Positions 1 through 63,485 of a stretch of 63,485 nt of DNA are shown here, piece after piece. The position numbers were made by a program, and so were the translations under genes. How positions within the stretch are numbered: the stretch's first letter is position 1; each line of letters begins with the position of its first letter. Where the stretch lies: NCBI GenBank assembly GCA_037445995.1, contig JBBIJK010000007.1, forward strand, positions 1 through 63,485. Reading direction: 5' to 3'. The stretch comes from Actinomycetota bacterium (GTDB lineage Bacteria > Actinomycetota > Coriobacteriia > Anaerosomatales > D1FN1-002). The notes under the pieces are model-generated. The model was not told the origin of the DNA. It saw nothing but the letters and a program-made list of their open reading frames with translations, and ran no database searches.

Positions 1-210
1 CTGATGATGGACAGGGTGTGCGAGGACCACGCGCCGCTGATCGTGACGCGCAAGGGTCGCGCGTCCGTGGTCATGATCTCCCTCGACGACTTCGAAGCAC
101 TCGAGGAGACCTCGCACCTGTTGCGCGGGCCGAGGAACGCGCAGCGCCTGCTTGAGTCGATTGTCGAGCTCGAGGCGGGCGGCGGCACCGAGCGGGAGCT
201 CGCCGAATGA
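1..210 (+). CDS. yefM: YefM/Phd-family antitoxin (5' end probably outside window)
   Basis: MDRVCEDHAPLIVTR...VVMISLDDFEALEETSHLLR.P.NAQRLLESI matches YefM; ATGA overlap with toxin gene. Confidence 0.92.
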   Translation: MMMDRVCEDHAPLIVTRKGRASVVMISLDDFEALEETSHLLRGPRNAQRLLESIVELEAGGGTERELAE

Positions 211-461
211 GGGTCGTGTTCTCCGAGCACGCCCGGGACGACTGCCTCTACTGGCAGACGACAGACCGCAAGATCGTCCGGCGGATCAACGCGCTCATCA
301 GGGACATCCAGCGCACCCCGTTCGAGGGCGTAGGCAAACCGGAGCCGTTGAAGCACGCGCTGTCGGGGTACTGGTCACGCCGGATCGATGGCACGCACCG
401 GATCGTCTACAAGGTGGAGGGCGAGGACTTGCGCATCGCTCAGCTCAGACACCACTACTGA
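207..461 (+). CDS. yoeB: Txe/YoeB-family mRNA interferase toxin
   Basis: 84 aa; GVGKPEPLKH.LSGYWSRRI...HRIVY and C-terminal HY. Confidence 0.95.
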   Translation: MRVVFSEHARDDCLYWQTTDRKIVRRINALIRDIQRTPFEGVGKPEPLKHALSGYWSRRIDGTHRIVYKVEGEDLRIAQLRHHY

Positions 462-519
462 CGAGTCTCACAGAACACGCGTGGCATGGCCCGCGAACGG
501 CCGGCTCGGCCGGCTCGGC

Positions 520-1485
520 TCAGCGAAGCGTCACCTCGCCGGCGGTCACCGCGCGCGTACCGCCCGCCGCGTCCCGCAGCAGGAGCCTGGCTTCGTCGTC
601 GACCCCTGCGATCGATCCGCTGGCGACCGTCGCGCCGCTTCTGTCGCGCACGACCGCCGCGGCTCCCAGGAACGCCATGCGCCCCTCGTACTCGGTCCGG
701 AGCGACCCGAAGCCTCCGGCCTCCATGTCGGCGACCGCTTCGACGATGCACTCGAGGAGTGCGGCAGCCGCCTCCGGCAGCCGCACCGTCTGTCCTCCGG
801 GCGCCTCGGCGAGGTAGGCGGCGCCCGCCGCTCCGACTTCGGGCCGCCTCACGTTGAGGCCGACCCCGATCACCGCCCACTCGAGGGCGTCGCTCTCGGC
901 CGAGACCTCCACCAACACGCCCGCGAGCTTGCCACCCTCCAGCATCACGTCGTTGGGCCACTTGACCGCAGCCTCCGGTACCCCCAGCCGCTCAACGCCC
1001 CGCGCCACCCCGAGCGCGCAGACCGGGGCGAGCGGCGCCGCTTCGTGCGGGGCGATCTCAGGTCGCAGGACGACCGACAGATAGACCCCGCCCGAAGGGG
1101 ATTCCCACGTCCTTCCCAGTCGCCCTCGCCCCCCGGTCTGCCGCGAAGCGAGTACCGCGGTCAAGCCCGGGGCGCCGGCGCGAGCCAGCTCCTTGGCGTC
1201 GTCGTTCGTGGAACCGGTGACTTCCCTGCCTGTGACGACCCAGCCGCGCCCTGCCCCCAGGAGGTGCGCGACCTCTTGGGGCAAGGGAAGGTCGGGAGCC
1301 GAGGCCAGCACGTATCCGCGGCCCGGACGGGACAGCACCACGTAGCCCGACTCGCGCAGTGCGGTGACGTGCTTGCCTACGGCCGCCCGGGAGACGCCGA
1401 TCCGCTCGGCCAGCTCCTGGCCCGAGACGCCAGCAGGGCCGCTCCGCCTCAGTGCGGCGAGAACCTCAGCTCTGGTCGGGTTCAC
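520..1485 (-). CDS. birA: Bifunctional biotin--[acetyl-CoA-carboxylase] ligase / HTH repressor
   Basis: N-terminal HTH (VSGQELAERIGVSRAAV), STN, QTGGRGRLGRTWESP, KWPND, KLAGVL; GTG start at 1485 inferred. Confidence 0.93.
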   Translation of the reverse strand: MNPTRAEVLAALRRSGPAGVSGQELAERIGVSRAAVGKHVTALRESGYVVLSRPGRGYVLASAPDLPLPQEVAHLLGAGRGWVVTGREVTGSTNDDAKELARAGAPGLTAVLASRQTGGRGRLGRTWESPSGGVYLSVVLRPEIAPHEAAPLAPVCALGVARGVERLGVPEAAVKWPNDVMLEGGKLAGVLVEVSAESDALEWAVIGVGLNVRRPEVGAAGAAYLAEAPGGQTVRLPEAAAALLECIVEAVADMEAGGFGSLRTEYEGRMAFLGAAAVVRDRSGATVASGSIAGVDDEARLLLRDAAGGTRAVTAGEVTLR

Positions 1486-2170
1486 CGGGCGCGTGCCCCT
1501 CCGGGTGTGCCGCGGCATACTCGGCGCCCAGCTTCGCGATCCGTCGCGCCGCCAAACGGCGACGGCCCCACCAGGCGGCCAGAATGCCGCCGAACACGAT
1601 GACGAACCCCATCCACCCCAACGCGCCGAGTACGCGCAGGCCGACCTCGAACCGGTCTCCGAGGAGCCAGCCGACCGCCACCATGAGGCTCGTGTACGCG
1701 GCGGCCCCGGCCGCGGTCCACCCGGCGAAGACCGCGACCCGCATCCTGGAAACGCCGGCCAGTACGGGGGTGATGTTCTTGAAGACCGCGACGAACCTCG
1801 CCAAGAAGACCGCCTTCGTGCCGTGGCGTTCGAAGTAGGCCTCGGCCGCGTCGAGCGTGTCGTGAAGCTTGCGGTTGCGACCGGCTATCCGCTCGAGGAA
1901 GGCGCGGCCGCCGCGAACACCGAGGACGAAGCTCGCCGTCGTCCCGGTGCAGGTGCCCAGGAAGGAGACCGCCCAGACCGCGAAGACGTTCAGCGTCTCC
2001 TCGCTCGCGGCCGTGAACGCGGCGACGGCCACGATGGTATCCCCCGGGGTGAAGCTACCGACAAGGAAGATGTTCTCCAGGGTCGTCGCGAGAAACGTGA
2101 TGAGATACCCGTGATCCGACATCAGTGCGAGGACTCGTTCGAGGAGCGTTATCGGCGTTTCCGTGATCAA
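1466..2170 (-). CDS. DedA-family membrane protein
   Basis: LENIFLVGSFTPGDT, YFERHGTKAVFLARFV, PVLAGVSRM motifs; hydrophobic segments. Confidence 0.9.
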   Translation of the reverse strand: MITETPITLLERVLALMSDHGYLITFLATTLENIFLVGSFTPGDTIVAVAAFTAASEETLNVFAVWAVSFLGTCTGTTASFVLGVRGGRAFLERIAGRNRKLHDTLDAAEAYFERHGTKAVFLARFVAVFKNITPVLAGVSRMRVAVFAGWTAAGAAAYTSLMVAVGWLLGDRFEVGLRVLGALGWMGFVIVFGGILAAWWGRRRLAARRIAKLGAEYAAAHPEGHAPGEPDQS

Positions 2171-3120
2171 GACCTCACCTGGTCCTCGGGGGCTTGGCGG
2201 ACCGGCTCATCGAACCCGAAGTCGACCGGAGACGCAAGTGTGAGGGCGCTCGTGGCCACCCGGTCCACCCCGGCGGCGGCCATCGCCGGCAGCCTGTCGA
2301 GGGTGATTCCCCCGGAGGCCTCGGTGATGACGAACCTCCCGGCGTCGCGGGCCGCCGAGCGCACCGCCTCGACCGCGGCGGCGAGCGTCGCGTCGTCCAT
2401 GTTGTCAAGAAGCACTAGGTCCGCTCCGGCGGCGGCGGCCTCCGCGGCCTGAGACGCCGTGTCGGCCTCCACCTCCACGAGCAGGTCGGGCCAGGCCTCG
2501 CGGGCGGCGCGCGTGGCCGCGGCGACACCGCCCGCCGCCCTGAGATGGTTGTCCTTGACCAGCACCATGTCCCACAGCCCCATCCGGTGGTTCGCGGCCC
2601 CGCCCACGCGGACAGCGTACTTCGCGAGGGCTCGCAGGCCCGGAGGGGTCTTGCGGGTGTCGGTGACCACGACCCCGCCCTCTGCGGCGTCCACCCATCG
2701 CCGCGACTCGGTGGCGATCCCCGACAGCGTCATCAGCAGGTTCAGCGCGGTCCGCTCGCCAGCGAGCAGGACACCGGCGTCGCCCGAGACCTCCGCCACA
2801 GCGTCCCCGGCCGACACCCGCGCGCCCTCTGCGACCAGAGGGAAGACCTCCACAGCCCCGGGACGCCCTGTTGCCGAGGCCAGGACGGAGTAGACGGCCT
2901 CCATCACCGGGAGCCCGCAGACGACGCCGGCCTTGCGCGCCACGGCGAGAAACTCGAGCCGATCGCCGGGGGAGACGAGCGCGGTGGTGGTCACGTCGCG
3001 CGCGAGCAGCCCCGGATCGCCGGTCGCGCCGCGTGCGAAACGCGTCGCGGACACGCCGAGGTCCTCGGCGAGCGCCGCGGCCACGACGTCCCGAACATCG
3101 GGCATCTCGTGCAACCTCAT
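2167..3120 (-). CDS. nadC: Nicotinate-nucleotide diphosphorylase (quinolinate phosphoribosyltransferase)
   Basis: GERTALN, DTRKT.PGLR, NHRMGL, VKDNH, LLDNM, EASGGIT; ATG at 3120 overlaps nadB stop. Confidence 0.95.
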   Translation of the reverse strand: MRLHEMPDVRDVVAAALAEDLGVSATRFARGATGDPGLLARDVTTTALVSPGDRLEFLAVARKAGVVCGLPVMEAVYSVLASATGRPGAVEVFPLVAEGARVSAGDAVAEVSGDAGVLLAGERTALNLLMTLSGIATESRRWVDAAEGGVVVTDTRKTPPGLRALAKYAVRVGGAANHRMGLWDMVLVKDNHLRAAGGVAAATRAAREAWPDLLVEVEADTASQAAEAAAAGADLVLLDNMDDATLAAAVEAVRSAARDAGRFVITEASGGITLDRLPAMAAAGVDRVATSALTLASPVDFGFDEPVRQAPEDQVRS

Positions 3121-4786
3121 CCCTCCAGTTCGCCCAGGGCGCCGACCGCGACAGCGCGCGGATGCTCCCCTCGCCTCCACACCACGTGCGCCCGCCACTC
3201 GTCGTCGTCGCGACAGGGGTGGTCCGATCGCCCATGGCATCCGCGCGTCTCCGTGCGCCACCAGGCCGCGTGCGCCGTCAGGACGGCGACAGTGAGCAGG
3301 TTCTGCGTCTCCATGCCAGCGGCGCTGGTCACCTCAGGGGCCGGACCCGTGGCAAGCTCTTCGATCCGGGCGACCGCGACGGACAGACCCGCGGCGTCGC
3401 GACCCGTGCCGACGTGCGCGCTCATCGTCTCCTGCAGCGCCGACCGGCCCGCGCCGGAGACCGAGGCGGCGTCTCCGCCAGCCAGGGCGGCGCCCTCCTC
3501 GCTGGCTATCCGGCGCGACGCCGGCCAGCCGATCTCAGGCTCCAGCGCCCGCATCATGCGGCGCGACGACACCAGGCCCTCGAGCAGCGAGTTGCTCGCA
3601 AGGCGGTTGGCGCCGTGCAGGCCCGAGCACGCGGCCTCGCCCGACGCGAACAGGCCCGCCAGCGTGGTGCGCCCGTCTACGTCGGTGCGGACCCCGCCTA
3701 TCGCGTAGTGCGCCGCGGGCGCCACGGGCACGCGGTCGCGGGAGAGGTCGAAGCCGGCGTCGGCGCAGGCGTCCCACACCGTCGGGAACCTGATCCTGAG
3801 GCGATCCGCACCGAGGTGACGGGCGTCGAGCCACACGTGCGGCGTCCCCGACTCGGCCATCACCCGCGCGATCTGGCGGCTCACCACGTCGCGCGGAGCG
3901 AGTTCCGCCAACTCGTGGACGCCGACCATGAAGCGTTCACCCGAGTCGTCGACAAGATACGCTCCCTCCCCCCGCAACGCCTCGGTCAGGAGGAACTTGG
4001 GGCTTGCCGAGGAGTCCAGGGCCGTCGGGTGGAACTGGACGAACTCCACGTCGGCCACGTCGGCGCCCGCCCGCCATGCGGCGGCCACGCCGTCCCCGGT
4101 GGCGCTCAGCGGGTTGGTCGTGACCCGGAAGGCCTGCCCGCACCCGCCGGTGGCCAGGAGCACCGCGCCCGCGAAGATGGCTTCAAGCTCGCCGGCGGCG
4201 GGTTCGAGCACCAGCGCCCCGACGCACCTGTCGCCCGCGGTCAGCAGGTCCACGAGGAAGCGGTCCTCGCGAAGGTCCACGCCCGGCGAGTCGACCAGAG
4301 CGCGCGCGAGCGCGTTCTGGACGGCCGCGCCCGTGGCGTCCCCGGAGTGCAGGACGCGAGGTAGCGAGTGGCCCGCCTCGAGCGCCAGCGCCGGGCCGCC
4401 GTCGTCGGCCAGGTCGAAACGCACACCCTTGGCGGCCAGCCCGCGCAGCGCCTGCGCGGCTTCCAGCACGACGGAGCGCACCACGCGCTCCTCGCACAGG
4501 CCCTGGCCGACGACCAGCGTGTCGGCCAGGTGCAGCTCGACGGAGTCGGCCACGCCGACCGCGCCGGCGATGCCTCCTTGGGCGAGCCATGTGGCGGTGT
4601 CGGTGACGCGCGACTTGGTCACCAGCACCACCTGCAGCCCCGCCGCGGAAGCCTCGAGCGCGGCGGTGAGACCGGCGATCCCCGAGCCGACGACGAGCAG
4701 GTCGCAGGTGCGTCGCGGCATCGCCTGGGTGTCGAAGCGCAGCAGGTAGCGCCTCTCCAGCGTCGGCGGGAGGACTCCCGGCGAGC

Positions 4787-4790
<4 letters not shown>
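3117..4790 (-). CDS. nadB: L-aspartate oxidase
   Basis: GSGIAGL, AQGGIA, EFVQFHPT, ELAPRDVV, GLHGANRLASNSLLEG. Confidence 0.95.
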
Positions 4791-5701
<911 letters not shown>

Positions 5702-5728
5702 GCCGTCTCCTCGCGATCCCACGCGCCC

Positions 5729-6595
5729 TCACGCCCCCCGGGGCCCGGACGGGCGCAGCGCGATGTTGTCGATGAGTCTGGTATTCCCGACGCTGCCCGC
5801 GACCAGCGCTCTTGCGTCGGCGTCCACCCGTGTCAGCGGCTCGAGCGTGACCGGATCGACCACGGCCAGGTAGTCGGGTCTGGCCAGCGGCTCCGCGTCG
5901 GCGACCTCGCGCATCGCGGCCTCAAGCGCTCCCGCGTCACGCTCCCCGCCGGCCAGGGCCGCGGCGGCGGCCTCCATCGCGCGAAACAGCCACGTCGCCG
6001 CGGCGCGCTCAGGCCCTCCGAGCCTGCGATTCCGGGAGGACAGGGCCAGCCCGTCGGGCTCGCGCACCGTGGGAAGCCCGACGATCCGGGTCCCGAGGTC
6101 GAGGTCCCGAGCGAGCCCCTCGACTATCCTGAGCTGCTGGTAGTCCTTCTCGCCGAAGTACGCCGTATCGGCGCGAGCGACCGCGAGCAGCTTGGTGACG
6201 ACCGTCGCCACCCCTGCGAAGTGGCCCGGCCTGTGCTCGCCCTCCCAGCGGGCGGCCAGAGGCCCGGGCTCGACCGTCGCCCCGCGAGCGCCGCCGTACA
6301 TCTCGCCGACCGAGGGCGCGAAGACCCAGTCGACGCCGTGCTCGGCGCAGGCGGCGAGGTCCCCTTCGAGGTCAGCCGGGTAGGCCGCGAGATCGGCGGC
6401 GGAGTCGAACTGGGTGGGATTCACGAACACCGACACGATGACGCGCGCCTCGCGTGCCCGGGCGGCGCGGACCAGCGAGAGGTGGCCTTCGTGGAGCGCG
6501 CCCATCGTAGGCACCAGGCCCACGCTGGCTCCGGCCGCTCGCGCTCCGGTGACCGCCTCCCTGAGCTCGGCCTTGGTCCTGAGCAGTACCGTCAT
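5729..6595 (-). CDS. panC: Pantoate--beta-alanine ligase
   Basis: [49 protein letters not shown]; ATG overlaps panB stop. Confidence 0.96.
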
Positions 6596-7503
6596 GAGCC
6601 ACCAAGCCTGGGCGGCCCGCCCGCCACGCGACGAAGCCTGCGGCGCTTCGAGGCCTCGACCTCGGCAAGGGCGGCCGGGTCCATGGGCGTGGACTGCTCC
6701 GCGCCCGGGAACGCGCCCGCTCGCACCTCCTCGGCGTAGGAGGCGACGGCCGCGGTCACGGCTTCGCCGATGTCGGCGTAGCGCTTCGCGTGGCGCGGGG
6801 TGCGCTCGGACATCCCGAGCATGTCGTGGAAGACCTGGACCTCGCCGTCGCAGTGCGGGCCAGCGCCGATGCCGATGGTGGGGATGACCAGCTCCGCTGT
6901 CACCAGCCCGGCCAGCTCGGCGGGGATGCACTCCAGGACGACGGCGAACGCGCCCGCGTCCTGCAGCGCGCGGGCGTCCTCCAGGAGCCGCAGCGCCGCG
7001 GCCGCCTCCCTGGCCTGGACGCGGTATCCGCCCATCGCATGGACCGACTGGGGAGTGAGCCCCACATGGCCCATCACGGGGATGCCCGCGTCGACCAGCT
7101 TGGCGACGGTAGAGGCGACGCCGGACCCGCCCTCGAGCTTGACGGCGGCCGCTCCGGACCCGGCCACGAGCCTGCCGGCGTTGCGGAGCGCCTCCTCGGG
7201 CGAGACCTGGAAGGACATGAACGGCATGTCGGCCACGACCAAGGCGCGCTCGACCCCGCGGACGACAGCGGCGGTGTGCGAGACCATGTCCTCCATCGTC
7301 ACCGGCAGCGTCGAGTCGTGACCGAGCACCGTCATCCCCAGCGAATCGCCGACGAGCACGACATCCACGCCCGCGGCGTCCACGAGGCGCGCGCCGGTGG
7401 CGTCGTATGCGGTCACCATGACGATCCTGCGGCCGGCTTCCTTCATCATGCGAAGGGCGGCCGCCGTTACGGGCCCTGGGCGGCCCAACGGTACGGCGCT
7501 CAT
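6592..7503 (-). CDS. panB: 3-methyl-2-oxobutanoate hydroxymethyltransferase
   Basis: [36 protein letters not shown]. Confidence 0.96.
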
Positions 7504-7525
7504 CTGCGAGCTCCTTCCCTTCCGT

Positions 7526-7561
7526 GACCGTCCCGGCCGCGGACGTGCGGTCCAGGCGGTC
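7526..7561 (-). ncRNA. Candidate pan RNA motif in panB 5' UTR (hairpin with two bulged A)
   Basis: Minus strand GACCG-CCUGG-A-CCGC-loop-GCGG-CCGGG-A-CGGUC folds into a long stem with one bulged A per side, between a -10 box and the panB RBS. Confidence 0.6.
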
Positions 7562-7576
7562 CCCTGCGGGGGCTAG

Positions 7577-7585
7577 ATTGTAGCA
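7577..7585 (-). promoter_or_regulatory. Extended -10 promoter for panBC-nadABC
   Basis: TGcTACAAT on minus strand in the folK-panB gap. Confidence 0.55.
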
Positions 7586-7624
7586 CCGGTCCGCGCCCGC
7601 GCGACGCGGCGCGGACGCCGGGCC

Positions 7625-8452
7625 CTAGCCCGCCAGCAAGCCCCTCGCGCGCGCCTCGAACGCGGCCGGGACCAGCAGACGGACTCCCGCCTCGACGAAG
7701 TAGGGGACCGCGCCAGTATGGCTGAACGAGTCCGGCGGATCGAGGGCCGCCGGGATCCCGGCGGCGTGCAGCTGCTGCATCGTCACCTTGAGTTGCGCCA
7801 CCCGGCCGGCCGCCTGCCTGGACGCCGACGCGACCTCGACCCACGGCTCAGCGGGGTCCCACCAGACGTCGGGCTGGTCGCGTACGTCCGGAGCCTCGCG
7901 GACCGCCGCCTCCGCCCGTTCGAGCTCGAGCTCGTCCTCCGCGGGACCCTCGTAGCCTGGGACGGGGCCGAGCTCCCCCACGATGGCGCCTGCCGTGGCG
8001 GCGCCTCGCAGGCTCCTGACGGCGCGCCCGTCCGGCAGCGCCGCGCCAGGAGCGATCTGCAGCAGCGGCACCACCACGAACTCGCGTTCGAGCATCCTGG
8101 GGTGCGGGACCGTGATCTCGGGGCGCTGCCACTCCTCGTCCCCGAAGAGCAGCAGGTCCAGGTCGATGACGCGCGGGCCGTTCGGGGGGGCGCTCCTGTC
8201 CCTTCCCATCGAGTCCTCGACGTCCAGCATCCATCCGAGGAGCATGTCGGCGGGCATCGCGGTCCGCACCGCCGCCACCGCGTTCGCGAACCTGGGCTGC
8301 TCGGGTCCGCCCCAAGGCTCAGACTCGTAGACGTGCGAGCAGCGGGCGACGACAGCGTCGGTCTCGCTCTCCAGCCGCCACAGGGCCTCCGCCAGGTTGT
8401 CCACCCGGTCGCCCAGGTTCGAGCCCAGGCCGATGAGCGCCTCGGTCTTCAA
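7625..8452 (-). CDS. folK: 2-amino-4-hydroxy-6-hydroxymethyldihydropteridine diphosphokinase with C-terminal extension
   Basis: IGLGSNLGDR, YESEPWG, FANAV, GPRVIDLDLL, PHPRMLEREFV; TTG start overlapping folP stop; about 110 extra C-terminal aa. Confidence 0.92.
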   Translation of the reverse strand: MKTEALIGLGSNLGDRVDNLAEALWRLESETDAVVARCSHVYESEPWGGPEQPRFANAVAAVRTAMPADMLLGWMLDVEDSMGRDRSAPPNGPRVIDLDLLLFGDEEWQRPEITVPHPRMLEREFVVVPLLQIAPGAALPDGRAVRSLRGAATAGAIVGELGPVPGYEGPAEDELELERAEAAVREAPDVRDQPDVWWDPAEPWVEVASASRQAAGRVAQLKVTMQQLHAAGIPAALDPPDSFSHTGAVPYFVEAGVRLLVPAAFEARARGLLAG

Positions 8453-9294
8453 CGCGGCACCCCCAGGGACGCCGCGACGCGGAGGGCCTGAACGCTGTCC
8501 GCCACGTCGTGCACCCGCACGATGTCCGCGCCGCTGGCCACCGCAAGGGCGGCTGCCGCGAGGCTGCCGGCGAGACGGGCGCCCGGTTCGTCGACGCCGG
8601 TCAGCTCCCCGATCATCCGCTTGCGAGACACCCCGACCGCCACCGGGTATCCCAGCGAGGCGAGGCGAGGCAGCCCTCGCAGGAGCGCGAGGTTGTGCTC
8701 GAGGAGCTTGCCGAAGCCGATGCCGGGGTCGACACAGATGCGGTCCCTTTCGACCCCGGCAGCCGCCAACCCCTCGGCCTGGCGCTCCAGCCACTCGCAA
8801 ACCTCCGCCACGACGTCCCGGTAGACCGGCGCGTCCTGCATCGTCCCGGGCTCGCCCAGCATGTGCATCACCACGAGTCCCGCGTCGCACCCGGCGGCCA
8901 CCCTGACCATCGCGGCGTCGCGGAACCCGCCGACGTCGTTGATGACGCTGGCGCCGGCCGCGACGCACGCCTCGGCGCACTCGGCGTGACGGGTGTCGAC
9001 CGACAGCGGTACCTCCAGGTCCTCGGCGAGCCGTCCGATCACGGGCCGGACCCGAGCGGTCTCCTCCGCTGGCGGGACCTCCGCCGCGCCTGGCCTGGTC
9101 GATTCGCCCCCCACGTCGATGACGTCAGCGCCGTCCTCGGCCATCCGTCCGGCGTGCGCGAGCGCCGCGAGCGGGTCTGCGAACAACCCTCCGTCCGAGA
9201 ACGAGTCAGGGGTGACGTTCAGGACCCCCATCACCAGCGGCCGGTCCAGCGGGAGCGAGAAGCGCCCGCAGCGCCATACGCGACCCGGTCTCAC
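8449..9294 (-). CDS. folP: Dihydropteroate synthase
   Basis: VMGVLNVTPDSFSDGG, DVGGESTRPGA, DPGIGFGK, GVSRK, RVHDV. Confidence 0.96.
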   Translation of the reverse strand: MRPGRVWRCGRFSLPLDRPLVMGVLNVTPDSFSDGGLFADPLAALAHAGRMAEDGADVIDVGGESTRPGAAEVPPAEETARVRPVIGRLAEDLEVPLSVDTRHAECAEACVAAGASVINDVGGFRDAAMVRVAAGCDAGLVVMHMLGEPGTMQDAPVYRDVVAEVCEWLERQAEGLAAAGVERDRICVDPGIGFGKLLEHNLALLRGLPRLASLGYPVAVGVSRKRMIGELTGVDEPGARLAGSLAAAALAVASGADIVRVHDVADSVQALRVAASLGVPR

Positions 9295-9569
9295 GCCCGC
9301 CCCCGGCCGACGAGAGAAGTCGCGACGCAGAAGAGCGCGAAGCCCGCTGCGGCAGCCACCGTGGCGGCAGGCCCCAGCGGGAGGTCGATCTGCGCGCCGA
9401 TCAGGACGGCCGCCCCAGCCGAGAAGGTCACGAGCCACAGGGTGACGCCGACGAACAGAGCGCCGAGCAGGGTCACGCCCGCCCGACGCCATCGTCCCTC
9501 GGCCGGCGTCGCCATCGAAGTGAGCGCCCATGTCGCCAGCGCGGCGGCGACAGCCAGCCAGCCGTACAC
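9291..9569 (-). CDS. Small membrane protein (about 3 TM), unknown function
   Basis: Fills the folE-folP gap exactly; three hydrophobic stretches. Confidence 0.7.
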   Translation of the reverse strand: MYGWLAVAAALATWALTSMATPAEGRWRRAGVTLLGALFVGVTLWLVTFSAGAAVLIGAQIDLPLGPAATVAAAAGFALFCVATSLVGRGRA

Positions 9570-9570
9570 C

Positions 9571-10134
9571 CTAGCGCCCCGTGATCAGCGCCATGGCCTC
9601 GGCGCGCGTCTTGGAGGAGCGCTCGAAGATGCCGCGCACGGCGCTCGTCACGGTGAGCGCGCCGGGCTTTCGCACCCCCCGCATGGACATGCACAGGTGC
9701 TCGGCCTCGATGACCACGACGACGCCGGTCGGGGCCAGATGCTCCACGATCGTGTCCGCCACCTGGGAGGTCATCCGCTCCTGCACCTGCGGTCGCCTCG
9801 CGAAGGTCTCGACCACCCTGGCCAGCTTCGAAAGGCCGCAGATCCTGCCCGAGGGTCCCGGGATGTAGGCCACGTGCGCCTTCCCGAGGAACGGCAGCAG
9901 GTGGTGCTCGCAGACCGAGTACAGCGGGATGTCGCGGACGAGCACCATCTCGCGGTGGCCCTCCTCGAAGGTCACGCAGAAGTGCTCGCCCGGGTCCGCC
10001 CCGACGCCCGCGAAGACCTCGGCGTACATCTCCGCGACCCGCCCGGGAGTGTCCCGCAGCCCGTCGCGGGAGGGATCCTCGCCGATGCCCTCCAGGAGCA
10101 GCCTGACGCCCTGGGCTATCTTCTCGCGGTCCAT
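9571..10134 (-). CDS. folE: GTP cyclohydrolase I
   Basis: [41 protein letters not shown]. Confidence 0.97.
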
Positions 10135-10181
10135 CGTCCCTCCGCAGTCTCAACCGCCGAACACCGGGCACCCACTAGGTT

Positions 10182-10251
10182 ACCCCACGCCGCCGCGGGG
10201 GCACGTGGCGGCTCATCACCCCACGCCGCCGCGGGCGGCCGTGGCAGCTCA
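10182..10251. repeat. Two tandem 34-bp imperfect palindromic repeats (36-bp period)
   Basis: accccacgccgccgcgggggcacgtggcggctca (10182-10215) and accccacgccgccgcgggcggccgtggcagctca (10218-10251); 4 mismatches; each can form a ccacg...cgtgg hairpin. Confidence 0.75.
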
Positions 10252-10722
10252 GTCCGCCCTGACCAGCGGTGCGAGGTCCGGAGGCAAAGGGGGCGGGGTG
10301 GCCGGGAGGTACGGGGCGGCGTGCGCGGGCACGCGGAAGTCCAGGTACGCCTCGACCCACTCCTTGGTCAGCTGCTCGAGACGGGCACGGACGCGAGGCG
10401 AGCGGCGATGCGGCAGGTCGATGCCGGGCCAGTGGAGCAGCGAGCCGAGCCAGCCGTGCCCCACCGCGTCCTGCCCGGAGTGGAGCGCGACCCCCAGGTG
10501 CGGGATCGACCTCTCCGCGACGGCCCAGGCAAGGTAGGCGCGGGCTGTGCGCCAGGCCCCGAACGTCACCAGGTGATAGCGCTTGAACTCCAGCCTCCAG
10601 CGGCCTTTGAAGCCCGAGTCGGTGCGGATGTTCCAGCGCGCGAGCGACTCGGCCTCAGCCTCGGTGAAGCCTGCCTCCTGGGCCCATCGGCGAGTGAGCA
10701 GATAGTGGACCTCGCCGTTCAA
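10249..10722 (-). CDS. Hypothetical protein, possible Zn-dependent phospholipase C/P1 nuclease-like fold
   Basis: N-terminal H (EVHYLLT), D (RTD), YH and LGVALHSGQDAVGH pattern; TTG start inferred just after ftsH. Confidence 0.6.
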   Translation of the reverse strand: MNGEVHYLLTRRWAQEAGFTEAEAESLARWNIRTDSGFKGRWRLEFKRYHLVTFGAWRTARAYLAWAVAERSIPHLGVALHSGQDAVGHGWLGSLLHWPGIDLPHRRSPRVRARLEQLTKEWVEAYLDFRVPAHAAPYLPATPPPLPPDLAPLVRAD

Positions 10723-10735
10723 CTCCCGGCCCCGA

Positions 10736-12718
10736 TCAGGCCTGGACCGCGCCCTCGGGTGCGCCAGGCGAGGGCGGCTCGTCGGCTTTGGGCTTGCGGG
10801 CGCGGCCAGAGGGAGCGGCCTTCTTCGCGGCCGCGGCCTCTTCGGCTGCCACCCGCTCGGCGGCGACGAACTCCTCCCAGCGGCCCTCGAGCAGAGCCAC
10901 AAGCTGGTCCTTGTCCACGGTCTCGCGCTCCACCAGCACCTTGGCCATGAGGTCGAGCTGGCCGCGGCGCTCCGCCAGGACGGTCCGGGCCTTGTCGAAC
11001 GCCTCGTCGATCAGGCGGGAGACCTCCTTGTCGATCTCGAAGGCGATCTCCTGGCTGTAGTCGGGGTTGGCCGTGAAATCGCGTCCGAGGAAGACCTCGT
11101 GGTTGGCGTCGCCGAACGTCTGAGGCCCGAGCTTCTCGCTCATGCCGTACCGCGTCACCATCTGCTTGGCGAGCTTGGTCGCGCGCTCGATGTCGTTGGA
11201 GGCTCCCGTGGTGATGTCGCCGATGGCCAGCTCCTCGGCGACCCGGCCGCCCAGCAGCATCGCGATGTCGTCGAGCATCTCGCCGCGCTTGGTGAGGAAC
11301 TTGTCCTCCGTGGGGAGCGCGAGGGTGTAGCCGAGCGCCCTGCCGCGGCTCACGATCGAGATCTTGTGTATCGGGTCGGCGTTGGGCAGGACGTGGCCGA
11401 CCAGGGCGTGCCCCGCTTCGTGGTAGGCGATGACCCGCTTCTCCTCGTCGGAGATGACGCGCGCCTTGCGCTCAGGGCCGGAGATGACACGCTCGATGGC
11501 TTCCTCGAGCTCCTCCATGTCGATCTTCTTCTTGCCGTGACGAGCCGACAGCAGGGCCGCCTCGTTGACCAGGTTCGCGAGGTCGGCGCCGGTGAAGCCC
11601 GGGGTCCGGCGCGCGAGGATCTCCATGTCGACCTCGTCGGTCATGGGCTTGCCGCGCTGGTGGATCTTGAGGATCCCGTGACGGCCCTTCAGGTCCGGGC
11701 GGTCGACCACTACCTGGCGGTCGAAGCGGCCGGGGCGCAGCAGAGCCGGGTCCAGGATGTCGGGCCGGTTGGTGGCCGCGATCAGGATGACGTTGTCCTT
11801 GAGGTCGAAGCCGTCCATCTCGACCAGCAGCTGGTTCAGAGTCTGCTCGCGCTCGTCGTGCCCCCCGCCCAGGCCAGCCCCGCGCTGACGACCGACAGCG
11901 TCGATCTCGTCGACGAAGATGATGCAGGGGGCTGCGGCCTTGGCCTGCTCGAAGAGGTCCCTCACTCGGCTGGCGCCCACGCCTACGAACATCTCGACGA
12001 AGTCAGAGCCTGAGATCGAGAAGAACGGGACCGCGGCCTCGCCGGCCACGGCCCGCGCCAGGAGGGTCTTGCCGGTGCCCGGAGGGCCGACCAGCAGCAC
12101 GCCCTTGGGGATCTTGGCGCCCAGCGCCTGGAACTTACCAGGGTTGGCGAGATACTCCTTGATCTCCTCGAGCTCCTCGACCGCCTCGTCGCACCCGGCC
12201 ACGTCCTTGAAGGTGATGCGCGGCTGGTCGCGGGTCATCCGCTTGGCCTTGGCCTTGCCGAAAGACATTACCTTGGAGTTGCCGCCCTGCATCTGCTGCA
12301 TGAAGAAGATCACAAAGAAGATCAGCGCCCCGACGAGCAGCAGGTTGAACACGATGGAGCCCCATGGGATGGTGGCGGAGACGTCGATCTCGTACTTGAA
12401 GGTGGCCGGGAACTGCCTCTTGGTCTGCGCGAGAAGCTCGTAGAAGGCGTCGTCGCCGGCGTAGGTGGAGGTGAACGCCTCCAGGCCGGCCTCGCCCTTC
12501 TTCTTGGCGGCCTCGTCGGGATACCACGACCCCGTGACCTCGCCGCGCTGCGCCTCGGCGACCAGCTCCGCCACGCGGCCCTGCTCGAGTGCGACCTGCA
12601 TGGCGGCGGTGTCTATCGCCTTGGGCGGTGGCGCGGCCACGGTGAAGCGGCTGACGAGTACCGCTGCCAGGGCGATGAGGAACAGATAGAGCAGCGCGGT
12701 CCTGACGTTCTTGTTCAC
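10736..12718 (-). CDS. ftsH: ATP-dependent zinc metalloprotease FtsH
   Basis: Two N-terminal TM; GPPGTGKT Walker A; second region of homology; HEAGH zinc motif. Confidence 0.98.
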
Positions 12719-12746
12719 GAGCAGCCCTTCACCTCAGAGGGCGCCT

Positions 12747-13286
12747 TCAGGCGCCGATCGCCTCGGGCTTCAGGACACCGACGTAAGGGAGGTTGCGATA
12801 CCTCTCCCCGTAGTCCAGGCCGTAGCCGACCACGAACTCGTCGGGAACCTCGAAGCCGACATACTTGCACTCGATAGGTACCCGCTGCTTGCCCTTCTTG
12901 CTCAGGAGGGTGACCACCTCGAGCGAAGCGGGCTTGCGGCTGGCGATGTTGCGCAGCAGATATTTCAGGGTCAGCCCGGTGTCGAGGATGTCCTCGACCA
13001 CGAGAACGTGCCGGCCCTCCACGCTCTCGTCGAGGTCCTTGAGGATGCGGACCACACCGGAGGACTTCGTCGAGGATCCGTACGAGGACACCGCCATGAA
13101 ATCGATCTCCACCGGGGTCGTGATGCGGCGCGCGAGGTCGGCCACGAACAGGGACGCGCCTCGCAGGACCGCCACGAGGAGGATCGGCTGGCCGCCGTAG
13201 TCGACGCTGATCCGCTCGCCGAGATCGACCACCCGCTCGCGGATGGCCTCCTCGCTGACCACGATCTGTTGGATGTCGGCGTGCAT
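12747..13286 (-). CDS. hpt: Hypoxanthine phosphoribosyltransferase
   Basis: VSSYG, VLVVEDILDTGLTL PRPP motif, FVVGYGLDY.E.YRNLP. Confidence 0.96.
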   Translation of the reverse strand: MHADIQQIVVSEEAIRERVVDLGERISVDYGGQPILLVAVLRGASLFVADLARRITTPVEIDFMAVSSYGSSTKSSGVVRILKDLDESVEGRHVLVVEDILDTGLTLKYLLRNIASRKPASLEVVTLLSKKGKQRVPIECKYVGFEVPDEFVVGYGLDYGERYRNLPYVGVLKPEAIGA

Positions 13287-13361
13287 CGGGCGGGGCCTCC
13301 GAGGCTTCGGTCGGCGGTCTCCATGCAACCGGGGTGCCACGAAGGGTCCCCGGCGGAACCG

Positions 13362-14777
13362 CTATTCTACCCCACCTCCGCGCTCCCAACGCAGCAGCAC
13401 CGCGCGGCTGGTTCCGGGACCGACCTTGGCGTCCTCGGAGACCCGCACCCCGGCCACCCACACCACCGTGTCACCCGAGCGGACGACCGGGGTGAGCGGC
13501 CGCAGGCGCTCGGGCACCTTCTCGTCGGTCAGCAGGTCGCCGACCTTCTTGCGGCCCGACATCCCGAGGGGTCGTATGCGGTCACCGGGCCGCGGCGGAC
13601 CCACCGCCAGCGGGAACTCCAGGACGCCCGCGTCGAGCAGGGCCGCGTCGGGATCGCGGGGTACCTCACCGGGCGGCCAGGGCCGCGCCGTCATCCTCCC
13701 GGCCGAGCCCAGCGACACCTCGCCGGGCAGGGCGAGCGACCCGGGCTCGACGCGGAACCCCGCCGCGCCGACGCGCCTTACAGCGAGCGCCTCCGCCTCG
13801 GTGCGTGCGTGGAGCCCGCCGGTGACGTCGCGCGCGAAGCCGTCGTCGGCAAGGCCGTCCACGAGCGCCTCGATGTGCGAGGCCTCGATCCTCGAGGCCT
13901 CCGGGAAGGCGCCGCGCACAGCGTGAAGGACGGTGCGCCTGGCCACAGGCCGGGTCAGGGTCGACATCATGGCCCTATCGAACAGCAGGGTCCCGTCGGG
14001 TTCGACCGCTGCGAAGTCCCTGGCGAACGCGGCGGCCATGCCGCCGAGCAGGTCCTCCTCCTCGGTAAGCACGCGCAGCGTCCGCGCGAAGTGCTCGCGC
14101 CAGTCGGGAGCGGCCTGAGCGAGCGCGGGCAGGACCGTGTGGCGCACCCGGGCCCGCAGGCGCGTGGTATCCAGGTTGCTGGGGTCCTCGCGCCACTCCT
14201 GCCCGATCGCCGCAAGATGCTCGACGACCTGGGCGCGCGACGCGTCCGCCAGGGGGCGGACCACCCTTCCCCGGACCGGCCGCAGGCCCGTGAGCCCGCC
14301 CGTGCCCGCGCCGGTCAGGGCGCGCATGACGAAGGTCTCGATGCGGTCGTCCAGCGTGTGCGCGACGGCGATGCGCCCCCGCCGCGGGTCGACACCTGCC
14401 TCGCCGCAGCGGGCGTCCAGCTCCTCGTCGGCCAGCGCGTAGCGCAGCCGCCTCCCGGCGTCCTCGACGTTCAGGCCCTGCTCCCTCGCATACCCTCCTA
14501 CGTCCATGCGCTCCACGCGAAGAGGGATCCCCAGCCGCTCGCACAGAGCGCCCACCCACGAGGCGTCCTCGCCCGATTCGTCCCGAAGCCCGTGGTCGAG
14601 GTGGAGCGCCGACAGGCGATGGGTCCCCAACCCGCCAGCGGCCAGCAGCCGGAGCAGCGCGACCGAGTCGGCGCCGCCCGACACCATGGCGACTACGACG
14701 CACCCGTCGGGGAGCATGGAGTGCTCTTCGACGGTGCCACGGGCCCTCACCGCCAGCGGTGTCGCCTCGCCGCTCAC
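13362..14777 (-). CDS. tilS: tRNA(Ile)-lysidine synthetase
   Basis: SGGADS PP-loop, LDHGLR, AHTLDD.IET, EDPSN; C-terminal KKV.DLL.DEKVP domain. Confidence 0.95.
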   Translation of the reverse strand: MSGEATPLAVRARGTVEEHSMLPDGCVVVAMVSGGADSVALLRLLAAGGLGTHRLSALHLDHGLRDESGEDASWVGALCERLGIPLRVERMDVGGYAREQGLNVEDAGRRLRYALADEELDARCGEAGVDPRRGRIAVAHTLDDRIETFVMRALTGAGTGGLTGLRPVRGRVVRPLADASRAQVVEHLAAIGQEWREDPSNLDTTRLRARVRHTVLPALAQAAPDWREHFARTLRVLTEEEDLLGGMAAAFARDFAAVEPDGTLLFDRAMMSTLTRPVARRTVLHAVRGAFPEASRIEASHIEALVDGLADDGFARDVTGGLHARTEAEALAVRRVGAAGFRVEPGSLALPGEVSLGSAGRMTARPWPPGEVPRDPDAALLDAGVLEFPLAVGPPRPGDRIRPLGMSGRKKVGDLLTDEKVPERLRPLTPVVRSGDTVVWVAGVRVSEDAKVGPGTSRAVLLRWERGGGVE

Positions 14778-15256
14778 AGCCAGCCCTTCTCGCGCGCCAT
14801 CCCCACCACCCACGCGGCGCAGGAGCCGCAAAGCTCGGCGCAGTGCGCCCACCGCTGCGGGTGGCGCATCCCGCCGTGCCGGGTCGCTATCTCGTCGCAG
14901 GTGGAGGCGTCCTGGTCGGCGACGAAGCGCCGCCTCAGCTCGCCTGCGGCATCGTAGCTGGGCTCCCACGGGTCCCGCGGGGACTCTCGGCCGGACAGCA
15001 GCCCGACCGCCATCACCGCGCCTGCGAGGGCACCGCATGTGCAGCGCGAGCCGCCGAAGCCCTCGCAAAAGCCGCTGGCCAGACGTACGACCTCAGGGGG
15101 CAACGGGTCACCCGCCGCCTCGCTCACCGCCTTGAGGACGGCCTCGCCGCACCACCATCCGGACTGGTACAGGCCAGCCGCACGGTCGCGCGCGCGCTCC
15201 TCGAGCGATGGCCCTGCGGCCTCCCGGCCTCCGATGGGATCCCTGTCCGCGTCCAT
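14774..15256 (-). CDS. C-GCAxxG-C-C family redox protein
   Basis: WCGEAVL, GF..GFGG..CTCGALAGA, two later Cys. Confidence 0.88.
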   Translation of the reverse strand: MDADRDPIGGREAAGPSLEERARDRAAGLYQSGWWCGEAVLKAVSEAAGDPLPPEVVRLASGFCEGFGGSRCTCGALAGAVMAVGLLSGRESPRDPWEPSYDAAGELRRRFVADQDASTCDEIATRHGGMRHPQRWAHCAELCGSCAAWVVGMAREKGWL

Positions 15257-15300
15257 GTCCAGCAGGTTAGCGGCGTGAGCCGGGCTCCGCCAGAGCGCTC

Positions 15301-16068
15301 TCAGGCGGCCGCATCGGCGGCGACGACCGCGCGAGGGGACACGGCGCGCTCCGCCACGCCGAGGAAAGCGTCCACTATCAGCGCCAGGCCGGCCGTCAGC
15401 AGGCCGCCCTGGAGTGTCACCGCGGGGTCGGCGTTCGCCAGCCCCGAGATGATGGGCGCGCCCAGACCCCCGGCGCCGGCGATCGCGCCGACCGTCGCCG
15501 TGGCTACGGTCACCGTGACCGACACCCGCACGCCGGTCATGATGACAGGCGCGGCCAGCGGCAGCTCTACGCGGCGCAGGGCCTGTGCGGGCGAGAGTCC
15601 CATCCCGCGGGCGCTCTCAAGCACGTCGGGGGGGAGGGCCCTCAGGCCCGTGATGGTGTTGCGGAGCACGGGCAGCACGCCGTAGAGCGCGAGCGCCAAG
15701 ACCGTCGGCTCGAAACCGAAACCCAGCACCGGCACGGCCAGCGTGAACACCGCCACCGGCGGGAAGGTCTGGCCCAGGTTGGCAAGGTCGGTCACCACAC
15801 CCAGCAGGTCCTCGCCGGAGGGCCGCGTCACGTAGACCCCCAGCGCCAGACCGGCGGACACCGACAGTGCGGCGGACAGTGCCACCAGCGCGAGATGCTC
15901 GCCCACGAGCTCCAGCGCCGGGTCCTGGAAGAGCACCCTCCCCTCCGCGGGGAACAGCCACCTCAGGGCCGGCTCCCAGAGGCCCGGCGAGGCCACCAGG
16001 GCCAAGTAGGCGGCGAGCGCGGCCGACGGCCACGCGAGCCCGCGGAGCGTCTCGCGCGAGACCTTCAC
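15301..16068 (-). CDS. Osmoprotectant ABC transporter permease (YehW-like)
   Basis: GQTFPPVAV, LYGVLPVLRNT, ESARGMG EAA loop, GAGGLG. Confidence 0.9.
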   Translation of the reverse strand: MKVSRETLRGLAWPSAALAAYLALVASPGLWEPALRWLFPAEGRVLFQDPALELVGEHLALVALSAALSVSAGLALGVYVTRPSGEDLLGVVTDLANLGQTFPPVAVFTLAVPVLGFGFEPTVLALALYGVLPVLRNTITGLRALPPDVLESARGMGLSPAQALRRVELPLAAPVIMTGVRVSVTVTVATATVGAIAGAGGLGAPIISGLANADPAVTLQGGLLTAGLALIVDAFLGVAERAVSPRAVVAADAAA

Positions 16069-17018
16069 GACAGCGGCTTTCCGAAGCGCTCGACGATCGC
16101 CTCGACGCTGACGCTGCCGATCGGGCGTCCGTCGGAGTCGACCACACCCACCGCGGGCTCTCCTGTCTCGAGGATCCGGGTCAGCGCGTCCCGCATCGTG
16201 GCTCCGGCGGAGACGGACGCGCCTGGCGCCCACCCCTCCAGCACCGGTCCCAGCGCCTCGGACACGCTGGCGAGCCCCAGCCTTCGCAGGGCGCGCTCGC
16301 CGCCTACGAACTCCAGGACGAACCGGTCGGCGGGGTACGCGAGGACCCGCTCGGGACGGTCGTGCTGCACGAGCCGCCCGTCCCTCATCACCGCGATGGA
16401 GTCGCCGAGCCGGATCGCCTCGTCGATGTCGTGCGTCACGAACACGACCGTCTTGCGAAGGCGGCGCTGGATGGCGGCGAACTCGCTTTGCAGCCGCTCC
16501 CGGGTCAGCGGGTCCACCGCCCCGAACGGCTCGTCCATGAGCAGCACGGGTGGATCGGCCGCGAGCGCGCGGGCCACCCCGACACGCTGGGCCTCGCCGC
16601 CGGACAGCTCGGAAGGGTAGGCCGAAGCGTGCCTCTCGGGGTCGAGACCGACGAGTTCGAGCAGCTCGGTGACCCTGCCGGCCACCCGACCCCGCTCCCA
16701 GCCCAGCAGTCCCGGGACGCACCCCACGTTCTCCCGGACGGTCCAGTGCGGGAACAGCCCGACGCCCTGGATGGCGTAGCCGATGCCGCGGCGCAGGGAA
16801 TCCGGCGGGATGTCGCGGACGTCCCGGCCGTCGAGACGGACGCGTCCGGCATCGGGCTCGACCAGGCGGTTCACCATCCGGAGGGTCGTCGACTTGCCGC
16901 ACCCGCTCGGCCCGACGAGCACGCACACCTCACCCGCTGGCACCTCCAGCGAGACGTCCGACACCGCCGCGCGCTCCGACCCCGGGTAGGTCCTGCACAC
17001 CGCCTCCAGCGAGATCAA
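16065..17018 (-). CDS. Osmoprotectant ABC transporter ATP-binding protein (YehX-like)
   Basis: GPSGCGKST, LSGGEAQR, LLMDEPFGAVDP; C-terminal CBS-like segment. Confidence 0.92.
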   Translation of the reverse strand: MISLEAVCRTYPGSERAAVSDVSLEVPAGEVCVLVGPSGCGKSTTLRMVNRLVEPDAGRVRLDGRDVRDIPPDSLRRGIGYAIQGVGLFPHWTVRENVGCVPGLLGWERGRVAGRVTELLELVGLDPERHASAYPSELSGGEAQRVGVARALAADPPVLLMDEPFGAVDPLTRERLQSEFAAIQRRLRKTVVFVTHDIDEAIRLGDSIAVMRDGRLVQHDRPERVLAYPADRFVLEFVGGERALRRLGLASVSEALGPVLEGWAPGASVSAGATMRDALTRILETGEPAVGVVDSDGRPIGSVSVEAIVERFGKPLS

Positions 17019-18208
17019 GGCGCGACACCTCCCTTGGCGGGCCACAGGACGCGCTGGACGGCGCGCAGCACCGCGTCGAAGCCGACCGCGAGCACGACGA
17101 TCGCGACCGACCCTACCATCATCAGGTCGGCCGACTGCTGTGCGAGGCCTCCGAAGACGAACAGGCCCAAGGTGCCCGCTGCCGCGAACGCGCCGAGCGT
17201 GGCGTTCCCGATCGCCTGGACGCCCGCGGTGCGCAGACCGGACGTGATCACCGGCGCCGCCATGGGCAGCCTCACCCTCGCAAGCACCTGCAGCGGTGTC
17301 ATCCCCATCCCGATGCCAGCGTCGACCGTCTCGGGGGGCACGCCCCGGAGCCCCGCGTAGGTGTTGCGCACAACCGGGAGGAGCGCGTAGAGGGTCAGGG
17401 CGATGACGACCGGCGCCCAGCCCAGCCCGCCGAAGCCGACCGATCGCAGCCAGGGCAGGGCGTGCGACAGCTGCGCGAGTGGGGCGACCAGGATGCCGAT
17501 CATCGCCAGCCCCGGGATGGTCTGCACGGCTCCGACCAGCGCCAGGATCGGACCCGCCGTGCTGCGGCGCCTGAACGCCAGCACGCCCAAGGGGACTCCC
17601 ACCAGCACGGCGAGCCCCGCGGACGCGGCCGAAAGCGCGAGGTGCCAGCCAGCTTCCGCCCAGAAACGCGGCCCCTGGTTGGCGTACTCGCGAGCCATCC
17701 CGGTCGCGTCGAGCGCGCCGCTTGCCAGCAATGCCAGGACACCCGCCGGAGCGGCGAGCGACACGGCCGACGACCAGAGACCGCCCGGGCGGAGCTCGCG
17801 ACGCGAGGCGAGCACGACGGCCTGCGCCGCCACGACCCCCACCCACACGCCGGCGCCCACTGAGACGCGCGCGAACCCGCCGACGAGGGCCCCGAGCCGG
17901 GCCGCGGCGTCACCGGAGAGCCAAACGAGGGCGACGATGGCCCCGGACGCGACAAGACCGCGGGCGGCGGAGAGCGCCCCGGCCCGCCCGCGGCCGATGG
18001 AGAGCGCCGCAAGCGACAGCCACAGGAGGAGGAGCGCCAGCGCCTGCCAGGACTCGAGCGCGTCGAGGGATGGCACGCCGATGCCCGACTGGATGCGGCT
18101 GGCGCGAAGGGTCGCGAACGGGAGCAGCAGCCCGGCGGCGATCCCGGACGCGCTCGCCATGAGCCCCACCCGGTGAACGCCCCGCGGGCTCAACCTCTTG
18201 GCCGACAC
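17015..18208 (-). CDS. Osmoprotectant ABC transporter permease (YehY-like)
   Basis: QTIPGLA, LYALLPVVRNT, DAGIGMG; extended N-terminal membrane region. Confidence 0.9.
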   Translation of the reverse strand: MSAKRLSPRGVHRVGLMASASGIAAGLLLPFATLRASRIQSGIGVPSLDALESWQALALLLLWLSLAALSIGRGRAGALSAARGLVASGAIVALVWLSGDAAARLGALVGGFARVSVGAGVWVGVVAAQAVVLASRRELRPGGLWSSAVSLAAPAGVLALLASGALDATGMAREYANQGPRFWAEAGWHLALSAASAGLAVLVGVPLGVLAFRRRSTAGPILALVGAVQTIPGLAMIGILVAPLAQLSHALPWLRSVGFGGLGWAPVVIALTLYALLPVVRNTYAGLRGVPPETVDAGIGMGMTPLQVLARVRLPMAAPVITSGLRTAGVQAIGNATLGAFAAAGTLGLFVFGGLAQQSADLMMVGSVAIVVLAVGFDAVLRAVQRVLWPAKGGVAP

Positions 18209-18223
18209 CGCCCGCGCCGCCGC

Positions 18224-19159
18224 CTACCGCAGGAACCCGCCCGTCGTCAGAAACTCCTTGGCGACGGCCTCCGCGGACTCACCGTTGACCTGGATCTGCG
18301 CGTTGAGCCGCTGGAGGACCTCGACCGTCAGCGCCTCGAACACCGGTGCCAGCACCATCTCTATCTCCGGGTAGGCGTCGATGACCTCTTTGCGCGCGAT
18401 CGGTGTCGGCCAGTACACGAGCTGGGCGCCGAGATCGTCCTCCAGCACTATCAGCCCGAGATCGGCCAGCGCGCCGTCGGTCCCGTACGCCATCCCGAAG
18501 TTGACGCCGTCGGTGCCCTCAGCCGCGGCCTTCTCGGTCTGGGCGGTGTTGCCGCCCGAGAGCGTCAACCTCTGGTCCTTGGCGATCTGGTATCCGTAGG
18601 TCTTCTCGAACGCGGGATTGGCGTCGGGGTTGTTGAAGAACTCGTCGGACGCGGCGATCTTGACGGTCTTGCCGGCCTTCACGTAGGCCGCGAAGTCCGA
18701 CATCGTCTTCAGGCCCTCGCGCTCGGCGAAGTCGGCGCGGGTCGCGATGAGCCAGGTGTTGTTGGCCCTGGCCGGCGTCAGCCACACCACCGAGTTCCTC
18801 TCCAGGTCGGCGGCCTTGACGGTCTGGTATCCCTTCTCGGCGTCCTTGTACGCTTCGGGATCGGAGCCCTCGAAGAAGAGCAGTCCGCTGCCGGTGTACT
18901 CGGGGTAGATGTCGATCTCGCCTGCGAGCAGGGCCGCGCGGACCACGTCGGTGGTGCCTGTCTGGCTCTTGTCGACGACCTCGAAACCGTTGCCCGCGAG
19001 CAGTTGACGGATGATCTCGGAGAGAAGCTCCCCCTCAGTGTCGATCTTGGACCCTACCGTGATGGGACCCTTGGCCTTCGGGGCCTCCGTCCCGCCGCAA
19101 CCTGACATCGCGAATGCCAGGACGAGAGCGGACATCAAGGCGATGACGAGGCGCTTCAT
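18224..19159 (-). CDS. osmF: Glycine betaine/osmoprotectant ABC substrate-binding lipoprotein
   Basis: Lipobox MSGC; VGSKIDTEG, GEIDIYPEYTG, ANNTW.I, AYGTDG. Confidence 0.88.
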   Translation of the reverse strand: MKRLVIALMSALVLAFAMSGCGGTEAPKAKGPITVGSKIDTEGELLSEIIRQLLAGNGFEVVDKSQTGTTDVVRAALLAGEIDIYPEYTGSGLLFFEGSDPEAYKDAEKGYQTVKAADLERNSVVWLTPARANNTWLIATRADFAEREGLKTMSDFAAYVKAGKTVKIAASDEFFNNPDANPAFEKTYGYQIAKDQRLTLSGGNTAQTEKAAAEGTDGVNFGMAYGTDGALADLGLIVLEDDLGAQLVYWPTPIARKEVIDAYPEIEMVLAPVFEALTVEVLQRLNAQIQVNGESAEAVAKEFLTTGGFLR

Positions 19160-19190
19160 GGATACCCCCACTGGTTGGCAGCGTGCGTCA

Positions 19191-19234
19191 ATCATACCCC
19201 TGCCGGACCTCCTCGCACCGCGCGCTGGTACAAT
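19191..19234. promoter_or_regulatory. Divergent -10 boxes for osmF (minus, TATGAT) and glycan cluster (plus, TGgTACAAT)
   Basis: atcata at 19191-19196 and tacaat at 19229-19234 in the divergent gap. Confidence 0.5.
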
Positions 19235-19269
19235 CGCCCGGTAGGACAGGCCTCGACGCCGGAGCGCCA

Positions 19270-20310
19270 GTGCCAGTACCACGCATCCGTCAGCTGGCGA
19301 TCACCCTCGCCATCGCGCTGCCGCTGGCGGGCTCCCTTGCCTTGGGTGAGAGGCTCACCCGTCCCGACGCGGCCCTCCTGGAGGAGGCGCTGAACGCCGA
19401 GCGCGAGGTCCTGCATCCCGAAGGCGCCGCCCCCGGCGAACAGGACCACTACCCGATCGACATGCGGACGATGGTGGAGCGGATCCGCTCGGGCGCCTTC
19501 TCGACCCCGCCTCTGGATCCCGCGGGCGTCCCTTGGGTGCTGTACAAGGAGGACGACACGGGTCAGGACGACAGTGTCCGGCACTACAACCCCGTTACGG
19601 TCGCTCAGTACGCCCTTGGGCTCTACGAGATGCACCTGCACGGGGACGAGAAGGCGCTAGCCGACTTCCTGGTCCAGGCTCGCTGGCTGAAGGACCGCAT
19701 GACCCCGGAGGGGCGTCTGGAGTACCGCTTCGACTACCTCCCCAGAGGGCTGGAGTCGGGGTGGATCTCGGCCATGGCCCAGGGCGAGGCGATCTCCGTG
19801 CTGGTGCGCGCCCATCGCGTGACCTCTGACGCGGCGTTCCTTGACGCGGCGAGGCTCGCGTACACCCCGCTCGACACTCCCGTGAGCCGGGGTGGTGTGC
19901 TGCTGCTCGACGGCGAGGACACCTGGCTCGAGGAGTACCCGCAGGAGCCACCGTCCCACGTGCTCAACGGCCACATCTTCGCGCTGTGGGGGGTCCGGGA
20001 CCTGCACCTCGCCACCGGCGAAGAGAGCATCGGCGCCCGCTACGACGCCGCCGCCGACACCCTGGCTCGGCATCTGCCCGAGTACGAGCGGGACGGTTGG
20101 CTGCTCTACCAGCTCGGGGAGCCCGGACCAGCCCGGCGGCAGTACTACGGACTGCAGCTCGACCAGGTACGGGCGCTGGCCCTCATGACCGGGGATGCCA
20201 GGTTCGAGGAGGCCGCCAGACGCTGGGCCCTGCCGTTCGAGCAGCCGCTAGTGTGGCGCGCGGGACGGGCGTGGGCCAGGGCGGTCGAGCGTGTCGGGGT
20301 GGGCAGATGA
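19270..20310 (+). CDS. D-glucuronyl C5-epimerase family protein with N-terminal membrane anchor
   Basis: YNPVTVAQYALG, W.SAMAQGEAISVLVRA, WLEEYP..PPSHVLNGHIFALWG; GTG start behind GGAG inferred. Confidence 0.85.
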   Translation: MPVPRIRQLAITLAIALPLAGSLALGERLTRPDAALLEEALNAEREVLHPEGAAPGEQDHYPIDMRTMVERIRSGAFSTPPLDPAGVPWVLYKEDDTGQDDSVRHYNPVTVAQYALGLYEMHLHGDEKALADFLVQARWLKDRMTPEGRLEYRFDYLPRGLESGWISAMAQGEAISVLVRAHRVTSDAAFLDAARLAYTPLDTPVSRGGVLLLDGEDTWLEEYPQEPPSHVLNGHIFALWGVRDLHLATGEESIGARYDAAADTLARHLPEYERDGWLLYQLGEPGPARRQYYGLQLDQVRALALMTGDARFEEAARRWALPFEQPLVWRAGRAWARAVERVGVGR

Positions 20311-20846
20311 GCCGGCCGCGCCGCGCCGGGTGGGACGCCCCCTCGGCCATCACCCTCGCAACCGTCCTGATCTTCGCGCTGTTGACCGTGGGAGACGCGC
20401 GACGCGGCTTCTCCGACTGGCAGCTTCCCGCTCCGGACTTCTCCGGGGACGACTATGCCGCGATCGTCCTGACCCGGGCCGACAGGGACTCGAGCTCGCT
20501 TGTGGGCATCGCGCTCCGACAGGACCCCGGCCAGGTGCGACTCGAGAAGGTCGCGTACCCGGCGGACCTCGACCTGATGCGCGACCGCATCGAGTACGGG
20601 GGCCGGATGCTCTCTCCGGTATGGCCGCGGTACGTCACCGACGTGCTCGCGGGTAAGGTCGCTTCCGAGACCTACGACCCCGTCCTGAGCCGCGAGGACT
20701 GGGATGCGCTCCGGAGGTCCGGCACGCTGGTCCCCTACGGCGACGAGGTGCTCGTGGACCGCTCGAGCCCCGGAGCCACGGCCTTTCGGGTGTTCACCGA
20801 TCCCGCGCGCGAGGTCTTCGTGGTCCTGCCGGAGGCCTCGCGGTGA
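20307..20846 (+). CDS. Hypothetical membrane-anchored protein
   Basis: ATGA overlap with upstream gene; single N-terminal hydrophobic helix; fills gap exactly. Confidence 0.7.
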   Translation: MSRPRRAGWDAPSAITLATVLIFALLTVGDARRGFSDWQLPAPDFSGDDYAAIVLTRADRDSSSLVGIALRQDPGQVRLEKVAYPADLDLMRDRIEYGGRMLSPVWPRYVTDVLAGKVASETYDPVLSREDWDALRRSGTLVPYGDEVLVDRSSPGATAFRVFTDPAREVFVVLPEASR

Positions 20847-22315
20847 TGCCAGGGGCCACCTTCGTGGGTGCGACGCTGCTCCTGGGCTGGGCGATGCTGT
20901 GGCCTCTCAGAGGGCGGCTCGGCGAGGCCGGGTTCCACCTCGCGGCCTATCCGGCGGGACTCCTGGGGTGGTCGCTGCTGGCCGCTTTGCACTCGGTACC
21001 GGCGATCCCGTACTCGCCAGTGTCCGTGGCCGTCTCGGCCCTGGTTGTCGTGGCTGGGTTCGCCGCGCTCGTTGCGCGCGTAGCGTCCGGCGACCCCGCG
21101 GGCGCGACCGTGCGACCGGCGTCGTTCGCCCTGGCGGGGACTGTGGCTCTCGCCGTGGCCGTCGCTTCCGAGGCGTGGGGGCTGTCCTTCGCCACGCCGG
21201 ACTCCTGGGCCAACTACGGCGCCATGGGCTATCGCATCCGGGACACGGGCCTGGTGTTCTCGCGCCTGATGGAGGAGCGCAGCTGGCTCGTGCCGGCCAT
21301 GCACGCCGCACACATCTTCTTTGGCGGTGAGTGGCTGACTGCGGCATACCCGACAGCCGCGGTCTGGGTAGCCGGGATCACCGGCTGGGGCGTCCTTCGC
21401 TCCGCTCCGGCGGGTGTCTCACGCGCGGCACGCGCGACCGTGGCGGCCGTGACCGTGGCGCTGATGGTGTCAGCGCCGATGTTCGCGTGGCAGGCGTTCT
21501 ACGTCCACAGCCACATGGTCACGGCGCTCTTCCTGACGCTGGCGATCCTGGCGCTCGTCATGTCGCGCGCCGGAGCCTCCGCCAGCTGGCTCGCGGTGGC
21601 CGGGGTCGGCGCCGCGGGCGTGGCACTCGCTCGGCCCGACGGTCTGGCCTACGCCGCGGTCCCGCTGGCGCTTGCGATGGCAGTTGCTCTCGAGGGCGAC
21701 GTCCGGCGCCGTGCGGCGGCGTTCCTCGCATCCTTCTGGGCGCCGCTGGCGCTGGCGTACGGAGTGGCCTACGCGCGGCTCGGTGTCTGGGAGACCGCGA
21801 AGCTCAACGGCAGGCTCGCCGCGGCCAGCCTGGCCGCTCTCGCGCTTCTCGCGGCGGTCCTGCTGGTGGCGCCGCGCGTGCTTCCCGCCTTCCGCGCCTG
21901 GCTGTCGGGCGAACCGCTGATGCGGCTCGGGGTGGCGGCCTCGGCCGTGGCCGTCGCGAGCCTGGCCGCGCTTCGGCCCGAGCACTTCGTCAAGGCCGCG
22001 ACGCCGATGATGACCAACCTTGTGGCCCTCGGCTCGCACGGCCCTCTGTGGACCGCCCTGGCCGCGACACTCGCCCTCGCGGCGCTCTTCCCGAGCCTCA
22101 GGCGCAGGGCGCCGGGCCTGGCGGTGGTGGCGTCGGCGATACTGGTGTCGCTCGCGGTCGCCATGGTCGTCCACGCCGCCGAACACCCGGGCAGATTGGG
22201 CGCGACGGACAGCTTCAACCGGATAGCGTTCCACTTCGCCCCGCTGGCATGGTGGTTCGTGGGAGCCTTGGCGATGTCGGCCGTGGCGGGACTCCGGCCC
22301 AAGGAGGGCGCATGA
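20843..22315 (+). CDS. Polytopic membrane protein, probable GT-C-type glycosyltransferase
   Basis: More than 10 hydrophobic segments; TPDS loop motif and LARPDG motif; cluster context. Confidence 0.65.
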   Translation: MMPGATFVGATLLLGWAMLWPLRGRLGEAGFHLAAYPAGLLGWSLLAALHSVPAIPYSPVSVAVSALVVVAGFAALVARVASGDPAGATVRPASFALAGTVALAVAVASEAWGLSFATPDSWANYGAMGYRIRDTGLVFSRLMEERSWLVPAMHAAHIFFGGEWLTAAYPTAAVWVAGITGWGVLRSAPAGVSRAARATVAAVTVALMVSAPMFAWQAFYVHSHMVTALFLTLAILALVMSRAGASASWLAVAGVGAAGVALARPDGLAYAAVPLALAMAVALEGDVRRRAAAFLASFWAPLALAYGVAYARLGVWETAKLNGRLAAASLAALALLAAVLLVAPRVLPAFRAWLSGEPLMRLGVAASAVAVASLAALRPEHFVKAATPMMTNLVALGSHGPLWTALAATLALAALFPSLRRRAPGLAVVASAILVSLAVAMVVHAAEHPGRLGATDSFNRIAFHFAPLAWWFVGALAMSAVAGLRPKEGA

Positions 22316-23280
22316 GGAGACTGATCATCCAGATACCCTGCCTCAACGAGGCCGAGACGCTCGCGATCACCCTCGCGGACCTGCCCCGTCAGATGGAGGG
22401 CTTTGATTCGGTCGAGTGGCTCGTCGTCGACGACGGGTCGACCGACGGCACCGTCGCGGTGGCCATGGAGAGCGGCGTCGACCACGTGGTGCGGCACGCG
22501 CGCAACCGCGGCCTGGCCGCCGCGTTCATGACCGGCCTTGACGCCTGTCTCCGGCTCGGAGCCGACGTGATCGTGAACACGGACGCGGACAACCAGTACG
22601 ACGCCGAGTGCATCCCCGCGCTCGTCACGCCGATCCTCGAGGGCAGGGCGGAGATAGTGGTCGGCGCCAGGCCCATCTCCCAGATCGAGCACTTCTCGCC
22701 CGTAAAGAAGTCCCTGCAGAAGCTGGGCAGCTGGGCGGTACGGGTCGCGAGCGGGACCGACATACCCGACGCGCCCAGCGGGTTCCGGGCGATGAGCAGG
22801 AACGCCGCCATGCGGCTCAACGTCTTCAGCGACTACACCTACACCGTGGAGACGATCATCCAGGCCGGCCAGAAGGGCATGGCCATCACCTCGGTGCCCG
22901 TCGCCGTGAACGGCGACCTGAGGCCCTCGCGGCTGGTGAAGAGCATCCCCGCGTATGTGCGCCGCTCGCTCGGGACCATCGTGCGGATATTCATGACGTA
23001 CAAGCCGATGCGGTTCTTCATGGTCCCCGCGCTCCTGTCGGGCGCCGGAGGCGTGCTCATCGGCGCCCGCTTCCTTTGCTACTTCGCGACCGGACAGGGC
23101 TCCGGCCACGTCCAGTCGCTGATCCTCGGCGCGGTCCTGACCATGCTTGCCTTCCTGTTGGCGATGGTCGGCTTCCTCGCGGAGCTTCAGGGCGTGAACC
23201 GCAAGCTCCTCGAGGACATCCAGTGGCGCATCCGCAAGCTTGACGTGGACGGCGCGGCCGGGGACGGACCGGGCGAGTGA
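22312..23280 (+). CDS. GT2 glycosyltransferase (polyprenol-phosphate glycosyltransferase-like)
   Basis: IPCLNE, VVDDGSTD, NRGL, TDADNQY, DAPSGFRA; two C-terminal TM. Confidence 0.92.
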   Translation: MRRLIIQIPCLNEAETLAITLADLPRQMEGFDSVEWLVVDDGSTDGTVAVAMESGVDHVVRHARNRGLAAAFMTGLDACLRLGADVIVNTDADNQYDAECIPALVTPILEGRAEIVVGARPISQIEHFSPVKKSLQKLGSWAVRVASGTDIPDAPSGFRAMSRNAAMRLNVFSDYTYTVETIIQAGQKGMAITSVPVAVNGDLRPSRLVKSIPAYVRRSLGTIVRIFMTYKPMRFFMVPALLSGAGGVLIGARFLCYFATGQGSGHVQSLILGAVLTMLAFLLAMVGFLAELQGVNRKLLEDIQWRIRKLDVDGAAGDGPGE

Positions 23281-24263
23281 CCCCCCAAGGGTCTCCCTGG
23301 TGGCGGAGCACCGCCTTCCAGTGGCTTCTGGTCACGGCCACCATCGCCGCGATCGGATGGGCCCTGTGGTCCAGACGGGACGACCTGGCGACACTCGGAT
23401 CGATCAGCGCGCGCACGATCCTCCTGGCCTCGCTCGCGACGATAGCCGCCTACTACCTCGCCGGATGGACCATCAGGCTGCAGGCGGCCAGGTTCGGTGC
23501 CCGGATGACCGTGCTCGACGCCGTGCTCGTCGGGCTTGCGACATCCACCCTCAACTACCTGCCCATGAAGGGCGGGACGATCCTCCAGGGCGCCGTGATG
23601 AAGGTCCGCTACGGGGTCCGTCTCTCGGAGTTCGCCGCGCTGATAACGGGCAACCACCTGATGAGCCTCTGGGCGATCGCCACGGTGGGTGGCGGGTTCA
23701 TGGCCGGGATGGGCATCGGCGGCGCGCTCGGATGGGTGTTCCTCGCGTCGCCGACGATGACGCTGGCCGTCCTGTTCTTCGTGGGCAGGACGCGTGTGGG
23801 CCGTCCGGCTGATCGCGGCGAGGGGGCCTCCTCCCGCTGGGGCAGGTCCCTCGAGATCGCCGCTGAGGGGATGTGGAGCCTGTTTCGTGACCTCCCGCTC
23901 CTGGTATGGCTGTCGGCGCTGAACGTCGCGATACTGGTCCTCCAGGCGGTCAGGCTCTGGCTGATCACGGCCGACCTCGGCATCCCGCTCGGAGCCGGCG
24001 GCGCCATCGTCGTGGCGTCCATCGCGTTCCTCACCCAACGCTTCTCGTTCGTCCCGGGCGGACTGGGGTTCAGGGAGGGCGGCATGGCCGCCGGTGCCGC
24101 GGCCGTGGGGATGCCCGCGTCGCTCGGCCTCGCTGTGGCGGTCGTGGACAGGGCCGTCGACATCGCCTGGGTGCTGGTGCTGGGACTCCCTGCCAGCCTC
24201 TATCTGTCCCGGCTTCCATCCGTGGCCCAAGAGGAGCGCAGACCGGAGGGAGGACCGCTGTGA
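23277..24263 (+). CDS. Lysylphosphatidylglycerol-synthase TM-domain (flippase-like) protein
   Basis: NYLP.KGG, VPGGLGFREG, VDR motifs; multi-TM. Confidence 0.82.
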   Translation: MTPQGSPWWRSTAFQWLLVTATIAAIGWALWSRRDDLATLGSISARTILLASLATIAAYYLAGWTIRLQAARFGARMTVLDAVLVGLATSTLNYLPMKGGTILQGAVMKVRYGVRLSEFAALITGNHLMSLWAIATVGGGFMAGMGIGGALGWVFLASPTMTLAVLFFVGRTRVGRPADRGEGASSRWGRSLEIAAEGMWSLFRDLPLLVWLSALNVAILVLQAVRLWLITADLGIPLGAGGAIVVASIAFLTQRFSFVPGGLGFREGGMAAGAAAVGMPASLGLAVAVVDRAVDIAWVLVLGLPASLYLSRLPSVAQEERRPEGGPL

Positions 24264-25210
24264 GCGGGCCGGTCACGCTGGCCGGAGGCGCGGGCTCGAT
24301 CGGCATCCGCGCCTACACCGAGGACCTGGCCAGGGCGCTCGAGGAGATCGGTGTGCCAGCCAAGGTCGCCGAGGGTCCGGGTCCGGACGGCGGTCCCGTG
24401 CACTTCCACTACGCGAACAGTACCAGGCACCTGGTCGGCCCCATGCTGTCCGCTCCCAGACCCAGCATCGTGACCGTTCACGACGTCATCGCGAGAAGCA
24501 AGCTTGTGCGCCCCTTCGTCAACCTGGTCTCACGGGCAGCGCTGCGAGGCCATCGGGTGGTGGTCCACTCGCGGCACGCCGAGGCGCTGCTGCGGCGGCA
24601 CGGCTTCGCCGGCGTCGTCGACGTGATCCCGCTCGGCGTCTGGCCGCGGCGCTTCCCGGCGACCGAGACGGCGCCGATCCGCGAGGCGGCCTCCCCCGAC
24701 GGGCGCCCGATCCTTGCCGTCGCGGGCCTCTTGCGACGGCAGCGCGGCGCCGTGGCGGTCCTCAGGGAGGCTGGCGGGTTCCCGGGCTTCGCGTTCATGT
24801 TCGTCGGGCGGCCGGTCGGCGCCGGCGTCGCAAGGATGCTGGCCGAGGCGCCGCGCAACGTCACGCACGTCCCCGAGGTCACGGACACGGAATTCGCGCG
24901 CCACCTGGCAGCCGCGGACCTGCTCCTGAACCTGCGCGAGAGCACGGTGGGCGAGTCGAGCGGGCCCCTCGCCCAGGCTCACGCTGTCGGGACGCCGGCC
25001 GCCTGCTACGACCTCGGTTCCGCGAGGGAGTACTGCGGCGAGCGAGACCACCTCTTCCCCGCCGGGACGCCGGTCGGCGAGGTTCTTCGCAGCCTCGCCG
25101 CGCAGGAGCGCTTCGGACGGGTCCCCGAGTCCAGCCCGACCGTCACGCCGTGGCTGTCGGCGGCCCACCGCCACGCCGAGATCTACCGCGAGCTGGGCTG
25201 GCTCGGGTAG
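24260..25210 (+). CDS. Glycosyltransferase, GT4-like
   Basis: GIRAYT.DL, TVHD, VVVHS, GESSGPLAQA..VG.P. Confidence 0.78.
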   Translation: MSGPVTLAGGAGSIGIRAYTEDLARALEEIGVPAKVAEGPGPDGGPVHFHYANSTRHLVGPMLSAPRPSIVTVHDVIARSKLVRPFVNLVSRAALRGHRVVVHSRHAEALLRRHGFAGVVDVIPLGVWPRRFPATETAPIREAASPDGRPILAVAGLLRRQRGAVAVLREAGGFPGFAFMFVGRPVGAGVARMLAEAPRNVTHVPEVTDTEFARHLAAADLLLNLRESTVGESSGPLAQAHAVGTPAACYDLGSAREYCGERDHLFPAGTPVGEVLRSLAAQERFGRVPESSPTVTPWLSAAHRHAEIYRELGWLG

Positions 25211-25237
25211 GCCGGCGCCCTCGCGGCCCCCGGCGGC

Positions 25238-26371
25238 TCAGCGCGCCGGCAAACCCGCGGTGTCGAGCACCGCGCGGGCGAGACTGTCCCAGGTCAGGCT
25301 CTTGGCGAAGCGCTCGACCGCGGGCCGCATCGGCTCGCCGCGGTCAGCCATGAACGACCGTACCGCCCCGGCGAGCGCCGCGGGGTCCTCGGGTGGCACG
25401 ACGCGCCCGGTCACCCCGTCCTCCACGACCTCGGGCAACCCGCCCACGCGCGTGACGATGACGGGACGCCCGTAGCCCTGCGCCAGCGCCACCGCCCCGC
25501 TGCCGGTCGCGGACCGGTAGGGGAAGACCGCGACGTCGGCCCGGTCGAACAGCTCGGCCACCTCGTCCTCGGGCAGGTAGCGCGTGAGGAACTCGATCCG
25601 CTCCGCGACGCCCAACTCCCCCGCGCGCTCGCGGAGCGGCGAGATGTCGTCCCACGCCTCGCCGGCGACGGTCAGCACGAGGTCCTCGCCGGCCAGGAGG
25701 CCCATCGCCTCGATCAGGACGTCCAGTCCCTTGTAGGGCCTTATGAATCCGAAGAAGAGCAGCTCGAGGTGCGCCCGCCTCGCCAGCGTGCCGCGCGGGC
25801 GCAGGAAGCCCGAGTAGGTCGGATGCTGGTGGAACCTTGGCTGTGATCCCGGCACGAGCCGCTGCAACTCCTCGGCCTCCTCCCGCAACTGGACGACCCA
25901 GCCCGAGCCGAGGCGGAGGACCCTGGCTGCGAGCCAGCGCTTCCACCAGGCGGCCTCGTGGTCGACGACGTTGTGGCAGAGGAACACCACCGGGACCCCG
26001 CGACGCGCGACGCGACGCGCGATGGAGCCGATGCAGGGCGCGAGGAAGAACGTCCACCATGGCATCACGAGCGCCGCCGCACCGCTGTCGACCACATGGT
26101 CCGCGGCCCGGCGCCAACTCGCAGGGCGGATGGAGTCGACGACGTACCTGGCGCCCTCGACGACCTGCCCCTCGAGGGCCGGGTCGCGGTCGCTGTCCCC
26201 AGGGAAGAGCAGCCGCGGGTACAGGCGCGAGAACGACAGCAGCTCGACCTCGCAATGCTCGCGGAGCGCAGCGACGAGCGCGGTGGTGTGCTGTGCGATG
26301 CCGCCGCGGAACGGGGTCACGGGCCCGAGCACGGCGACGCGGCCCGCGAGCGATCCATCCGGTCCGCTCAA
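25238..26371 (-). CDS. GT4 glycosyltransferase
   Basis: PFRGGIAQH, FFGFIRPYKG, PYRSATGSG, VGGLPEVV; TTG start behind GGAGG inferred. Confidence 0.92.
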   Translation of the reverse strand: MSGPDGSLAGRVAVLGPVTPFRGGIAQHTTALVAALREHCEVELLSFSRLYPRLLFPGDSDRDPALEGQVVEGARYVVDSIRPASWRRAADHVVDSGAAALVMPWWTFFLAPCIGSIARRVARRGVPVVFLCHNVVDHEAAWWKRWLAARVLRLGSGWVVQLREEAEELQRLVPGSQPRFHQHPTYSGFLRPRGTLARRAHLELLFFGFIRPYKGLDVLIEAMGLLAGEDLVLTVAGEAWDDISPLRERAGELGVAERIEFLTRYLPEDEVAELFDRADVAVFPYRSATGSGAVALAQGYGRPVIVTRVGGLPEVVEDGVTGRVVPPEDPAALAGAVRSFMADRGEPMRPAVERFAKSLTWDSLARAVLDTAGLPAR

Positions 26372-26445
26372 CGCCGACCACCTCCCGCCCAGACGCCATC
26401 GGTCGGCTCGCATGCTAACATGCCGCGTGCCGCTGAAAGGACCGC

Positions 26446-27228
26446 ATGGGACGCCTCGAGGACGCGCGGATACTAGTGGAACGCGCCGTGTTCGACGCGC
26501 TCCCGCCGAGGCTGCGCCTGCCGGCGCGCCGGGCGCGGCTCAGGCTTGCGGGAAAGCACGAACCACACCTCGACCTTCTGGCCCGGGCGATCACCCCCGG
26601 GCGCAGGGCGATCGACGTCGGGGCCAACCGCGGAGACTGGGCCTGGGTGCTGCACAGGCGGTGCACGCACGTTGAGTGCTTCGAGCCTCAGCCCTGGTGC
26701 GCGGACACCCTCGAGGCGGCGCGGCTGCCGGGCGTGAACGTGCACCGCGAGGGCCTTTCCGACGCAGACGGCGAGCTGGCCCTCCACGTACCGCTCCGCG
26801 GCGGGACGATGCTCACCACCTGCGCCTCGGTCGTCGAGCCTCCCGGGCCGCACAGGACCCTCCGGATCCCGGTGCGTCGTCTAGACGACCACCACTTCAC
26901 CGACGTCGAGCTGGTCAAGATCGACGTCGAAGGCCACGAGACCGCCGTGCTCGCCGGGGCCATCGAGACGCTCACCCGCGAACTCCCTGTCGTCACGGTC
27001 GAGGTGGACCGTTGGCTGCGGGAGGACGGCGACCCGTCGGCGGTGATCGCGCAGATGGCCGAGATCGGCTACGGGGCCTACTTCATGCTGAACGGCACGC
27101 TCCGCCCGGCGACGGAGTTCGATCTGGCGGCGCACCAGGAAGGGCCCGACCGCGGGCTTGTGCGGGACTTCATCTTCGTGCCCGAAGGCGACGGGCGGCT
27201 GGCCCGGCTGCATGCGATGGCCCGCTGA
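26446..27228 (+). CDS. FkbM-family SAM-dependent methyltransferase
   Basis: IDVGANRG, FEP, VKIDVEGHE..VL.GA. Confidence 0.9.
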   Translation: MGRLEDARILVERAVFDALPPRLRLPARRARLRLAGKHEPHLDLLARAITPGRRAIDVGANRGDWAWVLHRRCTHVECFEPQPWCADTLEAARLPGVNVHREGLSDADGELALHVPLRGGTMLTTCASVVEPPGPHRTLRIPVRRLDDHHFTDVELVKIDVEGHETAVLAGAIETLTRELPVVTVEVDRWLREDGDPSAVIAQMAEIGYGAYFMLNGTLRPATEFDLAAHQEGPDRGLVRDFIFVPEGDGRLARLHAMAR

Positions 27229-27303
27229 CACGCGGCCTGCACCTGGGGGCCGTGTCGCGTTAGAGTGTGCAGTGCGTCCGCACGACCGATGCGAGGAGGC
27301 AAG

Positions 27304-28578
27304 ATGACCGCTCCTGTGACCGTCTTCGGGGCCGGTTACGTCGGGCTGGTCACAGGCGTGTGCCTCGCATCGTCGGGGCATGAAGTGACCGTCCTGGACG
27401 TCGACCGCGACAAGGTCTCCGGCCTCGCCTCCGGGCACGTGCCAATACACGAGCCTGGCCTCGAGGACCTGCTGGCCAAAGGGCTCGAGCAGGGCAACCT
27501 GCGCTTCCGGGCCCTTGACGAACGGCAGGGGCTTGCGCCGTTCGTCTTCGTGGCCGTCGGGACGCCGCCCACGTCGGCGGGCGCGGCGGACCTGAGCTTC
27601 GTCCGCGACGTCGTCGACCTCGTCGCCGGCGAGGCGGGGCCCGGGACCCTGGTCGTGATGAAGAGCACGGTCCCCCCGGGAACCGGCGCGAGGTTCGCCG
27701 GGCAGCTCAGCGCCTGCGGCGCCCTGTACGCGTCGAACCCCGAGTTCCTGCGCGAGGGTTCCGCCGTCCGGGACTGGTTCGAAACCGACCGCATCGTCAT
27801 CGGCGGCGCAGACGAGGCCGTATCGCTTCTGGCGTCGCTGTACTCAGACATCGATGCCCCGGTGGTGGCGACCGACATCGGCAGCGCCGAGATGATCAAG
27901 TACGCGTCCAACGCGTTCCTGGCCACGAAGATCTCCTTCATCAACGAGATCGCCACCCTGTGCGACCTCACCGGAGCCGACGTCGACCAGGTGGCCCGCG
28001 GGGTCGGCATGGACGGACGCATCGGGGAGGCCTTCCTGCGGCCGGGCATCGGGTATGGCGGCTCGTGCTTCCCCAAGGACACGCGCGCGCTGGACTTCCT
28101 CGCGCACCTGCACGGCTACGACTTCCACCTGCTTCGGGCCGTGATCGACGTCAACGCGCGTCAGCGACTGCTGCCGGTTCGCGCCCTGCGCGCGAAGATC
28201 GACTGCCTGGAGGGGGTCCGGGTGACTGTGCTGGGCCTGACCTTCAAACCAGACACGGACGACGTCCGCGAAGCGCCGGCCGCCGACATCTGCGAGATGC
28301 TCGTGGCCGAGGGAGCGCTGGTGACCGCGTACGACCCCATGGCCGGCACCACACCCGCGGGCGTCACCCGCGCCGCGTCGCTGGCCGAAGCGGTGGAGAG
28401 CGCCCAAGCTGTGGTCCTGGCCACAGAGTGGGCGGAGTTCACCGAAGCCGACTGGGCCGCGCTGGCCGCCACGATGAGCGGGCCTCGGCTTGTCTTCGAC
28501 GGCCGCAACGCCCTGGACCCCGCTTCCGTGCGCGCAGGCGGCGGCGACTACCTGGGTGTCGGGCGCCCGACCGCGTGA
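27304..28578 (+). CDS. ugd: UDP-glucose 6-dehydrogenase
   Basis: GAGYVG, KSTVPPG, SNPEFLREG, KYASNAFLATKISF, GYGGSCFPKD. Confidence 0.93.
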   Translation: MTAPVTVFGAGYVGLVTGVCLASSGHEVTVLDVDRDKVSGLASGHVPIHEPGLEDLLAKGLEQGNLRFRALDERQGLAPFVFVAVGTPPTSAGAADLSFVRDVVDLVAGEAGPGTLVVMKSTVPPGTGARFAGQLSACGALYASNPEFLREGSAVRDWFETDRIVIGGADEAVSLLASLYSDIDAPVVATDIGSAEMIKYASNAFLATKISFINEIATLCDLTGADVDQVARGVGMDGRIGEAFLRPGIGYGGSCFPKDTRALDFLAHLHGYDFHLLRAVIDVNARQRLLPVRALRAKIDCLEGVRVTVLGLTFKPDTDDVREAPAADICEMLVAEGALVTAYDPMAGTTPAGVTRAASLAEAVESAQAVVLATEWAEFTEADWAALAATMSGPRLVFDGRNALDPASVRAGGGDYLGVGRPTA

Positions 28579-28609
28579 CGGCACAGACCATCGAAGGGAA
28601 GTGCGCCTG

Positions 28610-29716
28610 GTGAGCGAGCCGTATCTGATCGACGAGGAACTGCGGCCCGTTTGGGACAAGGTGGTAGCGGGTGAGCGGCTCTCGCGCGAGGACGGCATGA
28701 GGCTGTTCGCCAGCAACGACCTGACCGGAATCGGCCAGATGGCCGACCAGGTGCGCAGGCGCCTCAACGGCGACCGCGTGCACTTCATGGTCAACCGCCA
28801 CATCAACCCCACCAACATCTGCGAGAACCGATGCAAGTTCTGCGCGTTCTCGCGCTCGGCCGGCCAGGACGGCGCCTACGAGATGACCATCGCCGAAGTC
28901 GTCAGGGCAGCCAAGGAGGCCGTCCCGGACGGCGCGCACGAGATCCATCTGGTGGGAGGGTTGCACCCTGACTGGCCCTTCGAGTTCTACGTCGACATGG
29001 TGCGCGAACTGCGCACAGCGCTGCCCTCTCACGTGATCATCCAGGCGTTCACGGCCGTCGAGATCGAGTGGTACGCCCAGATCAGCGGCCTTGACACCCT
29101 GGAGGTCCTCCGCCGCCTCAAGGAGGCGGGCCTGGACGCCATGCCCGGCGGCGGCGCCGAGATCTTCTCGGAGCGCGCACGATCGCTGGCATGGGAGAAG
29201 AAGACCTCCCCCGACGACTGGCTCCGTATCCACGGCGAGGCTCACTCGCTGGGCATCAGGACGAACTGCACGATGCTCTACGGTCACATCGAGACCCTAG
29301 AGGAGCGCGTCGACCACCTCATCCGGCTGCGAGAGCAGCAGGACGCCTCAGGAGGGTTCCTCGCGTTCATCCCGCTGGCGTTCCACCCCGCGAACACCGA
29401 ACTGTCCGACCTGCCGGGGACCACCGGCTTTGACGATCTGAAGACCCTCGCGGTCGCGCGGCTCATGCTCGACAACATCCCCCACATCAAGGCGTTCTGG
29501 ATCATGGTGGGCCTGAAGGTGGCGCAACTCTCGACCGTCTTCGGGGTCGACGACATCGACGGCACGGTGGTCGAGGAGAAGATCACCCACATGGCCGGCG
29601 CGACGACACCCGAGGCCCTGTCCAAGGACCAGCTCGTCGCGATGATCCGCGAGACGGGGCACACCCCTGTCGAACGTGACACCCTCTACAATGTCGTGCG
29701 GGTCTACGAGCGCTGA
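28610..29716 (+). CDS. mqnE: Aminofutalosine synthase (radical SAM)
   Basis: TNICENRCKFCAF, MPGGGAEIF, MLYGHIET, HIKAFW, GTVVEEKITHMAGA. Confidence 0.92.
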   Translation: MSEPYLIDEELRPVWDKVVAGERLSREDGMRLFASNDLTGIGQMADQVRRRLNGDRVHFMVNRHINPTNICENRCKFCAFSRSAGQDGAYEMTIAEVVRAAKEAVPDGAHEIHLVGGLHPDWPFEFYVDMVRELRTALPSHVIIQAFTAVEIEWYAQISGLDTLEVLRRLKEAGLDAMPGGGAEIFSERARSLAWEKKTSPDDWLRIHGEAHSLGIRTNCTMLYGHIETLEERVDHLIRLREQQDASGGFLAFIPLAFHPANTELSDLPGTTGFDDLKTLAVARLMLDNIPHIKAFWIMVGLKVAQLSTVFGVDDIDGTVVEEKITHMAGATTPEALSKDQLVAMIRETGHTPVERDTLYNVVRVYER

Positions 29717-29718
29717 CG

Positions 29719-30549
29719 GTGCGACCCAGGCTCGGACACATCCAGTTCATCAACTGCCTGCCCCTCTACCACGGGCTGGTGAGGAACGACGCCCTGCTCG
29801 GCGTCGAACTGGTCAAGGCCAATCCGAGGGATCTTGCCATGATGCTCCTCGAGGGCGACCTGGACGTCGCCCCCATCCCCTCGATCGAGTATGCGAGGCA
29901 CGCCGGGGGGCTCGTGCTCCTGCCTGACATCGCGATCTCCTCGGACGGCGTGGTCCAGTCCATACTGCTGATCTCGAAGGTCCCGGCTGCGGAGCTTGAC
30001 GGGCGCAGGGTGGCCCTGACCGACACGTCGAGGACGTCGCAGGTGCTGGCCAAGGTCCTGCTGTCGAAGCGCTGGCACGCCGCCCCCGAGTACGTCGAGA
30101 TGCCCCCCGACCTCCCGGCCATGCTAAGGGACGCCGATGCGGCGCTCCTCATCGGCGACGAAGCGCTCCGCTTCTACTGGGAGCCCCAAGCCGGGCTGCA
30201 CGCCTACGACCTCGGAGCGGAGTGGACCGGCTGGACCGGCCTGCCGATGGTCTACGCCGTGTGGGCCGTCCGCCGCCCCTTCGCCCAGGAGCGCCCCGGC
30301 TCGGTCGCCGCCGTCGCCGACGCGCTGAACGCCTCGCTGGAGTACTGCAGGGCCAACCTGGCCGAGATCTCGGAGCATGCCGCGCGATGGGAGGGGTTCG
30401 GCGCCGACCGCTTCCACTCCTACTTCGAGGCGCTGAGCTTCCGGTTCGGCCCGGCCTACCGCGACGGTTTGAGCCGCTACCTGTCCGAAGCCCGCGCGAT
30501 GGGCGAGCTGGACGAGGTGCCGTCGCTGGAAGTGTTCGGCGGGTCGTGA
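29719..30549 (+). CDS. mqnA: Chorismate dehydratase
   Basis: GHIQFINCLPL, SRTS, LLIGDEAL, DLG.EW..WTGLPMVYAVW. Confidence 0.92.
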   Translation: MRPRLGHIQFINCLPLYHGLVRNDALLGVELVKANPRDLAMMLLEGDLDVAPIPSIEYARHAGGLVLLPDIAISSDGVVQSILLISKVPAAELDGRRVALTDTSRTSQVLAKVLLSKRWHAAPEYVEMPPDLPAMLRDADAALLIGDEALRFYWEPQAGLHAYDLGAEWTGWTGLPMVYAVWAVRRPFAQERPGSVAAVADALNASLEYCRANLAEISEHAARWEGFGADRFHSYFEALSFRFGPAYRDGLSRYLSEARAMGELDEVPSLEVFGGS

Positions 30550-31661
30550 TGGCGGGCTCCGCAGAGCACACCCGCGACCTGCTCTACGCCGCCGCTAGGG
30601 GTGAGCGCAGGCTCGCGCCCGAGGAGGCGTTGCACCTGCTGGACCACGCGGACACGCTGGACCTCGGCGCGGCCGCGGCGCGTCTTCGCAGGGCGCTCCA
30701 TCCGACCGGCGAGGTCACGTTCATCGTCGACCGGAACATCAACTACACCAACGTCTGCGTCTCGCGATGCCGCTTCTGCGCCTTCTACCGCGACCCGGGA
30801 TGCCCGGACGCATATGTGCTGGACACCGAGGAACTGCACCGCAAGGTCGCCCAGACCCTTGAGCTTGAGGGCACGGCCATACTGCTGCAAGGGGGGCTCC
30901 ACCCCGATCTGGACATCGGGTGGTACGAAGACCTCCTGCGCGCCATCAAGGAGCGCAACCCCGTGCACATCCACGGCTTCGGCCCGCCTGAGATAGCCCA
31001 CATCGCGCGCATCTCCGGACTTGGCACCGTCGACGTCCTTGAGCGGCTTCGGACCGCCGGGCTGGACTCGCTGCCCGGCGGAGGGGCCGAGATACTGGTC
31101 GACCGCGTGAGGGCCCACGTGTCCCCCAACAAGGCGACCTCGCAGGAGTGGATCGACGTCATGCGAGAGGCGCACTCCATCGGGATGTCCACGACGGCGA
31201 CGATGATGTTCGGCGGGGTGGAGACCCGCGCCGAGCGCGTCGAGCACATGACTCGCATCCGCGAGCTGCAGGACGACACAGGGGGCTTCCGGGCGTTCAT
31301 CCCATGGTCGTTCCAGCCGCGCAACACCGAGTTGGCGGCCGACGAGGCAGCCGCGTCAGGCCTCGAACCCGCGCCCGCCACCGGATGGGACTACCTGCGG
31401 ACCCTCGCCGTCTCGCGGCTCTTCCTCGACAACATTGCGAACATCCAGGCCTCCTGGGTCACGCAAGGCGCCAAGATCGGGCAGGTAGCGCTGGCGTTCG
31501 GCGCCAACGACATGGGGTCGACGATGATCGAGGAGAACGTCGTGGCCGCAGCCGGAGTGCGGTTCACGATGGCGCGCGACGAGCTGGTGCGACTGATCCG
31601 CGACGCCGGCTACGAGCCGGTCCAGCGCGACACGCTCTACCGGGAGGTCCGCAGGTTCTGA
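30549..31661 (+). CDS. mqnC: Cyclic dehypoxanthinyl futalosine synthase (radical SAM)
   Basis: DRNINYTNVCVSRCRFCAF, LQGGLHP, QASWVTQG, GSTMIEENVV. Confidence 0.93.
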   Translation: MAGSAEHTRDLLYAAARGERRLAPEEALHLLDHADTLDLGAAAARLRRALHPTGEVTFIVDRNINYTNVCVSRCRFCAFYRDPGCPDAYVLDTEELHRKVAQTLELEGTAILLQGGLHPDLDIGWYEDLLRAIKERNPVHIHGFGPPEIAHIARISGLGTVDVLERLRTAGLDSLPGGGAEILVDRVRAHVSPNKATSQEWIDVMREAHSIGMSTTATMMFGGVETRAERVEHMTRIRELQDDTGGFRAFIPWSFQPRNTELAADEAAASGLEPAPATGWDYLRTLAVSRLFLDNIANIQASWVTQGAKIGQVALAFGANDMGSTMIEENVVAAAGVRFTMARDELVRLIRDAGYEPVQRDTLYREVRRF

Positions 31662-32491
31662 GCGGCCGGGCTGGCCGCCAGCCCGCCTCTGGCGGTCTCG
31701 CGCAGGTCCGAGGGGATGGACCTGCCGACCTTGGCCAGCGCGTCGGCGACCTGGTCGAACGGAATCGGGAACTCCACTCCGGCGAGCGCCGACTCGGCCG
31801 CGGCCAGCGCGATCGCCGCCCCGGTGGCGTTGCGGGCGACGCAGGGCACCTCGACCAGGCCGCCCACAGGGTCGCACACCAGACCGAGCGTGCCCTGTAG
31901 CGCGATCGAGGCCGCATGCCCGCACTGCTCGGGCGAACCCCCGAGCATCGAAGCTGTCGCGGCGGCGGCCATGGCCGCAGCGGTGCCGATCTCGGCCTGA
32001 CAGCCTGCGGCCGCGCCGGACAGACCGGTCCGCGAGGCGACTACGGCGCCTATGGCGGCTGCCGTGGCAAGGGCGTCGACCAGCTCCTCGTCACCCGATC
32101 CCCGCTCCTCGGCGATCGCCAGCAGCACACCGGGCAGCACGCCCGAGGCGCCTCCCGTGGGAGCCGCGACGACGCGCCCCATGGATGCGTTCACCTCCGC
32201 GACGGCCAGCGCTCCGGCGAGCGCCCTCGCGAACACGCCCCCGACCGGCCCGGCCGCCGAGGCGGCCACCCTGGCCGCGTCGCCCCCGGTAAGCCCCGAG
32301 CGCGAGCGCGCCTCTGCCGCGAGCCCCGCTCGCACGGCGTCGCGCATGACGCCGAGGGCGGCCGCGAACCGGTCCCGGACCGCTTCGGGGGTCTCGCCCG
32401 ACTCCTCGCATTCGGCCGCGATCGCGGCGGCCGCGATCGAGCCCGAGTCGCGGGCGGCAACCAGAAGGGTGTCGAATCTCTCGTGAGCCGT
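31637..32491 (-). CDS. sdaAA: L-serine dehydratase, Fe-S-dependent, alpha subunit (apparent ACG start)
   Basis: EVNASMG.VVAAPT.GASG, GCQAEIG, LGLVCDPVGGLVEVPC, LRETARGGLA; frame stays open to an ACG just behind GGAGGT. Confidence 0.88.
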   Translation of the reverse strand, partial: TAHERFDTLLVAARDSGSIAAAAIAAECEESGETPEAVRDRFAAALGVMRDAVRAGLAAEARSRSGLTGGDAARVAASAAGPVGGVFARALAGALAVAEVNASMGRVVAAPTGGASGVLPGVLLAIAEERGSGDEELVDALATAAAIGAVVASRTGLSGAAAGCQAEIGTAAAMAAAATASMLGGSPEQCGHAASIALQGTLGLVCDPVGGLVEVPCVARNATGAAIALAAAESALAGVEFPIPFDQVADALAKVGRSIPSDLRETARGGLAASPAAQNLRTSR

Positions 32492-32501
32492 GGTGACCTC
32501 C

Positions 32502-33170
32502 CTAGACGGCCGGCACCGACCGGACCTCGGCGACTCCGTCGATGCACGCGAGCGAGGCGACCGCCTCGGCCGGCACGACGGTGTCGGTCTCTATCAGCAT
32601 CAACGCTTCGCCGCCGCGGCCGGCGCGCGAGACCCGCATCGCGGCGATGTTGACGCCAGCCTTCGCGAGGACGGAGGTCACGGCCGCGACCTCGCCGGGC
32701 CGGTCGGCGTGAACGACTGTCAGGAACGGCAGCCTGCCGGACGCCTCGACAGCGAAGGCCCCGATGCTCCTCAACTCCACCTCGGCGCCGCCGACCGACG
32801 ATCCCGTGACGCGAAGCGAACGCCCCTCGGCGGCCATGTCGAACGAGGCGGTGTTGGGATGAGCGTCCCCGAGGTCGACCTCGCAGAACTCGACCTCCAT
32901 CCCAGCGTGCCCTGCGGCCTCGAACGCGCCGCGGATGGCCGGGTCGTCCGCGCGCATCCCCAGCAGGCCCGCGACCAGCGCTATGTCGGTACCGTGGCCG
33001 TGACCGGTTCGAGCGAACGACCCGTGCAGCCCGATGCTGACCCGCTCGGGCGTGCCGCCGAACACCGAGCGCGCCAACGCCCCGAGCCTCACCGCGCCGG
33101 CGGTGTGACTCGACGAGGGCCCGATCATGACAGGCCCCAGGACGTCGAAGAGAGAGCGCGGTCCCTTCAT
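32502..33170 (-). CDS. sdaAB: L-serine dehydratase, Fe-S-dependent, beta subunit (ACT domain)
   Basis: FDVLGPVMIGPSSSHTAGA, GSFA.TG.GHGTD, HPNT, DRPG ACT domain. Confidence 0.95.
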   Translation of the reverse strand: MKGPRSLFDVLGPVMIGPSSSHTAGAVRLGALARSVFGGTPERVSIGLHGSFARTGHGHGTDIALVAGLLGMRADDPAIRGAFEAAGHAGMEVEFCEVDLGDAHPNTASFDMAAEGRSLRVTGSSVGGAEVELRSIGAFAVEASGRLPFLTVVHADRPGEVAAVTSVLAKAGVNIAAMRVSRAGRGGEALMLIETDTVVPAEAVASLACIDGVAEVRSVPAV

Positions 33171-33340
33171 GCCTGAATCGTAGCGCACCCCGAGCGGTCC
33201 TCGCACGGGCCCTTGGAGCGAAGACCGCCGTGAAGCGCTATCCTCGGGGCTACGGCGCCGTGGATGCTGATCTGCCCGCGTACAGCTCGAGCACAGCCGG
33301 GCAGTACTCGATCTCGTCTCAGCTCCTAGAGGAGGTCTTC

Positions 33341-34315
33341 GTGAGGGGAACGACAGGCGGCAAGTGGCTGCTTGCCTGTTCGCTGGCTTCAGTGATGATC
33401 GCGGGGTGTTCCTCCACCGTCACGCCGTCTGGTTCGCAAGTCGAGACCGGTTCTAGCGACGGCGTCATCGTCTTGAGCGTTCCTCCGATGGACGCAACCG
33501 GGTCCTCGGGGTCATTCGCATCCCTGCGCTCCGAGGCGGACACGACGGCGCTGCCGAAGAAGCTGATGGTGTACAGGGTCAAGCCTGCCGGCGTGACCAA
33601 GGATTCCTTCGAGGCACGCGCCCGCAAGCTCGGATTGACGGGGTCGACGGAAGATCTCGGAGCCAGCTTCCAGGTCGTTGGTCCTGATGCGAGCTTCGAG
33701 GTCGACAAGCTCACCGGTTCTTTCGACTACACCACAGACGCGCTCGAGAAGCAGACGCAGCCCGTCCGGAGGCTGCTGCCTGACGCAGAATATCGGCAGA
33801 GGGCCCAGGCATTCCTCAACTCGGCGGGCCTCATGGAAGAAGCCGCAGAGTTCCGGGGTGTGAATCGCGGCAATGTCGTGCACGACTTCGAGAACGGTCA
33901 GTGGGTTGCGCAGCCGTACATGATCGAGGTGCGCTTCAGCCACAAGCCCCTGAGCGGCATCGCCTTCGACAAGGGCGTCGGCCCCAAGATCGTGGTCCAG
34001 TTCGGCGAGGACGGTCAGATCCTCGGTGCGATGTCGGTGTGGCGACATGTGGAGCCGTTCGCCGAGTACCCCCTCAAATCCCCCCAAGACGCGCTAACCG
34101 CTGTCCGAAACGGCGAAGCTGCCTTCTTCGACGTCCACAGGCAAGACAGCGGGGTTGTCAAGAAGATCTCGCTCAGCTACATGAATGAGCCTCGCGGCTA
34201 CGACCAGCAGTACGTCCTTCCCGTGTACCTCCTCGATGGTGTCGCCGCTGAAGGCCGGTCTTTCGTCGTCGTGACGCGAGCGATTCCGGACGCACTGCTC
34301 CGAGTCGATCCCTAG
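33341..34315 (+). CDS. Hypothetical lipoprotein
   Basis: GGAGG RBS then GTG; lipobox MIAGC; looks more A/T-rich than neighbours by eye. Confidence 0.75.
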   Translation: MRGTTGGKWLLACSLASVMIAGCSSTVTPSGSQVETGSSDGVIVLSVPPMDATGSSGSFASLRSEADTTALPKKLMVYRVKPAGVTKDSFEARARKLGLTGSTEDLGASFQVVGPDASFEVDKLTGSFDYTTDALEKQTQPVRRLLPDAEYRQRAQAFLNSAGLMEEAAEFRGVNRGNVVHDFENGQWVAQPYMIEVRFSHKPLSGIAFDKGVGPKIVVQFGEDGQILGAMSVWRHVEPFAEYPLKSPQDALTAVRNGEAAFFDVHRQDSGVVKKISLSYMNEPRGYDQQYVLPVYLLDGVAAEGRSFVVVTRAIPDALLRVDP

Positions 34316-34342
34316 ACTGATGGGGCGTCGCCCAGGTGACCC

Positions 34343-35428
34343 TTACACACTGACGGGCTCACCCCTCTTCCGCACCTCGAGCATGTCACAGAAGGCCTCG
34401 ACTCGCGTGGCGATACCCGTCTGGGCCGTTTGCTCATCGTAGGAGACGTACAGCACCGGGAAGGTGTGCTCCCGGCTGATGCGCTGGAGAACCGACATCG
34501 CCGAGACCTCGGGCATGCAACCGAACGGTTTGAGGTGCACGACCCCGTCGAAGCCAAGCTTCAGGAGTTGCCAGGTCTTGGCCACCGTCTCGGTGCCGTC
34601 GGCGCCGATGTGGTGCTCGATCCAGGGTGCCGCCTGCTCGATCACGTGCAGGATGTGCGGACGCCCCTTCAGAGCGTGCTCGATGACGCCGGTCAGCGTG
34701 ATGAACCGGTGCACCTCCGCGCCGTGCTCGGCGATCTTGCGCTCGATGCCGTGGTTGGAGAAGGGCTCCATGAGCACGTACAGCTCGCCCACGATGCCGA
34801 CGCGCAGCGGGTCCTCCGGCTTGTCGAGCGGGACGGCCCCGAGCCCCGCGAGCGCCTCGGCGCGGACGCGATCGATCCCTTCGAACGCCGTGAGCGGCCC
34901 TAAGTCGCGCAGCAGCCGGGAGAACACGCGGTCCATCGCGCCGCTCTCGCGCTCGAACCCGACGTTCTTGCGCATGAAGTCCTCCGCGGCCTCGATCGCC
35001 TTGGCCTTTCGCCAGGCGACCCGGAAGGCATGCACGACCTGCGGATACGACGCCGACGGGTTGATGCGCTTGAACGAGCGCGCGTAGCCGGTGACCTTCC
35101 AGTGGCCCGTGAGCGCGACGAGCTCGAAGTCGTAACCGAGGTCGCGAAGGATCTGCTCCTGCACCTCGGCGTAGTAGCCGAAGCGGCAGCCGCCGCCCGC
35201 CTGGACGACGACGTTCGCCCCGCCTTCGAGCGCCTCTATGTAGTTGCCGAGGTTGTACTTGAACGGGACGCAAACGAACTCGGGGCTGTGCCGCGCGCCG
35301 ATCTCGAGCGTCCGCCTCGTCATCTTCGGCGGAGGCACGGCCTCAGCCCCCAGGAGCTCGATGAACGTCTTGAGCGCGACGTGATACTCGCCCATGTGCG
35401 GGAATGTGACTCTCCGCGTCCCGCTCAC
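34343..35428 (-). CDS. 2-hydroxyacyl-CoA dehydratase / CoA-activase-associated family protein
   Basis: TFPHMG, SPEFVCVPFK..LGN, GGCRFGYY, VGELY, PFGCMPE, DEQT...G..TRVEAF. Confidence 0.8.
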   Translation of the reverse strand: MSGTRRVTFPHMGEYHVALKTFIELLGAEAVPPPKMTRRTLEIGARHSPEFVCVPFKYNLGNYIEALEGGANVVVQAGGGCRFGYYAEVQEQILRDLGYDFELVALTGHWKVTGYARSFKRINPSASYPQVVHAFRVAWRKAKAIEAAEDFMRKNVGFERESGAMDRVFSRLLRDLGPLTAFEGIDRVRAEALAGLGAVPLDKPEDPLRVGIVGELYVLMEPFSNHGIERKIAEHGAEVHRFITLTGVIEHALKGRPHILHVIEQAAPWIEHHIGADGTETVAKTWQLLKLGFDGVVHLKPFGCMPEVSAMSVLQRISREHTFPVLYVSYDEQTAQTGIATRVEAFCDMLEVRKRGEPVSV

Positions 35429-35618
35429 GACGCCCTCCGCATCTGCGACGGGTGCATGCACCTGCTCGCGCCCCCTCATCTGGCCGTCGTGCCAACATGT
35501 TGTTTCCCTCAGCGCCGCGATGCTCTCCCTGGCCCTCAGCGTCAGCCGCGCTCGCCGGTCACGCAGGCAGTGCCGCGCGACCCCGCAATCGGGTACCCTC
35601 GTCTGCGAGGAGGTCGCC

Positions 35619-36482
35619 ATGCCTGACCAGCGTGTACCCCGCGTAGACTTCGGCGTCTGCGGAGGCTCCGGCTCGCTTTCGCTGGGCACCGCCGCCGACG
35701 TCGAGGACACCCGCGCCGAGGTCCTCGCCGACGGGCTCGTGTTCGACACTCCCTTCGGCCGGTCCCCGGCGTTCACGCACGTCCGCGTGACAGGCTCGCA
35801 GGGCCCCCGCGAGGCGCTCACGGTGCGCATGCACGGCTGGCGGCGGGGCGTGAAGCGGGCGGACGCCTCGCTGCAGGTCTTCTGGGTCTTCCACGAGGCG
35901 GGCGTTCGCAAGGTCGTCGCGGACGGCGGCGTGGGCTCGCTCAACCACCTGCTGGACCCGCGGGACGCCGTCGTGCCCCACGACTTCATCGACCTCACGG
36001 TGCGGCAGGACATCTACGTCCGCGGGGACCACCTGCTGATCATGCGCAAGCCGATATGCCCCGACCTCCACCGCCACCTCTACCTCGGCGCCAGCGAGCG
36101 GTTCCCCCGGGTCTTCGGGCGCGGGATCTACCTGGTGACCGACGGGCCCCGGTTCGAGTCCCCTGCCGAGATCGACTACATGCGACGCATCGGCGGCGAC
36201 GTGATCGGGCAGTCCCTGGCCCCGGAGGTGACGCTGGCGCGCGACATCGGCGCCTGCTTCGCAGGCCTGTACGTAGTGGTGAACTACGGCGAAGGGGTGG
36301 TCCGCGACTGGGAGCACGAGGAGCTCAAGTCGATCTTCTACGAGGAGTCCGACGCCGTGGCGCGATGCATCCTGGACACCATCGCGGAGGCGGATCTTGA
36401 CGCGGGTTGCGGCTGCGCGGACCTCCGCAAGCCCTCCCTGCTCAGCATCCCGGACGAGCGCCCTGGGGGCCCGGCCACGTGA
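35619..36482 (+). CDS. MTAP-family purine nucleoside phosphorylase
   Basis: GGSG, TPFG.SP, MHG, VGSL, DFID.T, GPRFESPAE. Confidence 0.85.
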   Translation: MPDQRVPRVDFGVCGGSGSLSLGTAADVEDTRAEVLADGLVFDTPFGRSPAFTHVRVTGSQGPREALTVRMHGWRRGVKRADASLQVFWVFHEAGVRKVVADGGVGSLNHLLDPRDAVVPHDFIDLTVRQDIYVRGDHLLIMRKPICPDLHRHLYLGASERFPRVFGRGIYLVTDGPRFESPAEIDYMRRIGGDVIGQSLAPEVTLARDIGACFAGLYVVVNYGEGVVRDWEHEELKSIFYEESDAVARCILDTIAEADLDAGCGCADLRKPSLLSIPDERPGGPAT

Positions 36483-37801
36483 TCGTCGCCGGGGACTGGG
36501 TCCTCCCGGTCGAGGGAGCCCCGATCCGGCACGGGGCCGTCCGCCTACGGGGGCAGTTCGTCCGAGAGGTCGGGTACGCCCCAGAACTGCGAGCGGCGCA
36601 TCCCGGCGAGGAGACACACGACCTGTCCGGCTGCATCATCGCCCCAGGCCTGGTCAACGCGCACACCCACCTCGCTCTCACCGGCCTCGCCGGTATTGCC
36701 GACGCGACCAGCATGTCGCCGTGGCTTCGCCAGATAGCGCGCGCCTCGAGCGCCCTCGACCCCGATGACCTCGCGGCCTCGGTCACGCTCGGAGCGCGCA
36801 TGTGTCTGGCGTCCGGCACCACGTGCGTAGGGGACATCGCCTACGGCCCCGAGTCACCCTCTGCGGCGGCGGACGTCGGCCTCGGCGGCGTCTTCTTCTG
36901 GGAGGTCCTCGGGGTGGAGGAGGCCGATCTGGGACCTCATCTGCAGGCCAAGGACTTCCCCGCGGCCGCGGCCGACGCGTGCCGTGGGCGCACCGCGTGC
37001 GGCATCAGCGCGCACGCCCCGTACACCTCGGGCCCAGGTCTGATCAGAGCGGCCCACGCCATGGCCGCCGAGCTCGGGGTCCCGTTCGCGATGCACATGG
37101 CGGAGTCCCGCGCCGAATCGCGTCTGCTGCTGCACGGCACGGGCGAACTCGCCGGCGTCGCAGAGAGGCTCGCGAAGGGCTTCCGTCCGCCCGGGCGGGG
37201 GGCCGTGGGCTACCTCGACTCCATCAGCGCGCTGAAGGGGACGGTGGCGGTCCACTGCGTCGAGGTCGACGAGCGCGACGCGAGCATGCTCGCCGCCTCC
37301 GCCGCGGGAGTGGTCCTGTGCCCACGCTCGAACGCCCGGCTGGGGAACGGTCGCGCACCGGTCGGAGCGCTTCTGGCCGCCGGTTGCCGCATCGGGCTGG
37401 GCACCGACTCCCTGGCAAGCAACGCTGATCTCGATATGTTCTCCGAGGCGCGCGCTCTAAGAGAGCTCGCGCCCGAGCTGACGGCCGAGCGCACCCTGCG
37501 GATCCTCACGGTCGAAGGCGCCGAGGTGCTCGGGGCGGGCGCAAGGCACGGCCTCCTGGGACCGGGCCGCCACGCCGACCTCATCGCGGTGAAAGCGCCG
37601 GACACCGACTCGCCGGTGGAGGCGCTGCTGGCGGCGGAGGGTCGCGGCGCCGTCCGCGCGGTGATGTCGGGAGGCGTCTGGCGGGTGCTGAACGGAAAGC
37701 TGACCACGGCGGAGTCCCGCGCCGAGGCCCAGCGCGTCGACGCCATCCGCGAGAAGGCGAGGCGAGCGGTCAGCGAGGAGCCGTGGGCCGGCGAACCCTA
37801 G
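36479..37801 (+). CDS. Amidohydrolase (MtaD / aminodeoxyfutalosine deaminase-like)
   Basis: PGLVNAHTHL, HAPYT, HMAES..E, VHC, CPRSN, LGTDS.ASN. Confidence 0.85.
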   Translation: MIVAGDWVLPVEGAPIRHGAVRLRGQFVREVGYAPELRAAHPGEETHDLSGCIIAPGLVNAHTHLALTGLAGIADATSMSPWLRQIARASSALDPDDLAASVTLGARMCLASGTTCVGDIAYGPESPSAAADVGLGGVFFWEVLGVEEADLGPHLQAKDFPAAAADACRGRTACGISAHAPYTSGPGLIRAAHAMAAELGVPFAMHMAESRAESRLLLHGTGELAGVAERLAKGFRPPGRGAVGYLDSISALKGTVAVHCVEVDERDASMLAASAAGVVLCPRSNARLGNGRAPVGALLAAGCRIGLGTDSLASNADLDMFSEARALRELAPELTAERTLRILTVEGAEVLGAGARHGLLGPGRHADLIAVKAPDTDSPVEALLAAEGRGAVRAVMSGGVWRVLNGKLTTAESRAEAQRVDAIREKARRAVSEEPWAGEP

Positions 37802-37809
37802 CGTCGACG

Positions 37810-37827
37810 CAGGGCGGCCGCGCCCTG
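37810..37827. terminator. GC hairpin between convergent genes
   Basis: cagggcg-gccg-cgccctg, 7-bp stem, no U tract. Confidence 0.3.
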
Positions 37828-37850
37828 GGACCGGCCGGGGCCGATCGGGC

Positions 37851-38570
37851 CTACAACTCGCCGAGGTACGCCTTGCGGATGGCCTCGTTGCCCAGCAGCT
37901 CCTGACCGGAGCCCTGCAGGACCACCTTGCCGACCTCGAGGACGTAGCCCCTGTCCGCGATGGTCAGCGCCTTGGCCGCGTTCTGCTCGATCAGCAGGAT
38001 CGTGATGCCCTCGGCGTTGAGCTTCGCGATGGTCTCGAAGATCAGGTCGACTATGACCGGTGCGAGGCCCATCGACGGCTCGTCCAGCATCAGCAGTTTC
38101 GGGCGGGACATCAGAGCCCTGGCCATCGCCAGCATCTGCTGCTCTCCGCCTGAAAGCGTGCCGCCCTTCTGGGTGCGACGCTCCGCCAGGCGAGGGAAGA
38201 GCTCGAACGCGTGCGCCAGGTCCTGGGCCACAGCCTGCTTGTCTTTGCGCAGGTAGGCGCCCATCTCGAGGTTCTCTGTCACCGTCATCTGGCCGAAGAT
38301 GCGCCGACCCTCCGGAACCTGCACGACCCGCTTGGCGGCTACTTCGTGAACCGGCAGACCCGAGATCGTCTCGCCGTAGAGCTTGATCGCGCCGGACTTC
38401 GGCGCTATCAGCCCCGAGATGGTGTTGATGGTCGTGGACTTGCCGGCGCCATTGGCCCCGATCAGGGTGACTATCTCGCCCTCGTCCACATGGAAGCTGA
38501 CGCCCTTGAGCGCCTCGATGCGTCCGTAGAACGTGTGAATCTCCTCGACCGACAGAACCGTCTGTGACAT
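37851..38570 (-). CDS. livF: Branched-chain amino acid ABC ATP-binding protein
   Basis: GANGAGKST, VPEGRRIF, LSGGEQQMLA, DEPSMGLAP. Confidence 0.94.
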   Translation of the reverse strand: MSQTVLSVEEIHTFYGRIEALKGVSFHVDEGEIVTLIGANGAGKSTTINTISGLIAPKSGAIKLYGETISGLPVHEVAAKRVVQVPEGRRIFGQMTVTENLEMGAYLRKDKQAVAQDLAHAFELFPRLAERRTQKGGTLSGGEQQMLAMARALMSRPKLLMLDEPSMGLAPVIVDLIFETIAKLNAEGITILLIEQNAAKALTIADRGYVLEVGKVVLQGSGQELLGNEAIRKAYLGEL

Positions 38571-38572
38571 CG

Positions 38573-39364
38573 TCACTCCGCCCTCGCAGCCGCGAGCATC
38601 TCCTCGGCACCCTTGCCGAGGTACGCCTCTATGACCTTCGGATCACGCTGGATCTCAGCGGGCAGCCCCTGGGCGATCAGGACGCCGAAATCCAGGACGT
38701 AGATGCGGTCCGCAATGTCCATGACCACCTTCATGTCGTGCTCGATCAGGAAGACGGTGATCCCAAGGTCCCTGATCCGGCCGACCAGCTTGGTCAGCTC
38801 GTGGCTCTCCTGAGGGTTCATGCCCGCTGCCGGCTCATCGAGGAGCAGCAGCTTGGGCTCGGTGGCGAGCGCCCGAGCGATCTCAAGGCGGCGCTGATCT
38901 CCATAGGGCAGGTTCTTCGCGAGGTCGTTGGCCTTCCCCGCCAGCCCGATGAACCGCAGCCACTTGAGCGCCTCGTCGACGGTGTGCTGCTCCTCACGCT
39001 TGAACTGCGCTGTGCGCAGGACCGCCTGGAGCGGCCCGGCGTTGGTCCGGATGTGCCTGCCCACCATGACGTTCTCGAGCGCCGTCATGTTCGCGAACAA
39101 CCGGATGTTCTGGAAGGTGCGTGCGATGCCGTACTCGCACGCCTTGTGCGGCTTGAGGCCGGCGAGCTCGTGGCCGTCGAACACCACCGATCCTGACGTC
39201 GGCTTGTAGATGCCGGTCATAAGGTTGAAGAACGTTGTCTTGCCAGCCCCGTTGGGGCCGATCAGGGCGACGATCTCCCCGACCTCGATGTCGAGCGAGA
39301 CGTCCTCGACGGCCTTGATGCCGCCGAAGTGCATCGTCGCGTTCCTTGCCTCTACAAGCGCCAT
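38573..39364 (-). CDS. livG: Branched-chain amino acid ABC ATP-binding protein
   Basis: GPNGAGKTT, ARTFQNIRLF, LPYGDQRRLEIARALAT, DEPAAGMN. Confidence 0.94.
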   Translation of the reverse strand: MALVEARNATMHFGGIKAVEDVSLDIEVGEIVALIGPNGAGKTTFFNLMTGIYKPTSGSVVFDGHELAGLKPHKACEYGIARTFQNIRLFANMTALENVMVGRHIRTNAGPLQAVLRTAQFKREEQHTVDEALKWLRFIGLAGKANDLAKNLPYGDQRRLEIARALATEPKLLLLDEPAAGMNPQESHELTKLVGRIRDLGITVFLIEHDMKVVMDIADRIYVLDFGVLIAQGLPAEIQRDPKVIEAYLGKGAEEMLAAARAE

Positions 39365-39384
39365 GATCTCGGGTGCCCTTCGCC

Positions 39385-40581
39385 TTACGGCTTCTGGTTT
39401 GAAAGCCGCTGGTTGTGCTCGACGTCCCACAGGGACTGGTCCTCGTCGTCCCTCATCGCCTCGTCATCAGGGTGCAGTTCCCTGGCTCTGCGTCTGCTCG
39501 GGATCATGCCCTCGGGCTTGACGGCCATCATGATGACCATGAGCAGACCGAAAACCAGGAATCGGTAGCTGGTGATATGCGAGATGGTCTCGCCTGGCAG
39601 CTTCAGGACGCCCGCGACGGCCAGACCCTGGATCAGATCCGGAACGCCCCGGATGACCAGGGCGCCGACGATGGCGCCCGGTATCGAGCCCATCCCTCCG
39701 AGGACCACGATGCAGACCACGAACACCGACTCCATGAAGGTGAAGGACTCGGGGCTGATGAACTGCTGCACGTAGGCGAAGGTGACACCGGCGACACCGC
39801 CAGACAGCGCTCCTATCGAGAAGGCCCACAGCTTCTGGGTGCGGATGTTCACTCCGCACGCGGCCGCCGCGATCTCGTTCTCACGCATGGCGGCCCACGC
39901 GCGCCCGAGCCTCGAGTCGTCCAGGCGGTTGATCAGTATGACCGACAGGATGATCAGGCCCAGCACGACGAAGTACCAGTAGAGGTTCGAGTGGAACACG
40001 AACTGGCCAAGCGGCGTCTCGAAGCGGATGTTGTCCCGCAACCACTCGACGCCGATCGGCGGGACGACCACCTCGTTGCCGCGGGGAAGCCCGGTGGCGC
40101 CGTTGGTCAAGCCAAAGATGTTGTTGTTCAGGGAGATCCGGACGATCTCGCCAAAGCCCAGCGTGACGATGGCCAGGTAGTCTCCCTTGAGACGGAGCAC
40201 GGGGAAGCCCAGCGCGACGCCCGTGATGGCTCCGGCTATCGCTCCCGGTACCAGCATCACCCAGTAGGTGGCGCCCCCCAGCACGTGGTTGAAGGACTGG
40301 CCGATGAGCATGCCGGCGTAGGCGCCCATCGCGTAAAAGGCGATGTATCCGAGGTCCAGAAGGCCGGCGTAGCCGACCACGATGTTCAATCCGAGCGCGA
40401 GCAGGATCCAGATGCCGACGATGACGAGGATCCTGACGAGGAAGCCCAGGCCCGTGGTGGCCTGAAACAGCAGTGGAACTACGACGATCAGAACGGCCAG
40501 GGCCGCGTAGAGCGCCTTCTTCCCCGCGGAGACGTCCTTGGTGATACCCATCGCGCGCTCAGTGACTGTCGGTCGCGCCAT
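39385..40581 (-). CDS. livM: Branched-chain amino acid ABC permease
   Basis: GLNIVVGYAGLLDLGY, GDYLAIVTLGFGEI, GGMGS..G. Confidence 0.93.
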   Translation of the reverse strand: MARPTVTERAMGITKDVSAGKKALYAALAVLIVVVPLLFQATTGLGFLVRILVIVGIWILLALGLNIVVGYAGLLDLGYIAFYAMGAYAGMLIGQSFNHVLGGATYWVMLVPGAIAGAITGVALGFPVLRLKGDYLAIVTLGFGEIVRISLNNNIFGLTNGATGLPRGNEVVVPPIGVEWLRDNIRFETPLGQFVFHSNLYWYFVVLGLIILSVILINRLDDSRLGRAWAAMRENEIAAAACGVNIRTQKLWAFSIGALSGGVAGVTFAYVQQFISPESFTFMESVFVVCIVVLGGMGSIPGAIVGALVIRGVPDLIQGLAVAGVLKLPGETISHITSYRFLVFGLLMVIMMAVKPEGMIPSRRRARELHPDDEAMRDDEDQSLWDVEHNQRLSNQKP

Positions 40582-40584
40582 CGG

Positions 40585-41565
40585 CTACACCTTCTCCGTC
40601 GCTGAGCCGCCGAGCAGACCGCCCGGGCGGAATATGAGCACGAGGATCAGAACGATGAAGGCGATGACGTCACGGTAGGCGTTGCTCAGGAAGCCGCTCG
40701 CAAGCGACTCCACTATGCCTAGAAGGAATCCTCCGAGCATCGCGCCTCGCAGGTTGCCGATGCCGCCGATGACGGCCGCGGTGAACGACTTGATACCCGG
40801 GATGAAGCCCATGTTGAACTTCACGGAGCCGTAGTACATACCATTGAAGATGCCCGCGATCGCGCCCAGCGCGGGCCCGATGAAGAACGCGAGCGCGATG
40901 ACCTTGTTGATGTCGACGCCCATGAGGCCTGCGGCCTCCCGGTCCTGGGACGTCGCACGCATGGCCTTACCGATCTTGGTCTTGGACACGAAGGTGTCAA
41001 GGCCAAGGAGCAGTGCGAGCGAGGTCGCGATGATAAGGACCTGCATCGATGTCACTTCGACGCCCGCGACCGTGAACAGCGTCTTCGCGGGAACGAACAG
41101 GGACCCGTCGGCCCTGGTGTAGGGCAGCTGCTTGCTGCTGATCCACAGGAGCACGGCGTTCTGCAGAAAGATCGACACGCCGATGGCCGATATCAGAGGC
41201 GCCAGGCGTGGGGCGTTCCGAAGGGGGCGGTACGCGAAGCGTTCGGTGATCATCCCGACCACGCCGACCAACGAGCCCGAGACGACGAAGGTCGTCGCCA
41301 GAAGAAGGGCGAAGCCGAGCGGTCCGGAGTTGAAGAACTCCTGAGCCGGACCCAGGAAGCCAAGGCCCGCCTTCGCGGCCATGCCCGGGTCTGACAGAAG
41401 CTTAAGGACCAGGAGCCCGACGTAGCCTCCGAGCATGAACATCTCACTGTGCGCGAAGTTGATGAGCAGCAGGATGCCGTAGACCAGCGTGTACCCGAGC
41501 GCGACAAGCGCGTACAGGCCGCCGAGCGTCACCCCGTTCAGCAACTGTTCCATTAGGTAGTGCAA
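40585..41565 (-). CDS. livH: Branched-chain amino acid ABC permease
   Basis: YALVALGYTLVYGIL.LINFAH, GKAMRA, FTAAVIGGIG. Confidence 0.93.
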   Translation of the reverse strand: MHYLMEQLLNGVTLGGLYALVALGYTLVYGILLLINFAHSEMFMLGGYVGLLVLKLLSDPGMAAKAGLGFLGPAQEFFNSGPLGFALLLATTFVVSGSLVGVVGMITERFAYRPLRNAPRLAPLISAIGVSIFLQNAVLLWISSKQLPYTRADGSLFVPAKTLFTVAGVEVTSMQVLIIATSLALLLGLDTFVSKTKIGKAMRATSQDREAAGLMGVDINKVIALAFFIGPALGAIAGIFNGMYYGSVKFNMGFIPGIKSFTAAVIGGIGNLRGAMLGGFLLGIVESLASGFLSNAYRDVIAFIVLILVLIFRPGGLLGGSATEKV

Positions 41566-41628
41566 GCGATTCTCCTGGCTCTAAGGGCGGGCGTGCGCCG
41601 GCCATGATACCAGTCCTGACCGCCGATA

Positions 41629-41660
41629 CGCCGGGCGGGTACCTAGGTACCCGCCCGGCG
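41629..41660. terminator. Perfect 32-bp palindrome downstream of the liv binding-protein gene (mRNA-stabilising or attenuating hairpin)
   Basis: cgccgggcgggtacct|aggtacccgcccggcg is self-complementary. Confidence 0.7.
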
Positions 41661-41701
41661 CGAGCGGTCTTCTCCGTATGGGGTCTAGCCCCGGGGGGAG
41701 T

Positions 41702-42907
41702 CTACTGCTTCTCCGGCACCCAAACGCCGCCGGTGACCTTGTAGGTCGTGATGGCCTTGTTGTTGGTGTCGCCGTTCTCGTCGAAGGATACAAGACCGGT
41801 GACGCCGTCGAAGCTGATGCCCTGGGTGGCCGCGAGGATGGCCTTGCGGCCGTCAGCGGTCTTCACCTTGTCGGCACCCATGTCCTTGGCGACCTGCACG
41901 ATGGCCTTGATGATGACCTGCGCGGCGTCATAGGAGTAGGCGTCGTACGCGGCGATGGCCTCGCCAGGATAGGCGGCCTCGAACGCGGCGATGAAGTCCA
42001 TGCCCTTGGGCATCTGGTCGGTCGGCAGGCCGACGGAGGTGCACAGGTCACCCTCGGCGTTGGCCGCACCGGCGAGCTTGATGTACTCAGGGTCGTAGAC
42101 GCCGTCGCCCGCCATCAGCGGGACCTTGACGCCACCCTCCTTGAGCTGCTTGGACAGCAGGGCACCCGAGTTGTAGATGCCGCCGTAGAACACCATGTCG
42201 ACCTTCTTGGCCTTGATCGCGGTGACGAGGGCCTTGAAGTCGGTGTCCTTGTCGGAGGTCTTCTCGCGGCCAGCGATGGTGCCGCCGTTGACCTCGAACT
42301 GCTTGGCCCACGCGTCGGCCAGACCCTCGCCGTACGGGGTGGAGTCGTCGACCACGAACGCGGTCTTGGCACCGGCGACCTTGGCGGCGTAGTCAGCGCC
42401 CGCAGGGCCCTGGACGCCGTCGTTGGCGCAAGTGCGGAAGTAGTTGGCGTTGCTGCGCGGAATCGTCAGGTCCACGGCGGTGTTGGCCGGCGAGACCTGC
42501 AGGATGTCGTTCTGCGCGTAGATCTTGACCGCGACGCGGGTGACACCAGAGTTCAGGTGGCCCATGACGCCGACGAGGTCGGGGTTCGAAGCGAACTGCT
42601 CCGCGACGTTGCCTCCGGTCGTCGGGTCGCCCTTGTCGTCACCCTCGACGGTGCTGAGGGTGATCCCGAGGTCCTTGAGCTCCTGGGACTCATTCGCCTC
42701 CTTGACGGCGAGGTTGGCGCCGCGGACCATACCCTGGCCCAGCGCCACGGCGCCGTCCGTCAGGGGCGCGCCGATGCCGATGACGACGTTGACCGCCTCC
42801 TTGGGCGCGTCCGGCTTGGCCTCCTCCTTCGGCTGGCAACCGACCGCCGGCAGCGCCATGGCAAACGCCAGGGCGATGACCAGCACGAGCCTCATGCTCT
42901 TCGCCAT
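41702..42907 (-). CDS. Branched-chain amino acid ABC substrate-binding lipoprotein (LivJ/LivK family)
   Basis: Lipobox AVGC; PLT..A..G, GHLNSG, FRT...D..QG, YGEGLA, YSYDA. Confidence 0.92.
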   Translation of the reverse strand: MAKSMRLVLVIALAFAMALPAVGCQPKEEAKPDAPKEAVNVVIGIGAPLTDGAVALGQGMVRGANLAVKEANESQELKDLGITLSTVEGDDKGDPTTGGNVAEQFASNPDLVGVMGHLNSGVTRVAVKIYAQNDILQVSPANTAVDLTIPRSNANYFRTCANDGVQGPAGADYAAKVAGAKTAFVVDDSTPYGEGLADAWAKQFEVNGGTIAGREKTSDKDTDFKALVTAIKAKKVDMVFYGGIYNSGALLSKQLKEGGVKVPLMAGDGVYDPEYIKLAGAANAEGDLCTSVGLPTDQMPKGMDFIAAFEAAYPGEAIAAYDAYSYDAAQVIIKAIVQVAKDMGADKVKTADGRKAILAATQGISFDGVTGLVSFDENGDTNNKAITTYKVTGGVWVPEKQ

Positions 42908-43055
42908 TCCCATCCCTTCCCTCTCCATCAGTCTTATCCCGGCGGCGCCGGGTTTCCCACAGGGACTATGACGCGGATGCTAGCAGAACGAAGCCCGGAC
43001 GTCTGCAGCAGGACCTTGCGCAGTATGACGAACGGTAGCGCGAGGGCGGCGACCG

Positions 43056-43481
43056 CTATATCTGATACTCGGGCACGCGGGCGGACTCGAGGGCGTCCTG
43101 GGCCGCCGCGATGTCGGCCAAGGTGACCGAGCGGAGCTCGCTCGCAAGGGTGGAGGACACCCTCCCCCAAGCCTCGCTGGCCGCGGATCCCGAGACACGC
43201 GGGACGTCGAGGACCGCCCCCTCTACGGCGACCACGATGTCGGCCAGCGTCACCTCCGAGGGGTCCCTCGCCAGGGCGCAACCTCCTCCGGAACCCCGCC
43301 GGCACTCGACGATGCCGACCCTGCCCAACGTCGTGAGCTGCTGCTCCGTGAAGCGGCGAGGCGACCCTATGCGGGACGCCACCTCGCCCGCGCTCACTCG
43401 TCCGCGCCCAGCCAGCGGGCCGCGTGCGAGCTCGACCGCCGCCCGCAGGGCGCAGTCCAGCCTCTGCGAGACCCGCATCAT
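43056..43481 (-). CDS. Rrf2-family regulator (CymR-like, no canonical Fe-S cysteine triad)
   Basis: ALRA..ELA, RG..GG..LAR.P.EVTL.DIV.AVEG; ATGA overlap with cysK. Confidence 0.88.
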   Translation of the reverse strand: MMRVSQRLDCALRAAVELARGPLAGRGRVSAGEVASRIGSPRRFTEQQLTTLGRVGIVECRRGSGGGCALARDPSEVTLADIVVAVEGAVLDVPRVSGSAASEAWGRVSSTLASELRSVTLADIAAAQDALESARVPEYQI

Positions 43482-44437
43482 GTGCCGTACCCCTCCCACA
43501 ACGCGGTCGACAGATAGCGCTCCCCGGTCGACGGCGCCACCGTCACGACCGCCTTGCCCCGAGACTCCGGCCGCGCGGCGACCCTGAGGGCGGCGGCCAC
43601 GTTGGCGCCCGAGGAGATGCCCACCAGCAGACCCTCCTCGGCGGCGAGCCGCCTGGCCACCTCGATGGCCTCGGGAGCGGCCACGTGCTGGACCTCGTCG
43701 ATGACCCCGAGGTCCAGCGTGTCGGGGATGAAGTTCGCGCCGATCCCCTGGATCATATGTGGCCCCGGGGTCAGAGGTTCGCCGGCGAGCCTTTGCGAGA
43801 TGATCGGTGACTCGGCCGGCTCGACCACGACCGCCCGGATGGCGGGGTCCTGCTCCTTGAGATACCGGCCGCCGCCGCTGATGGTCCCACCGGTCCCGAC
43901 CCCGACGACGAAGGCCGCGATGCCGAGCTCCCCGGCGGCGGCCCAGACCTCCGGACCGGTGGTGCGGTAGTGGATGGCGGGGTTGGCGGGGTTCACGAAC
44001 TGCCCGGCGATCCAGGCGCCCGGGGTCTCCGCCGCGACCTCTTCCGCCCGGTCGACCGACCCCTTCATGCCCAGCTCCTTCGGGGTCAGAACGAGCTCCG
44101 CGCCGAAGGCGGCCAGCAGACGCCGCCGCTCCAGCGACATACTCTCCGGCATGGTGAGTATCACGCGATAGCCGCGTGAGGCGCCGATCATCGCAAGGGC
44201 GATCCCCGTGTTCCCCGAGGTGGGCTCTACGATCACCGACCGCCCCGGTTCGATCAGGCCCCGTTGCTCGGCGTCGTCGATCATCGACATGCCGATCCGG
44301 TCCTTGACCGAACCGCCGGGGTTTCGCGATTCAAGCTTCAGGAGCACGCGGGCGTCGAGACCCTCGGCCATGCGACCCAGCTCGACTACCGGGGTCCGCC
44401 CGATGGTCCCGCTGACCGATGGTGATGGTGAGATCAT
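43478..44437 (-). CDS. cysK: Cysteine synthase A
   Basis: NPGGSVKDRI, EPTSGNTG, GVGTGGT, HMIQGIG, GERYLST. Confidence 0.96.
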   Translation of the reverse strand: MISPSPSVSGTIGRTPVVELGRMAEGLDARVLLKLESRNPGGSVKDRIGMSMIDDAEQRGLIEPGRSVIVEPTSGNTGIALAMIGASRGYRVILTMPESMSLERRRLLAAFGAELVLTPKELGMKGSVDRAEEVAAETPGAWIAGQFVNPANPAIHYRTTGPEVWAAAGELGIAAFVVGVGTGGTISGGGRYLKEQDPAIRAVVVEPAESPIISQRLAGEPLTPGPHMIQGIGANFIPDTLDLGVIDEVQHVAAPEAIEVARRLAAEEGLLVGISSGANVAAALRVAARPESRGKAVVTVAPSTGERYLSTALWEGYGT

Positions 44438-44554
44438 CTCACGCTCCTGTCCTTGGCCGGATGCCTGGTCACATCATCCCCGGCTCGGCGCCCGGAATCA
44501 ACGGTTCTAAGCGCAGGAATCGCATGTTATTCGAGGGCTTGAACGTCGAGGGTA

Positions 44555-45205
44555 TCACGCCGTGACGAACACCTCGCCGTCCCTCACTGTCACGGCGTAC
44601 GTGCGCACGTCGGCGTCAGGGTGGTCGGTGGTGCCGTCTCGCACGTCATACCTCCAACCGTGCCAGGGGCACATGACCACGTGGCCGTCCATGTAGCCCT
44701 CCGCGAGGGGCGCGAAGGCATGCCGACAGACGTCCGAGAGAGCGTAGAAGCGCCCGTCCACGCGGAACAGCGCGACGTCTCGGCCGCCGATCCTCACCCG
44801 CCTGGCCTGGCCGTCGGCCATGTCGTCGACCGCGGCCACCCGGACCTCGACGGCGCCCTCCGGGACTTCCACCACGCCGTGCAGGGTAGAGCCGTCCTCG
44901 ACGTCGGTCCGGATGAAGAGCCCGCACCAGCACTTGCGCATGGCCGCGAACTCGGCCATGTGGAACGGGATGCACGGGCACACGATCCGCGCGTCCTCCT
45001 TGGAGTCGCCCGACCTGACCCTGCACGGGCAGTAGGCGTCCCCGGTCTGGCCGATGACATCGAGCAGCGACCCCAAGGTCACCTCGACGAATTCCTCGTC
45101 GGTGTTGAATCGGTAGCCCAGCCTCTCGACGAACGGGGCCATGTAAGCCCGAAGATCGTCGGCGCTGACCCCTTCGGCGAAGCGCATCTTGCCCTTGGCG
45201 CTCAC
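44555..45205 (-). CDS. Ferredoxin-thioredoxin reductase catalytic domain fused to Rieske 2Fe-2S domain
   Basis: YCPCR...VCPC...CWCGLF (FTR catalytic) then CRH...CPWHGW.YD (Rieske); GTG overlaps glutaredoxin stop. Confidence 0.88.
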   Translation of the reverse strand: MSAKGKMRFAEGVSADDLRAYMAPFVERLGYRFNTDEEFVEVTLGSLLDVIGQTGDAYCPCRVRSGDSKEDARIVCPCIPFHMAEFAAMRKCWCGLFIRTDVEDGSTLHGVVEVPEGAVEVRVAAVDDMADGQARRVRIGGRDVALFRVDGRFYALSDVCRHAFAPLAEGYMDGHVVMCPWHGWRYDVRDGTTDHPDADVRTYAVTVRDGEVFVTA

Positions 45206-45447
45206 AGTCCCAACAGCTCCTTGATGCGCACCTTGTCGTATCCGACGATCACCTCGTCGCCGACCACCAGGACGGGGAAGGAGGCGCCCCCCGACAGGCG
45301 GCGCACCTCCGCGACGGCCTCGTCCTTGGCGTCTCCCTCGAGCTTGTCGACCTCGGTCACGGCGTAGCTCACGCCGGCTTCGTCGAGGAACTTCCGGGTC
45401 ATCTTGCAGTACGTGCAAGTCGTCAGCGCATACACGTGGACTTCCAT
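45202..45447 (-). CDS. Glutaredoxin/NrdH-like redoxin
   Basis: YALTTCTYCK, SFPVLVV, IVGYD; GGAGG RBS. Confidence 0.9.
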   Translation of the reverse strand: MEVHVYALTTCTYCKMTRKFLDEAGVSYAVTEVDKLEGDAKDEAVAEVRRLSGGASFPVLVVGDEVIVGYDKVRIKELLGL

Positions 45448-45590
45448 CGGACCTCCATGGGATCGACTGCCTCTTGGAGTAGTCTTCCCAACGGATGCCG
45501 GGGATGTCGCGTGAGAAACGCGCTTTCGCGGGTAATGTGTAGCGGGGACCCGCATCTAGGTGCGATGCGGGCGCGACGATCGGAGGGCAG

Positions 45591-46844
45591 TTGGGCTCAC
45601 GTGCCGTAGCGGGGCCTGCGGCGGCCAGGCGCGTCATCGTGGTAGGCGGCGGTTACGCCGGCACGACGTGCGCCGTGGCGCTGGGCCGCGCCCTCCAGCC
45701 GAGCGACGACGTCGAGGTGCTGGTCATCGAACCCGACCCGTGCCAGCAGGCGCTCTCCGAGCTGGACCTGGTCGCCGTCGGGCCTCCTCGCCCGCAGTTC
45801 TGCGAGCTGTGGCACCCGAACGTCTTCCGCGACCTGCCGGTCACCATGTGCTACAGCCGCGTGACCGAGATCGACCCCGAGAAGCGTTCGGTGACGATAG
45901 AGACGGGCGAGCGGGTGGACTACTGGCGGCTGGTGGTGGCCACGGGAGCCGTGCCTTGGGTCCCCGACGTCCCGGGTCTCCGCGAGAAGGCGATCACGAT
46001 GTGGTCCGTCGAGGACGCCCAGGAGCTTCAGCTCGCGATAGAGGACTCGTTCAAGCTCGCCGCGAGGACGCCCGACCGCCAAGGGCGCAGACGCGCGCTC
46101 AGCTACACGGTCGTCGGCGGCGGTGCGACGGGCGTCGAGATAGTCGGCACCCTGGGGCAGATGCTCCCCAGCCGGATGCGAGAGGCGGGCCTGGACCCCG
46201 ACGACCTGCGGGTCACCCTCATCGAGGCCCGCCCCCAGATCCTGTACGACCTGCCCGAGCCGTTGCGAGTCGAGGCGATCAAGCGGCTTGAGAGCATGGG
46301 CGTCATCGTCATCACCGGCGACAAGCTCGTGTCGGTGACCCCCGACGAGGTCAGGCTGGAGTCAGAGAGGGTGGTGCCATCGACCGTGCTGGTCTGGTGC
46401 GGAGGCGCCAAAGCCGACCCTCACGCGGCGGACTGGGGCTTCCCCACCGACCCCGACGGCCGGATCCGTGTCGGCGAGACGCTCAAGCCCGAGGGCCTCG
46501 AGGACGTCTACGTCATCGGTGACGTCGCCTCGGCCAAGCACCCCAAGACCGGCAAGGTCCTGCCGATGCTGGCCCAAGTCGCCATCCAGCAGGGACCCGC
46601 CGTCGCGGCGTCCATCCTCGCCGAGTCGCGTGGCGGAGCGGCCGCGCCTTTCGTGCCGCACCTCCGCGGGGAGTTCGTGAGCGTCGGTCCGCGCTGGGGC
46701 GTCGGATGGATGTACTCCATGAGGCTCAAGGGCATTCCCGCAATCGTGATGAAACGGATCACGTACGTGAAGTACTGGCTGCAGGTCGGAGGCGTTCGCC
46801 TCGCGTGGCATCGGACACGCGAGATGCTCTCGATGCAGCGCTGA
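45591..46844 (+). CDS. NAD(P)/FAD-dependent oxidoreductase (type II NADH dehydrogenase family)
   Basis: GGGYAG, LVVATGA, VVGGGATGVE, YVIGD, AQVAIQQG. Confidence 0.85.
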   Translation: MGSRAVAGPAAARRVIVVGGGYAGTTCAVALGRALQPSDDVEVLVIEPDPCQQALSELDLVAVGPPRPQFCELWHPNVFRDLPVTMCYSRVTEIDPEKRSVTIETGERVDYWRLVVATGAVPWVPDVPGLREKAITMWSVEDAQELQLAIEDSFKLAARTPDRQGRRRALSYTVVGGGATGVEIVGTLGQMLPSRMREAGLDPDDLRVTLIEARPQILYDLPEPLRVEAIKRLESMGVIVITGDKLVSVTPDEVRLESERVVPSTVLVWCGGAKADPHAADWGFPTDPDGRIRVGETLKPEGLEDVYVIGDVASAKHPKTGKVLPMLAQVAIQQGPAVAASILAESRGGAAAPFVPHLRGEFVSVGPRWGVGWMYSMRLKGIPAIVMKRITYVKYWLQVGGVRLAWHRTREMLSMQR

Positions 46845-46877
46845 GAGCGGCGGGCGACCGCCAGGAAGCGAGACTGC

Positions 46878-47321
46878 GTGAACGACCCTGCGACGGCGCG
46901 GCCCACGGCCGCTCCCCACCGGAGGCTCCGGCCACATCACCTGATCTGCCTTCGGTTCTTCCGCGGCGAGGGGTACGACGACCACTTCGTCGACAACCTG
47001 CGCGGGGTGATGTCCGACCTGGAGCGGATGGAGGTGCGCGTCGTCGACGGACCCGACGACGTCTGCGACTGCTGCCCGCACCTCCATGGGGACAGGTGCG
47101 GGTCCCCCGGGGGCGGCGAGGAGGAGGTGCGCCGCATAGACGCGCTGGCGCTGGAGCTCCTGGGGACGTCGCCCGGAATGTCGCTGTGCTTCGATGCGTC
47201 CGGCATCGACGAAAGCATCCTCGGCGCCTGGCGGAGGGGCGCATGCCAAGGATGCGATTGGGAAGACCTGTGCGTCCCGCTCATGGAAGCCGACGCGGCC
47301 GGTCCGCCCGTCGCCGACTAG
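46878..47321 (+). CDS. DUF1284-like Cys-rich protein
   Basis: LRPHHLICL..F.GEGY...FV.N, DDVC..CP, C..C.W...C. Confidence 0.82.
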   Translation: MNDPATARPTAAPHRRLRPHHLICLRFFRGEGYDDHFVDNLRGVMSDLERMEVRVVDGPDDVCDCCPHLHGDRCGSPGGGEEEVRRIDALALELLGTSPGMSLCFDASGIDESILGAWRRGACQGCDWEDLCVPLMEADAAGPPVAD

Positions 47322-47848
47322 AACTCTATCCCTCGGCGGGCCTCGACGCCGCCGTCGTAGGGGTGCTTGACGGCGCGCATCTCGGTGACCAGGTCGGCCG
47401 CGTCCAGAAGCCCGATCGGCGCGTTGCGGCCCGTGCAGACCACCTCCACGTGATCGGGTCGGTCCACAAGGGCCCGGAGCACGTCTCCTGTGTCGACCAG
47501 CCCGTGTCCCATCGCAACGCACACCTCGTCCAGGATGACGACGTCCCAGCTGCCCGCGGAGATCACGCGCCTCGCGACCTCCCAAGCCTCCGCGGCCGCC
47601 GACCTGTCCTCCGGGGTGATGACTCCGATCATCAGCCCGCTGGAGACCACCGCCGGCCGGACGATCTCGACCCCGGCCTCACGGAGCACCGCGAGTTCCC
47701 CGCTCGGGTCCCCCCCTTTCACGAACTGCACGAAGCACACGGACAGACCGCGTCCTCGCGCCCGGACCGCGAGCCCGCACGCGGCGGTGGTCTTACCCTT
47801 GCCCTCGCCGGTGTAGACCTGGAGCAGTCCTCTATCGATACGGGACAT
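47318..47848 (-). CDS. cobO: Cob(I)yrinic acid a,c-diamide adenosyltransferase
   Basis: QVYTGEGKGKTTAA.G, VQFVKG, VILDE, TGR.AP, KHPY..G..AR.GIEF. Confidence 0.93.
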   Translation of the reverse strand: MSRIDRGLLQVYTGEGKGKTTAACGLAVRARGRGLSVCFVQFVKGGDPSGELAVLREAGVEIVRPAVVSSGLMIGVITPEDRSAAAEAWEVARRVISAGSWDVVILDEVCVAMGHGLVDTGDVLRALVDRPDHVEVVCTGRNAPIGLLDAADLVTEMRAVKHPYDGGVEARRGIEF

Positions 47849-49109
47849 CCGCGCTCCCTCCAAGCACGCGCGCGACCTCGGCCAACGCGCCATCGTCATC
47901 ATCCACCGCGACAGCGCCCGCGTCGAGCGCCTCTCTCCAAAGCGCGGTCGCCTCGCCGTCGCCGAAGTCCCTCCGGGGGCCCATGCCGCCGACGAGGACG
48001 AGCGGGTCGCCGGCCCGGACCGCTGCACGGAGGTTCGCTATGTTGCCCCGGCCGAACGGCGTCGCGCTGACCACGCGGATGTCGGCCGAGGCCGCCAGCG
48101 TCTCCGTCTGACTGAGGGCGGCGGGGTCTGGCGAGCCGAAGGCGGGCAGGGTCACGTGACGCGCCCGGACGGCCTGCGCGACGGCCTGGTCGGTGTCGCC
48201 CAGCTCCAGGGCGCCGCAGGAGACCCGGAAACCGGCCAGCGCCAGACTCCGCAGCAGGCGCGCGCCGTGCCCCGCGCCGCCCACCACGAAGACCTCCTGG
48301 TCCCTGGTTGGCGCGACAGCCTCGTCGCGCAGGACCGGCGTCACGGTCGCCGAACCGGTCACCGGGTCCGTCCCGATCACCGCCCTGACCCCGAACACCT
48401 CCGAGACGTTCCTGGCCGTGAGCACCGCGCGAGGCGGCCCGGCTGGGCCCAGCGCGCCTTCGTGCACCACCGCCAGCTCGTCGGAGTAGCGCGCGGCAAG
48501 GTCGAGGTCGTGGAAGACCGCGAGGACCGCGAGTCCCGCGTCGGCGAGCTCCCGTACGAGGTCCAGGATCTGGAGCCGGTGGTTGAGGTCGAGATGGCTG
48601 ACCGGCTCGTCGAGAAGGAGCACCCGCGGTTCCTGCGCCAGCGCCTGTGCCAGCACAAGCCGCTGCAGGTCGCCACCGGAAAGCGTGTCGACCCGCTCGG
48701 CCGCCAGCCGCCACGTGTCGGTGCGGCGCATGGCGTACTCCACCACCCGCCTGTCCCGTTCCCCGGGGCCTCCGAGCGGCGGCAGATGAGCGTGGCGGCC
48801 CATCTCCACGAAGTCGAATGAAGGGAATGCGAAGGGCGCCGCGGTGGACTGCGGGACCACCGCGACCAGCCTCGCCCGCTGACGCTCCGTGAGGCTTCCG
48901 ACCGGGTCGCCGCACAGCTCGACGTCCCCGGCGAGGATCCCGGCCGCGCCGGTGACGGCACGCAGCAGCGTGGACTTGCCGGCCCCGTTCGGACCTACGA
49001 GGCCGACCACCCTCCCGGCGCCCACCAGCAGGTCAGCGCCTCGCACCACGGGGCCGTCGTCATAGCCGACGTCGACGCCGGCGAACCTCAGCGGAGACGC
49101 TTCGCTCAT
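47832..49109 (-). CDS. btuD: Cobalamin ABC transporter ATP-binding protein with C-terminal extension
   Basis: GPNGAGKST, LSGG..QR, LLDEP..HLD, HDLDLAARY; in riboswitch-led operon. Confidence 0.82.
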   Translation of the reverse strand: MSEASPLRFAGVDVGYDDGPVVRGADLLVGAGRVVGLVGPNGAGKSTLLRAVTGAAGILAGDVELCGDPVGSLTERQRARLVAVVPQSTAAPFAFPSFDFVEMGRHAHLPPLGGPGERDRRVVEYAMRRTDTWRLAAERVDTLSGGDLQRLVLAQALAQEPRVLLLDEPVSHLDLNHRLQILDLVRELADAGLAVLAVFHDLDLAARYSDELAVVHEGALGPAGPPRAVLTARNVSEVFGVRAVIGTDPVTGSATVTPVLRDEAVAPTRDQEVFVVGGAGHGARLLRSLALAGFRVSCGALELGDTDQAVAQAVRARHVTLPAFGSPDPAALSQTETLAASADIRVVSATPFGRGNIANLRAAVRAGDPLVLVGGMGPRRDFGDGEATALWREALDAGAVAVDDDDGALAEVARVLGGSADVPYR

Positions 49110-50134
49110 CTCGGCCTCTCCCCGCGGACCAGGAGCCATACGAAGAACGGCCCACCCAGCACCGCGGTCACGATGCCGACCGGGATCTCCACCGGGGCGA
49201 GCACGGTCCTGGCCACGAGATCAGCGAGGACCATGGTCAGGGCGCCGGCCAGCATGGACGCCGGCAGCAACCGGCGATGGTCGGGACCCGCCACGAGCCT
49301 CACGGCGTGGGGGGTCATCAGCCCGACGAAGCCCACGAGCCCCGACACCGACACCGCGGCGGCCGTCACGAGCGACGCCAACGCCAGGAGCAGCGTCTTG
49401 AGCCTCTCGACCGGCAGGCCCAACTCCGACGCGCGCTCGTCCCCGAGCAGCACGAGGTTGAGCTGGCGGGAGACGAGCAGCGAGACGGTGGCGCCGATCG
49501 CCAGCATCGGTGCGACCGCGACGACGTACTCCCAGGACGCCCCCTCGAGGCCGCCCATCATCCAGAAGACCACCGACGCCATCGACTCCCTCGCGAGGAC
49601 CATGATGAACGAGGTCACCGCGGCCAGCGTGTAGGAGACCGCGACCCCCGCGAGCAGGAGCGAGACACCGTCGACGCGTCCGCGACGCGTCGCCAGCCGC
49701 ACCACCAGGGCGACGGCGCCGACCGCCCCGAGGAACGCGCCGAGCGGCACCACCCCCGGCCTGAGCGCGGTTGCGCCCGCCGTGAGCGCGATGACCACCA
49801 CCACGCCCAGCCCCGCGCCCGACGAGACCCCCAGGATGTAGGGATCGGCCAGCGGGTTGCGGAAGACCGCCTGATAGAGCGCCCCGGCGACCGCCAGACA
49901 GGCGCCGACGAGCGCCGCCAGCAGCACGCGGGGCAGCCTGATGTCGACCACCAGGGCGTCGGCCAGGCCGCCCGGACCCGAACCGGCCCCCAGCGACCGG
50001 CCCAGAGCCGCGACGACGTCGGCCGGAGGGACGTACACGGCGCCGAGGGCCACGCCCGCCACCACCGCGACCGCCAGCGCCGCGCCCAGCGCGACGGTCA
50101 GGGTGACAGCAGAGCGCGGCCCTCGGACCGGCAA
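49106..50134 (-). CDS. btuC: Cobalamin ABC transporter permease (FecCD family)
   Basis: IRLPR, RNPLADPYILGVSSGA, GFVGL..PH, EIPVG...GGPFF. Confidence 0.85.
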   Translation of the reverse strand: MPVRGPRSAVTLTVALGAALAVAVVAGVALGAVYVPPADVVAALGRSLGAGSGPGGLADALVVDIRLPRVLLAALVGACLAVAGALYQAVFRNPLADPYILGVSSGAGLGVVVVIALTAGATALRPGVVPLGAFLGAVGAVALVVRLATRRGRVDGVSLLLAGVAVSYTLAAVTSFIMVLARESMASVVFWMMGGLEGASWEYVVAVAPMLAIGATVSLLVSRQLNLVLLGDERASELGLPVERLKTLLLALASLVTAAAVSVSGLVGFVGLMTPHAVRLVAGPDHRRLLPASMLAGALTMVLADLVARTVLAPVEIPVGIVTAVLGGPFFVWLLVRGERPR

Positions 50135-50144
50135 GTCGGGCCTC

Positions 50145-51131
50145 CTACTGACCGAACACGCCGGGGTAGAGTGCTGCCGCTATCGCCTTGACTCCCTCGA
50201 CGACCCTGGGGCCGGGCCTGGACACGAGGTTGTCGTCGAGCACGGCCACCCGGTCGTTCTTGACAGCCGACAGCGACGAATATCCCGCCCGCTTCCCAAG
50301 CTGCGACGGGTCGCTCATCGAGCCCTTCGTCGCCAGGTACACGTCCGGGTCGTCCTTGACCAGCTGCTCGAGCGAGTAACCGACGTACCCGCTCTGAGCG
50401 CCCGCGACGTTGACGCCGCCAGCGGCGCTGATCAGCTGGTCGATCAGCGTGCCCGACGCCGCCGTGAACAGCGGGTCCTGCGCGATCTCGATGAACACCC
50501 TGGGGGACTGCTTGCCGCTGATCGCGGAGCCGACCTCCTGGAGCGTGGCGCGCATCTCCCCGATCACGCGGTCCGCCTCTTGGGGTGCGCCCATGACGGA
50601 GGCCACCCGGGCTATCGCGCTGTACAGCTGGTCGAGGGTCTGCGGATCGACCACCACCACGACCGCCCCGGCCTCCTCGAGCTTGCCGATGACGTCTCCC
50701 TGCACGCCGCCGGTGGCGAACACGACATCGGGGTCGGCCGCGACGATCGCCTCGACGTTGGGCTGGACGAAGTCGCCCACCTTGGCGATGCCGGAGACCT
50801 CAGCCGGATAGTCGCAGAAGGTCGTCACTCCGACGAGACGGTCGAGCCCCGCGACCGCGGCGACGATCTCGGTGTTCGCCGGTGCGAGCGACACCACCTT
50901 CTCGGGCCTCGCGGCGATGACGACCTCTCGCGAGGCGTCGTCGATCACCGTGATCGGATACGGCATGCCAGACACAGTGTCGGGGGTGACCTGGCTGTCC
51001 GGCGCCTTCGCACCCTGATCGCCGGTCCTTCCGGTGAAGAGCACCAGCCCGGCGATGAGCGCCGCGGCCAGCAGCGCGACCGCCACCGCATACCGCTTCC
51101 AGCCGCCGCCTATATACGCCTTCGGTTCCAT
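50145..51131 (-). CDS. btuF: Cobalamin-binding protein
   Basis: VVSLAPANTEI, GVT.FCDYP, PNVEAIVA..PD, SRPGPR; first gene after the riboswitch. Confidence 0.87.
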   Translation of the reverse strand: MEPKAYIGGGWKRYAVAVALLAAALIAGLVLFTGRTGDQGAKAPDSQVTPDTVSGMPYPITVIDDASREVVIAARPEKVVSLAPANTEIVAAVAGLDRLVGVTTFCDYPAEVSGIAKVGDFVQPNVEAIVAADPDVVFATGGVQGDVIGKLEEAGAVVVVVDPQTLDQLYSAIARVASVMGAPQEADRVIGEMRATLQEVGSAISGKQSPRVFIEIAQDPLFTAASGTLIDQLISAAGGVNVAGAQSGYVGYSLEQLVKDDPDVYLATKGSMSDPSQLGKRAGYSSLSAVKNDRVAVLDDNLVSRPGPRVVEGVKAIAAALYPGVFGQ

Positions 51132-51178
51132 CTTGCGCGTAACTCCTCTCGCTCTGGTCCGCGGCCCCGGAAACGGAT

Positions 51179-51201
51179 AGGACCCGCCATCGGCGGGTCC
51201 T
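51179..51201 (-). terminator. Riboswitch expression-platform hairpin
   Basis: AGGACCCGCC-GAU-GGCGGGUCCU, 10-bp stem between aptamer and btuF start; weak U tract. Confidence 0.6.
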
Positions 51202-51279
51202 CGAGTCCGGGGGAGATACGTGGCGCCCATCTCGCATCAGGCGTCGCGATCCGGCCCCTTGTCCTCGAAGGCCACGTCG

Positions 51280-51405
51280 CGCATCCCGGGCAGGTCTCCT
51301 GACTTCGGGGGCCCGTTCGCCGGGCTCCTCTTCACAGTGGCGGGTCCGTGCCGGTCTCTCACCGGCTTCCCTATTCTCCCGCGATCGCGGGCACCCTGGA
51401 TGCAC
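51280..51405 (-). ncRNA. Cobalamin riboswitch
   Basis: Minus strand AAUAGGGAAgccGGUGagagACCggcacggacCCGCCACUGUGA...AAGUCAGGAGACCUGCC (B12 box) upstream of btuFCD-cobO. Confidence 0.93.
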
Positions 51406-51425
51406 ATGTTCGGTTGTCGTCGGCC

Positions 51426-51454
51426 ACTGTACGCGCCGCGCCGGAGAGACGCAA
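51426..51454 (-). promoter_or_regulatory. Sigma-70-type promoter for the riboswitch-btu operon
   Basis: TTGCGT-N17-TACAGT on minus strand immediately after the hgcB stop. Confidence 0.65.
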
Positions 51455-51457
51455 GCG

Positions 51458-51748
51458 CTAACAGCCTCCGGTCGAGCAGTCGCACGAAGGCCCGGTCCCG
51501 CGAAGCCAGCCGCTGATCACGCCGGCCGCGCAGCCGACGCCGGGCACGACCGACACGGCCCCCGCGGCGCAGTTTCGCGCGCACGCCCCGCACTCGATGC
51601 AGGCGTCGCGGTCCACGATGACCGCACGCGCCTCTCGCATCTCGAGCACCCCGTGCGGGCACACCTGCGCGCACATCCGGCAGCCCGTGCAGGCGTCCGG
51701 GTCCAGGGTCAGCGTCACCACGCCCTCGAGGTAGCGGAGCCCGCTCAC
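51458..51748 (-). CDS. hgcB: Mercury methylation ferredoxin HgcB
   Basis: Two CxxCxxCxxxC motifs including CIECGAC, the GVGCA motif, Cys-rich C-terminus; GTGA overlap with hgcA. Confidence 0.93.
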   Translation of the reverse strand: MSGLRYLEGVVTLTLDPDACTGCRMCAQVCPHGVLEMREARAVIVDRDACIECGACARNCAAGAVSVVPGVGCAAGVISGWLRGTGPSCDCSTGGC

Positions 51749-52827
51749 GCCAGGCCGCCAACGAACGCGGCGGCGACCCAGCCGGCCAGCGCGAACACCC
51801 CGGCGCCGACCTGCCAGGGAAGGGATCTCCGCATCTCGACCAGCACCCCCGAGAGCGACGTGAAGGTGGTGGAGCCTGTGAAGTTCATGGCCGCGAAGGA
51901 TGAGACGGCGGTCACGGCGGCGAGAGCCCAGACCGTCATGAGGGGACCCGCGCCGGCCGCCAGGAGCAGCGGTCCGGCGAGGACAGCGCCTGCCAGAGCC
52001 CCCTTGACCGAGAACATCCTGCCCGGGATCCACGGCAGCAGCGCGGGCGTCACCAGGGCGCCGGCGAACACCCCCAGCGCCACGGCCGCCACGAGCGCCC
52101 CGCCGCGCGCCACACCCTCCGCGGCCGAGTAGCCCCAAGGGCCCACCGCTCCGAGCGCCACCGCCGCGAACGCGAACAGCAGCGCCCGCGGGCGCCAGAG
52201 CGCCGACAGCTCGACCGGGACGAGAGCGAGCCTCTCCTTGAGGGTGAAGCCGACGCGCCGCATGCCGCCCTCCGCCGACATCCCGGCAGCGAGGAAGGCG
52301 AGGATGTCGCGCGCGCGGACTGGCCCGTACACGACGCGGAAACCGCATCCCGCCCGAACCTCGTGCGCGGCCACACCCGGCGCACCGAGCTGCGGCACGA
52401 CGAGGACCTGGTGGCTGACCACCTGCGCCAGCCCGACCCTTCGCACGCGCGAGACGATCTCAGCGGTCCCGAAGGTGCCCTTCCCCGCGGCGCACCAGAC
52501 GTTCACGCCTCGGGTGTCGATGACCAGGATCCACGCGTCGACGCCGCCAAGCTCGCCGCGCAGCGCGTCGAACGACAGCTTGTAGTTGGCGCTGACCAGC
52601 ACGGGGGACGAGTCGTCCGGCGAGCCCACCGCGTAAAGGCCGGGTCGCACCCGGTGGTCCGAGCGGCCGACGTTCCAGCGCACGCGCCAGCCTCCGAGCC
52701 GGTCCGCGAGGGTCAGCGTGGTGGACACGACCGGGACCGGGCCGGGAAGGGTCGGAAGCCGGCCGGTCACGAATCCCTCAGCGTATCGCGAGTAGTCCTC
52801 CGGCGAAGCCGGGCAGCATCCGCTCAT
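51745..52827 (-). CDS. hgcA: Mercury methylation corrinoid protein HgcA
   Basis: PGLYAVG, SANYKLSFD, cap helix GVNVWCAAGKGTFG, PQLGAPGV, C-terminal TM region with MNFTGSTTFTS.SGV..EM. Confidence 0.96.
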   Translation of the reverse strand: MSGCCPASPEDYSRYAEGFVTGRLPTLPGPVPVVSTTLTLADRLGGWRVRWNVGRSDHRVRPGLYAVGSPDDSSPVLVSANYKLSFDALRGELGGVDAWILVIDTRGVNVWCAAGKGTFGTAEIVSRVRRVGLAQVVSHQVLVVPQLGAPGVAAHEVRAGCGFRVVYGPVRARDILAFLAAGMSAEGGMRRVGFTLKERLALVPVELSALWRPRALLFAFAAVALGAVGPWGYSAAEGVARGGALVAAVALGVFAGALVTPALLPWIPGRMFSVKGALAGAVLAGPLLLAAGAGPLMTVWALAAVTAVSSFAAMNFTGSTTFTSLSGVLVEMRRSLPWQVGAGVFALAGWVAAAFVGGLA

Positions 52828-53147
52828 CGCCTGGCTCCCGGCAGCCCGCAGCAACCGCGCTCGCCGGCCGAACGGGCACGCGCCGCCAGGTCGGCCGCGG
52901 CGGCAGCCACCCGCTCGAACGCCTCGGGCGCCAGGGAGCAGTGAAGCCATGGGCCGACCTTCCGGGCGCGGACCAGACCCGCGTCCCGCAGTCGTCTCAG
53001 GTGATGGGAGGTCAGCGCGTCCGACGCGCCCAGATGCTCGGCGATCTCGCACACGCACTTCTCGCCGCCTGCGAGCAGCTCCACGATGCGCAACCTGTTC
53101 TCGTCGGCCAGAGCGGCGTACGCGCCAGCATGCCCTTCGGTCTCCAT
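52824..53147 (-). CDS. ArsR/SmtB-family metalloregulator
   Basis: ALADENRLRIV.LL, EKCVCEI, SHHL..LR.AGLV, C-terminal CC; ATGA overlap with hgcA. Confidence 0.92.
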   Translation of the reverse strand: METEGHAGAYAALADENRLRIVELLAGGEKCVCEIAEHLGASDALTSHHLRRLRDAGLVRARKVGPWLHCSLAPEAFERVAAAAADLAARARSAGERGCCGLPGARR

Positions 53148-53154
53148 GCCGGCG

Positions 53155-53184
53155 ATCTTAGTCAAATGAGCATTTGATTGTCCA
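53155..53184 (-). promoter_or_regulatory. Promoter of arsR-hgcAB with palindromic operator in the spacer
   Basis: TGGACA-N18-TAAGAT ending 7 nt before ATG; perfect 7-2-7 inverted repeat tcaaatg-ag-catttga at 53162-53177. Confidence 0.75.
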
Positions 53185-53233
53185 GCACCGCGACGACCGC
53201 GCGAGCGGCCGGACCTCGACTGGAGACGCCTCT

Positions 53234-53809
53234 CTAGAAGAGGCCCTGCAGGTCCTCGATGGACTGCGCGGCGTGCTCGAGATGCCAGTCCTCCAGCGAG
53301 AGATAGAAGCGGGGGTTGAAGACCAGACCCATGTGCACGGTCAGGTCGATCACCTCCTCGAGCAAGCCGTCCGCCTTCATGAGCAGGTCGACGGCCCTGG
53401 GGTTCACCCTGTCGTCGCCGGAGGCGGGAGGGACGAGGAACACCCGCTCGTCGCCCTCGCCAAGGACGATGTCGAACAGAAGGTTGCCCTCCGCGAGCAG
53501 GAAGACGCTGGCGCCGTCGGCCCCGATGTCCTTGCGGTACGACGTACCCTCCTTGCGGTACCCCGAGATCTGCGCCACCTGGGCGGCATCGACCCTCATC
53601 GCGCAAGGCGGGACCGGAAGTCCCCCGAGCACCTCCCGCAGATTGGCCAGCGCCACCAGCGTCCGCTCCGACAGGTCGATCTTCAGCGCGCACAACGCCA
53701 AATCGGCCTCGGCGACGGACCTCGCGCTGAGGAACACCTCCATCATCTCGCGCGGTTCGCCGGAGTACAGGAGGCGGAGCTTGTCGAACTCCCTGACGGT
53801 GCTGATCAC
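53234..53809 (-). CDS. Hypothetical protein (paralog A of 55759-56337)
   Basis: 191 aa from inferred GTG; shares EADLAL, LANLRE, AEGN, YLSLEDWHLEHAA with paralog B. Confidence 0.85.
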   Translation of the reverse strand: MISTVREFDKLRLLYSGEPREMMEVFLSARSVAEADLALCALKIDLSERTLVALANLREVLGGLPVPPCAMRVDAAQVAQISGYRKEGTSYRKDIGADGASVFLLAEGNLLFDIVLGEGDERVFLVPPASGDDRVNPRAVDLLMKADGLLEEVIDLTVHMGLVFNPRFYLSLEDWHLEHAAQSIEDLQGLF

Positions 53810-54021
53810 TGCGATACCAGTCTTCGATCCCGGTCCGGCGCGGCGGCGCGGCGGGAGGGGCGGGCGGCTCGTCGGTCGCACATTCCGTATCGGCAGCGGC
53901 TGGCCGCTTGATGAGCGCCCGGGCGGCACCTCGCGACGAGCGGAGGCTCAGAAGGGACGGTTGTGCCCGCCGATACAGCCCGGCGGCGGGGTGATAGAGT
54001 CGAGAAAGGAGGTGTCGGGCC

Positions 54022-54861
54022 ATGTGCCGGTTCTGCGTGCAGCACGGTGACGGTGACAGGTGGTATCGCGAGGCCGCCAACTACGCGGTCGACCTCGAGG
54101 AGGATCTCACCCGGCGCGGCTACATAGTCGACTTCATACGCGACTTCGACGCCAACCGCCGCCGGGCCCTGACCGGTCTCGAGGTCGTCGAGCGGCTCCC
54201 GGCGCCGCTGGAGCGGGCCCTGAAGTCGCGCTTCTCGGCCAAGATGCAGGTGAACCACTTCGGGCAGCCAGTTCCCATCGAGGAATGCGAACGCATCTTC
54301 GATACCGCCACCTCCATCGTCAGCCTCCCGTGCCCGTGCCGGACGTTCGCGGGCAAGCCCCAGGACGGCTTCTGCATCGCCATGACGGTGACGCCAGCGG
54401 AGCACATCCTCCGCGAAGGCATGGCCGGCTACGGGGACGGCCCGGACACGCTCCGGTTCGAGCGCCTGGACAAGGCCGGGGCCATGGAGCTGCTCCGCAA
54501 GGCCGAGGAGCGCGGCCTGATGCACTCGGTGTGGACGTTCCAGACCCCGTTCATCGCCTCGATATGCAACTGCGACCTGTCCAGCGGCTGCATGGCGATG
54601 CGCCTCACGGTCGGCCACGGCGCCAAAGTGATGTGGCGGGGCGAGGACGTCGCGGTGCTGGACGCCGAAGCCTGCTCGGGGTGTCGCGCCTGCATCAGGC
54701 GATGCCCGTTCGACGCGATCGGCGCGCCGGCGAACGGCGGACCGGTCGACCTCCGTCAGGAGGACTGCTGGGGCTGCGGGGTGTGCCGCTCGGCGTGCAC
54801 GCTTGGCGCGATCACGCTAAGGGACCGCCGCGAGGTGCCCGCGGTCGCCTCGGTCTGGTAG
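54022..54861 (+). CDS. 4Fe-4S dicluster domain-containing protein
   Basis: AGGAGG RBS; N-terminal CxxCxxH, CPC, CNC....C, two CxxCxxCxxxC motifs. Confidence 0.9.
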   Translation: MCRFCVQHGDGDRWYREAANYAVDLEEDLTRRGYIVDFIRDFDANRRRALTGLEVVERLPAPLERALKSRFSAKMQVNHFGQPVPIEECERIFDTATSIVSLPCPCRTFAGKPQDGFCIAMTVTPAEHILREGMAGYGDGPDTLRFERLDKAGAMELLRKAEERGLMHSVWTFQTPFIASICNCDLSSGCMAMRLTVGHGAKVMWRGEDVAVLDAEACSGCRACIRRCPFDAIGAPANGGPVDLRQEDCWGCGVCRSACTLGAITLRDRREVPAVASVW

Positions 54862-54887
54862 CGAGAACGCCGCGGGGCGCCCGAGCG

Positions 54888-55574
54888 CTAGCCGCCCTGC
54901 TCGTCCGGCCCGGCTCCGATGCGCGTGCGGACCAGCGCGGCCGCCCCGGTCATCGCAAGGCCCCAAGCCAGCACCATCCCGAAGAAGGGCGCCTTGATGT
55001 CCCAGCCCGAGTTCAGCACCGGGTTGTCAGGGTGCATCAGGTTGGGGGAGGTCAGCAGGAGCGCCCAGAACCCGCACGCGAACGCCGCGTCGAGGGCGGC
55101 CGAGACGGTCCAGTGGTCGACCACGGCGTCGACGATGACGACGATGGCGGCACCGATGAGGATCCAGAAGGAGGCCTGCATCCTCGGCTCCGACCAGTTC
55201 ACGGCGCCCCAGGCCAGCTTGCTGGACACCATCCCCAGCACCGTGTTGGCCAGCCACAGCGACATCGCCACCCACCGCAGGGCGGCCTCCCAGCGATAGA
55301 CGCGAGCGCCGAGCCCTTCTCCGCGCTTCCCCGACGGGCGCCGCGCCAGCAGCACCACCGAGACCGCTCCCGCGAGGCCGATGAGGGTGAACATAGCCAT
55401 GTTGACCCAGGTCGACGCCCCGTGGAAGGTCACCAAGCGGACCAGCTTCCCCAATGACTGCTCCTCTGGCATGGCGAGAGCCAGGGCCCCGGTCGAGGCC
55501 ACCGCGGCCGCGACGGCCGCCCACAGCCTCCCGTTCCCGGACGGCAAGCGCCTCACCGCTGCGGCATCACCCAT
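54888..55574 (-). CDS. Cytochrome c biogenesis protein, CcmC/CcsA-like
   Basis: About 6 TM; FHG..W, Trp-rich AWGAVNWSEPR, MHP histidines. Confidence 0.72.
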   Translation of the reverse strand: MGDAAAVRRLPSGNGRLWAAVAAAVASTGALALAMPEEQSLGKLVRLVTFHGASTWVNMAMFTLIGLAGAVSVVLLARRPSGKRGEGLGARVYRWEAALRWVAMSLWLANTVLGMVSSKLAWGAVNWSEPRMQASFWILIGAAIVVIVDAVVDHWTVSAALDAAFACGFWALLLTSPNLMHPDNPVLNSGWDIKAPFFGMVLAWGLAMTGAAALVRTRIGAGPDEQGG

Positions 55575-55665
55575 CTCGCACTCCATTCCCTGTCGCCGAG
55601 AAGCCCGATGGCTCCGCTCGATCGATGTTTCCACGCGACCCTCGCACAGGGTACCAATCGGGGGC

Positions 55666-55681
55666 GGTGACGAAGGTCACA
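55666..55681. promoter_or_regulatory. CRP/FNR-family-like binding site
   Basis: gGTGA-cgaagg-TCACA matches TGTGA-N6-TCACA at 9 of 10 positions, in a divergent intergenic region. Confidence 0.5.
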
Positions 55682-55758
55682 TAGCGAACAGAACAGCGCG
55701 ACGAACGGCAGCACCTCTCCCGCCGCGGGCGCGTTTTCCCTTGCGAGAGGAGGCGACG

Positions 55759-56337
55759 ATGTTGGCGCTCACCAGCGGCATACAGGCGGTCCAGCCCTGG
55801 CTCCGGGACCCTGAGGTCCGGGAGCTGGCTTTGATAGTGCTCGCCTCGCCGCTGACCTCCGAGGCCGACCTCGCCCTGGTGGCGCTGGAGGACAGGGTCC
55901 CGGAGCGCGCGAGGCTGGCGCTGGCCAACCTGCGAGAGCTTCTCGCGGCCGTCCCGCAGACCCCGTGCGACATGGCCGTGGACGCCGCCACCCTGGCGCG
56001 GGTCGCGGACCTCGACAACGTGAAGGGCCACCTCACGGGCAGGTGCGAGGACGGGAGCGCCGTCGTGGTCATGGCCGAGGGCAACCGCTGCATGGACCTG
56101 TACGTCCAAAGGGGCCGGCGGCACATCTACTGGTCACCGGGCCATCACGCCGAATGCCGGATCCACCCCGACGCCGTCGACATGGTCCTGGAGCGGCCCG
56201 AGGTCCTCGCGCGGATCGTCGACGTCGTCATGGCGATGGGTCTTGAGTTCTACCCGGCCATGTACCTCTCGCTGGAAGACTGGCACCTGGAGCACGCCGC
56301 GGAAACGCTCGACGAGCTGGCTGCCCTGTTCTCCTGA
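55759..56337 (+). CDS. Hypothetical protein (paralog B of 53234-53809)
   Basis: GAGGAGG RBS, 192 aa; motifs shared with paralog A. Confidence 0.87.
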   Translation: MLALTSGIQAVQPWLRDPEVRELALIVLASPLTSEADLALVALEDRVPERARLALANLRELLAAVPQTPCDMAVDAATLARVADLDNVKGHLTGRCEDGSAVVVMAEGNRCMDLYVQRGRRHIYWSPGHHAECRIHPDAVDMVLERPEVLARIVDVVMAMGLEFYPAMYLSLEDWHLEHAAETLDELAALFS

Positions 56338-56357
56338 CCCGGCCGCGCGGGACCCGG

Positions 56358-58322
56358 CTACACCCTGAACCCGCCGAGCGTCCGGCGAAGCTCGTCGGCC
56401 TCCTCGCGCACCGAGTCGGCCGAGCCCACGAGGTCCCTCGCGACCCGCGCCGTCTCATCGGCGCTCGAGGTCACGTCCTGCATCACGACCGCGAGCTGCT
56501 CGGCCGCGACCTTCTGCTCGGTGGCAGCGGTGGCGATCTCGCGGGCGGCGTGCGCCGTGCCCTCCATCTGGTCGACGATCCGGTCGAAGCTGTCGCGCGA
56601 CGCGCGGCTCCGCTCGACACCAGCCTGGGCGAGCTCCGCCTGGTGAAGGGCGGTGCGGGTGAGGTCGGAGCTGGCGCTCTGGATTCCGGCGACCAGGCCG
56701 TTGATGCGGCCCGCCGACTGCCTGACCGACTCGGCCAGTGTTCGGATCTCGGTGGCCACGACGGCGAAGCCGTGTCCGGCGTCGCCCGCCCGGGCCGCCT
56801 CGATCGCCGCGTTCAGCGCCAGGATCTTCGTCTGCTCGGCGATGCCCGAGATTATCGTGGTCATCTCAGTGATGCTCGCGGCCACCTCGTCCATGGCCTG
56901 CGCCGCCTCGGCCGAGTCGCTGGCGCCCGCCGCCAGCTCGCCCATCGCGCGATCGCCGGTCTCGACGCTCTCGCGGCCGGACTGCGCGACCTCCAGGGCG
57001 TTCTCCGCGACGTGCAGCACGCGCTCGGCACTGCCGGCCACCGACGAAAACGTGCGCGAAAGCTGCGAGATGGTGGCGGTGATCTCGGCGATGGACGAGG
57101 CCTGCCTTGACGCGCTGTCCGAGGCGACGCGGGCGGAGTCGCCGATGTCGCCCGACACCCCGCCCAGGCGGTGGGCCGACGCCTGCGTCTGCCCGAGCAG
57201 CGAGCGCAACCCATCGATCATGGCGTTGAACGCGCCGCCCGTGACGCGAGCCTCGCGGTAACCCGTCTCTGGCACCGTGACCGTGAGGTCGCCCCCGGCC
57301 GCGCGGCTGGCGGCGTCCGCGACTCCCGCGAGGGGCTTGGTCATCCCCCGCCCGACCGCAAAGGCCGCGCCGATGGAGGCCCCGAAGGCGACGACCAGGA
57401 AGGCGGTGGCGAAGAGCGCGTAGCGCGTGATCGCGTCAGTGTAGGGTGCGAGCGGAAGTCCGACGTGGAGCATGCCGACGACCATGCCCGTCGGGTCGCG
57501 CAGCGGCTCGTAGGCCCCCAGGTAGCTCTCGCCCAAGACCTCGACCTCGCCCCGGAAGCCTTCGCCGGAGGCCAGGGTGGACTCGCGGACCTCGTCGGCG
57601 ACGGGCACGCCCAGAGAGCGGGTCCCATCGCCGTCCTTGATGTTCGTGGAGACGCGGGTCCCGGCCTGGAACACCGCGGCAGTCCCGCCGACCTTGTCGG
57701 CGATGGAGTCCACGAACCGGTGGTCCTTCTTGAGAGTGGAGAACACGAAGACCCACCGGCCGTCGTCGAGGGGCGCCAGCGCGACACAGCCGAGCGCCCC
57801 CTTCTCCTCGCCCGGGACCACGGTGCCGCCCAGGGCGTCGGCCGGAGTGACGGCGAGCGCCCCGGCCAGCCCCAGCCGGACCAGCTCCCTGTCGGGCACC
57901 ACGCCGAAGAAGGCGGTCGCGTTCCGTGAGCGCAGGCCCTCGGTCAGCAGCGGCCACTCCGCCACATGCGCGCTGCCCGCGCTCGCCGCGATGAAGCGGC
58001 CCTCGCCATCCACGACGGCGATCGCCGTCTGGTCGAAGCGCGTCGCGCGCTCCGTCAGCTCCTCGCGAAGGGCGGTGCCCTGCGAGGTCCGGATCCCGTG
58101 GTCGCCGGTCAGCCTCACGGCGTCCGCCAGCGTGGAGGAGCGGATGTCGCCCAGGCTGTCGACCGCCACCCGCATCCCCGTCTCGACCGCGCGCGTTCCT
58201 TCGACGCGCAACGCGCGATCGTACTCGCGGATGCCGAAGTAGGCCGCGGACAGAAGGGGCACCGCGGTGATGCTCGCGAACGCGAGGACCAGCCATGCCT
58301 TCAGGGTGTAGGTGCGCTTCAA
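56358..58322 (-). CDS. Methyl-accepting chemotaxis protein with Cache sensor and HAMP domain
   Basis: Two TM; RVSTNI...G.R..G and YEPLRD..G.VVGML Cache signature; [32 protein letters not shown]. Confidence 0.93.
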
Positions 58323-58514
58323 GTACGCCTCCACAACGACCACGCGGTCCGTGAAGAGTATGCAAGAAGCGTACCCGTTCTGGATACGCCCCCGCTGTGG
58401 GCGGCTCGGGCGGATGGTGACCCACGGCACGGCGACCGCCTCGCAGGCGTATTATGCTATCAGCCCGGAGCGCGGCGACGCGTCGCGCTCACGCCACGCG
58501 ACCGGTGAGACGCC

Positions 58515-61500
58515 ATGAGCCCGCCCGCCGAGAGACCCCGTCGGCATCCCCGCGCAGTCGCGGGACCCGCCGTGGCGCTCGCACTCGTGGCTGTGGCCGC
58601 CCTCGCTTGGCCGCTGCTGGCCACGGGCGCGCCGGGCACGGCCGCGCCTCGCAACGGCGGCAAGTCCGCCCGAGAACCGCTCCCCGCGTACGCCCCCGGC
58701 GAGGTGCTCGTGCGGTTCCGCGCGGGCACGCCGGCGGCGGAGCGCGCCAGGGCCCACGCAGCGACCGGCGCGCGCGCCAAGCGCCGCTTCCCGCGCCTCC
58801 CGGGCCTGGAGCAGGTGACGTTGCCGGAGGGCGCTTCTATCGAGGCCGTCATCGCGGCGTATCGCCGCCGTCCCGACGTCCTGTACGCCGAGCCCAACCA
58901 CCTCGTCCGGTCGCTCGCCGTGCCCGACGACCCCCGCTTCGGCGAGTTGTGGGGGCTGCGGAACACCGGGCAGACAGGCGGGACCCCCGACGCCGACATC
59001 GACGCTGTGACCGCGTGGGACCGCGCCAAGGGCAGCGGCTCTGTGGTCGTGGCTGTCATCGACTCAGGGATGTCGGCCTCGCATGAGGACCTCGCGGGCA
59101 ACCTGTGGGTCAACCCCGGCGAGGTGGCCGGCAACGGGGTGGACGACGACGGCAACGGCTGGGTGGACGACGTCAGCGGGATCGACCTTGTCCAGGACGA
59201 CGTCACCCCCACCGACGAGCGCCTGCTCTTCGGCCACGGCACGCACGTGGCCGGGACGGTCGGCGCAGTGGGCGACAACGCCGTGGGGGTCGTCGGCGTC
59301 AACCACGACGTGTCGATCATGCCGATCCGCGTGCTCAACGCGCTGGACGTCGGGACCTATGCCGACATCGCGGCGGCCATCGGCTACGCCGACGCCCACG
59401 GGGCCAGGGTCGTGAACATCTCGCTGGGGGGAGGAGCGTTCAACCAGACCCTGCACGACGCCATCGCGGCCTCACCGGGGCTTGTGGTGTGCGCCGCAGG
59501 CAACGACAGCCGCGACTCAGACGTCACCCCCACCTACCCCGCCTCGTACGACCTGCCCAACATCCTGTCGGTCGGCGCGAGCACGCACCACGACGCCCGC
59601 GCCTCCTTCTCGAACTGGGGCGCGGGCAGCGTCGACGTCTTCGCGCCCGGTGACGACATCCTGAGCACCGCGCCACGCTGGGACCGGGTCTTCCGCGACC
59701 AGATGCACGACCTGGGCAACTGGGACACCTCGCGCTTCCTGCGACAGCCCTGGGCCGCGAACGGGACCCGCTTCGTCAGCCCGGCGACCGCCGCCGCGAA
59801 CCCGAACTACCCCATCAACGACATGACGTGGATGGTCACCACCGGCACAGTGGATCTCTCCGGCTACACGCGCGCCGCGCTGCGGTTCGACTACTGGCTC
59901 GACGTGGAGCTGATGTACGACTCCCTGCTGGTGCTCGTCAGCGAGGACGCCACCTTCACCTCCGACGAGCGGGTGGCGCGGCTGACCGGCCGGTTCAGGA
60001 CGTGGTACTCGCGCCTGGTCGATCTCAAGAGATGGGCTGGCAAGAGGGTGCACGTCGCCTTCGCGCTGGCCAGCGACTCGTCGATCACCTACGAGGGCGT
60101 CTGGGTCGACGACGTCGAGGTGTGGGGCGGCAACGACGACCCGCGCTACGCGCTGGCGGACGGGACCTCGATGGCCGCGCCGCACGCGGCGGGGCTGGCG
60201 GCCCTGCTGCTGGCCGAGAAGCCGTCGCTGACGACCGCCGAGCTCAAGGCGCTCGTGATGAGCACGGCCGAGCCGACCCCCGCGCTCTCGGGCCTGTGCG
60301 TGACGGGGGCGCGCATCGACGCGGGAGCGGCGCGCGCGGCGCTGGGGGACCTCGACCCGCCGGTGACGACCGCGTTTGGCGTCCCGGCCGGCTGGGCCGC
60401 GGGCGACGTCGAGATCTCGCTTTCCGCCACGGACACCGAGTCGGGCGTGGCCCAGACGTGGTACACGCTGGGCGGCGGGAGCCCCCAGGCGTACGCGGGC
60501 ACCTTCACCGTCAGCGCCGAGGGCACCACGCCCGTCGGCTACTGGTCCATCGACGCCAGCGGGAACGTCGAGCCCACCCGGACGGCCGACGTCCGCATCG
60601 ACCGGACGCCGCCGGTCACCGCCTCGGACGCCCAGGCCACCTACGAGGGCACCGCGACCATCACGCTTCTGGCGACCGACGCCCTGTCCGGCGTCGCGCT
60701 GACCGAGCACAGGCTCGACGGCGGCGCGTGGACGGCCGGCTCGGTCGTGACGGTCGGCGAGGGCGGGGACCACGATCTGGAGTACCGCTCGACCGACGCG
60801 GCGGGCAACGTCGAGGGCACCCGCGCGGCGGCCTTCCACGTTGTGGCGCCCTACGTGGACGCGGTGCCCGCCGGGACGGACGTCACGGTCGTCTCGGACT
60901 CGGGCGTCACCCTGACGTTCTCGCATGTCAGCGCGGACGGGACGGTCACGATCACCCGGCTGCCAGACCCCGACCGGCGGCTTCCCGCCAGCTGGTTCTT
61001 CGTCCCCGGCGCCGCTTACGAGATCGAGCCCGAGGTGGCGTTCACCGGCGAGGTCACGGTCACCGTCCCCTACACCGAGCCGTCCGCCTACGGCGGAGCC
61101 GAACGCCACCTCAAGCTGCTCCACAGGAACGACTGGGGCTGGGACGACGTCACCGTCTCGATCGACACGGCCGGCGACACCGTCACCGGGCGCACCTCGG
61201 ACTTCTCGCCCTTCGCGGTCGGCTACACGCCGTGGGAGCCCGGCTCGCCATCCAACTCCGGCTCGCCGGCCACGCCGCACAAGGGATACGCGACCAACAC
61301 CAACAAGTGCGCGGTCTGCCATGCCGTGCACGCCGCCGAGCCCACCGGGACGGTGCTGCTCCCGGCGACGGCCGGAGACGCGTGCGTCTACTGCCACGTC
61401 GACACCGCGCTGGGGCTGCGCCGCATCTACGGCGGCCTGCGGGCGGCCTACCTCGCGGACTCGCCGCGCGGGGCGTTCGGCGGCGGCTTCGCCCACGACG

Positions 61501-62084
61501 CCGGCGGGACGGCGTGCGCGGACTGCCACAGCGTCCACGGCGCCGGGACCTTGGACGGGGGCAACCTGACCAAGATCCTCAAGGACTGGGCGGTCTGGCG
61601 CAGCGCGCCTGGCGCCATGGACGACTACTCCACCTTCGCGCTCGCGCGCTGGCCCTCGCCCGATACCGAGCCGGGCAAGTACTCGCAGCAGACCGCGTGG
61701 TGCACCGGGTGCCACAAGTACTTCGTGGAAAGCTACGAGACCACCGTCCAGATGACGGCCGGCGGGATGTGGGTCTATGCGAAGAGCCACGTGATGACGT
61801 CGGCGCCCGGCGTCTACTCCAACCCCGCGGCGTCGGTCTCCGCGACGGTGGCCTGGGCCCCCTCGGTCCACTGCCGGAGCTGTCACGACGCGGGCGCGGT
61901 GGACACCACCGGCGGCATCGTCCCGTCAAGCTTCCCGCACTACACGCCCAGCGCGTACCGCTTCGCCACCGTGGCGGACTCGGCCGCGTCGGCGTCGGGG
62001 CAGAACGCCACCGGGACCGTCGACGGGCTGTGCCTGCGATGCCACCGCGACGGCTCCGGCGACGGCGTGGGGTCGGGCTTCTAG
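58515..62084 (+). CDS. Secreted S8 subtilase fused to a C-terminal hexaheme c-type cytochrome domain
   Basis: Signal peptide; VIDSG, HGTHVAG, AAGN, GTSMAAP; inserted jelly-roll-like domain; two PPVT beta repeats; six CxxCH motifs. Confidence 0.9.
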   Translation: MSPPAERPRRHPRAVAGPAVALALVAVAALAWPLLATGAPGTAAPRNGGKSAREPLPAYAPGEVLVRFRAGTPAAERARAHAATGARAKRRFPRLPGLEQVTLPEGASIEAVIAAYRRRPDVLYAEPNHLVRSLAVPDDPRFGELWGLRNTGQTGGTPDADIDAVTAWDRAKGSGSVVVAVIDSGMSASHEDLAGNLWVNPGEVAGNGVDDDGNGWVDDVSGIDLVQDDVTPTDERLLFGHGTHVAGTVGAVGDNAVGVVGVNHDVSIMPIRVLNALDVGTYADIAAAIGYADAHGARVVNISLGGGAFNQTLHDAIAASPGLVVCAAGNDSRDSDVTPTYPASYDLPNILSVGASTHHDARASFSNWGAGSVDVFAPGDDILSTAPRWDRVFRDQMHDLGNWDTSRFLRQPWAANGTRFVSPATAAANPNYPINDMTWMVTTGTVDLSGYTRAALRFDYWLDVELMYDSLLVLVSEDATFTSDERVARLTGRFRTWYSRLVDLKRWAGKRVHVAFALASDSSITYEGVWVDDVEVWGGNDDPRYALADGTSMAAPHAAGLAALLLAEKPSLTTAELKALVMSTAEPTPALSGLCVTGARIDAGAARAALGDLDPPVTTAFGVPAGWAAGDVEISLSATDTESGVAQTWYTLGGGSPQAYAGTFTVSAEGTTPVGYWSIDASGNVEPTRTADVRIDRTPPVTASDAQATYEGTATITLLATDALSGVALTEHRLDGGAWTAGSVVTVGEGGDHDLEYRSTDAAGNVEGTRAAAFHVVAPYVDAVPAGTDVTVVSDSGVTLTFSHVSADGTVTITRLPDPDRRLPASWFFVPGAAYEIEPEVAFTGEVTVTVPYTEPSAYGGAERHLKLLHRNDWGWDDVTVSIDTAGDTVTGRTSDFSPFAVGYTPWEPGSPSNSGSPATPHKGYATNTNKCAVCHAVHAAEPTGTVLLPATAGDACVYCHVDTALGLRRIYGGLRAAYLADSPRGAFGGGFAHDAGGTACADCHSVHGAGTLDGGNLTKILKDWAVWRSAPGAMDDYSTFALARWPSPDTEPGKYSQQTAWCTGCHKYFVESYETTVQMTAGGMWVYAKSHVMTSAPGVYSNPAASVSATVAWAPSVHCRSCHDAGAVDTTGGIVPSSFPHYTPSAYRFATVADSAASASGQNATGTVDGLCLRCHRDGSGDGVGSGF

Positions 62085-62095
62085 CGTTCGACGCC
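62056..62095. repeat. 40-bp direct repeat, copy 1
   Basis: ccggcgacggcgtggggtcgggcttctagcgttcgacgcc; 39/40 identical to 63384-63423. Confidence 0.92.
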
Positions 62096-63328
62096 TACCA
62101 GGTTGCCCGAGCCGTCGACGGTCAAGCTCACGCGCTTCTCGACGGAGACCCCTCCCTGCGAAGCCCAGTACTCCCACGTGTACGTGGTGCCCATGGGAGT
62201 GCTCACGACTATCGGTTCGTTGACGTTCACGATCCTGCCCTGCAGGTCCGGAAAGCTCTCGTACAACAGCCCGATCGGAGCTGCGGCCGATCCACCGACT
62301 GCTGAATACGGCGAGGAGGCCGTGCTATCTCCCGAGAGCGGCTTCGACATGCTGCGAAGCCACCAGTTCATCCCGATGAGGAGTCCGCCGATAAGCGCGA
62401 GAGTCAGCAGGACGCTCATGAGGGACGCGACCAGTCGGCGGCCCAGGCTCGCAGCGGGCGCCGGAGGTGTCGTTCTTAGCGGCGCCGAGGAGCGGCGGCG
62501 CCTGCGCCTGGTGCGTTCGTTGCCACCGAGGGCGGACAGCGACACGATCAGGAGTAGTAACAAGAAGAGCTTGGCCGAATCGCCAAGGAACGCCGCCGCA
62601 GCCCATGCCGCCGCGAGAATCGCGGCAAGCAGAACGAGCAACTTGACCAGCCTCGAAGTCCTAGGTGCCTCGGTCGCTCTCGACGGCTGTTTCGCCCTTG
62701 TCCGCCCGCCGTCCACTCCCGCCCGATGATTCGCATGCGCCTCGATGACCTTCGGGTCCGCCGATCTGTCAACCTCCGTCACAATCTTCACCAGGGCGGA
62801 CTGGTCGTCCGGGCTCAACGGGTGCTGGCTCATGAAGTTGTGTCGCACTGCCATGCGGTCGGGCAGTTCAGATATCTCGCTCACTCGCGCCGCGCTGATT
62901 GAGTCGAGCTCCAGCCTGCTGGTATCTGCGCCAACGAAGACGACGAGGCCGCGAACGCGGTCAAGCGGGATCTCGTGCCCCGCGTCGGCCATCGCCTGTC
63001 GTAGTACGACGAGATGCTGGTCGTTCTGCTGCAGAGGGTTCTGGAAGGGTTCGTTGCGCCCACCCGGGTAGCAGGCGGTCCATCTTCGGTCGGCGAACGT
63101 CCCCCGCAGCATGGCGCCCCGGCGAGCCTTGGTCTCGAGCACCAGTATCCCGATCTGGTCCACCAGCACGTGATCGAGCTGGGCCGTCACGAGACCGCGC
63201 GGCGTCTCTCTGGCCACCAGCACATCGTGGAGGACCCGGAACCCGTACTCCGACTCCAGCTTTGAGAGAGTAGCGGCCACCTTGAGTTCGGCCGAGTCCC
63301 CCACCATGCGAGCAGCTTCGTAGTCCAC
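62081..63328 (-). CDS. NERD (nuclease-related domain) protein with C-terminal TM helices
   Basis: G..AE..V, LHDV, QLDHVLV...GILVLETK, FQNPLQQN..H; three hydrophobic helices. Confidence 0.88.
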   Translation of the reverse strand: MDYEAARMVGDSAELKVAATLSKLESEYGFRVLHDVLVARETPRGLVTAQLDHVLVDQIGILVLETKARRGAMLRGTFADRRWTACYPGGRNEPFQNPLQQNDQHLVVLRQAMADAGHEIPLDRVRGLVVFVGADTSRLELDSISAARVSEISELPDRMAVRHNFMSQHPLSPDDQSALVKIVTEVDRSADPKVIEAHANHRAGVDGGRTRAKQPSRATEAPRTSRLVKLLVLLAAILAAAWAAAAFLGDSAKLFLLLLLIVSLSALGGNERTRRRRRRSSAPLRTTPPAPAASLGRRLVASLMSVLLTLALIGGLLIGMNWWLRSMSKPLSGDSTASSPYSAVGGSAAAPIGLLYESFPDLQGRIVNVNEPIVVSTPMGTTYTWEYWASQGGVSVEKRVSLTVDGSGNLVGVER

Positions 63329-63383
63329 CGTTCCCCCCTAGTCCAGATCGGCACGAATACCCAATGACTGCCCGCATCGTACA

Positions 63384-63423
63384 CCGGCGGCGGCGTGGGG
63401 TCGGGCTTCTAGCGTTCGACGCC
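63384..63423. repeat. 40-bp direct repeat, copy 2
   Basis: ccggcggcggcgtggggtcgggcttctagcgttcgacgcc. Confidence 0.92.
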
Positions 63424-63485
63424 CCGCACGCGCAGCTTCGCCCGCAGCGCGAGCGCCCGCACCCCGCAGCGGACCCTCGCCGCCC
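63409..63485 (-). CDS. Possible 3' end of a gene entering from beyond the window
   Basis: Open frame ...RALALRAKLRVRGVER* ending in the TAG inside repeat copy 2; only 24 codons visible. Confidence 0.35.
   Translation of the reverse strand, partial: AARVRCGVRALALRAKLRVRGVER

Follow-up and report, generated by a model that had tools for sequence, protein, structure and literature searches.

An arsR-hgcA-hgcB locus of an Anaerosomatales-like actinobacterium and a conserved palindrome in front of arsR

How the expression of hgcAB is controlled and what the gene pair is really for are questions in mercury biogeochemistry. Both are raised by a locus in the window analyzed here (the whole stretch of 63,485 nucleotides), in which a regulator gene of the ArsR/SmtB family directly precedes hgcA and hgcB. 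The chemistry of HgcAB is established for the family: a Cys ligates the cobalt of a corrinoid, the methyl group is transferred to Hg(II), and the ferredoxin reduces the corrinoid to Co(I). In HgcA, a CFeSP-like corrinoid-binding domain precedes a membrane domain of five C-terminal helices, and the cobalt-ligating Cys lies in the cap-helix motif N(V/I)WCA(A/G)GK. We consider the locus probably a canonical arsR-hgcA-hgcB operon of Anaerosomatales-like (OPB41) Coriobacteriia, in which ArsR would repress transcription from its operator, the mRNA would start leaderless, and the products would methylate mercury.

Gene identities and lineage

The features are collected in Table 1. A sequence-only reading of this DNA had described a complete arsR-hgcA-hgcB operon joined by 4-nt stop/start overlaps, and all of its elements were recovered on the minus strand. 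The arsR stop and hgcA start overlap in ATGA (52827-52824), and the hgcA stop and hgcB start in GTGA (51748-51745). HgcA and HgcB both exceeded the cut-offs of their NCBIfam equivalog models, the comparison that the earlier reading had proposed, and scores of this size (ArsR included) are not expected from chance. In contrast, HgcA remained below the cut-offs of the fused HgcAB-like model (185.4 bits, cut-off 285; hgcB is a separate gene) and of the CFeSP gamma model (70.7 bits, cut-off 306). The CFeSP-like or fused paralog named as a possible refutation was thus not what the models returned.

Table 1. Positions and assignments of features at the locus and downstream of it
Feature	Position	Strand	Assignment and evidence
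promoter-like site	53155..53184	minus	-35 TGGACA (53184-53179), 18-nt spacer, -10 TAAGAT (ends 53155)
predicted ArsR operator	53162..53177		perfect 7-2-7 palindrome TCAAATG-CT-CATTTGA (16 bp) in the promoter spacer
arsR	53147..52824	minus	107 aa, ArsR/SmtB-family winged-helix repressor; NF033788 89.7 bits (cut-off 55), PF01022 69.9 bits (cut-off 22)
hgcA	52827..51745	minus	360 aa, membrane-anchored corrinoid protein; NF040863 409.9 bits (E 7e-123, cut-off 275, model 1-324 of 325 covered), PF03599 49.3 bits (residues 56-176)
hgcB	51748..51458	minus	96 aa, GTG start, 2x[4Fe-4S] ferredoxin; NF040864 121.8 bits (cut-off 99, model positions 1-92 of 93)
cobalamin riboswitch aptamer	51272..51413	minus	RF00174 81.6 bits (gathering 31.5), full model 1-189
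btuF-like	50145..51230	minus	substrate-binding protein, corrinoid-type ABC importer; PF01497 116.5 bits
btuC-like	49106..50134	minus	FecCD-family permease; PF01032 328 bits
btuD-like	47832..49139	minus	ABC ATPase, 435 aa, C-terminal extension; PF00005 87.4 bits
cobA/cobO	47318..47848	minus	ATP:cob(I)alamin adenosyltransferase; PF02572 192.2 bits, TIGR00708 175.1 bits (cut-off 167.75); start 47848 inferred from the model match, open frame extends to 48028

The cap helix NVWCAAGK and the transmembrane domain noted earlier in HgcA were both found. The motif occupies residues 109-116 with its Cys at position 112, which we take to be the counterpart of Cys93 in HgcA of strain ND132, and it was kept in all 107 related loci examined. 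The CFeSP chain 4djd matched residues 57-183 (E 6e-11), and the C-terminal half is hydrophobic, with four hydrophobic blocks, one of them of double-helix length, over residues ~210-358 (a helix count taken from a hydropathy scan only). HgcB carries the CX2CX2CX3C motif twice, once at residue 20 (CTGCRMCAQVC) and once at residue 50 (CIECGACARNC); the latter contains the CIECGAC that had been pointed out. Cys73 follows in a GVGC motif, and the tail SCDCSTGGC ends in a CxC rather than a CC arrangement. Among 102 HgcB tails, CC was present in 62, CxC in 28, and neither in 12. In ND132 HgcB, the extra Cys after the second cluster is Cys73 and the C-terminal pair Cys94/95. Sequence search returned no solved structure of HgcA or HgcB, the nearest being CFeSP chains and polyferredoxins. 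Cys112 of HgcA would ligate the cobalt and the corrinoid methyl group would pass to Hg(II), while HgcB, a ferredoxin that has additional cysteines besides its two [4Fe-4S] clusters, would restore Co(I) and may help in metal handling. Beside the operon, two unknown paralogs matched no Pfam or NCBIfam family, and their atlas matches reached only 0.82.

The claimed actinobacterial placement holds, and the order of this 1.66-Mb genome (~70% GC) is most likely Anaerosomatales (formerly OPB41, Coriobacteriia). Within the order, hgcA was detected in 61 of 93 sampled genomes, including 12 of the 34 from its best-sampled family, whereas none of 108 genomes from the seven other sampled families of the class carried it. 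These counts mark hgcA as a hallmark of Anaerosomatales within Coriobacteriia, which bears on how surveys of hgcA in aquifers and elsewhere in the subsurface are read. One run search placed the DNA of the locus in four DNA runs from subsurface metagenomes of one study and listed no RNA run.

The novelty of the locus had, however, been rated too high. According to the accessible parts of the respective papers, a 2020 publication had already described OPB41 Coriobacteriia with hgcA (PMC7438021), and the order now has two cultured species (PMC9686372). The earlier reading stated that ArsR-like genes precede hgcAB in some methylators; the available literature text calls arsR upstream of hgcA common in bacterial methylators (PMC10349881). 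Neither mercury nor hgc comes up in the available text on the two cultured isolates (PMC9686372), a literature search combining Anaerosomatales and hgcA found no paper, and no member of the order is known to methylate mercury. McDaniel et al. 2020 (PMC7438021), in the part available, cover the same lineage and gene pair in nine Coriobacteriia MAGs, all OPB41, with ArsR-like genes near hgcAB in some methylators; to this we add the prevalence in the order, the regulator subfamily, and the operator. As arsR-hgcAB operons have been described since 2020-2023, this kind of gene set is already known and the picture of hgcAB carriers is left unchanged. The new part is the conserved DNA element in front of arsR.

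The predicted arsR promoter and the regulator

Next, the region 50900-54200 was scanned for sigma-70-like promoters, and the site in front of arsR was the only match (shuffled sequences gave a mean of 0.1). With only 7 nt between its -10 element and the arsR ATG, the transcript probably lacks a leader. The same layout recurs in 13 related promoters, and the alignment of 14 orthologs followed the pattern O1-CAA-O2-TAnnnT-6/7 nt-ATG, in which O1 and O2 denote operator copies. The operator at this locus is a single copy, whereas most relatives have two, and regulation may be weaker or altered here. The arms of its palindrome are 100% complementary.

The derived pattern TCAAAYN4RTTTGA matched once in the 1.66-Mb genome, even when one mismatch was allowed, and a control pattern did not match at all. 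With no second copy of the operator in the genome, this ArsR seems to be dedicated to hgcAB. Across 41 genomes of the order, the pattern yielded 25 sites in 14 genomes, and the control pattern none in all 41. Of these sites, 21 were located at arsR-hgcA or hgcA promoters and one at an unlinked arsR ortholog, 22 together. The genome with the unlinked regulator (G004) amounts to a natural experiment: its arsR, with an operator of its own, is 9 kb from hgcA, and hgcA has a separate leaderless-looking promoter whose -35 element is overlapped by an identical operator, which has thus been retained at hgcA. Outside the lineage, 80 named loci from other genomes were compared. The strict pattern was found at the hgc locus in only one of them, a Coriobacteriia record, and a deltaproteobacterial record had a second match, located ~2.6 kb downstream of hgcA. 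ArsR-family genes were upstream of hgcA in 24 of the 80, at 30-43% identity except for two Coriobacteriia records.

ArsR itself contains C30 and C32 (a CVC in alpha-3), C70, and C98/C99 near the C-terminus, and the alpha-3 CVC aligned with that of the CadC chains 3f72/1u2w. Among 14 orthologs, the alpha-3 CxC and a C-terminal CC or CxC were invariably conserved (14/14 each), and Cys70 was present in 12. The subfamily is narrow and actinobacterial, with 10 proteins above 100 bits and the next scores at 80. Orthologs with 50-66% identity stood directly upstream of hgcA on the same strand at 11 of 27 hgcA loci of relatives, tblastn did not find arsR at 13, and two further loci had a distant arsR-like gene only (38-40% identity); ArsR control is therefore not universal in the order. 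The arsR-linked hgcA loci clustered apart from 11 arsR-less order-mates.

The conserved cysteine pairs and the operator in its own promoter place the metal(loid) control proposed by the sequence-only reading on a better footing, and we infer the following circuit. The three genes would be translationally coupled and read from the one probably leaderless promoter. An ArsR dimer would bind TCAAATGCTCATTTGA between the -35 and -10 elements, turning off its own gene together with hgcAB, and would leave the DNA once a thiophilic effector is bound by the alpha-3 CxC and the C-terminal Cys pair. The most likely effector, to judge from ArsR2 of ND132, would be As(III), with Hg(II), Cd(II), or a sulfur/redox signal as alternatives. 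Neither an Acr3 nor an ArsB arsenite pump was found in the genome, so the classical arsenic-resistance logic is missing, and no match to MerA exceeded the cut-off in the genome.

Compared with the classical ArsR/SmtB repressors (SmtB, CadC, and R773 ArsR, with 12-2-12 operators), this ArsR is likewise a winged-helix, presumably self-regulated protein with an inverted repeat at its promoter; the available text of PMC8790569 describes SmtB/ArsR repressors as binding to one or two inverted repeats that lie at the promoter or close to it. The alpha-3 CVC is common to CadC and this ArsR. However, this ArsR is without the N-terminal cysteine arm and has the C-terminal Cys pair instead, and it lacks the third alpha-3 cysteine of R773 ArsR (Cys37, according to the available text of 10.1101/2022.10.17.512643). 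Its target would be hgcAB, whereas classical repressors target efflux and detoxification genes.

The closest system is arsR2-hgcA-hgcB of Pseudodesulfovibrio mercurii ND132 (Gionfriddo et al., 10.1101/2022.10.17.512643). In the available text of that paper, an ArsR/SmtB gene lies directly upstream, as here, and is co-transcribed with hgcAB; ArsR2 is likewise cysteine-rich, distinct from the other ArsRs of its genome, and without adjoining ars genes. By the paper's description, ArsR2 has a four-cysteine site (Cys47/49/86/88), whereas the present protein has the alpha-3 CxC, Cys70, and the C-terminal pair. ArsR2 homologs are reported there only in Desulfovibrionaceae, in contrast to the actinobacterial subfamily found here. 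The available text nowhere uses the words operator, promoter, or palindrome, whereas a predicted operator is defined at the present locus.

Probable corrinoid-import genes downstream of hgcB

Between hgcB and the btuF-like gene lies a cobalamin riboswitch, separated from the hgcB stop by 44 nt and from the btuF-like start by 41 nt, and it was the only RF00174 match in the genome. The btuF-like protein scored 105.6 bits against the BtuF model NF002894, below its cut-off of 234, and it is mainly the preceding riboswitch that suggests corrinoids as its substrate. Similarly, the best NCBIfam match of the btuD-like protein, ‘corrinoid ABC transporter ATPase’ (NF007082), reached 329.8 bits, below the cut-off of 537. 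A genome search found neither of the corrin-ring markers CbiC and CbiB, and CobS was present; this gene content suggests that the organism cannot synthesize the corrin ring. The corrinoid of HgcA would then need to be imported, and hgcAB is immediately followed by the sole B12 riboswitch of the genome, together with btuFCD and cobA. Eight other genes with B12-binding domains in the genome also need this importer.

We rejected the B12 adjacency as a conserved feature. In all 36 relatives with a riboswitch match, the riboswitch was on another contig or far from hgcA, and the assembly of one genome of the same family (G002) was too fragmented to judge the adjacency. The predicted fold of the hgcB-btuF spacer had a minimum free energy no better than that of shuffled sequences (z -0.49), and neither a terminator nor a riboswitch expression platform could be called in it.

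Alternative readings and meaning of the proposed circuit

Several other readings of the locus were weighed. The regulator could sense redox state, persulfide, or a metabolite such as SAH instead of a metal(loid), tying hgcAB to sulfur or one-carbon status. Its weak matches to the sulfur-related ArsR models TsoR (57.1 bits against a cut-off of 115) and BigR (26.6 bits against 155) point that way, as do the responses of ND132 ArsR2 to SAH-related treatments (10.1101/2022.10.17.512643, in the text available), the missing arsenite pumps, and the subsurface metagenomes in which the DNA was found. However, no sulfur or SAH model reached its cut-off, the CVC with which the alpha-3 CxC aligns is a metal-ligand motif in CadC, and the invariant C-terminal Cys pair is typical of thiolate metal(loid) sites, so that we regard a non-metal sensor as unlikely. 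The three genes could also form one seven-gene unit with the riboswitch and btuFCD-cobA, such that read-through from the arsR promoter would raise corrinoid import along with HgcA. All seven genes are on one strand, the gap between hgcB and the aptamer is short, the scan of 50900-54200 returned neither a terminator-like site nor a further promoter-like one, and the genome has this one riboswitch and apparently no corrin ring synthesis. Nevertheless, none of the 36 relatives shares the adjacency, the predicted fold (which, as noted, does not exceed shuffles) places a GC-rich hairpin after the hgcB stop, and the importer would also serve the eight other genes; such a unit is doubtful.

Alternatively, the proteins may be true HgcAB whose selected function lies elsewhere, in reductive dehalogenation of halomethanes or in some other corrinoid-dependent transfer of methyl groups or electrons, so that Hg methylation would be a side reaction. 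Heterologously expressed HgcAB dechlorinated CCl4 according to the available part of a 2026 preprint (10.64898/2026.04.26.720869), the prevalence of hgcA in the order suggests a housekeeping-type benefit, and one relative (G009) has an in-frame fusion of HgcB with an arsenite methyltransferase (ArsM). Sequence does not separate these candidate functions, and the type of regulator points to metal(loid)s rather than organohalides; we hold this reading possible, if on the unlikely side. That hgcAB is an inactive relic or a non-methylating paralog is, by contrast, highly improbable. One relative (G038) does have a split hgcA, but the frames here are intact with full-length matches to both equivalog models, the cap-helix Cys is in place, as are Cys73 and the two Fe-S motifs, and the GC content of hgcAB equals that of the surroundings.

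Because the sole operator is at hgcAB, the genome has no arsenite pump, and a relative has the HgcB-ArsM fusion, we tentatively raise a further reading, itself rather doubtful. In this order, a thiolate-based circuit dedicated to sensing metal(loid)s might have hgcAB as its output, with the pair selected for metal(loid) handling, induced by As(III) or Hg(II), and at this locus wired to corrinoid import by riboswitch read-through. The locus gives a compact and testable regulatory model for a subsurface order, consisting of a 16-bp operator, a probable leaderless promoter, and a cysteine-pair regulator. If the sensing-circuit reading were true, HgcAB would count as a system under selection to handle metal(loid)s and not as an accidental methylator.

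Gene identities and operon layout

HgcA scored 409.9 bits against the NCBIfam HgcA equivalog (cut-off 275), whereas its scores against the fused HgcAB-like model (185.4 bits) and the acetyl-CoA-pathway CFeSP model (70.7 bits) lay under the respective cut-offs of 285 and 306. By these scores the protein is neither a CFeSP-like nor a fused paralog, and the identification of a true HgcA in the sequence-only reading held. The N-terminal half was a CFeSP-type corrinoid domain (PF03599; chain 4djd, E 6e-11), and the cap helix NVWCAAGK was found as claimed at residues 109-116, with Cys112. The claimed transmembrane domain was supported by four hydrophobic blocks in the C-terminal half, of which one is double-length. 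The HgcA family has five transmembrane helices, with which these blocks are compatible. HgcB covered the entire NCBIfam model (121.8 bits; cut-off 99), and its CIECGAC motif was recovered as CIECGACARNC, with CTGCRMCAQVC as the first cluster motif, Cys73 within GVGC, and a cysteine-rich tail with CxC. HgcB tails of 102 related loci contained CC (62), CxC (28) or neither (12). ArsR passed the ArsR/SmtB subfamily model at 89.7 bits (cut-off 55), as well as PF01022. The stop of arsR overlaps the hgcA start (ATGA), and the stop of hgcA overlaps the hgcB start (GTGA), confirming the proposed linkage of the three same-strand genes. The arsR-hgcA-hgcB finding is real, and its earlier interpretation was correct.

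Features of the window and of loci from related genomes of the order
Feature	Source	Position	Strand	Remarks
arsR	window	53147..52824	-	107 aa
hgcA	window	52827..51745	-	360 aa
hgcB	window	51748..51458	-	96 aa, GTG start
Predicted operator	window	53162-53177		TCAAATG-CT-CATTTGA
Alignment place of distal operator copy	window	53178-53200		GC-rich
Transporter ATPase	window	47832-49139	-	435 aa, exceeding a plain ABC ATPase by ~170 aa
Paralog, unknown function	window	53234-53929	-	
Protein between the paralogs	window	54022-54861	+	279 aa, C-terminal 2x[4Fe-4S] domain
Hydrophobic protein between the paralogs	window	54888-55634	-	248 aa
Paralog, unknown function	window	55381-56337	+	
Paralog homolog	G008, L101	14641-15312		5 kb from hgcA
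HgcB-ArsM frame	G009, L107	6808-7983	-	392 aa
Split hgcA	G038, L117	7995-8982	-	query residues 31-208 and about 209-357
Small open frame	G004, L120	2424-2639	-	after unlinked arsR ortholog
Gap between arsR ortholog and hgcA	G024, L114	about 9000-10200		~1.2 kb

In one order-mate (G009), no stop separates HgcB (residues 8-99, 115.6 bits; cut-off 99) from the arsenite methyltransferase that follows it (residues 119-391, NF008823, 345.8 bits; cut-off 263); unless it is an assembly error, this shared frame would be a natural HgcB-ArsM fusion. The two window paralogs share 38% identity over 218 aa and both end in ...LSLEDWHLEHAA..., and no Pfam or NCBIfam family matched either.

Corrinoid genes

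A full-length cobalamin riboswitch (81.6 bits), the only one in the genome of the window (G000), starts 44 nt after hgcB, and behind it, in the same orientation, lie genes for a BtuF-like binding protein, an FecCD permease, an ATPase and CobA. The best match of the ATPase was a 'corrinoid ABC transporter ATPase', and it spanned 4-351 of 402 in the NCBIfam model of that protein, below cut-off. CbiC and CbiB were not found in a search of G000, and CobS and eight B12-binding-domain genes were present, a gene content that makes the organism look like a corrinoid salvager. Functional coupling of hgcAB to the downstream riboswitch and corrinoid-import genes is a minority reading; the adjacency was seen in none of the relatives searched. 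Most relatives (G003, G006, G008, G019 and others) gave a second, weak HgcA-model match, located in a frame of 450-480 aa that resembles the corrinoid protein of the acetyl-CoA pathway. The same search of the whole G000 genome returned hgcA alone, suggesting that this genome may lack that protein.

Distribution and lineages of hgcA in the order

The genome, rated 100% complete, comprises 60 contigs (1.66 Mb) with ~70% GC throughout, and its contig 7 is the window. The proposed actinobacterial placement was borne out, as the nearest named HgcA proteins came from Actinomycetota and Coriobacteriia MAGs, and the hgc locus of an order-mate (G028) showed 96% identity over 3956 nt with a public 'Anaerosomatales bacterium' record; the order name used here derives from that submitter's label. 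Anaerosomatales, formerly OPB41 (PMC9686372), is an order within Coriobacteriia, and hgcA in OPB41 Coriobacteriia was already reported in 2020 (PMC7438021). In our order sample (41 genomes from 25 families, G000 included), hgcA exceeded the cut-off in 28. Class-wide (201 genomes), all 61 genomes with hgcA belonged to this order (61/93 order genomes), with none among 108 genomes of the seven other sampled families. The sequencing runs in which DNA of this locus was detected were all subsurface metagenomes from a single study.

The HgcA tree (quick maximum likelihood, LG+G4, SH-aLRT only, midpoint-drawn without outgroup) had 119 rows, made up of the window HgcA, those of 106 loci and 12 selected from 120 listed proteins, with the frameshifted G038 hgcA excluded. 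The window HgcA grouped with three proteins, 'Actinomycetota' where named (support 95), nested in a 34-row cluster (support 91, not starred) in which order-mates stand together with Thermoleophilia and Coriobacteriia. An arsR ortholog was directly upstream in 10 of the 15 order loci inside this cluster and was present in none of the 11 outside, six of which formed one clade beside a 33-row branch containing Thermodesulfobacteriota sequences. This split suggests that the order may hold more than one hgcAB lineage.

The predicted operator and ArsR

The gap before arsR (86 nt) contains the sole sigma-70-like site in 3.3 kb (TGGACA, 18 nt, TAAGAT), with a perfect palindrome, the predicted operator, inside the spacer. 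As only 7 nt lie between the -10 and the ATG, the arsR-hgcAB transcript is probably leaderless. The pattern TCAAAYN4RTTTGA matched once in the entire G000 genome, even with one mismatch allowed, and at 25 sites in 14 of the 41 order genomes, where the reversed control pattern gave 0 matches. Promoters of arsR-hgcA or hgcA accounted for 21 of these sites, while an unlinked arsR ortholog and another ArsR-family gene had one each, which left two unexplained. Aligned ortholog promoters (n = 14) had two tandem predicted operators in common, such that the end of the first makes the TTGACA -35 and the second occupies the spacer, followed by a TAnnnT -10 and 6-7 nt to the ATG. The promoter-distal copy was found in 12 of the 13 related promoters, whereas the window has the promoter-proximal copy only, keeping just the TGGACA -35-like hexamer at the distal place. 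Promoters controlled by SmtB/ArsR repressors are known to carry one or two inverted repeats (PMC8790569). In G004, arsR, with one operator of its own, lies 9 kb from hgcA, which has a separate promoter with an identical operator overlapping the -35 and the same -10-to-ATG spacing, indicating that the operator is tied to hgcA independently of operon structure.

Other arrangements were also observed. The small frame after the G004 arsR is zinc-ribbon-like, with two CxxC pairs. In G024, a stretch with room for one gene separates hgcA from the arsR ortholog, which has both operators. The G038 hgcA lies in two adjacent frames, which we read as a frameshift or pseudogene; arsR and both operators are retained there.

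The ArsR orthologs (n = 14) all carried an alpha-3 CxC, aligned to the CVC of CadC structures, and a C-terminal CC or CxC, with Cys70 in 12. This pattern is unlike the four-cysteine site reported for ArsR2 of Pseudodesulfovibrio mercurii ND132 (10.1101/2022.10.17.512643) and also unlike R773 ArsR, for which that preprint cites three cysteines in alpha-3. The subfamily was narrow, as 10 of 252 matches exceeded 100 bits before a fall to 80 bits. G000 had five HTH_5 matches over cut-off, and neither Acr3 nor ArsB was found in this genome, placing ArsR outside the classical arsenic-resistance setting.

According to the preprint, an arsR-like gene in ND132 is co-transcribed with hgcAB and arsenic-responsive, and arsR is reported within three genes of hgcA in 14 of 31 confirmed methylators (PMC10349881). 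Among 80 named loci from many phyla, we found an ArsR-family gene just upstream in 24, with identity of only 30-43% outside Coriobacteriia. The words operator and palindrome are absent from both the ND132 preprint and PMC10349881, as is promoter from the preprint. The main addition here is the predicted regulation of hgcAB, and the locus offers a defined predicted operator, order-wide hgcA prevalence figures and a testable regulatory model.

Follow-up and report, generated by a model that had tools for sequence, protein, structure and literature searches.

A soluble protein family confined to one order of Coriobacteriia accompanies a CcmC-fold membrane gene and is not an accessory of hgcAB

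The window, a stretch of 63,485 nucleotides from an actinomycetote genome, carries two genes for small proteins, parA and parB, which enclose the genes of an Fe-S protein (FeS279) and a membrane protein (memb248). On the parA side lie arsR-hgcAB and, behind a cobalamin riboswitch, btuFCD-cobA (47318..51230, minus strand), which is a corrinoid salvage operon. The features are:

47318-48028, minus strand: cobA/btuR (CobA_CobO_BtuR; TIGR00708, 175.1 bits, above the cut-off)
47832-49139, minus strand: btuD with a C-terminal extension (ABC_tran; best NCBIfam name corrinoid ABC ATPase, below the cut-off)
49106-50134, minus strand: btuC (FecCD; best NCBIfam name BtuC, below the cut-off)
50145-51230, minus strand: btuF (Peripla_BP_2)
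51272-51413, minus strand: cobalamin riboswitch (RF00174, 81.6 bits), behind hgcB here and directly after a gene of the parA/parB family in relatives
51458-51760, minus strand: hgcB, 2x[4Fe-4S] ferredoxin (NF040864, 121.6 bits)
51745-52827, minus strand: hgcA, corrinoid protein (NF040863, 408.9 bits)
52824-53147, minus strand: arsR, ArsR/SmtB regulator (NF033788, 89.7 bits)
53155-53184, minus strand: promoter-like site TGGACA-18-TAAGAT, in the 86-bp gap between parA and arsR
53234-53809, minus strand: parA, open reading frame of 191 aa
54022-54861, plus strand: FeS279, 279 aa, with a C-terminal 2x[4Fe-4S] domain
54888-55634, minus strand: memb248, CcmC-fold membrane protein of 248 aa, assigned by fold match; in relatives directly upstream of a gene of the parA/parB family on the same strand
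55759-56337, plus strand: parB, open reading frame of 192 aa, 39% identical to parA

The proteins encoded by parA and parB align over 178 residues at 39% identity (BLASTP, E 2e-43), far beyond chance, and EADLAL, NLRE, PxxP, GN and YLSLEDWHLEHA follow one another in the same order in both; Cys70, His176 and His179 are likewise present in both copies. The start codon of parA is GTG, a choice backed by homologues that begin MISTVRE. A preliminary description of this DNA, made from its letters, had named two diverged paralogues with colinear motifs, each divergent from a redox gene, and all of its stated features are found in the sequence: parA is divergent from the gene of the 279-aa 2x[4Fe-4S] protein, parB from that of the 248-aa membrane protein, and parA stops 86 bp short of the arsR ATG (53147), the two genes sharing a strand. 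Neither protein has a membrane segment or a signal peptide as judged from its sequence. Both belong to an uncharacterised family of soluble proteins of ~190 aa, which we name F0, and no further copy occurs in the 1.66-Mb genome. parB is a lineage-specific duplicate, placed opposite parA across the two genes between them (FeS279 and the CcmC-fold gene), and its clade in the F0 tree holds close metagenomic relatives only (P0003-P0006).

F0 could not be assigned to a known family, as the preliminary description had also concluded. Neither paralogue matches any family of Pfam or NCBIfam at E≤0.1, or of PHROGs or PADLOC at E≤1; a phage or defence origin was set aside on the latter result. The best hit of an F0 profile among PDB sequences has an E value of 0.31, and the ESM Atlas gave no usable match for parB; the Atlas model of the member P0013 is poor (pLDDT 0.36), which makes its structure rows meaningless. 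Among 1.84 bn proteins the family amounts to 75 representatives, nearly all ~190 aa long and unfused. Our structure model of F0 is confident (pLDDT 86.5), and the Foldseek comparison proposed at the outset yields no clear fold match, with 0 hits at E≤1e-3 both in the PDB and among viral structures; the highest Z from VIA-align, 5.4, does not reach the stated noise level (7-8 is common for unrelated models).

The nearest fold resemblance is to a group of protein-interaction modules, UvrB domain 2, Mfd D2 and PBP1b UB2H. In the model, a five-stranded sheet with helices (residues 67-158) aligns with 3uwx_B, 3fpn_B, 7egt_C, 5fgz_A and 3hjh_A over 61-62 residues (rmsd 2.3-3.0, identity 2-11%), at Z values of 5.0-5.4 that are below the noise of 7-8 and without a Foldseek match at E≤1e-3. 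The alignment leaves out the N-terminal four-helix part as well as the conserved C-terminal motif. In a narrow sense, F0 is new: an unclassified family to which neither sequence nor fold connects any recognisable relative.

The family is real and under selection. N57, R59, P66, G161, P166 and F191 are invariant, and so is an acidic-aromatic motif, [YHF]x[ST]x[ED]D[WFY]xx[ED]. The Cys and the E-D-W-H-x-E-H tail of the window copies had been taken for a metal-binding site; among 118 members, the putative ligands are not conserved, with position 70 being Phe in 81 and Cys in 19, position 176 being His in 40, and position 179 being His in 50, Tyr in 45 and Asn in 18. F0 has no conserved Cys/His metal site.

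F0 is present in 112 of the 146 genomes of the order and in 66 of its 76 genera. Of 401 genomes drawn from across the phylum, 5 have it, and all 5 belong to the order; in this sample, no genome outside that one order of small-genome Coriobacteriia (OPB41/Anaerosomatales-like) carries the family. A single match in 78 of the 112 family-bearing genomes, together with the restriction of the parB type to close relatives, speaks against an obligatory heterodimer of parA and parB. By a hand comparison of tables, the 34 genomes without an F0 match retain FeS279 in 25 cases and the CcmC-like gene in 26. In a quick maximum-likelihood tree of 118 rows, with SH-aLRT support only, the commonest clade is T1 (51 rows).

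Neighbouring genes were mapped by six-frame HMM searches and tblastn around 103 F0 copies outside the window, hand-picked to hold all multi-copy genomes plus representatives, and hence not a random sample. A CcmC-like gene lies within 1.6 kb of F0 at 34 of the 103 copies, upstream on the same strand in 32 of those 34, and its stop is separated from the F0 start by a median of 91 bp (-8 to 203, 21 loci). Downstream, btuF follows on the same strand at 31 copies, and a cobalamin riboswitch follows F0 in 15 of 15 loci scanned. FeS279 is found within 4.5 kb at 29 copies and within 600 bp at 15; it accompanies whichever F0 clade is present, adjoining the T2 or parA type or lying 2.5-3.8 kb from the T1 type, and is more than 100 kb from F0 in one family (f2: G016, G017, G021, G022 and G040). 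At 38 copies it is pncA-pncB that adjoin F0 instead, and hgcA lies within 8 kb at 2.

The order CcmC-like gene, F0, riboswitch-btuF is kept between clades that are ~20-30% identical, in at least nine GTDB-level families. The ancestral place of F0, held in the window by parA, is behind a CcmC-fold membrane gene (with the Fe-S gene between them in the opposite orientation) and ahead of the cobalamin riboswitch and btuFCD-cobA. Because the genomes are kin, common descent and not selection may account for this arrangement. The suggested tie to metal, Fe-S or haem handling stands in so far as an Fe-S protein and a membrane protein of the haem-handling (CcmC-fold) type accompany F0 across the order, and falls in so far as it relied on a conserved metal site. 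A literature search combining CcmC and cobalamin riboswitch returned no description of such a gene set; the combination of a membrane protein of CcmC fold, an Fe-S protein rich in cysteines and a B12 importer under riboswitch control is recurrent and appears to be undescribed.

The label 'CcmC-like', given to memb248 in the preliminary description, is supported at the level of fold. The memb248 model (pLDDT 87.4) has the six-helix CcmC fold, and Foldseek returns the CcmC chains 8ce1_C and 7f02_C (E 5-6e-4, probability 1.0, TM 0.64-0.69), with the next match at E 0.19. In sequence, memb248 has no Pfam match at E≤0.1, and a genome scan with PF01578 (Cytochrom_C_asm) at E≤10 detects 7 other loci and not memb248. 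The CcmC family is marked by a Trp-rich WWD loop between two His ligands. In an alignment of 35 memb248 homologues, H71, W76, W127, W142 and P150 are invariant and R151 and H201-P-D nearly so; the consensus TWDFTGS...DPRL resembles the WWD loop in layout and differs from the canonical motif. CcmC-like homologues outside the order have neither riboswitch, btuF, FeS279 nor F0 nearby in any of 12 loci, and a general tie of the CcmC-like gene to B12 was rejected, since none of these loci has a riboswitch or btuF. In the N-terminal domain of FeS279, C2, C5, H8, C104, C106, C118, C182, C184 and C190 are invariant. A predicted complex of FeS279 with parA scored 0.00 in two runs without controls, which counts neither for nor against binding.

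We tentatively favour, with slightly less than even confidence, the reading that F0 works in the cytoplasm as an accessory to the CcmC-fold membrane protein and its Fe-S partner, and a dispensable one because most F0-less genomes of the order keep both of their genes. F0 would act as an adaptor or chaperone of this module, probably docking through its conserved acidic-aromatic C-terminal motif, and the module itself probably handles a tetrapyrrole (haem or corrinoid) or its redox state. In System I of cytochrome c maturation, CcmC has the accessory partners CcmD, CcmE and CcmAB. Like these, F0 is small and without an enzyme signature, and its gene comes shortly after a CcmC-fold gene, on the same strand. 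Unlike them, it lacks a membrane segment and a signal peptide and is dissimilar to CcmD and CcmE; CcmAB genes are absent beside it, and the CcmC-like protein fails the Pfam model.

That F0 is instead a lineage-specific protein with an unrelated cytoplasmic role, its synteny reflecting the slow rearrangement of small genomes and nothing functional, is unlikely, though a serious possibility. T1-clade copies sit in a housekeeping-like run of F2 (of unknown function), a bPH_2 pair and an AA kinase, followed by pncA-pncB; 25 of the 103 sampled copies have no reference neighbour; and the retention of FeS279 and the CcmC-like gene in most genomes that lack F0 is as expected of such a protein. Against it stand the persistence of the CcmC-like, F0, riboswitch-btuF order across deeply diverged clades, the short intergenic gaps, and the presence of FeS279 beside one or the other paralogue depending on the family, which inertia alone explains poorly.

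It is improbable, in our judgement, that F0 serves B12 salvage specifically, for example by escorting corrinoids through the cytoplasm from BtuCD to CobA/BtuR or by regulating the btu operon, in which case an adjacent hgcAB would draw on it for the corrinoid supply of HgcA. F0 does lie immediately upstream of riboswitch-btuFCD-cobA in all the scanned loci and in the nearest relative, and HgcA is a corrinoid protein; however, a gene upstream of the riboswitch is not under its control, btu genes are absent near F0 of the T1 and third clades, the family offers no conserved His or Cys as a lower or upper corrinoid ligand, and hgcAB occupies the site between F0 and riboswitch in one genome only.

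The arsR-hgcAB genes form a unit of their own. The likely hgcA start is the ATG at 52827, the longest open reading frame reaching 53058, and overlaps the arsR TGA stop (ATGA, 52827-52824). A perfect 7-2-7 palindrome at 53162-53177 overlaps the promoter-like site ahead of arsR and is likely the ArsR operator. According to McDaniel et al. 2020 (PMC7438021), an arsR-type regulator lies upstream of hgcAB in 112 genomes, these neighbourhoods are otherwise without obvious common features, and every hgcA+ member of the Coriobacteriia is placed in OPB41. In the window, too, arsR is directly upstream of hgcAB, as in the methylators described there, and F0 differs in being outside the conserved unit, a resident of the insertion site.

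The tie to hgcAB implied by the preliminary description is not supported. Among the 146 genomes of the order, 73 have both F0 and hgcA, 39 F0 only, 17 hgcA only and 17 neither, so that hgcA, present in 90, is not associated with F0 (Fisher p 0.16, uncorrected for kinship). Just 3 genomes bring the two within 10 kb of each other, each in an orientation of its own. In the nearest relative, G057, which belongs to the same family, btuF, parA, FeS279 and the CcmC-like gene are arranged as in the window, and arsR-hgcAB is absent from among them, being on another contig; its identities to the window are 71% for parA, 71% for FeS279 and 65% for the CcmC-like protein. The arsR-parA junction recurs in a ~99% identical strain from a second sample (DNA contigs, four runs, one study), and the contigs of the four runs contain no reliable joint that skips hgcAB, all joints having sides under 30. 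That arsR-hgcAB separates parA from the riboswitch is due to a local and derived rearrangement in this genome only, and F0 is not an hgcAB accessory. A Cys/His metal-binding pair, possibly a parA-parB heterodimer, linked in function to hgcAB or metal handling is thus very improbable and largely refuted, for what spoke for it (the 86-bp same-strand spacing, Cys70, His176 and His179 in both window copies, and hgcAB at 5-6 kb from an F0 copy in G087 and G137) is outweighed by the variable ligands, the phyletic independence, the hgcAB-free locus of the relative, the changing orientations, the promoter-like site and likely operator that arsR-hgcAB carries itself, and the single-copy state of F0 in most genomes.

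Beyond the favoured reading of F0 as an accessory of the CcmC-fold and Fe-S proteins, a fuller version, which we regard as improbable, would make F0, the CcmC-fold protein and the multi-cluster Fe-S protein an order-specific tetrapyrrole (corrinoid/haem) module at the B12 salvage operon, with F0 as a cytoplasmic adaptor of a fold unseen in solved structures and with hgcAB captured at that place.

In sum, the F0 pair is not a missing Hg-methylation factor and, as a negative result, is unsuitable as a marker of Hg methylation; the adjacency of hgcAB and F0 arose once, at a site otherwise kept without hgcAB. The family itself occurs in roughly three of every four genomes of a subsurface order rich in hgcA and in cytochromes. 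If the tetrapyrrole module is real, the capture of hgcAB would put the corrinoid enzyme HgcA beside its cofactor supply.

The genes parA and parB are the only copies in this genome (1.66 Mb, 60 contigs) of an orphan family of ~190-residue proteins, here called F0. Their products align at 39% identity (E 2e-43), and GC3 is ~0.9 in four genes of the pair locus, parA and parB included, the usual value for genes here. The paralogy, the translations, the copy number and the 86-bp parA–arsR gap were all checked, and the features recorded in the preliminary description are therefore fully present. The locus is laid out as follows.

Features of the parA–parB locus
47318–48028, minus strand, cobA/btuR
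47832–49139, minus strand, btuD
49106–50134, minus strand, btuC
50145–51230, minus strand, btuF
51272–51413, minus strand, cobalamin riboswitch
51458–51760, minus strand, hgcB
51745–52827 or 53058 (alternative starts), minus strand, hgcA
52824–53147, minus strand, arsR
53234–53809, minus strand, parA (191 residues, translated)
54022–54861, plus strand, Fe-S protein of 279 residues
54888–55634, minus strand, membrane protein of 248 residues
55759–56337, plus strand, parB (192 residues, translated)
56358–58430, minus strand, chemoreceptor
58515–62084, plus strand, S8 subtilase fused to a multihaem cytochrome (Peptidase_S8 and paired CXXCH matches)

The btuF–btuC–btuD–cobA genes are controlled by the cobalamin riboswitch. 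The btuD product (435 residues) carries a C-terminal extension of ~170 residues, and its best NCBIfam name, 'corrinoid ABC transporter ATPase', lies under the cut-off. Further along, a putative ORF from rough gene calling (44555–45637, minus strand) unusually pairs ferredoxin-thioredoxin-reductase beta-like and Rieske [2Fe-2S] domains.

The arsR–hgcAB genes look like a self-contained unit, because the parA–arsR gap holds a promoter-like site and a palindrome, both consensus matches, and the stop codon of arsR shares bases with the likely start of hgcA. The site, sigma-70-like TGGACA-18-TAAGAT, is the sole such match in 5.3 kb, and between its −35 and −10 elements lies a perfect 7-2-7 palindrome, TCAAATG-2-CATTTGA (region 52824–53184, minus strand), which is likely the ArsR operator. 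Through the ATGA overlap (52827–52824), arsR and hgcA are translationally coupled at the predicted hgcA start.

Neither parA nor parB has a match in Pfam or NCBIfam (E≤0.1) or in PHROGs or PADLOC (E≤1). From 5.8 billion clusters, a word-indexed search retrieved 16 proteins, and a profile search of 1.84 billion representatives gave 75 at E≤1e-3, nearly all of ~190 residues and without a fusion partner. The AlphaFold2 model (pLDDT 86.5, pTM 0.79) begins with four helices, continues with a sheet of five strands, two further helices and a loop, and ends in a C-terminal helix, with the most conserved motif in the lower-confidence loop before that last helix. As first described, the family could not be assigned: Foldseek returned no PDB match at E≤1e-3 and nothing among viral models, and the top hit of an exhaustive VIA-align scan (Z 5.4, residues 67–158, to UvrB domain 2, Mfd and PBP1b UB2H) lies under the noise level of the tool. 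Keyword searches of the literature on hgcA/arsR gene neighbourhoods, on Anaerosomatales and on CcmC with cobalamin riboswitches found no account of F0.

A Cys/His metal site had been proposed for the pair, and the conservation pattern rules against it. In an alignment of 118 sequences (the 103 copies of the fetched order loci, short ones excepted, plus database proteins), the candidate ligands vary: Phe occupies position 70 in 81 sequences against 19 with Cys, His occurs at position 176 in 40, and position 179 has 50 His, 45 Tyr and 18 Asn. Arg59, Pro66 and Gly161 are kept in all 118, as are an aromatic residue at position 175 and an acidic one at 178; Asn57 (117), Pro166 (117), Phe191 (116) and Asp174 (114, plus four Glu) are near-invariant. 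This pattern would better fit a binding surface or docking motif.

F0 is a family of the order (probably Anaerosomatales/OPB41-like Coriobacteriia; limits as set by the genome-search tool), found in 112 of its 146 genomes, 79 of 98 high-quality genomes and 66 of 76 genera; phylum-wide, five of 401 sampled genomes carry it, all five within the order. The order is also very rich in hgcA (90 of 146 genomes, 87 above the curated cut-off), with hgcAB at many different genomic places. The suggested tie between F0 and hgcAB did not hold in co-occurrence or in synteny. Both genes occur in 73 genomes, F0 alone in 39, hgcA alone in 17 and neither in 17 (Fisher odds ratio 1.87, p 0.16, uncorrected for kinship). 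By the tables of gene places, they lie within 10 kb in only three genomes, namely that of the window, G137 (convergent, 6.4 kb apart) and G087 (divergent, 5.3 kb apart), and in none of 14 public-collection loci. The decisive case is G057, the sole other F0-matching genome of the same family, where one contig matches the window in gene order and orientation, with a btuF-like gene, parA (71% identical), the Fe-S gene (71% identical) and the membrane gene (65% identical). There the riboswitch lies 73 bp past the parA stop and arsR–hgcA is on a separate contig, so that it is arsR–hgcAB that separates parA from the riboswitch in the window. According to McDaniel et al. 2020 (PMC7438021), all hgcA-positive Coriobacteriia fall in OPB41 and, apart from a regulator upstream, the surroundings of hgcAB have little in common, in agreement with the outcome here.

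Reference proteins were mapped onto 5 kb either side of 103 further F0 copies, hand-picked to cover every genome with several matches plus family representatives. In a quick maximum-likelihood tree (SH-aLRT support only), F0 clades have distinct neighbour sets. In clade T2 (32 rows, support 100) F0 follows the membrane gene on the same strand (median gap 91 bp, 21 loci) and btuF is downstream; some T2 families have the Fe-S gene between membrane gene and F0 on the opposite strand. In clade T1 (51 rows; L014 6254–9894 and relatives) F0 comes after a ~480-residue protein with no Pfam match together with two bPH_2 membrane proteins, an amino-acid-kinase-family gene, or both, with pncA–pncB downstream and convergent, and the Fe-S gene often 2.5–3.8 kb further on. 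A third clade (13 rows, families f2 and f23; loci L017, L066–L069, L072, L087, L088, L091, L117 and L118) lacks the reference neighbours. The parA and parB clades are sisters (support 89); the former (8 rows, including G057) keeps a T2-like context, also seen in three deep single-copy lineages (L098, L103, L104), and the latter (5 rows) holds close metagenomic relatives only. Of the 103 copies, 34 have the membrane gene within 1.6 kb, in 32 cases upstream and on the F0 strand; btuF is downstream in 31, the Fe-S gene lies within 4.5 kb in 29 (within 600 bp in 15), pncAB is near 38, and hgcA is within 8 kb in two. In all 15 T2- or parA-type loci scanned, a cobalamin riboswitch lies between F0 and btuF.

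The membrane protein (model pLDDT 87.4) has significant PDB matches only to CcmC of CcmABCD (8ce1_C and 7f02_C, E 5–6e-4, prob 1.0, TM 0.64–0.69), the next match being at E 0.19. Pfam Cytochrom_C_asm (PF01578) misses it, although matching seven other loci in the genome. Its homologues keep His71, Trp76, Trp127, Trp142 and Pro150/Arg151, and nearly always His201-Pro-Asp. The gene is near-core in the order (130 of 146 genomes) and occurs in 43 of 401 sampled phylum genomes, counting one weak match in the unpublished genome G233, which supports no other result given here. Inside the order it lies upstream of the B12 riboswitch–btuFCD operon, whereas outside it lies elsewhere, with riboswitch, btuF, Fe-S gene and F0 near none of 12 loci. 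The Fe-S gene, nearly always single, is in 123 of 146 order genomes; its product, named only '4Fe-4S binding protein' in any source, has two ferredoxin-type clusters preceded by an N-terminal part, with nine invariant Cys/His in the N-terminal 190 residues and an MCxFCxxHG motif. OPB41 isolates carry 17–18 multihaem cytochromes according to Khomyakova et al. 2022 (PMC9686372), a text that mentions neither cobalamin or B12 nor hgcA or mercury.

Four observations count against a tight complex of F0 with the CcmC-like and Fe-S proteins, and from them we weigh the readings. Of the 146 genomes, 34 lack F0, and among these 25 retain the Fe-S gene and 26 the membrane gene (hand comparison of tables); in family f2 a distance of over 100 kb separates F0 from the Fe-S gene; a quarter of copies lie elsewhere (25 of 103 are without membrane gene, btuF, Fe-S gene, pncAB or hgcA nearby); and the genomes are all kin. 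Plain inherited synteny as the explanation of the F0 neighbours is somewhat unlikely, if the strongest of the alternatives. A specific B12 role is improbable. The metal/hgcAB reading, given the varying ligands and G057, is hardly credible. We tentatively favour F0 as a cytoplasmic, order-specific accessory (adaptor) of the CcmC-fold/Fe-S pair, a pair that within this order is located next to B12 salvage.

What the first reader, a model, noticed from the sequence alone, without database searches (positions are those of the whole stretch)
58515..62084. Secreted subtilase fused in-frame to a six-heme c-type cytochrome
Seen: one uninterrupted 1189-aa ORF with a signal peptide, a pro-region and an intact S8 catalytic set (IDSG, HGTHVAG, AAGN, GTSMAAP). 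Beta-rich spacer domains follow, then six CxxCH motifs (starting 61308, 61383, 61515, 61701, 61872, 62031) and at least six extra His that could be distal ligands. Known: S8 proteases and multiheme cytochromes are normally separate proteins; surface hexaheme cytochromes such as Geobacter OmcS and Thermincola CwcA serve extracellular electron transfer. Inference: the heme module may anchor the protease on a cytochrome filament or surface layer, the protease may process or release cytochromes, or proteolysis may be redox-coupled. I do not recognise this architecture as characterised.
Basis: partly seen in the sequence, partly recalled or inferred. Interest (0 to 1): 0.88.

Follow-up and report, generated by a model that had tools for sequence, protein, structure and literature searches.

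The report
Subtilase fused to six-haem cytochrome
A subsurface bacterium that is rich in haem proteins encodes one secreted protein in which a complete six-haem cytochrome sits where related proteases carry their cell-wall anchor, so the cytochrome may tether the protease to the cell's electron-conducting surface layer.

Summary
Window 58515-62084 (+) is one 1189-aa ORF without stops. In order it contains: a signal-like N-terminus, a fervidolysin-type prodomain, a deseasin-like S8 catalytic domain (D183, H241, N330, S552) with a MAM-like insert, two OmpL47 barrels, an unassigned beta domain, and a complete six-CxxCH cytochrome.

The haem part is a whole copy of a secreted ~300-aa hexahaem cytochrome. 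That family was found only in the window's own order among the genomes searched. It usually stands alone, next to NHL-repeat and multihaem genes.

About a dozen proteins carry this module at their extreme C-terminus behind other heads. Only this one has an S8 head. The closest S8 relatives end in CWB2 wall-binding repeats or other non-haem domains.

Independent contigs from two samples tile the ORF with no joint or indel. No genomic repeat explains a chimera.

Best reading (about 0.5): the haem module docks a degradative protease into the wall's cytochrome conduit. Rivals are an OzpA-like cytochrome-maturation protease and a neutral recent fusion. Homology to OmcS or CwcA is not shown. Haem attachment and polymerisation are untested.

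The parts
58515..58631 (+). Start codon and putative Sec signal peptide (aa 1-39; charged n-region, hydrophobic core, TGA|PG)
   Evidence: Read by eye from the translation. No signal-peptide predictor was available. A GGTGAG Shine-Dalgarno-like stretch and a TATTAT box lie upstream.
58677..58898 (+). Fervidolysin-type N-terminal prodomain (aa 55-128)
   Evidence: Pfam PF22148, E 2.8e-13, 50.5 bits against a cut-off of 21
59040..59672 (+). S8 catalytic domain, first part (aa 176-386), with D183, H241 and the oxyanion N330
   Evidence: Pfam PF00082, 153.4 bits. Alignment to deseasin MCP-01 3vv3_A, E 5.1e-81. Motif positions.
59817..60122 (+). InhA-like MAM / choice-of-anchor-J-like domain (aa 435-536), part of the aa ~388-543 stretch inserted between catalytic His and Ser
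   Evidence: Pfam PF20773, E 1.1e-10. NCBIfam NF038128, 18.4 bits, below its cut-off. Deseasin aligns only to 137-387 and 544-610.
60144..60344 (+). S8 catalytic domain, second part (aa 544-610), with the nucleophile S552 (GTSMAAPH)
   Evidence: Second stretch of the deseasin alignment. Motif position.
60360..60884 (+). Stalk: two OmpL47-type beta-barrel domains (aa ~616-790)
   Evidence: NCBIfam NF047446, E 6.4e-35, two stretches. The same stalk occurs in G000 proteins on C6, C14 and C34 at 42-50% identity.
60885..61214 (+). Unassigned beta-rich domain (aa 791-900) ending in ...FSPFAVGY
   Evidence: No Pfam or NCBIfam match. No paralogue in G000. Conserved in P0003, where the stalk region is 51% identical over 285 aa.
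61215..62081 (+). Complete hexahaem c-type cytochrome module (aa 901-1189 = P0002). CxxCH at nt 61308, 61383, 61515, 61701, 61872 and 62031. Conserved YxxW...PHKGY lead-in.
   Evidence: TIGR01905 paired_CXXCH_1, 34.1 bits against a cut-off of 25.2 for the module alone. 56% identical (tblastn; 50% by blastp) to a stand-alone secreted paralogue on C12.
62082..62084 (+). Stop codon. It overlaps by 4 nt the end of the convergent NERD-domain ORF 62081-63328 (-).

Best explanation
This is a genuine single gene for a Sec-exported, modular surface protein of a small-genome, cytochrome-rich subsurface bacterium. The nearest database proteins are labelled Coriobacteriia.

Shown: the head is a degradative, deseasin-like S8 subtilase with its own prodomain and a complete catalytic set. 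The stalk is two OmpL47 barrels plus one unassigned beta domain. The C-terminal module is a full copy of the mature form of a lineage-specific secreted hexahaem cytochrome. That cytochrome normally stands alone in gene clusters with NHL-repeat proteins and other multihaem cytochromes.

Inferred: the hexahaem module does for this protease what CWB2 repeats do for its relatives. After export and haem attachment by the System II machinery, it holds the protein at the cell surface by docking into (stacking on, or co-assembling with) the wall-embedded chain of the same hexahaem cytochromes. The stalk then projects the active protease outward. On this reading the hexahaem is a 'plug' that lets different heads be mounted on the cell's electron conduit. 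Heads seen so far are S8 protease, YVTN beta-propeller, FG-GAP (Pfam PF14312 on P0012 and P0013), and Ig-like domains with extra haem domains. The protease most likely feeds the cell (peptides) or clears protein from the mineral-cell interface. It is less likely a dedicated cytochrome-processing enzyme.
For: 1. One ORF with no stops. Logan contigs of two samples (one study) tile it at even depth without joints or indels. X2 record 14 spans 60444-62085 (stalk into haem module and stop). X1 record 2 spans 59935-60841 (S8 Ser region into stalk) and record 5 spans 60894-61645.

2. No similar DNA elsewhere in the genome above 81% identity over 59 nt.

3. Of the 30 differences of the second strain (X2) that one search listed inside the ORF, 21 are synonymous, 9 are not, and none is a stop.

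4. The S8 head is intact and of a degradative type.

5. The haem module equals a whole mature stand-alone protein.
- The paralogue on C12 has its own signal peptide and is 56% identical (tblastn; 50% by blastp).
- 170 stand-alone homologues of 158-506 aa were found.
- The family is present in 89 of 401 genomes of the class. All 89 are in the window's own order.

6. Family context points to extracellular electron transfer.
- 60 of 77 loci have an NHL-repeat neighbour, and 56 of 77 have a second ORF with at least 4 CxxCH (for G000).
- G000 (1.66 Mb) has 22 ORFs with at least 3 CxxCH.
- ResB is present twice, once beside a paralogue.
- Cultured relatives in the class reduce Fe(III) and carry 17-18 multihaems (PMC9686372, passages).

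7. The module is always terminal. In all 12 other long proteins (P0003-P0013 plus P0001) the profile match ends at the last residue, and the heads differ.

8. Anchor position.
- Of 6 nearest S8 relatives scanned, 3 end in 3x CW_binding_2, 1 in DUF5648, 1 in CarboxypepD_reg, and 1 has no further domain. None has haem motifs.
- G000 itself has 56 CWB2 repeat matches.
- One G000 protein has an HExxH head, 2 OmpL47 barrels and a C-terminus that matches CWB2 three times.
- Another is an 8-CxxCH ORF ending in CWB2.
Against: - No direct evidence of haem attachment, surface location, docking or polymerisation.
- The fusion is a singleton: one protein cluster on one contig, and 1 of 146 genomes of the order. 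It could be young and of no special function.
- The gene sits apart from the cytochrome clusters, between a chemoreceptor gene and a NERD gene.
- No sequence or fold link to a cytochrome known to polymerise.
- 'Same position as CWB2' is an argument from architecture, not a test of binding.
- 5 of the 11 relatives' S8 ORFs ran off the fetched locus, so their C-termini were not seen in full.
Confidence: 0.5

Rival explanations
1. Cytochrome-maturation protease, OzpA-like. The S8 head cleaves precursor cytochromes, for instance the large proteins that carry N-terminal extensions before the same hexahaem module, or the fusion's own linker. Cleavage would free the hexahaem units for assembly. Fusion to a hexahaem would place the protease at its substrate.
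For: - In Geobacter the subtilisin-like OzpA cleaves OmcZ before nanowire assembly, and omcZ-ozpA operons are widespread (PMC9473688 and PMC13748539, passages). Kai et al. 2021 was seen only as a citation in those papers.
- This is the only close S8 of its kind in G000. The only other match is 29% identical.
- Fused precursors of the module exist in the lineage.
Against: - The catalytic domain is closest to a degradative collagenolytic enzyme (deseasin MCP-01, E 5.1e-81).
- 88 of 146 genomes of the order have this S8 type, mostly without any haem link. Three of the six scanned carry wall anchors, as surface nutrient proteases typically do.
- The gene is not next to any cytochrome gene.
- The hexahaem family is not OmcZ-like by sequence: no OmcZ row.
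- Stand-alone family members have only a signal peptide and no pro-part that would need removal.
Confidence: 0.2
2. Recent neutral or nearly neutral recombination product. A protease-stalk gene and a stalk-hexahaem gene recombined within the shared OmpL47 stalk. Both halves keep their old separate jobs, or the protease cuts itself free after export. There is no functional coupling.
For: - The two parent architectures exist separately. S8-MAM-OmpL47x2 without haem: P0192 matches aa 36-790, and P0240 and P0251 are similar. Beta-propeller-OmpL47x2-beta domain-hexahaem: P0003, 57% identical over aa 609-1189.
- The fusion is a singleton.
Against: - The ORF is intact in two strains about 1-2% apart, with a 21:9 excess of synonymous changes among the 30 listed.
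- The stalk-hexahaem cassette is kept across two genera of the family.
- Reuse of the module behind four kinds of head argues that the C-terminal position has a function.
Confidence: 0.2
3. Assembly artefact: a chimeric contig joining a protease gene and a cytochrome gene.
For: - The genome is a 60-contig metagenome-type assembly.
- The OmpL47 stalk is a repeated domain type in this genome.
- A graph branch exists at 62095, just after the stop.
Against: - Contigs built separately from two samples give the same order at even depth (X1 13-15, X2 22-27) with no joints, indels or loose ends inside the ORF.
- Stalk paralogues share only 67-74% DNA identity, too low for k-mer mis-joins.
- P0003, from another assembly, has the same stalk-to-haem continuity.
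- Caveats: both samples come from one study, Logan contigs overlap by only about 30 nt at some points, and X1 shows no listed piece over 59903-59934.
Confidence: 0.05
4. Redox-gated proteolysis: the oxidation state of the haems controls protease activity.
For: None beyond the covalent link between the two parts.
Against: - About 290 residues of stalk (three beta domains) separate the head and the haems.
- S8 relatives work with unrelated C-termini.
Confidence: 0.05

Closest known systems
Deseasin MCP-01 and other wall-anchored S8 subtilases (fervidolysin-type prodomain)
   Same: Catalytic domain: E 5.1e-81 to 3vv3_A, with D/H/S in register. Prodomain family. The general plan of prodomain, catalytic domain, then C-terminal binding or anchor domains. 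Relatives in the same order share the MAM-like insert.
   Different: A roughly 155-residue insert between His and Ser that deseasin lacks. The C-terminus is a hexahaem cytochrome instead of CWB2 or other non-haem end domains. Deseasin's own PKD end domain is recalled, not seen in a call.
CwcA of Thermincola (cell-wall hexahaem cytochrome), modelled on OmcS
   Same: Six bis-His-type haem sites in a protein of about 300 aa, secreted by a bacterium of a monoderm-type lineage that is rich in multihaem cytochromes. CwcA is proposed to stack through the peptidoglycan (PMC7911101, passages). NHL-repeat genes in such clusters are recalled from the Thermincola literature, not checked.
   Different: Homology was not tested, because no CwcA sequence was on hand and the supplements with the CwcA-OmcS alignment are closed. 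CwcA stands alone and is not fused to an enzyme.
OmcS nanowire subunit (Geobacter; PDB 6EF8, code as given in PMC7911101)
   Same: Hexahaem. A CxxCHxxH arrangement at the first motif is recalled for OmcS and is present here twice (C932..H939, C1001..H1008).
   Different: No OmcS row among the 38 PDB sequences matched by the family profile at E <= 10. No Foldseek hit. The module is about 100 residues shorter than OmcS (recalled). Polymerisation is not shown.
OzpA-OmcZ pair (subtilisin-like protease that matures a cytochrome nanowire)
   Same: An S8-type protease is genetically coupled to an extracellular multihaem cytochrome (PMC9473688 and PMC13748539, passages).
   Different: There the two are separate neighbouring genes, the protease removes a C-terminal part, and the cytochrome is octahaem OmcZ. 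Here there is one polypeptide, the cytochrome is C-terminal, and it belongs to another family.
P0003 (1113 aa, labelled Coriobacteriaceae bacterium MAG) and P0004-P0013
   Same: The same C-terminal hexahaem module. P0003 also shares the OmpL47x2 + beta-domain stalk and is 57% identical over aa 609-1189.
   Different: Different heads: YVTN beta-propeller, Big_13 Ig-like repeats with extra haem domains, or FG-GAP (precomputed Pfam). None has an S8.

Membership tests
Peptidase S8 (subtilase) | Family profile match above the curated cut-off | tested here: met
   PF00082, 153.4 bits against 21.8, two stretches
Peptidase S8 (subtilase) | Catalytic Asp-His-Ser in that order, plus the oxyanion Asn | tested here: met
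   D183, H241, N330 and S552, aligned to the same motifs of deseasin MCP-01 3vv3_A
Peptidase S8 (subtilase) | Proteolytic activity | not testable with these tools
   Needs zymography or a peptide assay
Multihaem c-type cytochrome | Several CxxCH motifs with conserved distal ligands | tested here: met
   Six CxxCH, invariant in 61/61. Five further invariant His, and a sixth His present in 61/61 within 16 residues before motif 3.
Multihaem c-type cytochrome | Export signal and a cytochrome c biogenesis system in the genome | tested here: met
   N-terminal signal-like sequence, read by eye. ResB PF05140 twice above its cut-off in G000.
Multihaem c-type cytochrome | Covalently bound haem | not testable with these tools
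   Needs haem staining or mass spectrometry
Doubled CXXCH domain (TIGR01905 / PF09699) | Profile match above the cut-off | tested here: met
   Module alone: 34.1 bits against 25.2. Whole protein: Pfam 21.3 against 20.6; NCBIfam 23.0 against 25.2, just below.
OmcS-type cytochrome nanowire | Sequence similarity to OmcS | tested here: not met
   Single sequence against PDB: 0 hits at E <= 10. Family profile: 38 hits at E <= 10, none named OmcS.
OmcS-type cytochrome nanowire | Fold or haem arrangement like OmcS | tested here: inconclusive
OmcS-type cytochrome nanowire | Head-to-tail polymer with inter-subunit His-haem ligation | not testable with these tools
   Needs cryo-EM or a haem-aware multimer model
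CwcA (Thermincola cell-wall cytochrome) | Sequence homology to CwcA | not tested
   No CwcA sequence could be fetched. The one genome-contig scan used the pattern KCAVCH[AS]VH and returned no record named Thermincola among its 77 loci.
OzpA-type cytochrome-maturation subtilase | Cleaves a cytochrome precursor; its gene lies beside that cytochrome's gene | tested here: inconclusive
   It is linked to a cytochrome by fusion, but no other cytochrome gene lies in the window. Cleavage is not testable here.
CWB2-anchored surface protein | C-terminal CW_binding_2 repeats | tested here: not met
   No PF04122 match in P0001 at E <= 1. Three of six nearest S8 relatives have three repeats each.

The most novel reading that the evidence does not exclude
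The hexahaem module is a self-assembling subunit of a wall-spanning or extracellular cytochrome wire in these Coriobacteriia. Proteins such as this one are natural 'decorated' subunits: enzymes (here a protease), beta-propellers and extra haem arms are mounted on the conductive filament through a shared C-terminal subunit. That would be a native system for displaying catalysts on a cytochrome nanowire.
Probability: 0.15. Interest if true: 0.85.

Novelty: new variant of a known kind. Interest (0 to 1): 0.6.

Why it matters
How bacteria with a thick wall pass electrons through it is poorly understood. The only proposed wall cytochrome, CwcA, could not even be purified (PMC7911101, passages).

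This finding points to a compact, lineage-wide hexahaem module that nature reuses as a C-terminal end-piece, in the place where wall anchors normally sit. If the module docks into, or builds, a cytochrome chain, three things follow:
- It identifies the wall conduit of the Fe(III)-reducing subsurface Coriobacteriia.
- It shows that cells mount non-redox enzymes on that conduit.
- It offers a natural template for attaching catalysts to conductive protein wires, which groups are now trying to engineer (bioRxiv 10.64898/2026.07.18.739370, listing only).

If instead the protease matures cytochromes, it would extend the OzpA principle to a different phylum and a different cytochrome family.

Tried and rejected
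- Complex prediction on two copies of the haem module, with alignment A1, gave no verdict (scores 0.02 and 0.17 against a mark of 0.42; controls not run). It counts neither for nor against self-association.
- The protein-atlas search returned generic 'doubled CXXCH' clusters with scores of 0.89-0.93. It holds no structure model for this protein, so nothing specific came of it.
- No RNA holder was listed for the gene, so expression is unknown.
- Run X3 (24 of 30 bins with depth) and run X4 (11 of 30) cover the stretch only in parts. I drew nothing from their gaps.
- The sigma-70 scan found 0 promoter-like sites. It found one terminator-like site inside the ORF at 60978, within the number expected by chance (0.7). 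I ignored both.
- I considered that the S8 relatives of 1000-1220 aa might hide haem domains. None of the 11 fetched ORFs has a CxxCH, but 5 of them run off the 3' end of the locus and 1 off the 5' end. I also compared by eye the place lists. No genome other than G000 has S8 and hexahaem matches in one ORF. One search left 2 matches unlisted.
- Top hits P0190, P0261 and P0267 have 13-21 CxxCH. The two I scanned, P0190 and P0261, have no S8. P0267 was not scanned.
- Paper searches for the architecture:
  - 'multiheme cytochrome' + 'subtilisin-like' + 'fused': 0 papers.
  - At least 2 of 'multiheme', 'peptidase S8', 'subtilase', 'CXXCH': 324 papers; none of the 15 listed describes such a fusion.
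  - At least 3 of five terms: 34 papers; none of the 12 listed does.
  - A Desulfuromonadia cytochrome survey has no occurrence of 'peptidase', 'protease' or 'subtilisin'.
  - A 2008 survey of 227 prokaryotic subtilisins has no occurrence of 'cytochrome' or 'heme'.
  - Subscription journals and supplementary files were not searchable. Figure S1 of PMC7911101 (the CwcA-OmcS alignment) could not be seen.

Full report
OBSERVATION

The ORF at 58515-62084 (+) is real: 1189 codons, an ATG start and no internal stop.

Pfam finds three domains:
- a fervidolysin-type prodomain (aa 55-128, E 2.8e-13);
- Peptidase_S8 in two stretches (153.4 bits against a cut-off of 21.8);
- an InhA-like MAM domain (aa 435-536), which lies between the catalytic His and Ser.

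NCBIfam adds two OmpL47-type beta-barrels (119.4 bits against 40).

The catalytic residues are D183, H241, N330 and S552. They align with those of the nearest solved enzyme, the collagenolytic deseasin MCP-01 (3vv3_A, E 5.1e-81). Deseasin matches aa 137-387 and 544-610 and lacks the insert.

They hold 12 of the protein's 14 cysteines.

WHAT THE HAEM PART IS

The last 289 residues (P0002) are a complete copy of a secreted hexahaem cytochrome that normally stands alone.

Evidence from the window's own genome:
- G000 is 1.66 Mb in 60 contigs, rated 100% complete, with 68.7% G+C.
- A paralogue on contig C12 has its own signal peptide (MKKTIILALT...AYA) and is 56% identical (tblastn; 50% by blastp).
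- Two more distant paralogues lie on C12 and C16.

Evidence from the large protein database:
- 170 proteins of 158-506 aa match at E <= 1e-3. The few that carry a source name are labelled Coriobacteriia.

Conservation in an alignment of 61 family members (A1):
- All 12 motif Cys and all 6 motif His are invariant.
- H922, H939, H1008, H1092 and H1142 (P0001 numbering) are also invariant.
- M1094 is kept in 56/61.
- All 61 have another His within 16 residues before the third motif.
- So six distal His are available for six bis-His haems.

Conservation begins at a YxxW...PHKGY lead-in. In the stand-alone proteins this follows directly after the signal peptide. In P0001 it follows directly after the third stalk domain.

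Distribution across genomes: 89 of 401 genomes sampled from the class have the family at E <= 1e-10. All 89 are in the window's own order. The families of other orders, f27-f30 and three more, gave 0 of 253.

CONTEXT OF THE FAMILY

In G000 the stand-alone genes lie beside membrane-anchored NHL-repeat proteins and other multihaem cytochromes. One also lies beside ResB.

I examined 77 loci fetched from named MAG assemblies, with up to 6 kb on each side:
- 60 have an NHL-repeat neighbour (blastp E <= 1e-10 to the G000 NHL proteins).
- 56 have at least one further ORF with four or more CxxCH.

G000 has 22 stop-to-stop frames of at least 100 aa with three or more CxxCH. These include frames with 49 and 26 motifs. 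That is a heavy investment for so small a genome.

Cultured members of the class from the subsurface (Anaerosomatales) carry 17-18 multihaems, and one is an obligate Fe(III) reducer (PMC9686372, passages). Whether G000 belongs to that order was not established.

On this basis I read the family as part of an extracellular electron-transfer apparatus. This is inference from context.

IS THE FUSION REAL?

The four public runs that hold the stretch are subsurface metagenomes of one study.

- Their Logan contigs, laid on 58000-62600, show no joints, no indels and no loose ends inside the ORF.
- Depth is even: X1 about 13-15, X2 about 22-27.
- X2 record 14 runs from 60444 to 62085.
- X1 record 2 runs from 59935 to 60841.
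- X1 record 5 runs from 60894 to 61645.
- Both domain boundaries are therefore bridged.

Limits of this evidence: the best holder may be the sample the window came from, some unitig overlaps are only about 30 nt, and X1 shows no listed piece for 59903-59934.

X2 carries a strain that differs at about 1-2% of positions. Of the 30 differences that one search listed inside the ORF for X2, 21 are synonymous, 9 are not, and none is a stop. One search left 36 further differences unshown.

The gene's DNA has no near-identical copy elsewhere in the genome. The best matches are 81% over 59 nt and 67-74% over the stalk.

An independent assembly encodes P0003, which has the same stalk-to-haem continuity.

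I put an assembly chimera at about 0.05.

HOW UNUSUAL IS THE ARCHITECTURE?

- Searching with the module among proteins of 653-2081 aa gave 12 proteins. Among proteins of 507-2000 aa it gave 10. Only P0001 carries PF00082.
- A full-length search of 1.84 billion representatives gave 115,193 hits. Among the best 150, only P0003 (aa 609-1189) also has the module. The A1 profile found it in 0 of the other 148.
- In the order, 88 of 146 genomes have an S8 of this type at E <= 1e-30. By comparing the place lists, none but G000 has it in one ORF with the module.
- Five literature checks found no description.
- Limits: the word-based searches score only 8000 candidates, the representative search lists only 150, and a fusion between other S8 and cytochrome families would not have been seen.

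THE KEY COMPARISON

The module is always at the extreme C-terminus. In all 12 long proteins the profile match ends at the last residue.

The heads in front of it differ:
- S8 here;
- a five-repeat YVTN beta-propeller in P0003, which also shares the two OmpL47 barrels and the beta domain and is 57% identical over aa 609-1189;
- Big_13 Ig-like repeats with extra haem domains in P0004-P0011;
- FG-GAP in P0012 and P0013 (precomputed Pfam).

The S8 head's nearest relatives end differently. Of six scanned:
- three have the layout prodomain - S8 (with a MAM insert in two of the three) - spacer (Ig/cadherin-like in those two) - 3x CW_binding_2;
- one ends in DUF5648;
- one ends in CarboxypepD_reg repeats;
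- one has nothing recognisable after the S8.
None of the 11 fetched ORFs has a CxxCH, though 6 are cut by the locus ends.

G000 itself relies on CWB2:
- It has 56 repeat matches in about twenty ORFs.
- One protein on C6 has an HExxH metalloprotease-like head and the same two-barrel OmpL47 stalk. Its C-terminus matches CWB2 three times.
- An ORF at C20:33314-36538 (-) has 8 CxxCH and ends in CWB2.
- The only other S8-like ORF, on C3 and 29% identical, also carries CWB2.

So the local building plan is head - stalk - wall anchor. In P0001 the anchor slot holds a hexahaem cytochrome.

MECHANISM

Shown:
- an intact, exported-looking, degradative-type subtilase precursor is joined through a three-domain stalk to a full hexahaem module;
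- the genome has the System II haem-attachment protein ResB.

Inferred (confidence about 0.5): after Sec export, haem attachment and prodomain removal, the module docks onto the wall-embedded set of the same cytochromes. It does so by stacking or co-assembly, as has been proposed for CwcA in Thermincola (PMC7911101, passages). This retains the protease at the surface.

The other fused proteins suggest that the module is a general plug for mounting heads on the conduit. The heads with extra haems would extend the wire. The protease and beta-propeller heads would add non-redox functions at the cell-mineral interface.

Rivals:
- An OzpA-like maturation protease tethered to its substrate (0.2). 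OzpA cleaves OmcZ before nanowire assembly, and such protease-cytochrome gene pairs are widespread (PMC9473688 and PMC13748539, passages).
- A recent neutral recombination through the shared OmpL47 stalk (0.2).
- An assembly artefact (0.05).
- Redox-gated proteolysis (0.05).

COMPARISON WITH KNOWN SYSTEMS

It is a member of Peptidase S8 and of the multihaem c-type cytochromes with a doubled-CXXCH domain. The module alone scores 34.1 bits on TIGR01905 against a cut-off of 25.2.

It is not shown to be an OmcS relative:
- the single sequence found nothing in PDB at E <= 10;
- the family profile found 38 weak matches, and none is named OmcS.

The best of those 38 were:
- photosynthetic reaction-centre cytochrome subunits (6.9e-5);
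- 6i5b_A (2.3e-4), which PMC7911101 names as OcwA of Thermincola potens.

Kinship with CwcA could not be tested.

VERDICT

The architecture is, as far as these searches reach, unique, and it is a new variant built from known parts.

Its interest lies less in the single gene than in what it reveals: a lineage-wide hexahaem end-module that takes the place of a wall anchor.

Interest 0.6. For the boldest reading, enzymes displayed on a native cytochrome wire, I give probability 0.15 and interest 0.85 if true.

Noticed in passing
window 62066-62600 (branch at 62095): In runs X1, X2 and X3 a contig leaves the window's sequence at 62095, 11 nt after the stop codon. The window's own continuation (the NERD-domain ORF 62081-63328, minus strand) has only about 55-70% of the gene's depth. 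The downstream neighbour therefore seems to differ between co-existing strains.
   Followed up: partly
G000:C5:22010-31297 (-) and G000:C16:34517-40159 (+): Giant open frames of 3096 aa with 49 CxxCH and 1881 aa with 26 CxxCH, in a 1.66-Mb genome. In all, 22 frames have three or more CxxCH.
   Followed up: no
G000:C20:33314-36538 (-): A 1075-aa frame with 8 CxxCH whose C-terminal end (33344-34243) matches CW_binding_2 three times: a multihaem cytochrome with a wall anchor.
   Followed up: partly
G000:C6:27475-30543 (+): A frame with an HExxH (HELGHWLNLRD) metalloprotease-like head and two OmpL47 barrels. The C-terminal end matches CW_binding_2 three times. It has the same stalk as the finding but the usual anchor.
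   Followed up: partly
L035-L111 (77 loci of named MAGs); G000 C12 and C16: The stand-alone hexahaem gene is paired with a membrane-anchored NHL-repeat protein in 60 of 77 loci. This looks like a conserved, undescribed two-gene unit of these cytochrome clusters.
   Followed up: partly
P0003; G257:C82:2040-2912 (L006): A sister genus has a 1113-1115-aa protein with a YVTN beta-propeller head on the same OmpL47x2 + beta domain + hexahaem cassette.
   Followed up: partly
window 56358-58430 (-): Divergent upstream neighbour: a 690-aa methyl-accepting chemotaxis protein with sCache_3_3, HAMP and MCPsignal domains. The intergenic gap to the S8 gene is 84 nt.
   Followed up: no
window 51458-53058 (-): A CdhD-like ORF (CO dehydrogenase/acetyl-CoA synthase delta subunit, E 5.9e-13) overlaps in the ORF list with a 4Fe-4S ferredoxin-domain ORF. 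An ArsR-type regulator lies at 52824-54080 and a FecCD permease at 49106-50134. These are consistent with an anaerobe.
   Followed up: no
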